A DNA stretch of 32,246 bases from a virus (taxonomy: Duplodnaviria; Caudoviricetes): positions 1 to 32,246 of IMG/VR virus record IMGVR_UViG_3300025764_000012, one strand, 5' to 3'. Below the pieces are notes generated by a model. The model worked only from the letters and a program-made list of their open reading frames with translations. It had not been told where the DNA came from and did no database searches. The translations under genes were made by a program, and so were the position numbers. This document shows positions 1 through 32,246 of the stretch, one piece after another. Numbering within the stretch: the stretch's first letter is position 1; the number at the start of each line of letters is the position of its first letter.

Positions 1-1
1 G

Positions 2-799
2 GCCGACGTCGTTGCCGCTGCCGCGGGACTTGACGAAGAGACGGATGTGGACGCTACCCGCGCCCCGGCCCCGACTCCCGTTGTGGTCACCCCGGAAGAG
101 TACGGCTTCGCCGCTCTGAGGACCCGGAAGTTGAACGCTCGTTCGTTCGCGGCCGTCGATCCGATCATCGCCATGCAGATCGCTCAGCACGAGGCTGAGA
201 CGATCGACTACCTCGTCCAGGTCGCTCTCAAGACCGGCACGAGCGTCGTCCAGGCGAACAACGCCGTCGGGAACACGGTCACCGCGACCGACTCCGGCGA
301 CCTGACCGCGACCAACCTGCTCGGTGCCAAGGATGTTCGTCGCATCGTGGCGCAGTTGCGGGCCAACAAGGCCATCCCGTTCTTCGGGAAGTTCTATGGC
401 CTGCTCGCTCACCCCTACACCATTCTCGACCTCCGCGAGGAGAGCGGCCCTGGTTCATGGCGTGAGCCGAACGTCTACGGCGGAGACCAGTCCGACATCT
501 GGACTGGCGAGATTGGCGAGTTCGAGGGCGTCCGCGTCCTTCAGAACGCGCTGGTCGATGTCGCTCTCGGCGGTGTCGGGACTCTCATCCCGACCTTCCA
601 GAACTACTTCTTCGGCAAGGGTGCCGTTGTGGAGCAGGTCTACGAAGAGCCGCACGTTGTGGTTGCCCCAGTGGTGGACACGTTCAACCGGTTCCACAAA
701 ATCGGCTGGTACGGGGACCTCGGCTGGAGCGTCTACGAGAACAAGGCGCTCATCCGTCTTGAGAGCGCGGCGTCGCTGAACGCCGACCTGGGCCTGTAG
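2..799 (+). CDS. Major capsid protein, N4-gp56-like (5'-truncated by window edge)
   Basis: Frame is open from base 2. Motifs VVVTPEEYG, HPY..DLR.E, GEIGEFEGVR and D.FNRF..GWYG..GW are typical of this capsid family. Confidence 0.9.
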   Translation, partial: ADVVAAAAGLDEETDVDATRAPAPTPVVVTPEEYGFAALRTRKLNARSFAAVDPIIAMQIAQHEAETIDYLVQVALKTGTSVVQANNAVGNTVTATDSGDLTATNLLGAKDVRRIVAQLRANKAIPFFGKFYGLLAHPYTILDLREESGPGSWREPNVYGGDQSDIWTGEIGEFEGVRVLQNALVDVALGGVGTLIPTFQNYFFGKGAVVEQVYEEPHVVVAPVVDTFNRFHKIGWYGDLGWSVYENKALIRLESAASLNADLGL

Positions 800-820
800 G
801 GTTCAGGTAGTCCGTAGGTA

Positions 821-861
821 GGTTCGTGGGGTGTCGTGTAAGTGGCGGCATCCCACGGACC
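821..861 (+). terminator. Long hairpin after capsid gene (attenuator or mRNA stabiliser)
   Basis: GGTTCGTGGGGTGTCGT pairs with GCGGCATCCCACGGACC: 17 bp including G-U pairs. No U-tract. Confidence 0.55.
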
Positions 862-881
862 CCAGGAGAGGGGAGGGCGTC

Positions 882-1136
882 GTGACATATCTGTTCACGC
901 CGCCGAGTCGCGTTGAGCACTCCGGCGAAAAGCATCCACTGTGGGGCCGTATGAGACTCAACTACGGCGTGTCCCTTCTCAAGAAGGACGGCCTGTACCG
1001 ACAGGTCGAGGGCCCGACCTCCGAGGAGGCCACGGCCGCGGATGCCTACTACATCGGCGGACACATCTACACGGTGACCCAGGGGGAAGCCGATGACCTA
1101 ACAGACGCAGGCTACGGGGAGTGGGTTACTACATAA
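882..1136 (+). CDS. Small phage protein downstream of capsid gene (probably virion-associated)
   Basis: GGGAGG RBS then GTG; MTYLFTPP...YYIGGHIYTVT...L.DAGYGEW. Role inferred from position. Confidence 0.7.
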   Translation: MTYLFTPPSRVEHSGEKHPLWGRMRLNYGVSLLKKDGLYRQVEGPTSEEATAADAYYIGGHIYTVTQGEADDLTDAGYGEWVTT

Positions 1137-1480
1137 TGGCCGTCGAGACACGCCAAGACACTTACAACCGGGGTCTACTCGACGGACAGATCGCCGTTCG
1201 TCTCGATCACCACGACGAACGGCTCGTGGCCCAGGACCACCTACTCGAACGAACCATCGACATCACCGCGGTCCTGACCTCGACCGTGCAGACGCTCACC
1301 GAAGCGCGCGTCACTGACGCCGCCACCCGCATCGCACTGGCCGCGGCGGTCAAGGAGTCAAAGGACCAGGCGGAGGCCCAGTCCCAGAAGGGGTGGTCTC
1401 CCATTACAAAGTTCTCAGTCGTCATCGGCGCAGTAGCGGTTATCTGGGCCATTCTCCAGGCTCTGCCCTTCGCCCTATGA
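1136..1480 (+). CDS. Membrane protein, holin-like
   Basis: TAATG coupling to the previous gene; coiled-coil-like body and a C-terminal hydrophobic helix; directly upstream of the endolysin. Confidence 0.6.
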   Translation: MAVETRQDTYNRGLLDGQIAVRLDHHDERLVAQDHLLERTIDITAVLTSTVQTLTEARVTDAATRIALAAAVKESKDQAEAQSQKGWSPITKFSVVIGAVAVIWAILQALPFAL

Positions 1481-1492
1481 TCGGAGGCTGAC

Positions 1493-2302
1493 ATGCCCTT
1501 CACCGCCCTCAATGGGCACCTGCCCGCGTCGGTGCTGGTCTACCTGTCGTGGCCTGAGGCGTCCCGCCTGCGGCTGCGTGCCGATGCCGCCGCGTCCGCC
1601 ACCCAACTCGCTGCGGCATTCCGCGCTCGCTTCGGCCGCCCGCTGTATGTCTCGGACGCCTACCGAACCTTCGAGCAACAGCAGGTTCTCAAGATCCAGA
1701 AGGGTTCGTTCGCGGCCACCCCCGGCACTAGTAACCACGGTCTCGGAGTTGCCCTCGACCTGGCCTCGAACATCAACGTGGACGGATCTGCTGAGCATCG
1801 CTGGATGGAGGCCAACGGGCCAACGTTCGGCTGGATCAACCCCGCCTGGGCCGTTGACTTCAACCCCGCCAACGGCGAGCACGAGCCGTGGCACTGGGAG
1901 TTCTACCCGGAACTCTACATCCTGCCCGCGCCCGTCACGGCCAAGTTCACCCTCGCACCACTCGCACCGGAGGACGACATGCCCACTCTCATCTTCTCAC
2001 CTAGCCATGGGTGGGCCGCTCTCGATGGCGGACGCCTCCTGTCCATCGGAGATCAGGCCACCGTCGATGCTGGCCTCGCCCAGGGTCTCAAGCGTTGGGT
2101 GGTCACCGACACCGATTTCCTCCGCTGGATGGCCCGCAGCGAAGGCACCTGGCTCCTGTACAACTCCACTACCGGCTGGGCCGTCTGGTCCGCGGGCAAG
2201 GGCACGGGCATCGGAGACCAGGCCGTCGTTGACCAGTTCAAGTCCAACGGCGCGCCCGTCATCACGGTTGGTCTTGCCGACTTCGCCCGCTTCACCGCCT
2301 GA
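1493..2302 (+). CDS. Endolysin: M15 (VanY-like) zinc peptidase plus two C-terminal repeats
   Basis: YRT..QQ, A.PGTSNHGLG.A.D and EPWHWEF motifs; two ~50-aa GW....G...IGDQA.VD repeats; GGAGG RBS. Confidence 0.88.
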   Translation: MPFTALNGHLPASVLVYLSWPEASRLRLRADAAASATQLAAAFRARFGRPLYVSDAYRTFEQQQVLKIQKGSFAATPGTSNHGLGVALDLASNINVDGSAEHRWMEANGPTFGWINPAWAVDFNPANGEHEPWHWEFYPELYILPAPVTAKFTLAPLAPEDDMPTLIFSPSHGWAALDGGRLLSIGDQATVDAGLAQGLKRWVVTDTDFLRWMARSEGTWLLYNSTTGWAVWSAGKGTGIGDQAVVDQFKSNGAPVITVGLADFARFTA

Positions 2303-2448
2303 CCATGCCCGCCGTCGAGGACGAGTTCGACGAACCCCCGGGGCCGACGGCCGCAATCTACCCGGACCGCCCCTTCCCCTGTCCATTCTTCCATGTCCCC
2401 GCCTGACCGACTACCGAAGGAGAACACGATGGCTGGACGGGTGTTCCG

Positions 2449-2859
2449 GTGAGGCGTTGCAAGCATTGTGGACAGACCCTCCCGCTCGCCGCGTTTGGCA
2501 ATCATGCGTGGTGCATCGAGTGTAACCGCGAGTATAGTCGCGTGCGGTACGCCACCCCCGGATACCTGGCCTATAAGAATGCCACGCAGAAGGGGCTAAC
2601 GGTTCAGCAGGTGACGGACGCCCTCGCCACCCAGGGCGGCGTCTGTCGTGTTTGCGGGTCGGACGATCCCGGGAAGAGGGGAACCTGGTGCATCGATCAC
2701 GACCATGCCTGCTGTTCTGGGCAGAGGGCCTGCGGGGAATGCTTCCGGGGGCTTCTTTGCTTCTCGTGCAATATGGGACTAGGGATCTTCCATGACAATG
2801 CAGACCTTCTCCGCGTCGCCGCAGAGTACTTGGAGGCGACCAGTGTCCAATCCCGGTGA
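2449..2859 (+). CDS. Endonuclease VII family nuclease
   Basis: Q.G.CxxC, IDHDH, RGLLCxxCN.GLG.F.DN motifs; N-terminal CxxC...CxxC. Confidence 0.88.
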   Translation: MRRCKHCGQTLPLAAFGNHAWCIECNREYSRVRYATPGYLAYKNATQKGLTVQQVTDALATQGGVCRVCGSDDPGKRGTWCIDHDHACCSGQRACGECFRGLLCFSCNMGLGIFHDNADLLRVAAEYLEATSVQSR

Positions 2860-3091
2860 GAACTGCTCCTCGGCGTGTGTCACTCGTGACCATACCAGTT
2901 TCGGGGAGTGCGTCCGCGCGAAGTGCATCGCCGCGATGTGGACGGGGGGAACCCGGCCCTCCTTCGGGCAGGTCAAGCGGTTCTCGCGTGAGAACCAGGC
3001 GTTCCGCGATGCAGTCGCGGACGGACTGAAACCGCAGGCCGTCTCGTTCGGTGCAGTCAACAAGGCGTATGACGCCGCGAGCAGGGGGTGA
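2843..3091 (+). CDS. Small Cys/His-containing phage protein
   Basis: GGAGG RBS then GTG; CSSACVTRDHTSFGEC; coupled to the next gene. Confidence 0.65.
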   Translation: MSNPGENCSSACVTRDHTSFGECVRAKCIAAMWTGGTRPSFGQVKRFSRENQAFRDAVADGLKPQAVSFGAVNKAYDAASRG

Positions 3092-3999
3092 GTCGGTTGT
3101 CCACATTCAGTAGGCTCGTGCAGCGCACGCGCCATCGCCTCGCTGGCTTCGACGGCATCCTGGACGCCTCGACCGAACTCAGTGATGACCTTACGGTCGA
3201 TGCCGTGGCCGTCCCCGTGACCGACCCCCAGGGGTTTGGCCGGGGCGTCGTGGAGATCGACCTGGAGGTCGTGCGGATCGCCTCTGCCGATCCGGAATCC
3301 AAGATCCTCCATGCCCCGACGTTCGGTCGGGGGTATCGGGGAACCATCCCGACGACCCACGGTGCCGGAACTGAGGTTGTCCTCAACCCGCTGTTCCCGG
3401 CCTCGGACGTGGCGGACAAGATCAACTCTGTCCTGCGCGACATCTTCCCCAATGTGTACGCGGTGAAGTCTGTGAACTTCGACGTCACATCAGGGTTCGT
3501 CTCGTTCGCCCTTCCGGTTGACACGTTCGGCGTGATCGCCGTGACGGCCAGGCTGGCAGGATCAGCACTGGACTGGCGGCCAGTCGTGCGCTGGGAGTTC
3601 GATCCGAACGCCGACACGGCGACCCACTCGACCGGCCGGGCCCTGCACTTCCCCCTCGGGGTTCCCCCGGGCTCCGTCGTGCGCGTGACGTACGCAGAGG
3701 CCCCAGGACTGTTCGACGTCACCGGAGTACCCACCCAGGACTTCGAGACCGTTACGGGGCTCCCAGAGCGCTGTGAGGAACTACTGGAGATCGGCGTGGC
3801 ATCCCTCCTGGCGCCGTTCGTGGACATGGCCCGCTCACAGGTCGCCGGTGCCGAGGCCCGGGCAGAGGGTGACGCCAAGAAGTTCGGTGCCGCCAACACC
3901 GTGGCGCAGACCCTGTACTCGATGTACAAGACCCGGGTCGAGGCCGAGCGTGCTCTTCTCGCCAAGCAATATCCGATCCGATCCCACAAGGTGAGGTAG
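3088..3999 (+). CDS. Putative head-tail adaptor / tail tubular-type protein
   Basis: 303-aa coupled ORF in the structural module; C-terminal LP.....LL..G helical pattern. Function inferred from position. Confidence 0.55.
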   Translation: MSRLSTFSRLVQRTRHRLAGFDGILDASTELSDDLTVDAVAVPVTDPQGFGRGVVEIDLEVVRIASADPESKILHAPTFGRGYRGTIPTTHGAGTEVVLNPLFPASDVADKINSVLRDIFPNVYAVKSVNFDVTSGFVSFALPVDTFGVIAVTARLAGSALDWRPVVRWEFDPNADTATHSTGRALHFPLGVPPGSVVRVTYAEAPGLFDVTGVPTQDFETVTGLPERCEELLEIGVASLLAPFVDMARSQVAGAEARAEGDAKKFGAANTVAQTLYSMYKTRVEAERALLAKQYPIRSHKVR

Positions 4000-4001
4000 A
4001 C

Positions 4002-4664
4002 ATGCGCTACTACTCGTCCATCGCGCAGTTGGCACAGTTGTCGAGCGGCGTGAACAACCTCGTCACATCCATCGCTGTGTCCGCCCTCACGGGGTTCCCC
4101 ACAACGTGCCCGTTCACCATCGCCGTCGATCCCTCGACGGCATACGAAGAGATCATGACGGTGACGGTCGTCTCCGGCACAACCCTCACGGTGACCAGGG
4201 GTGAGGACTCCTCGACGGCGGTCTCCCACTCGGCCGGTGCGGGCGTGCGCCACGTTATCTCGGCCCGTGATCTGCGGGAGCCGCAGGAGCACATCGCGGC
4301 GACCCAGAACATCCACGGGGCCGGTGTCGGCAGTTCCATCGTCGGGACTACGACGGCGCAGACACTCACGAACAAGACCATCGACGGCGCGTCGAACACC
4401 GTCCAGAACCTCGGCGCCGCTGTCATCGCTAGCGGCGTACTCGGGGCCGCTCGCATTCCCGCGCAGACATACGGGTCCCTGACTGGAACCCCGACCACGT
4501 TCGCCCCGGCCGCCCATCAGCACCCCGGTAGCGACATCACGTCCGCGGTAGCAAACGCCACGCTTGCGGACAACGCCGTCCTCGTGGGGGGTCGGAAGAT
4601 CTGGGTGCAGTCCTCTGCCCCGACCACCGGTGCGACTGACGGCGACGTCTGGTTCGAGGTCTAG
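4002..4664 (+). CDS. Minor tail / tail-fibre protein
   Basis: EEI.VT....TLTVTRG.D.S.AVSH.AGA.VRH domain, TQTLTNKTI motif, PAAHQH repeat, C-terminal P..GDVW. Confidence 0.75.
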   Translation: MRYYSSIAQLAQLSSGVNNLVTSIAVSALTGFPTTCPFTIAVDPSTAYEEIMTVTVVSGTTLTVTRGEDSSTAVSHSAGAGVRHVISARDLREPQEHIAATQNIHGAGVGSSIVGTTTAQTLTNKTIDGASNTVQNLGAAVIASGVLGAARIPAQTYGSLTGTPTTFAPAAHQHPGSDITSAVANATLADNAVLVGGRKIWVQSSAPTTGATDGDVWFEV

Positions 4665-4682
4665 CATGAAGGGGGGTGCCCG

Positions 4683-5756
4683 ATGACCAGGTACGATGGC
4701 AATACCGTTACCGAACCCGCCACGGGTATCTCGTGGCGGGTATGGGTTGATATAACCGACGATGGTGGTAATACCGGCACCTCGACCGGCATCCACTTTA
4801 CCTACGGATGGTATTTCAGCGCCCCCCTGGGCGGCACGTGGGACCCGATCTCCGTCAGTGATCCCTGGGGTTCTGCCAACTTCGGCCCACGGTACACGCC
4901 CGCGGCCGGGGACCACATTATCAGCGGCCCCTCCGCGCGCACCGCGATGATCCAGTACGGCGGCGGCAACTCGCTCCACTTTAGTCTGAGTGCGACGGAC
5001 GCATACTATACGGGGCTGCCGACGTCGAGCGTCTCCTTCGACTACCCGCTCCCCGCGCGAATCCCGGTTCCGCCCGATCCGCCCGCAACTAGTTTGTTCT
5101 CGGCTACCTCGTCCAGTGCGCAGATTGCTCTCGCGCCGCCCGGCAACAACGGCGGCGCGGGCATCGACGACTACATGGCGTACATTCTGGTGACTAACCA
5201 GTGGCCGTTCTACGGCACCGGTGGAAACGTCAAGGCGGAGGGACACGGCGGTGTAACCGCGTCCGGGCTGACCAGGCATACGCACTACTACTACACCGCG
5301 AGGGCGCACAACTCCGCGGGGTGGTCCGGCTACACGGCGATGAAAGAGTTCTGGACCCTCGCCACCGTTCCCGACGCGCCGCGCGCGGTTACCTTGTCTG
5401 CCGTTACGCAGAGCACCGTATATACGGAGTTGTTTGGGAACAGCGACGGCGGTTCAGCAATCACGCGCTGGGAACTTGGCTACGGTACGGACCCAACCGG
5501 CCCATCAAATATTGTAACCTCTCCCATAACACTCACGGTTAGTGGTCTAACCCCTGACACCGATTACTACTTCTGGTCTCGTGGCGTCAACGCGATAGGG
5601 ACTGGCCCGTGGTCTGCTCGATCGACCGCCAGGACGCTCCCCGGCGTGCACCTGCGGGTCTCCGGGGCCTGGGTCACTGTCCGGCCACACAGCCGGGTCT
5701 CTGGTGCGTGGGTCAGTTCCAAGACGCACGGTCGGGTCTCCGGGGCGTGGTCCTAA
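4683..5756 (+). CDS. Fibronectin type III-domain virion protein
   Basis: Two FN3-like units (GLT..T.YY...RA.N..GWS; GLTPDTDY.F..R.VN.IG.GPWS) and three C-terminal RVSGAW repeats. Confidence 0.8.
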   Translation: MTRYDGNTVTEPATGISWRVWVDITDDGGNTGTSTGIHFTYGWYFSAPLGGTWDPISVSDPWGSANFGPRYTPAAGDHIISGPSARTAMIQYGGGNSLHFSLSATDAYYTGLPTSSVSFDYPLPARIPVPPDPPATSLFSATSSSAQIALAPPGNNGGAGIDDYMAYILVTNQWPFYGTGGNVKAEGHGGVTASGLTRHTHYYYTARAHNSAGWSGYTAMKEFWTLATVPDAPRAVTLSAVTQSTVYTELFGNSDGGSAITRWELGYGTDPTGPSNIVTSPITLTVSGLTPDTDYYFWSRGVNAIGTGPWSARSTARTLPGVHLRVSGAWVTVRPHSRVSGAWVSSKTHGRVSGAWS

Positions 5757-6382
5757 TGGGGGCCGTCTCCGGTTCTGACATCACCGAGGGTAAGATCAAG
5801 AAGGCGCGACTTCCCGCCGACGCCGTGTACTCGGCCGATGCGCGGCTCACCGACGCGCGCACGCCCACCGCGCACACACAGGCGGCCTCGACTATCACCG
5901 ACTTCTCCACCGCCGTCGCGGCACTCATCCCGACCGCCACGGACACGGTTGCGGGCAAGGTCGAACTTGCCACGTCGGCCGAGACGATCACCGGCACGGA
6001 CCTGGCCCGGGCGACCACCCCGGCCGGGGTCAAAGCGGCACTTGGCGACGATGTGACCAGCCTGTTTACGATCATCGCGGCGGGCACGAGCGGATTCACG
6101 ACCACGCTCAGGGCGTGGCGCACCGGCAAACTCATCGCGTGCCAAATCACCGTCTCTGGCACCCCCGCATACGCTGCCTGGCAGTCCCGTCAGATCATGA
6201 CTGTCCCAGTCGGGCTCCGTCCTGGAACACAGGCCGGGGGCACGCTCACGTGGCTCGCATTGACGGCCCCGTTCATGGCCCTGGCAGAGACTTCGGGGAG
6301 CGTGACTATTGGCCGCGATGGCACGTCTGGGGCGTTCCCTGGCGGAGTATTCGCCGCCACCCTCACGTGGATAACCGCGTGA
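5756..6382 (+). CDS. Tail-fibre-like protein
   Basis: TAATG coupling; DARLTDARTPTAHT and AT.TVAG.VELAT.AE...G.D..RA.TPAG fibre motifs; C-terminal P.GLRP domain. Confidence 0.75.
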   Translation: MGAVSGSDITEGKIKKARLPADAVYSADARLTDARTPTAHTQAASTITDFSTAVAALIPTATDTVAGKVELATSAETITGTDLARATTPAGVKAALGDDVTSLFTIIAAGTSGFTTTLRAWRTGKLIACQITVSGTPAYAAWQSRQIMTVPVGLRPGTQAGGTLTWLALTAPFMALAETSGSVTIGRDGTSGAFPGGVFAATLTWITA

Positions 6383-6425
6383 CGCAGGCATGGCCTGATA
6401 TTCTAGAACGTAAGGGAGTGACGAC

Positions 6426-8333
6426 ATGGCACTGCTGAACTCGCTGAGTCCGGACATCACCGAATCCCTCCCGGCTCAACTCGGGGCGGGCACGGGGATC
6501 GCCGGTTCCTTCCCGGCCGGTAGTGGGTTCGATGTGTCCATCGGGGCGCTCGGATTCCTGCTCCGCCCGTCGGTGACATACCCATACCAGCGTAGTTCCC
6601 AGCAGACATCCAAGCAACAGATCGACACGTCGGCCGACGCGGGCGAGCAGTCCCTGTCCGCATGGTGGACACGTTCGCAGTCCTCGTGGGACAACGGTGC
6701 CGGGGTCGTCTGGTATGAGCCCGGCTCGGTGGCGGAGACGGTGAACCGCTTCGCCTCCTCCCAGGGGATCGACGTGTGGACCGAGGGACAGTTCTCCCTC
6801 CTTCACGTCATGCAGGACCAGGCCCTCGGGGCCCTCTCCGAGCGGTTCGTGGTCGCTGCCCGGCGCAGCGGGGTGGACGGGTACATCGTGGTCGGTGGAA
6901 CCAGCATCGTCTGGTACACCGCGGCCGGTGTCTCCGGTGCTTCCGGCACGCTCCCGACCACTGGGTGCACCAAGCCCGCGTCTATGGGCAGCGCCGTGTG
7001 GGTGGGCCACAGCGGCGGCGTGTCCAAGTTCGTCCAGTCCACGGGGACGGTCACAACCCCGTGGACCGCCTCCGCGCGCACGCAGGTATGGTGGGTCAAG
7101 GGGCGGCTCATCGCCGCCATCGGCCCGAGCCTGTACGAACTCACCCCTGCCGGGTCCGGTGTCATCACGGCCCTGACCCCGCTGTTCACGCACCCGTCGT
7201 CCACCTGGACATGGTGCGCCGTATCAGAGACCCCCGCGGCTATCGTCGCCGCGGGCTCCGACGGTGGGGACTCCGGCGCGTACCGCTTCCGTCAGGAGCA
7301 GGACTCGCTCGGGCAGCCGATCCTCTCCTCGGGGGAGCAGGTCGTCCACATGCCCAACGGTGAGTACATCACCGGCATGTCCATTTATCTGGGCACGCAG
7401 TTGGTCCTGTGTACATCTCGCGGTATCAGGATCGGCCAGGCCGCGTCCACCGGCGAGGTTGCGTATGGGCCGCTCACCCTGGAGACCTCGAAGGTCCTCG
7501 GGGACATCGCGTTCTACGGGCGCTTCGCCTACGTCTCGGTCACGGCATGGCTGCCCGACGGGAGGTCGGGCGCAATCAGGATCGACCTGTCCTCGGAGAT
7601 CGGGAAGACCGGGCTCTACTCCTGGGCCGCGGACGCCGCGGTTACTACGACCACCGGCGCCAACTCTGTGTGCATCCTGGGCGACGGTCGTGTCGTCCTG
7701 ACCGTTGCCGGGGCCGTGTGGCTCCAGTCGGCCACGGTGTACGTGGCCTCTGGGTGGTTGGATACGGGGCGTATCCGCTTCCGCACCATCGAGCAGAAGG
7801 CGTTCCGCTTCGCCCGGCTTGTTGCTGCGCTCAACGGGTGCTCCCTGTCGCTGACGGTCGCGGGCCCGAACGGTGTACAGAACCGCGTCGCGGACATGGA
7901 TGCCACCTTCGCCACCGACGAAGACATGTCCATCAACATCGCCGGATCTTCCACCCTGCCCTATGTCTCGTTCGTTGTGACACTGAACGCGCTGGTGGGC
8001 ACGGCCACCGCAACCCCCACGGTGACCGGACTGCTGGTCAAGGCCCTCCCGGCCGTCTCGGCCGCGCGCCTGATCCAGTTCCCCCTTAGTGTCTACGACC
8101 GCGAGGTGGACCGGAGCGGGAATGTCTGCTACGCTAGTGGCGGGGCCATGGCTCGCGTCCTGGCCCTGGAGGGTGCCGAGGAATCCGGAGCGCCGCAGCA
8201 TGTGATAGACTGGCGCACCGGTGAAGCGTTCATCGGTAAGATCGAGCAGGTAAACTTCGATTCGCTCGCACCGCCCGACCGCTCGGAGTCCGGGTTCGGC
8301 GGCGTGGCCATGGTGACAGTGAGGCGACTATGA
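6426..8333 (+). CDS. Large beta-rich tail protein (tail tube B / stabilisation-like)
   Basis: 635 aa, strand-rich; GEQSL..WW.RSQSSW..GAG..WYEP and G.L.TGRIRF.T.E.K motifs; position in the tail module. Confidence 0.65.
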   Translation: MALLNSLSPDITESLPAQLGAGTGIAGSFPAGSGFDVSIGALGFLLRPSVTYPYQRSSQQTSKQQIDTSADAGEQSLSAWWTRSQSSWDNGAGVVWYEPGSVAETVNRFASSQGIDVWTEGQFSLLHVMQDQALGALSERFVVAARRSGVDGYIVVGGTSIVWYTAAGVSGASGTLPTTGCTKPASMGSAVWVGHSGGVSKFVQSTGTVTTPWTASARTQVWWVKGRLIAAIGPSLYELTPAGSGVITALTPLFTHPSSTWTWCAVSETPAAIVAAGSDGGDSGAYRFRQEQDSLGQPILSSGEQVVHMPNGEYITGMSIYLGTQLVLCTSRGIRIGQAASTGEVAYGPLTLETSKVLGDIAFYGRFAYVSVTAWLPDGRSGAIRIDLSSEIGKTGLYSWAADAAVTTTTGANSVCILGDGRVVLTVAGAVWLQSATVYVASGWLDTGRIRFRTIEQKAFRFARLVAALNGCSLSLTVAGPNGVQNRVADMDATFATDEDMSINIAGSSTLPYVSFVVTLNALVGTATATPTVTGLLVKALPAVSAARLIQFPLSVYDREVDRSGNVCYASGGAMARVLALEGAEESGAPQHVIDWRTGEAFIGKIEQVNFDSLAPPDRSESGFGGVAMVTVRRL

Positions 8334-8752
8334 CCCCTTCTTGGTTCCATCGTGACATCGACGCGGGCATGATCGGCCGCGACGTCGATATCGTGCACCG
8401 CAAGACAGGTTCCCCCTACGGGGACGGCCACTGCTACGACGACACATCGGCCATGTTCATACGTGGCCTGCAGGTCGCGGGCAACCTGACCCAGAACGGG
8501 ATCGTATCGACCGCGGAAGCAACCATCCTCGGCCCGTCTGCGACGGACTTCCTGGTCCCTGACTGGTACAAGGAGGGGCCCTTGTCGGAGGGTTCACAAG
8601 TGGCGCTCATTGTGAGCGCCCTGCTGGGGAAGCCCAGTAACGTGACCGCTGCGCTCAAGCGATTCCAGGGGTCGCACGGTATCCCCCCAAGCGGGATCGT
8701 TGACGAGACAACCGCAATCATGCTGAACGAGGGCGAGGTGTCCTATGCTTGA
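8330..8752 (+). CDS. Peptidoglycan-binding domain protein
   Basis: Two PG_binding_1-like repeats (IRGLQ...NL..NGIV...E; ALKRFQ..HGI..SGIVD..T). Confidence 0.75.
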   Translation: MTPSWFHRDIDAGMIGRDVDIVHRKTGSPYGDGHCYDDTSAMFIRGLQVAGNLTQNGIVSTAEATILGPSATDFLVPDWYKEGPLSEGSQVALIVSALLGKPSNVTAALKRFQGSHGIPPSGIVDETTAIMLNEGEVSYA

Positions 8753-9317
8753 TACGGCCTACCAGCCCCAGCCTGGCGACTACTTCCTGGTCCAGATCCA
8801 TGGCCGACCGGCGCTCTCCATCGGCATCGGTCAGGCGCTCACCGGCGACTGGTCCCGGTTCTGGCACGCCGGTATCGTCGGGTACGACGGGAAGGCATAC
8901 GCCGCGCATCCTGGCGGGGCGAGCGTCGATTCGCTCGAAGAGATCATGGCCGACCGACCTCTGGCGTTCTCCCGGTTCGATCTCACGGACGAGCAGCGCG
9001 CCGCGATCGTGGATGCCGCCGAGCGGCGGGTGGGCACGCCCTACTCGTTCCTCTGCTACCTGTCCATCGCTCTCGTCACGTTCCACGTCCGCCCCAAGTG
9101 GCTACTCGATTACGTCAAGAGTACCGGGCATATGATCTGCTCGCAGTACGTCGATCAGTGCTATGACGATGCGGGAATCCATCTCTTCGATGATGGTCGC
9201 TTCCCCGGCGACGTTACGCCCGGTGACCTTCACTACGTCGGCACCATCCAGAACGCTGACACCGGCCCGTATGCGTGTCCGCTCTACCAGGCCCCGGCCC
9301 CCCGCCACCTCGAATAG
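8745..9317 (+). CDS. Permuted papain-like NlpC/P60 (YiiX/YebB-like) amidase
   Basis: PGDYFL, HAGIV (His), G.PY, ICSQ (Cys), VTPGDL; His precedes Cys. Confidence 0.8.
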   Translation: MLDTAYQPQPGDYFLVQIHGRPALSIGIGQALTGDWSRFWHAGIVGYDGKAYAAHPGGASVDSLEEIMADRPLAFSRFDLTDEQRAAIVDAAERRVGTPYSFLCYLSIALVTFHVRPKWLLDYVKSTGHMICSQYVDQCYDDAGIHLFDDGRFPGDVTPGDLHYVGTIQNADTGPYACPLYQAPAPRHLE

Positions 9318-9335
9318 TAGCACATACATCGCAAT

Positions 9336-9372
9336 AGAAGAGCCCCTCCTGTAAAGGAGGGGCTCTTCTTCT
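9336..9372. terminator. Bidirectional intrinsic terminator
   Basis: Perfect 15-bp stem AGAAGAGCCCCTCCT-GTAA-AGGAGGGGCTCTTCT between convergent operons. Confidence 0.85.
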
Positions 9373-9455
9373 ATCCGCGACTGCCGTGGTACCCCGGCTG
9401 GGGAAGGGGGTCTAACCGGAATACCGTTGTAGGCTATCGAGCGGACGTCTCTGGG

Positions 9456-9614
9456 TCAGGCACGCCACACCTCGCCGGTCTGGATACACGCGCACGCATC
9501 AGCGATGGCGGACGTCCAGTAGTAGTTGATCGAACGCACCGTTCCATCGGGTCGCTGCACTACCCAGCCCCCGAAGATCGGGTCCTTGTATACGCGCCAC
9601 TTGGCCCGTGTCAT
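9456..9614 (-). CDS. Hypothetical protein (52 aa)
   Basis: GGAG RBS; ATGA coupling; MTRAKWRVYKD. Confidence 0.6.
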   Translation of the reverse strand: MTRAKWRVYKDPIFGGWVVQRPDGTVRSINYYWTSAIADACACIQTGEVWRA

Positions 9615-9748
9615 TTCTTCTCCCTGTCCGTATCCCATAGTATCACTGGACGCTCCCCGCAGATACCGCACCGACTGATCGGGGCCGTTGCCAACACGGG
9701 CCAGTCTCGGCAGCAGTGGGCGATGACGATGAGCGAGTCAATGGCCAT
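9611..9748 (-). CDS. Small Cys-rich protein
   Basis: HCC...RCGICG; coupled to both neighbours. Confidence 0.5.
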   Translation of the reverse strand: MAIDSLIVIAHCCRDWPVLATAPISRCGICGERPVILWDTDREKK

Positions 9749-9923
9749 CTCGGCCACGGTCCACCGCCTCTCGCACGCGGTCGAGGTTCGCCTGCATGTG
9801 GGCAATCTCCTCGTTGGGGTCTGCGACCACGGCGGACCAGTGAAGCCGCGCCATCATGCGGGTTGCTGCCTGAGCGATGCGGGCAAGGCTTTGGATCGCG
9901 TCATTCGGGTCGGTCCTGGTCAC
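9738..9923 (-). CDS. Hypothetical protein
   Basis: GGAGG RBS; GTGA overlap with the upstream stop. Confidence 0.55.
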   Translation of the reverse strand: MTRTDPNDAIQSLARIAQAATRMMARLHWSAVVADPNEEIAHMQANLDRVREAVDRGRDGH

Positions 9924-10129
9924 TGTGTCGCCTCCCACGCGACGAGGGCCCCGATGGCCTCGTCCAGCAGGTTCAGGTGATCCCCACAGCAGAGCCGCCA
10001 GAACAGGTTCGGGTCGAACTCGGACCACTTCTGGTAGTCGGTCAGGGTCGGTGATACACCACTGGAATCCACGCCTTCGAGCCAGTGCTCGTACTCGCGT
10101 TGCCGACGTGACTCATCCCACGGCATCAT
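9920..10129 (-). CDS. Hypothetical protein
   Basis: Coupled ORF within the operon chain. Confidence 0.6.
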   Translation of the reverse strand: MMPWDESRRQREYEHWLEGVDSSGVSPTLTDYQKWSEFDPNLFWRLCCGDHLNLLDEAIGALVAWEATQ

Positions 10130-10278
10130 GAGTCCCTGACCTTACCGAACATACGACCACAGATGCACCGCAACCACGGGCACGTCCGCGAGGAGCAGTG
10201 CGCTTGCACCGACTCCATGCTGGGGCTCCCGCAATCCGGGCAGTTGTCCGGGAAGGACCACTCGCTGATGGCGTTCAT
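10126..10278 (-). CDS. Small Cys-rich (zinc-ribbon-like) protein, 50 aa
   Basis: Translated by hand: MNAISEWSFPDNCPDCGS...HCSSRTCPWLRCICG; ATGA overlaps at both ends. Confidence 0.6.
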   Translation of the reverse strand: MNAISEWSFPDNCPDCGSPSMESVQAHCSSRTCPWLRCICGRMFGKVRDS

Positions 10279-10463
10279 GTCCGGTCCACCCGGACGCCCA
10301 ACTCAGCCTCCACGGCGGCCAGGAAGTCGGCGCGGGTGACGCTGATTACCAGGGACCTCTCTCGTCCGGGGATGATCTCGATAGCGACGTCCGGGCCGAA
10401 CCCACCGAACCCCTCGATCGTAACCTTGCGCCGCGTCACCACGCTCTCGATCTCGGTGCTCAT
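10275..10463 (-). CDS. Hypothetical protein
   Basis: ATGA coupling at both ends. Confidence 0.6.
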   Translation of the reverse strand: MSTEIESVVTRRKVTIEGFGGFGPDVAIEIIPGRERSLVISVTRADFLAAVEAELGVRVDRT

Positions 10464-11086
10464 ACTCGTACCCCTTCTCTCTCTGGAACCGTGGCGGGCA
10501 TCGTCTCGAACGAGGCGGGCCCGAGAGGACCCCGCGTAATGCGGGCTACAACTGCGTCCTGGATCTTGTCGGCCGCCGTCGAAGGATTGGTGCTGTCGGC
10601 TAGGCGTTCGATCTCTGCGAACAGCGCGACATCCTGGTCAATCTCGGCCGCTATCTGTGTCCGAACCAGGGCCCCGATGGTGGCATCACGGGCGAGGCGA
10701 GCGCGAAGTAGGTTGACTTGACGTTCCACCTGCTCCAGGTGGTCGGGGTTGACGCAGGGGCGGACACGACAAAGATGGTCAATGTCCAACCCCTCCACGA
10801 GCGGACCCTTCAAGAGCGCATACGAGACGCGATGCGCCAGTCGTAGACTGCCCTGCCATCCCATCCGGCCGTACCCACTGGCGTTCAGCAAGCCGGTCCA
10901 TATCCAGCACCCGGAGGGGTCGATCCGAACGTGAGACATGAGTCTGGCAACGTCATCGCCCCGGATCTGCTGGACCTTGAGGGGGTCGCCGTTCCGCTTC
11001 CAGCGCTCATAGTGCATTACACACCAGCCGCGCTTACGCCCGGGCTTGACACACCCGTCGATCGAGCAGGTCCGTTCGGTCAGCAT
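10460..11086 (-). CDS. HNH endonuclease with fused C-terminal domain
   Basis: CSIDGC..RGWC.MHY, CWIWTG, AHRVSY, IDHLCR.R.CVNPDHLE motifs; C-terminal extension homologous to ORF 17912-18091. Confidence 0.9.
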   Translation of the reverse strand: MLTERTCSIDGCVKPGRKRGWCVMHYERWKRNGDPLKVQQIRGDDVARLMSHVRIDPSGCWIWTGLLNASGYGRMGWQGSLRLAHRVSYALLKGPLVEGLDIDHLCRVRPCVNPDHLEQVERQVNLLRARLARDATIGALVRTQIAAEIDQDVALFAEIERLADSTNPSTAADKIQDAVVARITRGPLGPASFETMPATVPEREGVRV

Positions 11087-12111
11087 CTCACCCTCTCCTT
11101 CTCTAGTACTGCGGCGAGCGTCACGGTTGGAAACATGCGCTCGCCGCGTAGGATAGTGTCACGCTTCGCCCGGTCCCCGTCAAGTCCGATGTACCTCTCG
11201 GTCGTAGCCACGGACGAGTGGTGGAGCATGGACTGGACGATGCGTAGCGCTGAGTCTACACCATCCACGGAGAGCCTGTCAAACAGGGCCCGGGCCGCAC
11301 TACGGCGCAGCGTGTGTACCCCTTCGCGCTTGGTTGCCCCGTCCGCGTCATGGGTGGCATAACCGGACAGCGCCAGTGCCCCCTGAACGGCCTTGTGAGG
11401 GGTGCTGTAGGGCCTGGAGGGCACGTACTGGTCATACTGGACCATGACCCACTTCCCGCCCTCTCCGCGGGCCTCTAGCGTGGGCGGCAGCATGGCCGGT
11501 ACGAGGTAGTCGTAGTCGCGCAGCGAGATCCCCTTGGCGCCCTCGTAGGTATCGAGCCAGAGGTGGAGTTCGTCCGCGAGTTCGTGGCAGATGGGCATGG
11601 TGTCGGACTTGGCCGACTTGGGCACGAGAACCTGGATGGTGAACTCCGTGAGGTCCACATCGCCAACGCGCAACAGCGCGATCTCCCCCGCGCGCAGGAG
11701 CAGGTACAGGCCCAGGGCAACGACGATGCGGTCGCGGGGGTTCTGCGCCGAGTCGATGAGTCCGGGGAACTGGTCGGCCGGTACGCGCATCCGCTCGTGC
11801 TTGGCCTCGGAGTAGGCGCGCCGGTGGCGCATGGGCGACGAGCCGTAGGGGATGTGCCCCTGCTGCTCGCACCACTTGAAGAATCCGCGGAGTTCGGCCA
11901 CCGTCAGGTTCGTGGTCGTGGCGGCATGGTCTGAGCGGTAGGCCCCAAGGGCGTGGTCGAGGCTGGTTGACGTGATGGACGTGACATCCTCGCCAAGGAA
12001 GGGGGAGAGGACGGCGAAGGCCCGGCGCGTATTGCGCATGGTGGTCCCGGCGTACCCCTGACCCTCTCGTGACGTTAGGTATGCGGCCTGGACATCCCTT
12101 ATGGTGCTCAC
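11080..12111 (-). CDS. Tyrosine recombinase / integrase-family protein
   Basis: Catalytic R (LLRAGEI), K (PKSAK), HxxR (HTLRR), H and Y (LHHSSVATTERY); SAM-like N-terminus. Confidence 0.92.
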   Translation of the reverse strand: MSTIRDVQAAYLTSREGQGYAGTTMRNTRRAFAVLSPFLGEDVTSITSTSLDHALGAYRSDHAATTTNLTVAELRGFFKWCEQQGHIPYGSSPMRHRRAYSEAKHERMRVPADQFPGLIDSAQNPRDRIVVALGLYLLLRAGEIALLRVGDVDLTEFTIQVLVPKSAKSDTMPICHELADELHLWLDTYEGAKGISLRDYDYLVPAMLPPTLEARGEGGKWVMVQYDQYVPSRPYSTPHKAVQGALALSGYATHDADGATKREGVHTLRRSAARALFDRLSVDGVDSALRIVQSMLHHSSVATTERYIGLDGDRAKRDTILRGERMFPTVTLAAVLEKERVRC

Positions 12112-12569
12112 AGTTCCCCCTTCGAGAAGTTGTCAAAGACGGCGACAAGGATCGCGTCCACCCGCTCGGCCCTGATCGCACCCCTCGAACTACAGACCCC
12201 ACAGTCCGGGCAGCAGCAGTCCGGGCAGTCGTTGAGGCATTCGCTGTGAATCTCGCGGAACACACACGCCATGCACTTCCGGTCGTCGCAGTTCGAGCAG
12301 TCGGCAGACTGGCCGGGGCACTCGTCCAGGACGATGTTGCCGCCGTCGTCCACGATGCCCGAGGTCTCGATGTGCGGATCGTGGCGGTCTCGGCGCCAGC
12401 ACGGACCGTGCGACCCGATGCGCGCAGCAACCGCACCGGCAGCCGGGGACTCGGCCGGGGAGGAGGCGAGGAGGGCGCGAAGGTCGGACACGCAGACGAC
12501 GTTCACGCCGTACCCGCGGAACGGATCGGCACACAGCGCCTCGATCCCAGCGCGCAGGTCGGCGGTCAT
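12108..12569 (-). CDS. Cys-rich hypothetical protein
   Basis: Multiple CxxC motifs; coupled to the recombinase start. Confidence 0.6.
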   Translation of the reverse strand: MTADLRAGIEALCADPFRGYGVNVVCVSDLRALLASSPAESPAAGAVAARIGSHGPCWRRDRHDPHIETSGIVDDGGNIVLDECPGQSADCSNCDDRKCMACVFREIHSECLNDCPDCCCPDCGVCSSRGAIRAERVDAILVAVFDNFSKGEL

Positions 12570-12700
12570 GAGTCGCGCCTTCCGGTCTTGCTCCGGCGCT
12601 CGGGCGGCGTCAGCGCGTTGCGCGCCTCAGCCTCGGCACGCTTGAGAAGGCGCAGCCGACGACGTGCGCCCTTGCCCTGGCGACCACTGAACGCGCTCAT
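12566..12700 (-). CDS. Small basic protein (44 aa)
   Basis: AAGGAG RBS; MSAFSGRQGKGARRRLRLLKRAEAEARNA; ATGA overlaps. Confidence 0.6.
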   Translation of the reverse strand: MSAFSGRQGKGARRRLRLLKRAEAEARNALTPPERRSKTGRRDS

Positions 12701-13086
12701 GACTTCTCCTTGGCTGGCGTGAACGTAACAACGAGACCGGGTGTGTGGCGCACGAGCCAGGCCGTGATCCAGTCAACGAGATAGGCGACGGCCTCGCTCT
12801 CGTCAAGGTTCTGGCCGAGCCCTTCGAGCAGTCCGGCCGCAGCGTGGTAGCCCTCGTGGGCGATGGTGTTTATCAGCGCATCCGCGCTCGGGTGCTTGGC
12901 AGCATCGATCCAGACGGAGATGTGCGTGCGCCCGGTCTTGGGGTTCCAGTATCGGGCGGTGAGCCCGATCGCTGGGGGTACGTCCAGGCCCTGACCGAAT
13001 TGCTTGTGGATGCGAGCCCACTCATCGAAAGTCGTGGCGTAGTGCAACTGGGCGTCGTAGGGGTCGATCCTAGTCGATGCGCTCAC
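12697..13086 (-). CDS. HExxH metallopeptidase-like protein
   Basis: TIAHEGYH followed by E..AYL; GTGA coupling. Confidence 0.65.
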   Translation of the reverse strand: MSASTRIDPYDAQLHYATTFDEWARIHKQFGQGLDVPPAIGLTARYWNPKTGRTHISVWIDAAKHPSADALINTIAHEGYHAAAGLLEGLGQNLDESEAVAYLVDWITAWLVRHTPGLVVTFTPAKEKS

Positions 13087-13310
13087 TCCACAACCCTCAC
13101 ATTCCCGAGGGTGACGCTGGCGGATACCGCGATCGGCACAAGCATCGGCAGCGCGAAGTGTCCGCCGTGGTGCATCGGGATCAGCACGCCCCCGCGGGAA
13201 CTCTTGGGCGGGCAGGTCACGATGCAGGGGATGACCGGGGGCACCGGGCGCCAGTTGCCCGCGCGGGCGATTGCAACGGTCATCCCGTCGGTGATTTCTG
13301 CGATGTTCAC
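13083..13310 (-). CDS. Hypothetical protein
   Basis: GTGA coupling on both sides. Confidence 0.5.
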   Translation of the reverse strand: MNIAEITDGMTVAIARAGNWRPVPPVIPCIVTCPPKSSRGGVLIPMHHGGHFALPMLVPIAVSASVTLGNVRVVE

Positions 13311-13498
13311 TTCGGTCCCCCATCCTTCCGCAGTAGTCCCGACGCCGCGAGGGCGTCGGCCTGATCCAGCGCCGTGTTGGCGCGGAAGCAGGTGCACATC
13401 TTCCCCTTGCCCGTGTAGACGGGACAGGTGTGGTGATGCTGGATCGGTGGGACGAGGGCCAGGAGGGCCTTCGTCACCGCTAGTCTGGTTGGAGTCAT
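13307..13498 (-). CDS. Hypothetical protein, probably leaderless
   Basis: ATG lies 6 nt after a -10 box; H..TC......CTC motif. Confidence 0.6.
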   Translation of the reverse strand: MTPTRLAVTKALLALVPPIQHHHTCPVYTGKGKMCTCFRANTALDQADALAASGLLRKDGGPK

Positions 13499-13533
13499 AG
13501 GTGGAGCGTAGCACCGTCCATCCGTTGCGTCAA
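13499..13533 (-). promoter_or_regulatory. Housekeeping-sigma-type promoter
   Basis: TTGACG-17 nt-TACGCT-6 nt-ATG on the minus strand. Confidence 0.7.
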
Positions 13534-13937
13534 GGGGTGTCTCTGCGGGCGGCGTAAGAGCGAAGTACGTTGACTCGATGCGTGACCTGCTCCAGGTGGG
13601 CGGGGTTGACGCACGAGCGGACTCGGCAGAGGTGATCGATCTCCAGGCCCTCCAGGAGTGGTCCCTTCAAGAGCGCATACGAGGCGCGATGTGCGCGCAT
13701 TAGGAGGCCGCGCACCCGCACCTGACCATACCCCTTGCCCCTAAACGAGCCGGTCCATATCCAGCACCCGGAGGGGTCGAATCGAACGTGGGACATGAGC
13801 CGCGTAACGTCGTCAGTGCCCCGCCTGGGCTGCCCGGGGCGCGGATCGCCGTGCCGCCACCAGCGTAGGTAGTGCATCCTGCACCAACCGCGACCTTCGA
13901 GCGGCGCGGTACATCCGTCAATCGAGCAAGTGACCAT
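13530..13937 (-). CDS. HNH endonuclease (paralog 2)
   Basis: Same motifs as 10460-11086; start chosen by alignment with the 14178 copy. Confidence 0.9.
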   Translation of the reverse strand: MVTCSIDGCTAPLEGRGWCRMHYLRWWRHGDPRPGQPRRGTDDVTRLMSHVRFDPSGCWIWTGSFRGKGYGQVRVRGLLMRAHRASYALLKGPLLEGLEIDHLCRVRSCVNPAHLEQVTHRVNVLRSYAARRDTP

Positions 13938-14177
13938 CCCTGGATGGTACTCCCCCCTGACCGTTGCGCGCGTCTGTAGGTACTCCGAGAGGTGAGTACA
14001 CCTAACAGTGTCCTTGTAACTGCTCTTACTATACACGGGGCACCCTTAGAGTGCCCCGTATGGTAGGTAGTTACTACGTGGTAAAGGCTACAAGCCTGAG
14101 TGTACACGACCCCGACCGTTACGTAGCGGGGCTACCTCACTAGGGTCGCAACGGCCAAGGGGTAGTACCATCCGGGG

Positions 14178-14618
14178 ATGGCTACTTGCTCGATCGACGG
14201 GTGCGTCAGGCCCGTCGATGCCCGAGGTTGGTGCAGGATGCACTGGAAGCGCTGGCGTCGCCACGGCGCTCCCGGCGCCGCGCGCCCCGTGCGGATTCAG
14301 GGCGATGACAAGGCCCGACTCATGTCTCACGTTCGGTTCGAGCCCTCCGGGTGCTGGATATGGACCGGCTCGTTGAACGGTAAGGGATACGGCCAGATGT
14401 ACTGGCGGGGACGGGTGTGGGCCGCGCACCGTGTCTCGTACGCGCTCCTGGGGGGACCGCTCATGGATGGACTGGAACTCGACCACCTCTGCCGCAACCG
14501 CCCCTGCGTCAACCCCGACCACCTGGAGCAAGTCACGCATCGAGTCAACGTAGTTCGCGGTTGGCGCGCCCGCGAACTATCGCCCTCCGGCCTGGGTGTG
14601 GTAGGGTTGCTCTCATGA
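14178..14618 (+). CDS. HNH endonuclease (paralog 3)
   Basis: CWIWTG, AHRVSY, LDHLCRNRPCVNPDHLE. Confidence 0.9.
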   Translation: MATCSIDGCVRPVDARGWCRMHWKRWRRHGAPGAARPVRIQGDDKARLMSHVRFEPSGCWIWTGSLNGKGYGQMYWRGRVWAAHRVSYALLGGPLMDGLELDHLCRNRPCVNPDHLEQVTHRVNVVRGWRARELSPSGLGVVGLLS

Positions 14619-15520
14619 CGACGCGAGGGGTTGCCGTAGAGGTGGGGCAACTGCCCCCACATCTTTCTCATTCCCAGTACTCCACGTTCTCTAGGTGCGG
14701 AGAACTGTTCCGCCTGGAGCGCGTGTGGCACGTCCCACGCCCCCCGGCGTGGGCCCTCATCGGGGGCAAGGCGTTCCACTCTGCCACCGAGGATCTGGAC
14801 CGCGCCGCTCATGGCTCGCGGTCTGCAGTCCGTTCGTTCCAGGAGCACCTCGAACTTGGGCTTGCCGAGGATCTGGCGGGCACCGACTACACCGAGGCCG
14901 ACGTCCGCGCGTCCGGGAAGGCTAGCAAAGCCTGGCCGGAGAAGGAGAACCGTAGGTGGTGGGAGTTCAACGGTCCCATCATGGTCAGCCGCTGGGAGGC
15001 GTTCACTAAGACCGCCCCCCTGGACCTGGCCCTCTCGGTTGGCGAGGATGGCGTGGGCGACGGGCGGGCCGCGGATGTCCCGGCCATCGAGGTTCCCTTC
15101 CGCCTGATCGCGGGGTCCTCCACCATCGTCGGATACGTTGACCGCGTGTACCGCCAGCGCGCCGATGGCGCACTCGTCGTCCTTGACCTCAAGAGCGGCT
15201 CGTCCTCGCAGCCCTCCCCCGCGCAGTTGGGTCTCTACAAGGTGGGCCTGGAGGCGAAGTTCGGGGAGCCCGTGCAGTGGGGATACTTCTGGGACGCTCG
15301 CACCGGCGCGCTCTCCGAGCGCCACGACCTGTCCGCGTTCACCCATGACCGGATCGAGTGGCAGTATGAGTCATTCCGCTTCGCCCGTGACCGTGGCCTG
15401 TTCCTGCCGAACATCACGAAGGACTGCTCCTGGTGCGGCGTCCGCGACTTCTGTGTCTATATGGGGGGCGCCCGTTCGGCCGAGGTGCCGACCCCCTGGG
15501 ACCTGATGGATGAGTCATGA
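14615..15520 (+). CDS. PD-(D/E)XK RecB/Cas4-like exonuclease
   Basis: HLSHSQ.ST..RCG, G.AFH, GYVDRVY, LDLKSG, QL.LY, C.WC....C; ATGA coupling. Confidence 0.88.
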   Translation: MTTRGVAVEVGQLPPHLSHSQYSTFSRCGELFRLERVWHVPRPPAWALIGGKAFHSATEDLDRAAHGSRSAVRSFQEHLELGLAEDLAGTDYTEADVRASGKASKAWPEKENRRWWEFNGPIMVSRWEAFTKTAPLDLALSVGEDGVGDGRAADVPAIEVPFRLIAGSSTIVGYVDRVYRQRADGALVVLDLKSGSSSQPSPAQLGLYKVGLEAKFGEPVQWGYFWDARTGALSERHDLSAFTHDRIEWQYESFRFARDRGLFLPNITKDCSWCGVRDFCVYMGGARSAEVPTPWDLMDES

Positions 15521-15696
15521 GGGACGTCCTCTATGGTATCGACAGTTCCACCCGCATGAATCCCGGGGGTTCTGCCCGCTCCTGGTTCCCGCTCATTGGC
15601 GGACACCTATCCATCAGAGACCTGGAGGTAGATTCCGTGACCCTTCTACGTCAGGACCTACAAAACGAGGTGATCATGTGGCCCAGTTCGAGATAG
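15517..15696 (+). CDS. Microprotein (59 aa, MRDV...)
   Basis: Hand-translated ORF whose ATGA overlaps the exonuclease stop; fills the gap. Confidence 0.45.
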   Translation: MRDVLYGIDSSTRMNPGGSARSWFPLIGGHLSIRDLEVDSVTLLRQDLQNEVIMWPSSR

Positions 15697-15869
15697 GTGA
15701 CACGGTTCTCATCCCGGTCGAGGTGGTCGCCATTGAGAATGGCAGGCCATACGGGACCTACACCGTGTACATGGAATACGCATCCGACGACCTCGGTCTC
15801 CTCGATGGCATTACTGCCATAGTTCCGCAGGTAGTAGCAACACTCCAACAGGAAGAAGACAACACATGA
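15678..15869 (+). CDS. Hypothetical protein
   Basis: GAGGTG RBS; FEIGDTV.I...V pattern. Confidence 0.6.
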   Translation: MAQFEIGDTVLIPVEVVAIENGRPYGTYTVYMEYASDDLGLLDGITAIVPQVVATLQQEEDNT

Positions 15870-16348
15870 GTGACGAGACCGCCGCATTCACGGCGACCTT
15901 CAAGGCCGGTAGCGGTTACGATGCCCCCTGGGTTGTCATCCGCGCCGACGACGCGAACCAACTCCACGAGCGGCTCAACGCCGTGCGCGGAGGGTTCCCC
16001 ACGATCTCCGAGGTGGCGACGGAACTCGCGGCCACCTACGCCGCAGCAACAGGTCTCGGCGCGACCACGATCACCGACCCGACCCCCGCTCCGGTGGCAG
16101 TCGAGGCCCCGGCACAGTCGGCGCAGATCTGGAAGTCGGTGGCCCCGGCCCAGGCCCAGCAGTCGTGGGTTGCTCCGCCGCAGCAGACCGCCGCTCCCGC
16201 GGCACAGGCGCCTGTCCAGGGCGGTAAGCAGTGCATCCACGGCACGATGGCGTACAAGAGCGGCGTCAAGAACGGGAAGCCCTGGGGTGGTTGGTTCTGC
16301 CCCACCCCCAAGGACACCCCCGGCCAGTGCGCTCCGGTCTGGGGCTGA
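15866..16348 (+). CDS. Actinophage replication-module protein (C-terminal Zn-binding motif, possibly ssDNA-binding)
   Basis: T.K.G.GYDAPW.VI, Ala/Pro/Gln linker, C.HG.M.YKSG....KPW..WFCP...QC.P.W. Confidence 0.7.
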   Translation: MSDETAAFTATFKAGSGYDAPWVVIRADDANQLHERLNAVRGGFPTISEVATELAATYAAATGLGATTITDPTPAPVAVEAPAQSAQIWKSVAPAQAQQSWVAPPQQTAAPAAQAPVQGGKQCIHGTMAYKSGVKNGKPWGGWFCPTPKDTPGQCAPVWG

Positions 16349-16354
16349 TAGTCG

Positions 16355-17176
16355 GTGCTCTCAGCGACACGTTCGGCGGAGAGGGCGGCGGAAAGCGGTC
16401 GCCCTCTCCCCGAGGTGCCCGAACTCTACGGCCTCTACCACTCCGAGTTCAGGTGCCGTCCCCGTAGGGGACAGGTCACTATGATCTTCGGGCAGCCCGC
16501 TTCGCAGAAGTCCGGCTTCGCCCTGTGGTGGACGAGCCAGATGAACCTGCCCACGCTGTACTTCTCTGCGGACATGGCCCAGCACACCGCGATCACGCGG
16601 CTCGGTGCCATCGTCACAGGAGAGACGGTCGAGCAGGTCTCGACCGGTCTGGAGTCTGACGAAGGTCCCCGATACGTCGAGGCCCTGACGGCCTCTAATC
16701 TACGGTTCTGTTTCGACCCCGATCCCACTCCCGGCACGATCTCCGAGGAGTTGGAGGCATGGGTGGAGATGTGGGACACGTTCCCCGAGGTCATTGTCAT
16801 CGACAACCTAATGGACATGAACGTGGACTCCGACAACGAACTCATGGCGAACAAACAGATGTTGCTATACGCCAAGTCTCTAGCCCGGGACACGGGCGCG
16901 GCGGTCTTCATCCTGCACCATGCCAGCGAGGGATCGTCCGACCCGACCGAACCCGCGCCGCGTAAGAGCGTCATGAACAAGGTCTCGCAGTCCCCGGAGA
17001 TCATCCTGTCCGTAGCCCTGGGCTACCAGCCCGGCGAGTTCAAGATCGGCGTCGTCAAGTACAGATCCGGGAAGTGCGACCCAACCGGGCGAACGTATGT
17101 TACGCTCAGGTGCGAACCAGAGTACGCCAGGTTCTGCCCGTCACGGGTCTACCACAAGGAAGGGTCGGAAGGATGA
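16355..17176 (+). CDS. DnaB/RecA-fold ATPase (helicase-like)
   Basis: Walker A variant GQPASQKS, TLYFSAD, Walker B IVIDNL, V.KYRSG. Confidence 0.85.
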   Translation: MLSATRSAERAAESGRPLPEVPELYGLYHSEFRCRPRRGQVTMIFGQPASQKSGFALWWTSQMNLPTLYFSADMAQHTAITRLGAIVTGETVEQVSTGLESDEGPRYVEALTASNLRFCFDPDPTPGTISEELEAWVEMWDTFPEVIVIDNLMDMNVDSDNELMANKQMLLYAKSLARDTGAAVFILHHASEGSSDPTEPAPRKSVMNKVSQSPEIILSVALGYQPGEFKIGVVKYRSGKCDPTGRTYVTLRCEPEYARFCPSRVYHKEGSEG

Positions 17177-17733
17177 ACATGCTAGCGGATGCCGTCAACC
17201 CCGAGGCTGACGATGAGTTCTCGTACGAGGAGGACCCTCGCACCGCCCTCCTCGCGCACCTATTCACGGATGGCATACCGGGCCTGGCGCGACACCGCTC
17301 GCCCCGCGAGCCCGGCCTTCTCTCGCCCCCACCCCCGCCCGTGGAGACGGGGCCCATCTTCCTACGGAACCCTGTAATCCCGATCCCGCAAACGTACCGC
17401 GATGCGGTCACTGCCGCCTGGGGCACGCCGGAGCAACTCCGGCATCGCCTGGAGGACGTGGCTGCCACGTTCGGTGTCGATCTTGACGAGCCGATCACCT
17501 CGATCCCGGGACTCCTGCCCCGGCACCACGATCCTGTCGAGCACCCGAGCCACTACACGTCGCACCCCTCGGGTGTGGAGTGCATCGATGTCACCGAGCA
17601 CATGAACTTCAACCTGGGCAACGTCGTAAAGTACGTCTGGCGCGCTGGGCTCAAGGGTGATACACTAGTGCTAGAGGACCTGAAAAAAGGTCTATGGTAT
17701 CTGGAGAGAGAGATCGGGAGGTTGTCGTCGTGA
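17173..17733 (+). CDS. DUF3310-domain protein
   Basis: DPVEHPSHY....VECID...F.LGNV.KY.WRAG.K....EDLKK..WYL.REI. Confidence 0.85.
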   Translation: MNMLADAVNPEADDEFSYEEDPRTALLAHLFTDGIPGLARHRSPREPGLLSPPPPPVETGPIFLRNPVIPIPQTYRDAVTAAWGTPEQLRHRLEDVAATFGVDLDEPITSIPGLLPRHHDPVEHPSHYTSHPSGVECIDVTEHMNFNLGNVVKYVWRAGLKGDTLVLEDLKKGLWYLEREIGRLSS

Positions 17734-17915
17734 TGGAGATGCTGGCAGAGGCCGTCGTGGTCTTCTTTGCCGCGGGCATTCTCGCCCTGGGTGTCGCCAT
17801 CCTTGTCCTGTGGGCGCTCCTCAACCCCGGGTGGACCATCGGAATCGTCATCGCCATGGTCCTCGCCGCGCTGGTGCGCGACCGGATCGAGAAGGACAAG
17901 GAGGAGTCCCGATGA
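17730..17915 (+). CDS. Two-helix membrane protein
   Basis: Two long hydrophobic segments; coupled on both sides. Confidence 0.7.
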   Translation: MMEMLAEAVVVFFAAGILALGVAILVLWALLNPGWTIGIVIAMVLAALVRDRIEKDKEESR

Positions 17916-18091
17916 CCGCCGTCGAGCGGCGGTCCGCAGCAGGGGTCCGGGCGCAGATCGCGGACGAGATCGACCAGGACACCGTGCTGTTCGCGGAGAT
18001 CGAGCGCCTCGCTGCCGGACCCAACCCCTCGACGGCGGCCGACAAGATCCAGGACGCGGTTGTAGCCCGTATCGCCCGAGCCGCCCCGTGA
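17912..18091 (+). CDS. Hypothetical protein (paralog of the HNH C-terminal extension)
   Basis: AGGAG RBS; QIADEIDQDTVLFAEIERLA...NPSTAADKIQDAVVARI. Confidence 0.7.
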   Translation: MTAVERRSAAGVRAQIADEIDQDTVLFAEIERLAAGPNPSTAADKIQDAVVARIARAAP

Positions 18092-18249
18092 GATACGTCG
18101 AGTTCATCGAGCCCGGCTGCGCACTGTGGCCCGCACCAATGTCGGGCGGGGGCCACCGCGCGGGGTACACGCTCTTGGGTTCCCTCGCCGATCTCTGGAC
18201 GATAACAAGCGCCCTCTACAACGAACTGAGATGGGAAGTGTTCGAGTGA
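18088..18249 (+). CDS. Microprotein (53 aa, MRYV...)
   Basis: GTGA overlaps at both ends. Confidence 0.5.
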   Translation: MRYVEFIEPGCALWPAPMSGGGHRAGYTLLGSLADLWTITSALYNELRWEVFE

Positions 18250-18599
18250 GCACCGCATCCCGCCGTATCGGCACCGCGTTCGAGTCCGCCCTTGTGGCGC
18301 ACATCCGCGAACACTTCGGCCTGCGGGCCGAGCGCCTGCGTCAGTCCGGTAAGAACGACCAGGGCGACATCTATGTCGATGACTTGGGCCTGACATACTT
18401 GATCGAGGCGAAGGCAGAGAAGTCAATCAACCTGGGCGGGTACATCACCGAGGCCACGGTGGAGCGCAAGAACTACTGCCGCGCCAGGGGTATCCCCGAG
18501 ATCGAGGTGTTGCCGCTGGTTGTGGTCAAGAGGCGCGGCAAGGGAATCGGTGAGGCGTACGTCGTCACCACGCTCGATGAGTTCTTCGGAACGGACTGA
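18246..18599 (+). CDS. Holliday junction resolvase (Hjc-like PD-(D/E)XK)
   Basis: G..FE, AERL..SG..D.GDI, IEAK, VVVKRRGK...AYVV. Confidence 0.82.
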   Translation: MSTASRRIGTAFESALVAHIREHFGLRAERLRQSGKNDQGDIYVDDLGLTYLIEAKAEKSINLGGYITEATVERKNYCRARGIPEIEVLPLVVVKRRGKGIGEAYVVTTLDEFFGTD

Positions 18600-18600
18600 G

Positions 18601-19110
18601 ATGGCGCTCGCTGTAGCCACGAGAGGACGCCGGGTGGCATCCTGTTCACCCGGTATCCTACGGGCCGTCTGGGACGCCTACTACTCCGACTATGACGGGT
18701 GGACGGGGATACCGGCCGGTGAGGGTTGGGCTCGCCTGACCCGCGCCGAGGCTGCGGCAAGGGCCCTCGGCTCGGGCTACGGGAACCTCCGCCACAGGGT
18801 AAGGCAGTGGGTAGAGAATCCCGACGTCTTCTCTCCGCACATCGACAGGATCGCGGTGGAGCGCGCCAAGATGCTCGACGGTGACGTGATAGCGAACCTG
18901 ACCGGAGCCGAGTGGAACGTCCTGGTGGACGAACTGGCACACCTGCCCGCTGAGCGCGTCCCCTGGGCCGATGCCATGGTGGGGGAGAACTGGACCCACC
19001 TACCGGCCGAGGCCCGCGATAATCACGAGTGGTGGGCCCTGCCCCTGGCGATTCGCAGTTCGCTGAGGAAGGCTGTGTCGGGGCGGCGCACCCTACTGGG
19101 TGCGCCGTGA
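18601..19110 (+). CDS. Hypothetical protein
   Basis: 169-aa ORF filling the operon; ID.IAVERA motif. Confidence 0.6.
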   Translation: MALAVATRGRRVASCSPGILRAVWDAYYSDYDGWTGIPAGEGWARLTRAEAAARALGSGYGNLRHRVRQWVENPDVFSPHIDRIAVERAKMLDGDVIANLTGAEWNVLVDELAHLPAERVPWADAMVGENWTHLPAEARDNHEWWALPLAIRSSLRKAVSGRRTLLGAP

Positions 19111-19250
19111 CGAGCATGCGACTCCTCCTTGTCCACCCCGTCGGGCTGTCGCCGCTCGTCGGGCGCGTTGCGTGGGGCAGGGCGCTCGCCGTAGACATCG
19201 AGGCCATCGACGTGGCCCGAGCGGGCGTGATTGGCGTGGCGCTGTCGTGA
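19107..19250 (+). CDS. Microprotein (47 aa)
   Basis: GTGA overlaps at both ends. Confidence 0.45.
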   Translation: MTSMRLLLVHPVGLSPLVGRVAWGRALAVDIEAIDVARAGVIGVALS

Positions 19251-19642
19251 CTGACGACAAGCATCCCATCTCCGCCGTCCTCGAATCTCTGGGGATTCAG
19301 TGGCAGCATCGTCACGGCTGGCAGTTGATCCTATGCCCAGTCCACGACGAGTCCCGCCCGTCCTGCTCGGTGAACACCGAGGAGAATTGCTTCAACTGTC
19401 ATGCCTGTGGTAACAAGGGTGACACCTACGACCTGATCCGTCTGATTGCCGAGAGAGCCGGAGAGACCATTGACTTCAAGACCGCTAGGATACGAGCAGC
19501 GGCTCTCTCTGGAATCAGCGACAGCGACCTTTCAGGCGGGACTGGTCGATTCACCGCAAGCGGTCGGGTACCTCGCGGGACGGGGTATCAGCCGCGATAC
19601 CGCAGCACGGTTCCGTCTCGGCTTCGTCCGCGAGCCTCTTGA
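19247..19642 (+). CDS. DNA primase zinc-binding (CHC2) subunit
   Basis: CPVHDESRPS.SVN....FNCHACG.KGD..DLI. Confidence 0.85.
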   Translation: MTDDKHPISAVLESLGIQWQHRHGWQLILCPVHDESRPSCSVNTEENCFNCHACGNKGDTYDLIRLIAERAGETIDFKTARIRAAALSGISDSDLSGGTGRFTASGRVPRGTGYQPRYRSTVPSRLRPRAS

Positions 19643-20132
19643 CGGGTTCGAGCGGTTCGTTGACTGGATCTCCATTCCCTATATCTGCGGGGCGGGGCAC
19701 GTGGTCGGGATCAAGTTCCGCTCCCTATACGATGAGGGCCAGCGGTACGACGCCCCCAGCAATCAGCGTACTCGTCTGTTCAACCCAGCGGCCTTGCTCT
19801 CGACGGGTGATACACTCTGCGTAACGGAAGGCGAGTTCGACACGATGATTCTCAGTCAGATCGGACTCCAGTCGGTCGGTGTCCCGGGGACGAATACCTG
19901 GAAGGCGCACCACTGGCGCCTTCTGGAGGGGTTCCGCCGCGTTGTCCTGTTCCGCGACAACGATGAGGCCGGGGCCATCCTGGAGAACGAACTCAAGAAC
20001 GCCAACCTTCCGGTTGTCGTGGTCCACCCCCGCGGGGGTAAGGACGTGACCGTCTCCTATATGGCCGGTCACGGTGACGAACTCATCGGTCTTGCACTGG
20101 GCATCGCGCCCGCAGCCACGACGGCTAACTGA
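19470..20132 (+). CDS. DNA primase TOPRIM subunit
   Basis: YL.GRGI, F.LG.V, IKFR, VTEGEFD, DNDEAG, KDV; TTG start after GGAG (start uncertain). Confidence 0.85.
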   Translation: MTSRPLGYEQRLSLESATATFQAGLVDSPQAVGYLAGRGISRDTAARFRLGFVREPLDGFERFVDWISIPYICGAGHVVGIKFRSLYDEGQRYDAPSNQRTRLFNPAALLSTGDTLCVTEGEFDTMILSQIGLQSVGVPGTNTWKAHHWRLLEGFRRVVLFRDNDEAGAILENELKNANLPVVVVHPRGGKDVTVSYMAGHGDELIGLALGIAPAATTAN

Positions 20133-20145
20133 GAGGCAAGTGACA

Positions 20146-20907
20146 ATGAAGACCATCGCCATCCACCCGGACGCGCAGGTCCCGTATCACTTCAAGCCCG
20201 CTGCACGAGCCTTCAACAACTTCCTGCGGGCAGTCCGGCCCGACGTGCTGGCGTCCGTGGGGGATGAGGTTGACTTCCCCCAGATCAGCCGGTGGACCCG
20301 CGGTCTCCGCGGAGAGTACACGGGCGACCTCCAAAAGCATATCAACGAGGGCGTGGCGTACCTGCGAACCATGCGTGAGGCGTTCGGTGACGGTGAGTTC
20401 CACATCACTCGCTCGAACCACATGGACCGCCCACTCAAATATCTGCGGCAGCATGCCGCGGGCATGGCCGAGTTGGATGCCCTCCAGGTGGAACACATGC
20501 TACACTTCGAGGAGTTGGGCATCACCTATCACACCCAGCCGTACGAATTGGCCCCGGGTTGGATGCTGGTGCACGGCGATGAGGGCGGGCAGTCCCGTGA
20601 GGGCGGCCGGACAGCGCTGAACCTGGCGAAGAAGTTCGGGAAGAGCGTCGTCTGTGGGCACACGCACCGCGCCGGTCTCATCCCTGACGTGCGCAGCGTG
20701 AACGGGCGCCCGACCCAGGTCGTGTGGGGCATGGAGGTGGGCAACTTCATGGACCAGCGCAAGGCCGGGTATCTCGGCGGCGGGTCCGCCAACTGGCATA
20801 TGGCCTGCGGCCTGCTCTACGTGGACGGGTCGAAGGTGACCCCCCACTTGATCCCGCTCCGATCGGACGGGTCCTTCGTGGTCAGTGGCAAGGAGTACCG
20901 GGGATGA
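20146..20907 (+). CDS. Calcineurin-like metallophosphoesterase
   Basis: D.Q.PY, GDEVDF, SNH, HGD, GHTHR motifs. Confidence 0.88.
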   Translation: MKTIAIHPDAQVPYHFKPAARAFNNFLRAVRPDVLASVGDEVDFPQISRWTRGLRGEYTGDLQKHINEGVAYLRTMREAFGDGEFHITRSNHMDRPLKYLRQHAAGMAELDALQVEHMLHFEELGITYHTQPYELAPGWMLVHGDEGGQSREGGRTALNLAKKFGKSVVCGHTHRAGLIPDVRSVNGRPTQVVWGMEVGNFMDQRKAGYLGGGSANWHMACGLLYVDGSKVTPHLIPLRSDGSFVVSGKEYRG

Positions 20908-21599
20908 GTACGGGCCAGGAGAAGTACGTCAGCATGATCCTTGCTGCCGCTCGGCGTGCTGCCGGACAGGTGGCCCCGCGCTTCCCTGGCCTGCTCTCCT
21001 ACGCGGACGCGGTACAGGACTCAACCGAGTGGCTACTGCGGCACCCCGAGAGGGTGCACCACCACACGCTACCCGATGGTACGTTCGGCGGGATGCTCTC
21101 GGTGGAGTGCGCGGGTCAGGTTGCCCGCTCGACGTACCGCTCCAGCGCTCGCGGAAGGGTCGCCCCGGTCACGGAGGACACCTACAGGTACGGAAAGGCT
21201 GTCGTTGAGATGGCGCTGCCCGGCGTGTGGGAGCCCGAGCACCAGCCGCTGGGACGGTTGCCGATGGAGCACAACTCCACCCGCTCCGACCCGGCTGTGG
21301 GCGGGGACTGGCGCGCCATCATCGCAGACGTTCAGCGTGCGGTGTCCGCGGTGACCAGCGCCACCGAGAGGAAGGTGCTGCTCCTGCGCTCGGTCCTGGG
21401 ACAGGGCTGGGATGACATCGGATGGTCCCTGGGCGTCTCCGGGTCCACGGCCCGGCGCCGGTACTCCGGTGCGATCAGCGTCATCCTCGACTTCCTCAAC
21501 GGTACGACAGAGGAGGCCCGCCGCGAGGTCGAGCCGACTCGTCGCGTGATAACCAACGCTGCCGCTCGGGCGATGACAGAGCACGAATGGGACGGGTGA
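20904..21599 (+). CDS. Sigma-factor-like transcription regulator (region 4 HTH)
   Basis: D..Q...EWL; ADV.RA; ER.VL.LR...G....DI...LGVS..T.RRR...A...I.D.L.G. Confidence 0.72.
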   Translation: MSTGQEKYVSMILAAARRAAGQVAPRFPGLLSYADAVQDSTEWLLRHPERVHHHTLPDGTFGGMLSVECAGQVARSTYRSSARGRVAPVTEDTYRYGKAVVEMALPGVWEPEHQPLGRLPMEHNSTRSDPAVGGDWRAIIADVQRAVSAVTSATERKVLLLRSVLGQGWDDIGWSLGVSGSTARRRYSGAISVILDFLNGTTEEARREVEPTRRVITNAAARAMTEHEWDG

Positions 21600-21600
21600 C

Positions 21601-21768
21601 GTGAGGGGCGTCGGGTCCGTCCTGCTCGTCAGTGTCGTGTCCTTTTACCCAACCCCCTGGGACGAACTGCTTAACTTCTACCACTATGAGACCGACTTCC
21701 GGTTCCTTCTCAACCGCATAAACCGCCCGATCAGGGTAGGAATCTATGAGGAGGCAGCGGGGCGATGA
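21601..21768 (+). CDS. Microprotein array member 1 (55 aa, MRGV...)
   Basis: Hand-translated; begins 1 nt after the sigma-like stop; TGA overlaps the next ATG. Confidence 0.55.
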   Translation: MRGVGSVLLVSVVSFYPTPWDELLNFYHYETDFRFLLNRINRPIRVGIYEEAAGR

Positions 21769-21929
21769 AGAGCGTCAACGTGACTACCGCCAGTACAATG
21801 TATCCCTATCCAACACGCTCGGGGATGTGGGAAGCGTTCGCGGGCCCCGTCCCGCACCGCATGGCGGTCTTTGTTCAGCAGATACAGCATCCAGTTGTGG
21901 CGGAACTTTACCGGGCGGTAATGCGATGA
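21765..21929 (+). CDS. Microprotein array member 2 (54 aa, MKSV...)
   Basis: GGAGG RBS; ATGA overlaps at both ends. Confidence 0.65.
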   Translation: MKSVNVTTASTMYPYPTRSGMWEAFAGPVPHRMAVFVQQIQHPVVAELYRAVMR

Positions 21930-22078
21930 AGACCGTGAAGTGGGCCATGACAACCTCGTCCTCCTCCCCCGTGGGGTGGGAACAGAGAAACGGGATCTAC
22001 GCCGAGCCGGGGCAACTAGTTACCCACTTCTGGTTGCGCATTACCTCTCACCTCATGGGGGCCCTGCGCGATGAATAG
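21926..22078 (+). CDS. Microprotein array member 3 (50 aa, MKTV...)
   Basis: ATGA coupling. Confidence 0.6.
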   Translation: MKTVKWAMTTSSSSPVGWEQRNGIYAEPGQLVTHFWLRITSHLMGALRDE

Positions 22079-22226
22079 CGTGTATTCCGACGTCTGCCTC
22101 GGACAGAGGCTGTCCCTATATGGGGTGCCGATCCGCCTATGGCACCTTGATTGGGACGTTCGCCCCCTGGCCCTTGAGGGGATATCAGGTACCATCTATG
22201 TAGCAATCGTCTGGCCCGAGCAATGA
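22071..22226 (+). CDS. Microprotein array member 4 (51 aa, MNSV...)
   Basis: 8-nt overlap upstream; ATGA overlap downstream. Confidence 0.6.
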   Translation: MNSVYSDVCLGQRLSLYGVPIRLWHLDWDVRPLALEGISGTIYVAIVWPEQ

Positions 22227-22411
22227 AGAGCGTATTGCGCGACATTCGTACCCCGGGAATCTTGGTGATGAACGCCGTATCACCGCACCTATGGTACGTT
22301 GCGAATATCGGCGGCGGCACCGGTTCCCAAATCCAACTGTCCATCCAGGGCGCAATAGTATGGGCCGCCGTGGATCAGGCGGCCGCCCTACGGGAGGTAC
22401 CCTCCTCGTAA
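22223..22411 (+). CDS. Microprotein array member 5 (62 aa, MKSV...)
   Basis: ATGA coupling. Confidence 0.6.
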   Translation: MKSVLRDIRTPGILVMNAVSPHLWYVANIGGGTGSQIQLSIQGAIVWAAVDQAAALREVPSS

Positions 22412-22427
22412 CCTCCGTAGAGACACG

Positions 22428-22476
22428 GAACCCCCCACCTAGGTCCTAGCGGGCCAAGATGGGGGGTTCGTTCGTT
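22428..22476. terminator. Terminator-like hairpin between convergent units
   Basis: GAACCCCCCA...TGGGGGGTTC outer stem, inner GGTCC/GGGCC stem, followed by GTTCGTT. Confidence 0.6.
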
Positions 22477-22518
22477 AGGGGGGCTCCTGGGGGGCATCCA
22501 GGGGCATCGTAGGCCCCG

Positions 22519-22758
22519 TCAGGGGGCCACTCCGATGTATGGGTGGTCCTGACAGGTGTACTCGCCCGGCTCGCAGTAGTTCGGGCACTGCTGGCCCCGG
22601 TACGATCCGGGGACGGTGGCCTCGCAGCGGCTCGCCGGTGAAGTGTTCCGAATGGACCAGTATTCAGTCTCGGTCAGGATGATGCCCTCGGATGGTCCGC
22701 CATATGGGTGTATGGTGAGCCACCACTCCGGGCCGTCTACGTGCGTGTCAATGTCCAT
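22519..22758 (-). CDS. Hypothetical protein with C-terminal Cys/His finger
   Basis: AAGGAG RBS; C...G.QC.N......C..H. Confidence 0.65.
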   Translation of the reverse strand: MDIDTHVDGPEWWLTIHPYGGPSEGIILTETEYWSIRNTSPASRCEATVPGSYRGQQCPNYCEPGEYTCQDHPYIGVAP

Positions 22759-22904
22759 AGTTTCTCCTTGATTACGACGATACAGTTAAAGCATAGGAAC
22801 TCCGTCCCTGCGAGCGCGCTCCATATCCTCCCCTCCCCCAGGGGAAGGGTGTCCACCGGATAGAACGGAGCAACCGACCACACCTTGCCCTTTACACTCC
22901 TCAT
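22737..22904 (-). CDS. Microprotein (55 aa, MRSV...)
   Basis: GGAG RBS; ATGA coupling. Confidence 0.6.
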   Translation of the reverse strand: MRSVKGKVWSVAPFYPVDTLPLGEGRIWSALAGTEFLCFNCIVVIKEKLWTLTRT

Positions 22905-23068
22905 TCCGTACTCCAGTCCGACCAGAGCGGCTGGAAGATATCGGCAATAGGAATCCACAGGAGCATACCCAGGTCACGTTCGTCGGCCCAGCGGGACCGC
23001 AGTAGGCGGAGATATGCCGCGCCCTCGACGTATGTCAATTCGAGGTGGGCCGACGATATCCGCTCCAT
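22901..23068 (-). CDS. Microprotein (55 aa, MERI...)
   Basis: Starts 1 nt after the upstream stop; coupled downstream. Confidence 0.5.
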   Translation of the reverse strand: MERISSAHLELTYVEGAAYLRLLRSRWADERDLGMLLWIPIADIFQPLWSDWSTE

Positions 23069-23069
23069 C

Positions 23070-23369
23070 CTACTCGCCAACCTTCTCGATCTGTCCGACG
23101 GCGGACGCGACACGGATGATCGTGCGCGGGAAGTCCGCACCCAGTTGCCACTTCGCGGCGGCGCCCTGCGTGGCGCTCAGGCCGTAGGCCCATGACAGGG
23201 GGCCGTCCTTGACGACGGTGAGGAACCACTCGCGCTCCAGCAACGTCTCGTATGCCCTGGACAGGATGGCACGAGCGAGCGAGCGGCTGTCCTCATACTC
23301 GGAGGACTCCAGCAGTTCCTCGATGGCGGCGATCTCGTTGCCGCGTGGTGTGACGTGCGGGATGGTCAT
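23070..23369 (-). CDS. Hypothetical protein
   Basis: GAGGAGG RBS; GC3-rich codons. Confidence 0.75.
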   Translation of the reverse strand: MTIPHVTPRGNEIAAIEELLESSEYEDSRSLARAILSRAYETLLEREWFLTVVKDGPLSWAYGLSATQGAAAKWQLGADFPRTIIRVASAVGQIEKVGE

Positions 23370-23391
23370 GGGTCCTCCTCTGGTAGTTCTA

Positions 23392-23427
23392 GTGCCCGGG
23401 CGCCGATCTGTGAGCGCACGCCCGGGC
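23392..23427 (-). repeat. 36-nt intergenic hairpin repeat, copy A
   Basis: Identical to 27473-27508; 9-bp stem GCCCGGGCG/CGCCCGGGC. Confidence 0.9.
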
Positions 23428-23434
23428 TGTTGGG

Positions 23435-23851
23435 TCAGTCCTGGACCATCCTGATCTCGTCTGCCTGCTCGCGCTGACGGGAGATCGTGTATGTACCGGC
23501 CCCGATGCCCGCGTACCCGTGCTCCGGGTGCGCCTGGTAGACGGTGGCGCCGACGGGGACGGTCAGCGTGCCGAGGACCAGCGAGCCCTCGGTAATGGTG
23601 GCGGCATCGAAGAACCCGCCCGGGAGGAGCAGGTGCGTGTTGCCACCCACCTCGCCCTTGACGACGGCGACACCCACGGCCGGGATCGGCGTGGTTGCCG
23701 GGGCCTGGTCGGGAGCCGGGAGGATCAGGGTGTCGCCCTGGGCCTGGGGCCCGGTCAGGACCGGGATGGTCGCCTCGCGGCTCAGGTGGTCATCCACCTG
23801 GACACCGAAGCGGGTGATGGCCTCACCGATGGTGAGAGTGTTGCTCTGCAT
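23435..23851 (-). CDS. Conserved protein usually adjacent to DUF6745 genes
   Basis: QGD..I.P, GE..G.TH.L, H.EH..I..G.Y....QRE......V.D. Confidence 0.75.
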   Translation of the reverse strand: MQSNTLTIGEAITRFGVQVDDHLSREATIPVLTGPQAQGDTLILPAPDQAPATTPIPAVGVAVVKGEVGGNTHLLLPGGFFDAATITEGSLVLGTLTVPVGATVYQAHPEHGYAGIGAGTYTISRQREQADEIRMVQD

Positions 23852-23895
23852 GTTCGTGCCCTTCTTGTTGGTACTGCCGGGACTCTATTATGGTA

Positions 23896-24411
23896 TCACG
23901 CGCGACGCTGGAGCGTCGCGTAGACATCAGGACTCACACCATACCCCCATGCGGCCGCCTCACGCAAGGCGACTCGCGCGATGCGCTTGGCTGCGTTCCG
24001 AACGACGGAATACGAGACGCCGTACTCGGCGGACAGTTGGGCGATATTGCCATTCCCGTTCCCGATCTTCCCGGGACGGTAGCGCAGCGCGAGGTCCCGC
24101 GCAACGCTCAGCGGCACGACGGTGTTCACGCACCGGTCCATGAGGACCGTATCGAGAGCATTGTCCCCAGTCGTGCCGAGATAGAGGTGCCCGATATTCA
24201 AGCACTGGCCGTTACCGCACCGGTGTAGGACCTTCATGATTCCCGGGTCTCCCCGGGCGATCCACCACACGGCGCGACTGGCGTTCATGTCCCGGCCGTC
24301 CAGTTTGTAGGTGGGGCGCTTTGAGCGGCCAGCCTCGACGCACTCGACGGTCTCGGCCCGGGCCCCCGCATAGACGAGTGCCCGGAACGCTCCGTTGCCC
24401 CGCTTCATCAC
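23896..24411 (-). CDS. HNH endonuclease-like protein fused to a DUF6745-type C-terminus
   Basis: ASR.VW, VLHRCGN..C.N..HL.LGT..DN..D; HTH-like segment; ends AAAWGYGVSPDVYATLQRRA. Confidence 0.8.
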   Translation of the reverse strand: MMKRGNGAFRALVYAGARAETVECVEAGRSKRPTYKLDGRDMNASRAVWWIARGDPGIMKVLHRCGNGQCLNIGHLYLGTTGDNALDTVLMDRCVNTVVPLSVARDLALRYRPGKIGNGNGNIAQLSAEYGVSYSVVRNAAKRIARVALREAAAWGYGVSPDVYATLQRRA

Positions 24412-25505
24412 GCCCGCCGCTCGATTTCCAGGTACTGCTCGCGGGTCACTCCGTACGTCCAGGCGGCGGCGGCGATGGGGTCATCGATGTCGGCAGGAAC
24501 TGTTAGGCCGAACTTCCTACGCACCCCGCCCCGTTCCGTTGTCCCATTTGTCACGAGAATAACCCGCACCGGTTCATCGTAGATGGCCGCTGGCACGTCG
24601 TAAAGGGTGATAGTGCAGCCCGGATTGCCTGGATCATCCACCACCTCACCGACCTGTGCCAACTCGGCCTCGACCACGAACTGATCCCAGCCCAGCCGTT
24701 CGATGGCGCTGCGGCGAACCTCGGCGTTCGGCTCCTGGAGGATGCGGGTGGTGTCCCACTCGCCCCGGATCATCTCGGCGGGCACGCGCGTTCCGTGCCA
24801 CGAGTAGAGGGCGAAGCCATCCGCGTACTCGATGGCGGGGCCGTCTGCGTTATGGAGCCGCTGCTGCGGGTCCAGGTGGAGCGCCGTGGGGCGCTCGGTG
24901 AGGATGATGGCCCGATCGAACGGCCACCACCATCCACAACTTTTCGCCACGCGGATCAGGCCGGACAACTTCTCCGTGCCCTCGACGGGTACAACTACCC
25001 GGAAGTAGTCGTTGAAACTGAGCCACCCCGCATCGTGCTGCCCGTAGGCTGCCGAGCGGACCTGCTCACGAATGGCCGACTTGGCGCCGTTGCGGGCAGT
25101 CGTGGTCATCCCGGCCCAGACCTCCGAGAAGGTCGGGTAGTACTTGCCCTTGCCGATGACGGCCATGATGCGTTCCCAGACCTCCGGGTAGCGCTCGTCG
25201 TAGTCCTCTTCGACGTTCGAGATCAGCCCGACCGTATCATCGACGGCAACGGTGCCCGCAGCGGCCTCCTCGGCCAGTGACGAGGCCAACATCCATGCCC
25301 CGATCGCACCCATCATGGGGGAGTCGAGCCAGATGATGCTCTCGGGCTGGTCGAGCCGGGCGATGGTGTACGCCTCGCGGGCGCCAGCCTCCGCCTCTTC
25401 GCGGTCGGCTCGATCGGTACTCAGACCGATCTTGAGCCACATGTCACGGTGCGGTTCCAACGCCGCCTCCTGCCCTGGCGTCAGTTCTGTAATCTTCTCA
25501 GCCAT
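24408..25505 (-). CDS. DUF6745-domain protein
   Basis: GQHDA.WL, CGWWWPF...ILTERP..LH.D...RLH..DGPA..Y.DG..LY.WHG..VP, E.NAEVRR. Confidence 0.82.
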   Translation of the reverse strand: MAEKITELTPGQEAALEPHRDMWLKIGLSTDRADREEAEAGAREAYTIARLDQPESIIWLDSPMMGAIGAWMLASSLAEEAAAGTVAVDDTVGLISNVEEDYDERYPEVWERIMAVIGKGKYYPTFSEVWAGMTTTARNGAKSAIREQVRSAAYGQHDAGWLSFNDYFRVVVPVEGTEKLSGLIRVAKSCGWWWPFDRAIILTERPTALHLDPQQRLHNADGPAIEYADGFALYSWHGTRVPAEMIRGEWDTTRILQEPNAEVRRSAIERLGWDQFVVEAELAQVGEVVDDPGNPGCTITLYDVPAAIYDEPVRVILVTNGTTERGGVRRKFGLTVPADIDDPIAAAAWTYGVTREQYLEIERRA

Positions 25506-25686
25506 ACCCCTCTTCTCCCTCCGTGGTGGACTCGATACTGAACGAGTGTACGGTACCTTCGATCACGATGTCAACAGCACCGCGGGTCGCGGCCTGGGCG
25601 ACTCTGCGGTACGTGTCGCTGGGGATGACCCATTCCCCGCGTGGGTTGTCGCCCACGCGCGCGATGCGCAGGTCGTAGGTGGACAT
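25498..25686 (-). CDS. Hypothetical protein
   Basis: GAGG RBS; 62 aa. Confidence 0.5.
   Translation of the reverse strand: MSTYDLRIARVGDNPRGEWVIPSDTYRRVAQAATRGAVDIVIEGTVHSFSIESTTEGEEGYG
25545..25574 (-). promoter_or_regulatory. Promoter upstream of the DUF6745 gene
   Basis: TTGACA-18 nt-TACACT on the minus strand, inside the upstream ORF. Confidence 0.6.
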
Positions 25687-25703
25687 CCCGGCCTCTTTCA
25701 TCC

Positions 25704-25859
25704 CTACACCTCGTCCAGTACGGCGTCAATAGTCATGGTCTGCGGCAGGAAGCCGAAGTCCCAATCGCCCTGGTTCAGGACACGGCTAGAGATCAGGTAG
25801 TGACCGCCGTCCGCTGGCAGTAACTCGGCGTCGAACCGGGACAGCCGGACCTGGATCAT
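25704..25859 (-). CDS. Hypothetical protein (51 aa)
   Basis: ATGA coupling; MIQVRLSRF. Confidence 0.5.
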   Translation of the reverse strand: MIQVRLSRFDAELLPADGGHYLISSRVLNQGDWDFGFLPQTMTIDAVLDEV

Positions 25860-26029
25860 CGCCCTACCCCACGAACATGGGCGGCGGTAAGTTCTTGTCG
25901 GAGGTTTATCCACTCCGCGACGCGCAGGACGTCGCACACCAACCCGTAGGGGATCTCAGGGATCACCAGGGTGGAGGAGGGAACGAACGCCGTTCGTGCA
26001 TCGTATATCGCCAGGTTGACGCCCTCCAT
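25856..26029 (-). CDS. Microprotein (57 aa, MEGV...)
   Basis: Starts 1 nt after the upstream TAA; coupled downstream. Confidence 0.5.
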   Translation of the reverse strand: MEGVNLAIYDARTAFVPSSTLVIPEIPYGLVCDVLRVAEWINLRQELTAAHVRGVGR

Positions 26030-26030
26030 C

Positions 26031-26180
26031 TTATCGCCGTATCTCGGCGCCATCAAGATACGGCGGCATGGACATGCCGCCACGGTTCGGGGCCAGCCAG
26101 AGCGCCAGGAGCAGCGCGAGGGCGATCAGGAGGATCGCGCACACGGCGCGGCCACGACGGGTGAGCCTAAGGACGGTCAC
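26031..26180 (-). CDS. Small membrane protein (49 aa)
   Basis: Hand-translated: MTVLRLTRRGRAVCAILLIALALLLALWLA; basic N-terminus plus a transmembrane helix. Confidence 0.65.
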   Translation of the reverse strand: MTVLRLTRRGRAVCAILLIALALLLALWLAPNRGGMSMPPYLDGAEIRR

Positions 26181-26350
26181 GGCTGCACCCGGCCCTCTAG
26201 TGTGTGCTCGATCCTACCGAACACCCGCGCCACCGGGATCAGGGTGCTGCCCTGGTAGCACAGCACCCATACATGATCCGCGACGCGCGTGTTTTCGAGA
26301 TAGGCGATTGCATGGGGACGCTTCCATGTCTCGTGCCGAACACTCCTCAT
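26177..26350 (-). CDS. Microprotein (57 aa, MRSV...)
   Basis: ATGA and GTGA overlaps. Confidence 0.55.
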   Translation of the reverse strand: MRSVRHETWKRPHAIAYLENTRVADHVWVLCYQGSTLIPVARVFGRIEHTLEGRVQP

Positions 26351-26526
26351 GCGGTCACGCTCACGAGCCATGCCGACGCGGGGGTGCCGGTCTCGAAGTC
26401 CTGCCAGAGTCTAAGGTTGACCTTACATGTGGCGCACAGGTACACGCGCAGTTCGCGGACCCACCACAGGTGCTCCCAGGGGCCCGGGTGGGCGCTACAT
26501 GCGGCACAGGCTGGCGGATAGGACAT
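26347..26526 (-). CDS. Small CxxC...CxxC protein
   Basis: GAAGGGG RBS; CAAC...CATC. Confidence 0.55.
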   Translation of the reverse strand: MSYPPACAACSAHPGPWEHLWWVRELRVYLCATCKVNLRLWQDFETGTPASAWLVSVTA

Positions 26527-26562
26527 GACGCCATCCCCTTCGGTTTGTTGGGTTCCTACCAA

Positions 26563-26598
26563 GTGCCCGCGTGGCCGGACAGTGAGGACCGCGCGGGC
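26563..26598 (-). repeat. Variant 36-nt hairpin repeat
   Basis: GCCCGCGCGG-TCCTCACTGTCCGG-CCACGCGGGCAC; same length, ends and loop motif as copy A. Confidence 0.7.
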
Positions 26599-26610
26599 GA
26601 TGTGCGTTGC

Positions 26611-26994
26611 TCAGTCGGTCACCTCCCCCTTCTCGATGAGGACGGCCGTGGGCGAGAGCCGCGAGGTCCGCGCGTTGCCGCGCCAGCCGATCACGTCGTT
26701 GCGGTTGATCGGCTGTGCACACTGACGGGCAGCCTGGACGGTGAACGGCGGCGCAGGGTTAGCCAGGTACATGTGCGATCCGTACTCGACCGACGGCTTG
26801 AGCGGCATCAGGTGTTGCCATCCCTCGCTGTCGGAGTACTGGAACGTGCCCCACAGGTTGGTCTCCGGGTCGCGGTAGGTTAGGTAGCCGCCCATGTGCC
26901 CCGGTGTGCGCCACACCTCAAACCCGGCATCGGCCAGGGTCCGAGCATAGGCGGTCAGGTCTTCCTCGTCCTCGGTGGTCTTCTCGGTGTTCAT
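26611..26994 (-). CDS. Hypothetical protein
   Basis: AAGGGA RBS; 127 aa with GC3-rich codons. Confidence 0.75.
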   Translation of the reverse strand: MNTEKTTEDEEDLTAYARTLADAGFEVWRTPGHMGGYLTYRDPETNLWGTFQYSDSEGWQHLMPLKPSVEYGSHMYLANPAPPFTVQAARQCAQPINRNDVIGWRGNARTSRLSPTAVLIEKGEVTD

Positions 26995-27045
26995 GGTGCT
27001 TCCCTTCTCCCGGGGCTCGTCGCCCCATCTCGGTGCTACTCTGTA

Positions 27046-27074
27046 AGTGTCCCACGTCTGGTGGAACCTGTCAA
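27046..27074 (-). promoter_or_regulatory. Putative promoter
   Basis: TTGACA-17 nt-GACACT in the intergenic gap. Confidence 0.5.
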
Positions 27075-27138
27075 GCGTGTAGCGTGTCGCGCTTCCGGCG
27101 CGTGCACATGACGCGGACGAACAAGCGTAGGTGCCAGA

Positions 27139-27435
27139 TCAGCACGGGAGGTCTCCGACATCCTCGAAGGTCGGGGCGCCGGTAAAGATATGCTCGTCCC
27201 CCATGACGGCGCGGATAATCTGGTCGTCGGTCGCGTCCACCCCGCGGGGGTGACCCTCTGAGAGGCACATGGTTGTACTGTTGAGAGACACGCAGGCCCG
27301 AACGGCGCCGCTGGAGCGTTCGCGGATAACGGCAGTGACGCTCGGCTCATCCCAGCGGTCCCCTAGACCCCGGCTCATGTGAGCGATTCCGGCAGTCCTG
27401 CGCTCCACGGTGAAGCGGTTGACGCTAACAGTCAT
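27139..27435 (-). CDS. Hypothetical protein
   Basis: GGAAGGA RBS; 98 aa. Confidence 0.6.
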   Translation of the reverse strand: MTVSVNRFTVERRTAGIAHMSRGLGDRWDEPSVTAVIRERSSGAVRACVSLNSTTMCLSEGHPRGVDATDDQIIRAVMGDEHIFTGAPTFEDVGDLPC

Positions 27436-27472
27436 GATCCCATTCCTTCCCTAGCGGTTGGGTAACCCTTAC

Positions 27473-27508
27473 GTGCCCGGGCGCCGATCTGTGAGCGCAC
27501 GCCCGGGC
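27473..27508 (-). repeat. 36-nt intergenic hairpin repeat, copy B
   Basis: Identical to 23392-23427. Confidence 0.9.
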
Positions 27509-27515
27509 CACCGTG

Positions 27516-27824
27516 CTAAGCAAAGTGCTGGCGGCATTCCCCCGGTTCGTAAGAGTAGTGGTGGGGAGAATCGCACTCGGGACAAGTGCGCTCGGTGGCG
27601 GGCTCCTCCTCGTCATAGGCGCCACCGTCCACGACGACGCCACCGTGGCGCAGGGCCTCACCCTGCGCGGTGTCGCGGTCGAGATACCAAAGTGGGGCCC
27701 CGCCCTTGCCCTTCGCCACCGCCCCATCTCGGCGCTGGATCATATAGTGCACGGGCCAGGTCCCGACGATGCCGGGGTGACGGGCGCCGGACGAGTCGAT
27801 ATAGGTGCAGCGTTGCGCGGTCAT
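27516..27824 (-). CDS. Hypothetical protein with C-terminal CxxC
   Basis: ATG follows the upstream TGA; CPECD.PH......C..H. Confidence 0.55.
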   Translation of the reverse strand: MTAQRCTYIDSSGARHPGIVGTWPVHYMIQRRDGAVAKGKGGAPLWYLDRDTAQGEALRHGGVVVDGGAYDEEEPATERTCPECDSPHHYSYEPGECRQHFA

Positions 27825-27825
27825 G

Positions 27826-28368
27826 TCATGCCCACCATGTATAAGCGTGCCGTGATCCGTCGAGGGTACACCCGCACCCGTCGCACCGATTCCGGGACAT
27901 TTCGCGTGTCTCGCACCCGGTCGAGTGACTATCGGAATCAGTCTCCCAGTGATCCGGGATGCCACAGTCTAGGCCGACCGTTGCATCGGTGTCGGGCTCA
28001 AGGGACCACGGGACGCACGCGGGGTTACACCCGCACGCCTCGCGGCCACGCTCGCCGGTGTCGCGTGCCAGGTAGCACGCGACACACACCCACAGGACAC
28101 CCTGAGCGGTCGGGCGTCGTCGCCCCATCTCGGTGCCCTCTTGAACGTCGGGCGCGGTGATCCATGCCACGATGCCGGGGTGCTTGGCACTCACGGCCGT
28201 GGTCGCGTATCCCATCGCCCGGAGTTGTCCGAGCAGGTCCCGAACCGTGGCAACGGGCACGCGGCCCGGTAGCACGGTCTTCAACTCGGCCGGAGTGTGC
28301 GGAGTGTCACAGAGACAGCGGTACACTTGGCGCTGGGCGCCCGTCAGGTTCAGTAGGTCTATCATCAT
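27826..28368 (-). CDS. Winged-HTH-like N-terminus fused to a Cys-rich domain
   Basis: LT..QR.VY..L.....T..EL........TVR..L..L...GY, then WVCVAC...CDGCG..L.G.RH. Confidence 0.6.
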   Translation of the reverse strand: MMIDLLNLTGAQRQVYRCLCDTPHTPAELKTVLPGRVPVATVRDLLGQLRAMGYATTAVSAKHPGIVAWITAPDVQEGTEMGRRRPTAQGVLWVCVACYLARDTGERGREACGCNPACVPWSLEPDTDATVGLDCGIPDHWETDSDSHSTGCETREMSRNRCDGCGCTLDGSRHAYTWWA

Positions 28369-28439
28369 CCCATCCTTCCATCATGTCCGGTATCTGCCAG
28401 ACTCCACCCGGTACGGTCGCCCGCACCGGATGGGGCTTG

Positions 28440-29066
28440 TCAGACTCCAGCGTAGTACGTGGGCACCAGGTCGGTCGGGGGAAGCGTGACGCTAGTCCGA
28501 CTCCCCGGGTCACCCTGCCGGTGAACCTCCAGCAGCACGGTGGCGGCAGGCCCGACCGTCTCGCGGTTGTAGGTGACTGCCCAGCGCGAACCTGGGGACA
28601 GTTCGATCACGTCGCCCGGCCGCAGATAGCGGGCCAGGATATTTCGTTTGTCGTCGCCCCATCCCGGTGCCGTAGCGTGAGCGGCAGCCGCGTAGGCGTG
28701 GAGGTCGAACTCAGGTTCGGCGTGCCGCACGGGTGGCAGCGGGTCCGGGCCGACTAGTTCGCCCTCACCAATCACCAGCGCGATGGCTTCCTGGCGGTAC
28801 ACGCGGGCCAGGTCTCCGATCTCTGCGCGCAGCCACTCGGCGTCGCGTTCCTGGCCCCACGTTGTGCCGTACCGGGCGATCTTGGCAGAGTCCTCGACTA
28901 CGCCGCCCCACTCTCCTACGCCGTAGTGGGACTCAAGCCGCCCCGCGCCAGTTGTGGCATAGGCTAGGACGGTGCGCACGCGCCTCTGGAGCGCTTCCCA
29001 GTGGTTCGCGCTCATGGGAGCGCCCGCTATGTTGCGGCCGACCGTTACAGTGATTGTAAGTGTCAT
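28440..29066 (-). CDS. Hypothetical protein
   Basis: GGAAGGAATGAGG RBS; TV.VGRN....PM...W, G.GEW.G..E.S, Y.QEAIA. Confidence 0.7.
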   Translation of the reverse strand: MTLTITVTVGRNIAGAPMSANHWEALQRRVRTVLAYATTGAGRLESHYGVGEWGGVVEDSAKIARYGTTWGQERDAEWLRAEIGDLARVYRQEAIALVIGEGELVGPDPLPPVRHAEPEFDLHAYAAAAHATAPGWGDDKRNILARYLRPGDVIELSPGSRWAVTYNRETVGPAATVLLEVHRQGDPGSRTSVTLPPTDLVPTYYAGV

Positions 29067-29084
29067 GTCCTCATTCCTTCCCTC

Positions 29085-29154
29085 AGTGGCGGGCTCATCA
29101 GCGATGGGATGCCAGCCCATCGGACTAGGGCCACGGCCCTAGTTTCGCCTCACT
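29085..29154 (-). ncRNA. Hammerhead ribozyme (type II, open stem II)
   Basis: Minus strand reads AGUGAGGC-GAAA-CUAGGGC(CGUG)GCCCUAG-UC-CGAUGGG(CUGGCAU)CCCAUCG-CUGAUGA-GCCCGCCACU. All core nucleotides and three stems are present. Confidence 0.93.
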
Positions 29155-29156
29155 TG

Positions 29157-29444
29157 TCAGAGATCCTCCCCGCACGCATCGCACGTCTCGCCGTTCGAGT
29201 CGGACGAGTGGATCACCTTAGGGAAGTCCCCCGAGTCGAAGGTACGCTCGTCGTCGCGGTCGATGCCGAACCCTGCCGCTAGTTCTGTCAGGTTGTCTTC
29301 GGCTGGCATGTGGGTGAGATCCTCCCACCCATCGAACGGCTCACCCTCGCCCGTGGGTAGCGCGATCAGGGTGCACGCCGGGCAGAGTATTTCTGCTTGG
29401 AACGTGTACCCAACGATCTCCCATGCCTTGCGCCCGTATCCCAT
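29157..29444 (-). CDS. Hypothetical protein
   Basis: IVGYT..AE..CP.C, D..DE.TFDSGDFPKVI, CD.CG..L; GGAAGGA RBS. Confidence 0.75.
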   Translation of the reverse strand: MGYGRKAWEIVGYTFQAEILCPACTLIALPTGEGEPFDGWEDLTHMPAEDNLTELAAGFGIDRDDERTFDSGDFPKVIHSSDSNGETCDACGEDL

Positions 29445-29514
29445 GATGCCGTTCCTTCCGTTGTCGTTGACCTTCCATCGCGGCGCACGGTCGCCCGCGC
29501 GTCGCGATGACGTG

Positions 29515-30273
29515 TCAGCGCTCGAACGTGCTCCACCCGTGCTCGGCATGTCCCGTAGTGAACAGGTCGCCCGCGATGCGGTCAGCAAGCGCTGAGGTAG
29601 CGGTGGCGTAAGGCGATGCCACTAGCACCGCGTAGACTGCCCCTAGCAGCGTCGTAGCAGCCTCGGTTAGATCGTAGCGGTAGTTGCCATGCCGGATATG
29701 CTCGGTCACGGTAAACCGGTTCGGCGTGGGGGTGTCGTCGGTCACGCGAGCCGCGCGGATCTCAGTCTCACGCTTAGCGAGATCCTGGCACGCGGCGCAC
29801 TTGCAACGGACATATCCGGCAGGGTAGTCGAGTGCGTTGAAAGGTTCGGCCGCGTATGCACTGGAGTCGAGTCGGTCGGCCGCGTCGCGGATCTCGGCGT
29901 GCTCGCCGTCGGTAGCGTCATACGCGGGCACGTCGAACGCGACGCTAGGGCGACGCGCTATCTCTGCTAGTGCAGCATCGCCGCGCGCGGTCCCTGCCCA
30001 CTGGCTCGCGTAGCGGCCCAGCGCGTCGCCGTTCAAGTCTGCGGGGTTGATACTGGCGACCCGTCGCGCCTCGATAGCGCGAAGCGCTGCGCGTGTCGTG
30101 GTGGGAATGGGTGCCACTAGCGCGGCGTCGGCCGCGTCGCTCCGGTCCTGCGCGCTACGTCCGGCGTTAGCCTGCGAGTGGATGAGCGATGCTAGTCTCT
30201 CCTTGCGTGTCCAGCGTCGGTCGGTGTCGGCCTGGTTGCGCCCGGACTGCCAGGCGATGTCGTTGTAGGTCAC
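29515..30273 (-). CDS. Hypothetical protein (Ala/Arg-rich)
   Basis: GGAAGGA RBS then GTG; 252 aa. Confidence 0.65.
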   Translation of the reverse strand: MTYNDIAWQSGRNQADTDRRWTRKERLASLIHSQANAGRSAQDRSDAADAALVAPIPTTTRAALRAIEARRVASINPADLNGDALGRYASQWAGTARGDAALAEIARRPSVAFDVPAYDATDGEHAEIRDAADRLDSSAYAAEPFNALDYPAGYVRCKCAACQDLAKRETEIRAARVTDDTPTPNRFTVTEHIRHGNYRYDLTEAATTLLGAVYAVLVASPYATATSALADRIAGDLFTTGHAEHGWSTFER

Positions 30274-30353
30274 GGTTCGATCCTTCCCTAGTCGTGATGC
30301 TTGCGTGCCCGCCCAGGACTCGATCCTGGGAGTGTGCCGCTCGGGCGGTGGTG

Positions 30354-30626
30354 CTAGGCGCGGGTGTCGAACCGCTCGACGTAGGCGCGGGCAGACTCGA
30401 CAGTGTACGTGCCGGTAAGCAGCGCGGCCTGCTTATTTGCGAGACTACGCGAGCCCCACTGGTCAAGCCATGTGCCGTATTGGTTGCGCACGACGTAGCG
30501 GTAGGTGCCCGTCGTGCCGGTCTCGACGTCGCCGTCGGGCTCGCGTGTCACGGTGTAGGAGACGGGGAGGGCCTCGCGCTCGGCCACGCGGATACGGTGG
30601 GCGATGTAGTAGTCGTTGCTGTTCAT
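30354..30626 (-). CDS. Hypothetical protein
   Basis: GAAAGG RBS; 90 aa. Confidence 0.65.
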   Translation of the reverse strand: MNSNDYYIAHRIRVAEREALPVSYTVTREPDGDVETGTTGTYRYVVRNQYGTWLDQWGSRSLANKQAALLTGTYTVESARAYVERFDTRA

Positions 30627-30704
30627 GGTCTCGCCTTTCGTTTGTCGTGCGGCTGAGAGTAGGGACACGGCGCGCGGCCTCAGCCGTGCGCCATGCTCAG
30701 GCGC

Positions 30705-30896
30705 TCAGTCACTCATGGGTGGGTAGCACTCGTCCCAGGTTAGGACGTGCGGTGCGGGGGCGATGGGGCGCGAGCCGCATGACGTGCAAAGCGGGGAGCC
30801 GTTCGGCCCGCGCCACTGTGTTAGCACGCGGCAGGAGGAGCACCGGAGCGAGAAGTCTGCGCGGACCATTCGGCCTATTACTGTGTCGTGCCACAT
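30705..30896 (-). CDS. Small CxxC...CxxC protein
   Basis: GAAGGGG RBS; CSSC...CTSCG. Confidence 0.5.
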   Translation of the reverse strand: MWHDTVIGRMVRADFSLRCSSCRVLTQWRGPNGSPLCTSCGSRPIAPAPHVLTWDECYPPMSD

Positions 30897-31049
30897 GATG
30901 CATCCCCTTCATTTGTCGTGCCCGGTTCGATCCTGTGTCCTCGACGTGTGGGGCACTCCATTCCGTATGCGTTCGGGATACGGGGAGGAGAGGAACCACT
31001 TCCGCTAGACCTGATCGTCTAGGTACGGTCGCCACGTCTACGTACTTGC

Positions 31050-31720
31050 AAGGACCACACTGCCAGCACTGCGCCAGGGGTGCAAGTCCATAGGGCGTGT
31101 CAGCGTGTGATCTTGGTCACACAGGGCAACCTTAGTTAGGACGCCCTTACATGGGCAGGGTGGACGTGCTGCTGCTGCTGCTGCCATGTGTGTGCATCGC
31201 TATGCAGTCGAGTGCATACGCATACGGTAGGACTGTCGGCGTAGTAATGCAAGACACAACTGCCTGATCCTGCCCACTACACACACATACAGACACACAT
31301 GCCCACACATAGCACAAGGTTAGCCTATCCTAACCTTGTGCTCCCTTGACTATGTGCGCAGTCATGCTCTAGGGGCGTGAGCGCGAGCAGCGAGCCCCCC
31401 GGCGAGCGCGTCGAGCGCTCATCTCGACCCGGGGGTTGTTAACTTGACCCCTCCTGTACTTGAGGGTACTGTCCCACGATGTGGTACGTGGGGATACGCC
31501 CACCCCCTCTGACCTGCACGTATGGTCCTACCCTAAAACCTTCACAGAACCTACACATGATAACTGGTATCGCCGTCAGATATTTCATGGATACTAAGGG
31601 TGGGGGGTAGTGAGCGAACGCAGTGAGCGAACGGGGGGAGAGCGTAGGGCCCTCTAGGGAGGGCCCCTACGCGACAGGGGGGTAGCAAGTGCCCCCTCAA
31701 GGGGCACTTGCGTAGGGGGG
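31050..31720. other. Non-coding control / possible genome-terminus region between divergent units
   Basis: No ORFs in the track; lower GC; CA- and GCT-rich low-complexity tracts; several inverted repeats; AGTGAGCGAACG direct repeat. Confidence 0.6.
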
Positions 31721-31721
31721 G

Positions 31722-31750
31722 TTGACACCCACCTGCTCACCGGGTACGCT
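31722..31750 (+). promoter_or_regulatory. Rightward promoter
   Basis: TTGACA-17 nt-TACGCT. Confidence 0.7.
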
Positions 31751-31802
31751 CCCGGGTGACCTGTCCTGAGAATCGGGACATCGAGACACCTGGGGGAAGA
31801 CC

Positions 31803-31940
31803 ATGCTCACCATCATCCTGCTCCTCATCGCCGCTGTCTGCTTCGGTCTTGCCGTGCTGAACGTGGCGAGCAAGATCAACCTCATCGCGCTGGGGCGGTT
31901 CTCCTGGGTTCTGTCCGTCCTGGTCCCCCTGATCCACTGA
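31803..31940 (+). CDS. Small two-helix membrane protein (45 aa)
   Basis: Hand-translated: MLTIILLLIAAVCFGLAVLNVASKINLIALGRFSWVLSVLVPLIH; GGGGGA RBS. Confidence 0.6.
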   Translation: MLTIILLLIAAVCFGLAVLNVASKINLIALGRFSWVLSVLVPLIH

Positions 31941-31974
31941 CACCTTCCGGCCTGGGTGTGATAGGATGTGTCGT

Positions 31975-32124
31975 ATGAGACACGCGACACGCAACCCACC
32001 CGGGCGCTCGGAGCACATCTTCGTCCACCGGGTCCTCGAACTGGCCGGAGAGGCCCTGTACTTCGCGTGGTGCGCGGCCTTCACGATTGTCCTCATCGGC
32101 TGGGCCCTCACCGCGGCGGGGTAG
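31975..32124 (+). CDS. Small membrane protein (49 aa), possibly leaderless
   Basis: TAGGAT 7 nt upstream of the ATG; C-terminal hydrophobic helix. Confidence 0.45.
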   Translation: MRHATRNPPGRSEHIFVHRVLELAGEALYFAWCAAFTIVLIGWALTAAG

Positions 32125-32246
32125 GGATAGGATCTAGTCGTACCCCGGTGGACCTGCCGCACATCTGTTGGTGGCGGGCACCGAGGTCGTCGGGGAGACG
32201 GGCAAGTGACGCCCGCAGCGGCCTAGAGACGCGCCCGACCCGTCCC

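What the first reader, a model, noticed from the sequence alone, without database searches (positions are those of the whole stretch)
21601..22411. Tandem array of five divergent, translationally coupled M-[KRN]-[STG]-V microproteins with repeated junctions
Seen: five ORFs of 55, 54, 50, 51 and 62 aa tile the interval without gaps, and most fall below the ORF-track cutoff. They start MRGV, MKSV, MKTV, MNSV and MKSV. The junction DNA repeats as GCGATGAAGAGCGT (21762), GCGATGAAGACCGT (21923), GCGATGAATAGCGT (22068) and GCAATGAAGAGCGT (22220), spaced 161, 145 and 152 nt apart. The bodies are unalignable by eye but share a central Trp and a C-terminal I-x3-[IVL]-x3-[IL] pattern (RINRPIRVGI, QIQHPVVAEL, RITSHLMGAL, GISGTIYVAI, QIQLSIQGAI), and they are lower in GC than the flanking core genes. 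Inference: a cassette-like, rapidly diversifying paralog library, perhaps host-interaction or anti-defence peptides, exchanged through the conserved junction microhomology. I recognise no named family.
Basis: partly seen in the sequence, partly recalled or inferred. Interest (0 to 1): 0.85.

Follow-up and report, generated by a model that had tools for sequence, protein, structure and literature searches.

The report
Swappable mini-protein cassettes for phage DUF6745
An uncultured peat phage carries a row of five tiny genes that differs gene by gene among its close relatives, and one of the tiny proteins is predicted to clip onto a conserved, unstudied phage protein (DUF6745) encoded 2 kb away, so the row likely supplies exchangeable parts for one complex, possibly used against bacterial defences.

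Summary
Five coupled ORFs (55, 54, 50, 51, 62 aa) with repeated junctions lie in an actinobacterial temperate phage. Four related contigs carry 2-3 different cassettes in the same slot. Two of them are 97-99.5% identical around a one-cassette indel and an HNH/microprotein swap at the junction. The peptides keep V/I/L every fourth residue at both ends. That is the register of the tetrapeptide tract inside most DUF6745 proteins, and this phage's DUF6745 (24408-25505) lacks that tract. Such peptides flanked 4 of 13 tract-less DUF6745 loci and 1 (chance-like) of 32 tract-bearing ones. A complex model docks peptide 4 on this DUF6745 by its shared MxSV start: score 0.73, best control 0.01 (mark reached by 116/157 solved and 2/215 mismatched pairs, roughly). 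Best reading: strongly diverged, detached DUF6745 inserts, shuffled as cassettes onto one conserved core. Counter-defence is inferred by analogy only. Against: sequence homology to the tract is weak, only one peptide was modelled, and translation is unshown. No paper found on DUF6745; earlier scan notes describe cleaner examples.

The parts
21601..21768 (+). Microprotein A1 (55 aa, GTG start, MRGV...)
   Evidence: 35% identical to L014 cassette a
21765..21929 (+). Microprotein A2 (54 aa, MKSV...AVMR)
   Evidence: its 3' junction is shared with unrelated upstream genes in L001, L014, L023
21926..22078 (+). Microprotein A3 (50 aa, MKTV...)
22071..22226 (+). Microprotein A4 (51 aa, MNSV...WPEQ); the one modelled on DUF6745
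   Evidence: 4-member 90% cluster; 51% identical to L023 cassette c; complex model
22223..22411 (+). Microprotein A5 (62 aa, MKSV...)
   Evidence: relatives P0020, P0021
21762..22236 (+). Four junction repeats (21762, 21923, 22068, 22220): coding ends plus coding starts of the cassettes
20904..21599 (+). Sigma-factor-like gene; conserved left anchor of the slot, not itself a cassette
   Evidence: phrog_354 E 1e-5; 80-88% DNA identity in four relatives
22428..22469 (.). Stem-loop between converging arms, likely a terminator; right anchor
   Evidence: I2; z -3.2 and -2.8 on the two strands; hairpin at the same place in L001, L013, L014 with changed sequence; not found by the T-run terminator scan
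22737..22904 (-). Second slot, microprotein B2 (55 aa, MRSV...)
   Evidence: different versions in L001, L013, L014; period-4 tail only 2 of 3
22901..23068 (-). Second slot, microprotein B1 (55 aa)
   Evidence: period-4 tail 3 of 3; start motif absent
23435..23851 (-). Conserved partner gene of DUF6745 (138 aa, phrog_27831)
   Evidence: 53% identical copy in unrelated phage L073; next to DUF6745 in prophiGD102-1
24408..25505 (-). DUF6745 core (365 aa) with a non-repetitive linker where relatives carry the tetrapeptide tract
   Evidence: PF20530 E 2e-45, above cut-off
26177..26350 (-). Candidate member C1 (57 aa, MRSV...)
   Evidence: start motif and period-4 tail, no relative compared
18088..18249 (+). 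Candidate member D1 (53 aa, MRYV...), ahead of the RusA-like gene
   Evidence: L001 has an HNH gene at this slot; pattern only

Best explanation
The five ORFs are gene cassettes that differ in number and content among close relatives, and they likely encode strongly diverged, free-standing versions of the four-residue tract that most DUF6745 proteins carry internally, predicted to dock onto this phage's tract-less DUF6745 as exchangeable parts. Shown in sequence: cassette gain/loss, swapping with an HNH gene and half-gene mosaics, with breakpoints in the conserved coding ends; period-4 V/I/L at both peptide ends; loss of the tract in the core. Predicted: the shared M-x-S-V-x-x-x-V start packs on core residues 194-197, 45-51, 70-74 and 151-153, and the rest of the peptide lies over the conserved YGQHDAGW region. 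Inferred: exchange is by homologous or homeologous recombination at 20-30 nt of shared end sequence; conserved ends give both the crossover site and the docking site, while the middle is free to vary; each peptide gives the core a different outer surface. Inferred by analogy only (about 40%): that surface tunes the complex against host defence or competing phages.
For: Exchange: L014 and L023 are 97-99.5% identical in both flanks and over 212 nt of array, yet L023 has one more cassette (167 nt between two TGGCCC copies), an HNH gene where L014 has a microprotein, and a different front half of the next cassette. One junction of 23-29 nt (<=1 mismatch a side) joins different gene pairs in the window, L001, L014 and L023. 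Coding: all 16 cassettes in 5 arrays are open and coupled; pN < pS in 8 of the 9 pairs above 50% identity (uncorrected, pairs not independent). Register: C-terminal tests; V/I/L at residue 4 in 21 of 22 and residue 8 in 16 of 22 (background 24%; related sequences). Core: 20 of 29 viral and 12 of 16 genome loci carry a tract before YGQH, the window's does not. Two or more coupled small ORFs with both start and tail pattern lie within about 8 kb of 4 of 13 tract-less loci (window, L071, L073, L094; 3 of 7 lineages) and 1 of 32 tract-bearing loci (L089, one per strand, unlike the family); L118 not parsed. L073, a phage sharing only DUF6745, its partner and an endonuclease with the window, has 32 coupled small ORFs, 19 with the period-4 tail (shuffle mean 6.0). 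L094 has clean tetrad peptides and a decayed MKTV one in the same chain. Model: score 0.73, best of 3 controls 0.01; mark reached by 116 of 157 solved and 2 of 215 mismatched pairs (rough here, own alignments); runs agree in >=95% of contacts; partner pLDDT >=71 against 54 alone in another program. No like structure solved. Predicted core interface is 99-100% identical in 4 close relatives against 85-89% elsewhere.
Against: Residue-level likeness to the tract is weak: tract profile Stouffer z 2.97 over 14 peptides, 4 of 19 individually at p<=0.05 at best (three in fact: A3, A5, L023c), Q at the fourth position is rare; profile-profile comparison with DUF6745 gives nothing. A profile search of 1.84 billion representatives found 12 proteins: 10 clade peptides and 2 unrelated repeat proteins, no clean tetrad peptide. 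Against L073 peptides the profile is marginal (best E 4e-4 among 32). Only 1 of 5 peptides was modelled. 4 of 7 tract-less lineages show no library within the flanks examined. The array is 2 kb from the core, on the other strand and behind another operon, so co-expression is not given. pN/pS of 0.44-0.74 is weak selection, and the closest pair has 4 non-synonymous to 1 synonymous difference. The interface includes the family's invariant motif, so its conservation has other explanations. The core keeps a short decayed register before YGQH. Tweety gp54 is not a homologue.
Confidence: 0.62

Rival explanations
1. Stand-alone host-interaction peptides: each cassette acts alone on a host or rival-phage target, and the period-4 helix and the DUF6745 link are incidental.
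For: The array sits in another operon than DUF6745 and takes in unrelated genes (HNH in L001 and L023, a 78-aa gene in L013). No sequence-level match to DUF6745.
Against: Docking score 0.73 against 0.01 with the conserved start at the interface (rough calibration 116/157 and 2/215). Libraries recur beside tract-less DUF6745 in unrelated phages. Strict period 4, not 3 or 7.
Confidence: 0.17
2. The peptides are inhibitors or immunity proteins: DUF6745 is an effector whose conserved YGQHDAGW site they cap, and the array is a collection of antidotes to the variants of other phages.
For: The predicted interface covers H157-W161, W192-A199 and L217, which include invariant columns. Arrays gain and lose single cassettes.
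Against: The predicted core surface is 99-100% conserved among relatives whose peptides differ completely; a lock-and-key arms race would diversify both sides. No enzyme fold was found for the core.
Confidence: 0.11
3. Relics: once-detached repeat genes now drifting, kept open by translational coupling and moved by recombination and HNH homing without a function of their own.
For: High amino-acid divergence, pN/pS up to 0.74 and above 1 in the closest pair; lower GC; HNH genes occupy the same slots.
Against: No stop or frameshift in 16 of 16 cassettes; pN < pS in 8 of 9 comparable pairs; both ends keep the register; a diverged peptide still docks in the model.
Confidence: 0.1

Closest known systems
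DUF6745 (Pfam PF20530, phrog_31813) proteins with an internal tetrapeptide tract, e.g. prophiGD102-1 gp38 with partner gp37
   Same: The window encodes the core and the partner; the peptides share the period-4 aliphatic register of the tract.
   Different: The tract is absent from the core; the register is on separate 50-60 aa genes whose middles are non-repetitive. The family is uncharacterised (0 papers).
Detached DUF6745 repeat mini-gene libraries noted earlier in this scan (e.g. e1-5696906; unchecked AI notes)
   Same: Tract-less core plus coupled mini-genes with a shared start; docking models reported.
   Different: Here the repeat has decayed beyond profile detection, the library is small (5 plus up to 4 scattered), and cassette exchange is visible between near-identical genomes.
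Mycobacteriophage Tweety gp54 (PMC2884959, passages read; PMC9262239, one passage read)
   Same: A phage tetrapeptide repeat whose variation tunes escape from Phrann gp29/gp30 defence; functional analogy.
   Different: Not homologous to DUF6745 (hhalign probability 0.1); repeat is A-A-x-x and internal; variation is in repeat number.
PeSL cassettes of T4-type phages (PMC2839356, abstract and outline read)
   Same: Recombination between short repeats shuffles small genes in hyperplastic regions.
   Different: PeSLs are intergenic promoter and stem-loop units around unrelated genes; here the repeats are the coding ends of paralogues with no promoter or hairpin between genes.

Membership tests
DUF6745 (gene 24408-25505) | PF20530 match above the curated cut-off | tested here: met
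   155 bits against 27; BFVD best match a DUF6745 protein, E 6e-15
Detached DUF6745-tract mini-genes | Period-4 aliphatic register | tested here: met
Detached DUF6745-tract mini-genes | Recognisable V-[WRG]-[DAG]-[QS] repeat sequence | tested here: not met
   weak pooled signal only; no profile match; filed as a diverged variant, not a plain member
Detached DUF6745-tract mini-genes | Tract-less DUF6745 and its partner in the same genome | tested here: met
   a short decayed register remains
Detached DUF6745-tract mini-genes | Peptide binds the core | tested here: inconclusive
   model passes for A4 (0.73 against 0.01); not a measurement; other peptides untested
Detached DUF6745-tract mini-genes | Peptides are translated with the core | not testable with these tools
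   needs ribosome profiling or proteomics
Tweety gp54 family | Homologous N- and C-terminal domains, A-A-x-x repeat | tested here: not met
PeSL cassettes | Promoter plus stem-loop between genes | tested here: not met
   genes overlap, no intergenic DNA; no sigma-70 site (which does not cover other promoter types)
Integron cassette array | Palindromic attC site after each gene | tested here: not met
   no inverted repeat recurs at the junctions among the 25 longest of 49 shown; no Rfam match
Integron cassette array | IntI-type integrase | not tested
   11080-12111 is a generic tyrosine integrase; IntI insert not examined
Diversity-generating retroelement | Reverse transcriptase, template repeat, adenine-specific change | tested here: not met
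   no RT among the ORFs scanned (contig is a fragment); no long repeat of the array; changes over 20900-23400 not A-biased

The most novel reading that the evidence does not exclude
A phage-encoded combinatorial binder system: one conserved DUF6745 scaffold takes any of a pool of short peptides whose conserved ends serve twice, as docking site on the protein and as crossover site on the DNA, so the phage population shuffles a peptide repertoire against host defences without a retroelement or a dedicated recombinase.
Probability: 0.35. Interest if true: 0.9.

Novelty: new variant of a known kind. Interest (0 to 1): 0.7.

Why it matters
It would give a common role to many orphan 50-60 aa phage genes that no profile recognises, and a first handle on the unstudied DUF6745 family. 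It also shows a simple diversification route: gene ends that are both docking and crossover sites. The pair is small and directly testable by pull-down, and near-identical genomes already show the exchange steps.

Tried and rejected
No family for the five peptides in Pfam, PHROGs or NCBIfam; no usable Atlas hit for a relative's peptide; no meaningful match in 50,697 phage records by DNA or by A4. AlphaFold2 of A4 alone is low confidence (pLDDT 54, C-terminal helix 31-47), so no fold search was run on it. The core models well (pLDDT 87) but has no PDB match by Foldseek or profile; the wider VIA search never ran, so a remote fold remains open. Rows dropped: of 30 metagenome pattern hits, 24 were unrelated repeats or chance, L007 is the window itself and L020/L021 repeat L001; all 33 hits of a second pattern were chance; P0034 and P0039 are unrelated repeat proteins; G001's one profile match spans a stop. 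No RNA holder listed. Contigs laid at 80% likeness pile up on the flanks and thin over the array in two runs; summed contig depth and missing cover are not evidence and are not used. Non-coding RNA, integron, retroelement, PeSL and gp54 membership rejected as in the membership table. CRISPR rejected because the units between repeats are 130-150 nt open coupled genes. No recombinase was identified among the ORFs scanned, only an exonuclease and a RusA-like resolvase. Paper searches with no result: (open-licence PMC and bioRxiv only).

Full report
Setting. The window is a 32-kb virus record. It encodes a capsid protein, tail proteins, a tyrosine integrase, DnaB-like helicase, RusA-like resolvase, split primase, metallophosphoesterase and a sigma-like protein. 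The replication gene order matches Streptomyces phage GirlDinner, and a 635-aa protein finds 31 phage records, 29 of them Streptomyces phages, at about 30% identity. An actinobacterial host is therefore likely; the genus is unknown. The 8 runs holding the array are peat metagenomes.

Observation. The five ORFs, their lengths, starts, overlaps, junction repeats and lower GC are as reported. They fill the space between the sigma-like gene and a stem-loop at 22428-22469 where the two genome arms converge. They match no Pfam, PHROG or NCBIfam family.

The slot varies among relatives. A two-junction pattern scan of metagenomes gave 30 hits: four distinct relatives (L001, L013, L014, L023), the window itself, two repeats of L001 and unrelated matches. 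All four have the same anchors but 2, 3, 3 and 3 microproteins; L001 and L023 start with an HNH gene that ends in the same junction, and L013 ends with an unrelated 78-aa gene. L014 and L023 are 97% identical in the left flank, 99% over 212 nt of array and 99.5% in the right flank, yet differ by one whole cassette bounded by two TGGCCC copies 167 nt apart, by the HNH/microprotein swap, and by the front half of one cassette whose last 23 codons are identical. The junction between A2 and A3 recurs over 23-27 nt between different gene pairs in three relatives. This is what exchange at conserved coding ends would leave; the enzyme is not identified. These contigs may come from one sampling campaign, so they show population variation, not geographic range.

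They look like real genes. All 16 cassettes are open and coupled. In 8 of the 9 pairs above 50% identity pN is below pS (ratios 0.44-0.74); the closest pair has 4 non-synonymous and 1 synonymous difference. Translation is not shown.

More members. The opposite strand holds two more coupled ORFs (22737-23068) that differ in L001, L013 and L014; contigs of three runs join across this second slot with unknown letters between (80% likeness). Single candidates lie at 26177-26350 and 18088-18249.

The period-4 signal. V/I/L recur at i, i+4, i+8 near the C-terminus in 12 of 14 non-redundant peptides against 3.7 expected, and not at periods 3, 5 or 7; in 8 of 12 held-out peptides against 3.1; and at residues 4 and 8 in 21 and 16 of 22. 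The sequences are related, so the p-values are optimistic.

The link to DUF6745. I first recalled this register from DUF6745 proteins (note) and then tested it. The window encodes DUF6745 at 24408-25505 and its usual partner at 23435-23851. Of 29 viral and 16 genome loci, 20 and 12 carry a V-[WRG]-[DAG]-[QS] type tract just before YGQH; the window has a non-repetitive linker there with a short decayed register. Two or more coupled small ORFs with both start and tail pattern occur within about 8 kb of 4 of 13 tract-less loci (3 of 7 lineages) and 1 of 32 tract-bearing loci, that one chance-like; one locus was not parsed. L073 shares only the core, the partner and an endonuclease with the window yet has 32 coupled small ORFs, 19 with the tail and 22 with V/I/L at residue 4. 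L094 has clean repeat peptides and a decayed MKTV peptide in one chain right behind its core, a bridge between the two forms. Against the link: the pooled tract-profile signal is weak (z 2.97), hhalign finds nothing, and the profile search of 1.84 billion proteins reaches only the clade (10 of 12 hits) plus two unrelated repeat proteins.

The model. ESMFold2 docks A4 on the core with score 0.73 (0.73, 0.72, 0.75) against a best control of 0.01; the mark was reached by 116 of 157 solved and 2 of 215 mismatched pairs, roughly applicable with my own alignments; runs agree in at least 95% of contacts and partner pLDDT is at least 71. The surest contacts are peptide residues 2-8, the shared start, on core residues 194-197, 45-51, 70-74 and 151-153. 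No interface residue lies in the linker 83-144; the interface flanks both ends of it. No similar structure is solved, so memory of a known complex is an unlikely cause. The predicted core surface is 99-100% identical in four close relatives against 85-89% elsewhere, and more conserved than the rest in all 26 rows, but it includes the family's invariant motif. The model supports binding; it does not show it, and only one peptide was tried.

Mechanism. Most likely one conserved core takes several interchangeable peptides in place of a built-in tract. The conserved ends would dock the peptide and also provide the DNA homology for exchange, leaving the middle free to vary. What the complex does is inferred only by analogy: Tweety gp54 escape mutants change tetrapeptide repeat number to overcome Phrann gp29/gp30 defence (PMC9262239, one passage; PMC2884959, passages on the repeat), but gp54 is not homologous to DUF6745. 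My odds: real translated cassette family 0.85-0.9; binds the core 0.65-0.7; counter-defence role about 0.4.

Novelty. No paper in the searched library mentions DUF6745, PF20530 or phrog_31813 or matches three keyword sets for such arrays; subscription journals are largely missing, and no supplements were read. Repeat-driven shuffling of small phage genes is known (PeSL, PMC2839356, abstract), as are variable islands in phage populations (PMC3909814, listing only). Eight earlier scan notes describe detached DUF6745 mini-genes in other phages; they are unchecked and not independent support. This case adds decay beyond recognition, an actinobacterial host range and visible exchange events. Verdict: new variant, interest 0.7.

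Noticed in passing
L073:1-10376 (G001): Unrelated GC-rich phage with a tract-less DUF6745, its partner and about 32 coupled 40-80 aa ORFs, many starting M-x-x-V; a much larger library of the same kind.
   Followed up: partly
L094:7636-9466: Partner, tract-less DUF6745, then a chain of clean S-V repeat peptides and one decayed MKTV peptide.
   Followed up: partly
window 23392-23427 and 27473-27508: Perfect 36-nt direct repeat that folds as a hairpin, between genes of the left-going arm; conserved in L013. Possible regulatory or processing site.
   Followed up: partly
window 10460-11086, 13530-14036, 14178-14618, 23896-24411, 2449-2859: Four HNH genes and one endonuclease VII; three HNH genes share long DNA repeats, and relatives carry HNH genes in the microprotein slots.
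   Followed up: partly
window 27011-27036, 28111-28136, 28645-28670: Three copies of a 26-nt motif in the left-going arm, also resembling 27719-27742.
   Followed up: no
window 14576-14618 and 31936-31978: Two 43-nt look-alike stretches ending in ATGA, possibly promoters.
   Followed up: no
window 22519-22758 (-): 79-aa gene with conserved ends and a variable middle: contigs of several runs skip 83-115 nt at 22601-22730.
   Followed up: no
L110-L114, L116, L118: One assembled bacterial genome holds seven DUF6745 copies with S-V tracts of differing length.
   Followed up: no
L073:1174-2382: A microprotein-like stretch is in frame upstream of the DUF6745 start, a possible fusion of peptide and core.
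   Followed up: no

Follow-up and report, generated by a model that had tools for sequence, protein, structure and literature searches.

A putative type II hammerhead ribozyme between two genes of a leftward operon in an uncultured peat phage

Structure and Setting of the Motif

The minus strand of this peat phage carries, at positions 29149-29087, a motif that by its sequence is a type II hammerhead ribozyme with a complete core (positions refer to the window, the whole stretch of 32,246 nucleotides that was analysed). The likeliest reading, consistent with the strand and spacing statistics, is that it would cut a polycistronic mRNA: the leftward multi-gene message would be cleaved in cis into two hairpin-capped pieces, a reading to which we give a probability of about 0.6.

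The virus record, a linear contig from peat, is 51% complete and has a GC content of 64.6%. It belongs to an uncultured phage and contains genes for capsid, tail, integrase, helicase, and primase. Since the helicase and the capsid protein find their best matches in Streptomyces phages (47% and 40%, respectively), the host is presumably actinobacterial. The ribozyme lies near the right end of the record, within a leftward run of small genes, and the transcript is presumably early, to judge from gene content and layout.

From 5' to 3', the elements follow each other in the order stop codon of the upstream gene P0001, GGC, GAAA, stem III, UC, stem I, CUGAUGA, GCC, C, GCCA, Shine-Dalgarno sequence, and ATG of the downstream gene P0002. 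The stop codon of P0001 ends at 29157, 8 nt ahead of stem II, which is open and consists of three pairs (GGC, 29149-29147, with GCC, 29094-29092). The core segment GAAA (G12-A13-A14-A15.1, 29146-29143), which does not vary among the 42 copies that were aligned, leads into the stem III hairpin (29142-29125), where 29142-29136 form seven Watson-Crick pairs with 29125-29131 around a 4-nt loop. According to the hammerhead consensus, cleavage is predicted 3' of C17 in the GUC triplet (29125-29123), i.e., between 29123 and 29122. The stem I hairpin (29122-29102) has seven pairs, 29122-29116 with 29102-29108, and a 7-nt loop. It is followed by the core segment CUGAUGA (C3-U4-G5-A6-U7-G8-A9, 29101-29095), which is invariant, bar position 7, in 78 of 78 relatives, as the scanner demanded. 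In the tail after stem II, GCCA (29090-29087) can form a four-pair pseudoknot with UGGC of loop I (29114-29111). A fifth position, 29110/29091, is an A·C mismatch here and is paired in 60 of the 78 relatives. A purine-rich stretch at 29080-29075, 8 nt before the P0002 ATG at 29066, is the likely Shine-Dalgarno sequence.

The core positions C3 U4 G5 A6 N7 G8 A9, G12 A13 A14 A15.1, and U16.1 H17 are unaltered (criteria as in the methods of PMC3088659), and the core-adjacent pairs 1.1-2.1 (C-G), 10.1-11.1 (G-C), and 15.1-16.1 (A-U) are present. Stems I and III are loop-closed and stem II is open, which is the type II permutation. The core segments, the GUC triplet, and the predicted cut 3' of C 29123 had all been placed correctly in an earlier note on this DNA, in agreement with Rfam and covariation, and the 7-bp stems I and III that it described are found on the minus strand. 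A 226-aa open reading frame starting at an ATG inside stem I (29120) was rejected as the true downstream start because it has no evident Shine-Dalgarno sequence and the alignment with homologues begins at the 29066 ATG.

Detection and Reliability of the Sequence

The letters of this stretch are reliable. Contigs from four peat runs, two of which are perhaps the source sample, cover 28950-29540 with 0 differences, and a contig from a fifth run covers 28481-29226, again with 0 differences. An assembly error is thus excluded. These contigs confirm the letters, not the range of the element, because all come from one year and one habitat and two may be the source itself.

Our own descriptor matched once in the 32-kb window, both strands included. 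After dinucleotide shuffling, a type II match with at least five pairs in stems I and III was found in 0 of 300 sequences and any loose match in 12 of 300. The Rfam model RF02276 (Hammerhead_II) aligns over its full length (model positions 1-66 of 66, window 29084-29150), with an E-value of 6e-5 on a 451-nt stretch and 1e-6 for the whole record. In this Rfam comparison, a check proposed in the earlier note, the score of 32.8 bits stays about 4 bits under the gathering score of 37 bits, a curation threshold and not a structural feature. The low score, like the short pseudoknot of 4 bp, counts against an active ribozyme. In two relatives, the same threshold is passed, at 38-42 bits, by six of nine scanner matches (L179) and by five of nine (L180).

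Weak matches (E <= 1), none of them above the cut-off, also occur in 6 of 14 control genomes, and the sub-threshold score would suit a random match in GC-rich DNA. This explanation is refuted by the shuffled sequences, by the E-value for the whole record, and by homologues, as BLAST look-alikes among cultured phages comprise 35 Streptomyces and 13 Microbacterium records; its probability is close to nil. Streptomyces phages carry the nearest look-alikes.

At the gathering threshold, Rfam gave 0 matches in the whole window, and an E-value scan of 21000-32246 gave 0 matches, the ribozyme itself included. Default and wider scans missed it because its score lies below the cut-off; blank scans of this kind are hence weak negatives. 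Other ribozyme classes were sought in narrow scans of 29400-31300 and 26400-28500, which returned only chance-level microRNA and snoRNA rows. The ribozyme is a single copy in the 51%-complete record: no second hammerhead was found in the window with the descriptor or with an unfiltered custom model, whose next score was 12 bits.

Relatives and Covariation

A narrow motif pattern was found in 134 viral stretches in 5 of the 64 parts of IMG/VR, from which about 1600 are estimated overall; a pattern made from the loop and tail of the peat-phage copy gave 64 matches. From 264 distinct copies, those whose stem I hairpin measures 21 nt (78 copies, from 45 loci) were aligned without gaps, and 186 were omitted for length. 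In these 78 relatives, 98.7% of the stem I cells are paired and two-sided changes occur at seven of seven pairs. For the loop I/tail helix, 81.5% of the cells are paired, a share reached in 0 of 500 shuffles, compared to 69.1% after shuffling and 13-56% in slid controls, and one position shows an exchange of U-A and A-U. The complementarity of UGGC and GCCA, seen earlier as a plausible tertiary contact, is supported by covariation of the pseudoknot, although the 4 bp of the peat phage are one short of its closest relatives. Because the set is biased by the search pattern and by kinship (related Streptomyces phages), these figures are supportive and are not to be read as probabilities.

The motif is retained in a diverged peat contig (a single contig of depth 5.1) that has 12 differences over 77 nt. 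There, the pair at the top of stem I, 29116/29108, is changed from G-C to A-U, a compensatory exchange, and the contig continues into a P0002-like start, as judged by eye.

The earlier note had also described a bulged extension of open stem II (AGUG, 29154-29151, with CACU, 29088-29085), which did not hold up in the comparison: the extension is possible in 8 of 78 relatives compared to 5.1 expected, a count reached by 62 of 500 shuffles. Since bases 29088-29087 are common to both, the extension and the pseudoknot are mutually exclusive.

Predicted Folding

In four sequence contexts, stem III is predicted with a pair probability of 0.99-1.0, and stem I mostly with 0.7-0.98, the minimum being at its first pair. 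Stem II reaches only 0.02-0.11 in the longer contexts, in nearest-neighbour folding that is blind to pseudoknots. The competing AGUG/CACU helix, which contributes 3.7 kcal/mol to the core fold, rises up to 0.68 if the upstream open reading frame is kept unpaired. Both the weak stem II and this competitor argue against efficient cutting.

Such a competition could also serve as a switch. Either the AGUG/CACU helix, which overlaps the pseudoknot, or a ribosome that terminates 8 nt before stem II begins would compete with the active fold, so that cutting would depend on the translation of P0001; alternatively, cutting would free the ribosome binding site. The gain of 3.7 kcal/mol would suit this, as would the position of the stop codon within the ribosome footprint of stem II, both in the peat phage and in its relatives (median of 8 nt from GAAA). 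Against a switch, the extension is unconserved, and opening the Shine-Dalgarno sequence costs 2.9-5.1 kcal/mol after the cut compared to 1.3-5.5 kcal/mol before it. As there is no consistent gain, access to the ribosome binding site gated by cleavage was rejected, and we regard a switch of either kind as improbable.

With these reservations, the ribozyme very probably folds with the pseudoknot of loop I and the 3' tail, and cleaves. In the family analysed by Perreault et al. (2011; PMC3088659), cleavage takes place 3' of H17 and is accelerated by the pseudoknot, and 14 of 18 consensus hammerheads cleaved. In another type II ribozyme described there, the reaction became about 20-fold slower when the pseudoknot was shortened from 6 to 4 bp.

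Position between Genes and Arrays in Related Phages

The position of the motif between genes was compared in the 229 of 295 copies with enough flanking sequence, using the opposite strand and 1145 random places as controls. An open reading frame stops at most 25 nt before GAAA in 165 of 229 copies (opposite strand, 36; random places, 134 of 1145). A Shine-Dalgarno sequence and a start codon follow within 45 nt of the core in 150 of 229 (25 on the opposite strand; 176 of 1145 random places). Both features together are found for 122 of 229 copies, compared to 4 of 229 when the opposite strand is read and 26 of 1145 random places. The peat-phage copy, 10 nt from the stop and 28 nt from the start, is close to the medians of its relatives (8 and 28 nt). 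The packing between a stop codon and the next ribosome binding site, already seen in the earlier note, is thus the norm of the family.

Many relatives carry several copies. Those of Rfam grade number nine in Streptomyces phage Diane (within 14.5 kb), nine in phage R4 (within 15 kb), six in L179, and five in L180. R4 and Diane (Arquatrovirinae) are the closest cultured look-alikes and have the same packing of stop codon, ribozyme, and ribosome binding site in a leftward arm, but they each have nine such copies in the 14-15 kb examined, whereas the peat phage has one. As these Streptomyces phages can be cultured, mutants with a dead ribozyme are feasible.

Some observations concern the annotation of these phages. 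None of the nine hammerhead copies in the right arm of Diane is annotated, and one of them (L200, 9285-9348) ends 14 nt before a gene for an OCR-like antirestriction protein. In R4 (L201), the annotated tiny genes gp60.1, gp67.1, and gp75.1 overlap Rfam-grade type II hammerheads at 5763-5846, 8126-8218, and 11074-11175; they are doubtful because of this coincidence and are probably not genes. A further copy falls inside the 5' part annotated for the OCR-like gp72, the start of which has probably been placed too far upstream. The relative L079 (393-5789) carries 16 type II hammerheads of Rfam grade within 5.8 kb. Back-to-back pairs of hammerheads about 70 nt apart are present in L137 (minus-strand scan positions 965 and 1039), L156, L168, L174, L177, and L190; such pairs would free a small RNA whose two ends are both made by ribozymes.

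Flanking Genes and Sister Phage

The upstream gene, P0001 (29444-29157, minus strand), encodes 95 amino acids with no known function (phrog_7422). There is no hammerhead behind its homologues in Microbacterium phage Squash and L002, and a conserved link between the ribozyme and this gene was therefore rejected.

The downstream gene, P0002 (29066-28440, minus strand), encodes a protein of 208 amino acids, of which residues 1-105 are predicted to form a SAM-lyase-like domain with a PII/ferredoxin fold. The domain model has a pLDDT of 95.7 and a PII-like ferredoxin fold, and its top Foldseek match is the phage SAM lyase 6ZM9 (E = 2.7e-5, TM 0.60, 17% identity). In VIA-align, model and lyase superpose with a Z score of 8.2-8.3 and an rmsd of 3.1-3.2 Å over 99 residues, values tied with those of generic ferredoxin folds. 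The domain belongs to a family of 378 representatives; of the 150 that were listed, 100, picked by length, were aligned. In the 101 aligned sequences, G49/G51, W53, E58, and Q92 are invariant or nearly so. As a sequence pattern, they resemble Gly56, Tyr58, Glu69, and Gln104 of Svi3-3 (PMC7877911). The glycine, aromatic, glutamate, and glutamine residues may likewise correspond in pattern to those of T3 gp0.3 and the SAM-AMP lyases (PMC7877911, PMC12255297), whereas P0002 differs from the phage SAM lyases by its 17% identity and an additional C-terminal part of about 100 amino acids. PF23780 is weakly matched by 10 of 101 family members (best E-value 0.001), P0002 itself has no Pfam match, and when PDB sequences were searched with P0002 or the derived profile, CutA alone was returned (E = 0.2-1.2). 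Scans for close relatives of P0002 and P0005 in viral contigs, as well as a search of shorter proteins, gave no match. P0002 may well have SAM- or SAM-AMP-lyase activity. The family of its domain (window 28752-29066, minus strand), called hypothetical in Microbacterium phages, looks like an unrecognised SAM-lyase-type family.

No hammerhead was found upstream of a P0002 homologue in the three loci examined, so a conserved link with this family was also rejected. A sister phage (L231) shares both the upstream hairpin and the downstream gene but lacks the ribozyme. The 395-nt slot holding P0001 and the ribozyme is replaced there by a 64-codon HTH-like open reading frame that overlaps the downstream start by ATGA, and in a co-occurring peat relative by 212 other letters. 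The ribozyme is therefore dispensable for a P0002-type gene in close kin: it is an optional, swappable cassette and is not essential to this phage group. Both the sister phage and the absence in the three loci weigh against a processing role tied to this gene.

The same observations could mean that an intact or slowed block of ribozyme and ribosome binding site arrived by gene swap and is neutral here. The single copy, the replaced slot in both relatives, and the fact that P0001 homologues elsewhere have other elements, or nothing, behind them would agree with a passenger. On the other hand, the core is unmutated, the stems are perfect, the spacing is typical of the family, and one diverged relative keeps the motif with a compensatory change. 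A neutral passenger is thus considered unlikely.

Putative Role in Transcript Processing

P0001 and P0002 lie on the same strand, and neither a terminator nor a promoter was found between them in a consensus scan, a weak test. They probably share one transcript, and the cut would therefore occur in vivo. In the nascent leftward transcript, stems III and I would form, stem II and the pseudoknot would then dock, and the RNA would be cut at 29123/29122. The upstream RNA would end in the stem III hairpin with a 2',3'-cyclic phosphate, and the downstream RNA would start, 56 nt before the P0002 start codon, with the stem I hairpin, whose first base is paired and would bear the 5'-OH. Folding predicts a terminal hairpin for both cleavage products. 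Type II is the only permutation in which both new ends are closed by a hairpin, and for this reason we lean towards a host-independent processing site that would provide P0002 with a 5' end that is defined and protected, together with a ribosome binding site of its own, and would not be mainly a trigger of decay or a translation switch. Hairpin-capped RNA ends would be expected to resist exonucleases, which favours maturation or insulation over decay.

The contrary outcome is that the cut exposes the transcript to host nucleases and so limits or times one of the flanking genes, like glmS but without a ligand. A highly expressed SAM-destroying enzyme could damage the infected cell, and in Gram-positive bacteria, degradation follows once glmS has been cleaved (PMC6765202), a precedent that speaks against maturation. 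However, the hairpins predicted at both new ends do not suit decay, and relatives carry 9 to 16 copies between consecutive genes. Since each of these precedes a ribosome binding site, the layout suits maturation better than destruction, and decay is rather unlikely.

Processing of long transcripts was proposed for the same layout by Perreault et al. (2011; PMC3088659), who described the type II architecture and clusters in prophages. Tandem prophage hammerheads cut native transcripts of about 2 kb in vitro and in E. coli, the 5' end of a halovirus transcript lies at most 3 nt from a hammerhead cut site, and ardA is found downstream of hammerheads (PMC3088659). The peat-phage element is a further member of this published type II family in its usual setting, and the layout has been known in phages since 2011. 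It shares with RF02276 members the permutation, the short stem II, the full core, a pseudoknot of at least four pairs, and the place between phage genes. It differs in being a single copy 4 bits under the cut-off, of an actinophage-type subfamily (loop UGGCAU), and with predicted activity. The clustered prophage hammerheads near ardA (Agrobacterium, Legionella) are described as having the same proposed processing of long transcripts, with a ribozyme directly before a counter-defence gene, but there, two or more copies flank the genes instead of one. In the peat phage, the downstream gene is predicted to be SAM-lyase-like, and the link is not kept in the sister phage. New beyond the published cases are the pair of sister phages with and without the ribozyme at the same junction and its site directly before a predicted anti-defence enzyme, nothing else.

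A functional analogy alone is offered by the RNase III sites of the T7 early region and by the synthetic insulator RiboJ, which also cut just before a ribosome binding site and leave a defined, hairpin-capped 5' end. T7 processing requires a host enzyme, and RiboJ is engineered.

A 2019 review describes the role that self-cleaving ribozymes play in bacteria and phages as largely elusive (PMC6765202). Type II and III hammerheads have been predicted in Mycobacterium genomes (PMC4524478). No paper on hammerheads of Streptomyces phages or other actinophages was found in the open-access literature, and Streptomyces had no match in the portion of the supplements of Perreault et al. (2011) that was searched, the type II list being maybe outside it. 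A link to inhibition by aminoglycosides was dropped, as the relevant part of PMC9239200 cites hammerheads just as a known target and reports no effect on S. coelicolor phages.

More tentatively, a type II hammerhead with its ribosome binding site might be a natural, portable insulator, giving counter-defence genes a context-independent, nuclease-resistant mRNA without a host enzyme. It would be swapped into gene junctions, replacing translational coupling or RNase III-type hairpins, and would serve SAM-lyase-like genes (peat phage), OCR-like genes (Diane), and ardA elsewhere. If so, the peat phage and L231 would be a natural pair with and without the insulator, and the role of phage ribozymes would be directly testable in the culturable R4 with its nine copies.

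Other Elements of the Operon

Other gaps of the same operon contain, directly after stop codons, a long hairpin capped by CGG-GYGA-CCG (minus strand of the window, 29513-29466 and 28433-28402; L231, 3002-3053 and 3751-3800; L002, 3298-3350). The five copies from three phages have 13 pairs, 7 of them with two-sided changes, and z is about -3.7 in the window. The narrow scans of 29400-31300 and 26400-28500 gave no Rfam match for this hairpin, and a pattern search for intergenic GNRA hairpins gave one true match in 50 loci. It is a candidate RNase III-type processing or stabilising element.

An identical 36-nt inverted-repeat element is located in two intergenic gaps (23392-23427 and 27473-27508); in its L231 copy (about 4229-4262), both stem arms are changed and the loop is kept, as judged by eye. 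A 16-nt motif occurs four times on the minus strand (27033, 27732, 28133, and 28667), mostly within open reading frames. It is also present in L231 and, in a related peat contig, behind the P0001 homologue, and is possibly an operator or a recombination site. The window further contains three HNH endonuclease genes on the minus strand (10460-11086, 13530-14036, and 23896-24411), two of which adjoin the integrase region. Upstream of the leftward operon, the region 31250-31750, with few open reading frames, inverted repeats, and short purine/pyrimidine repeats, is likely a promoter, origin, or genome-end region.
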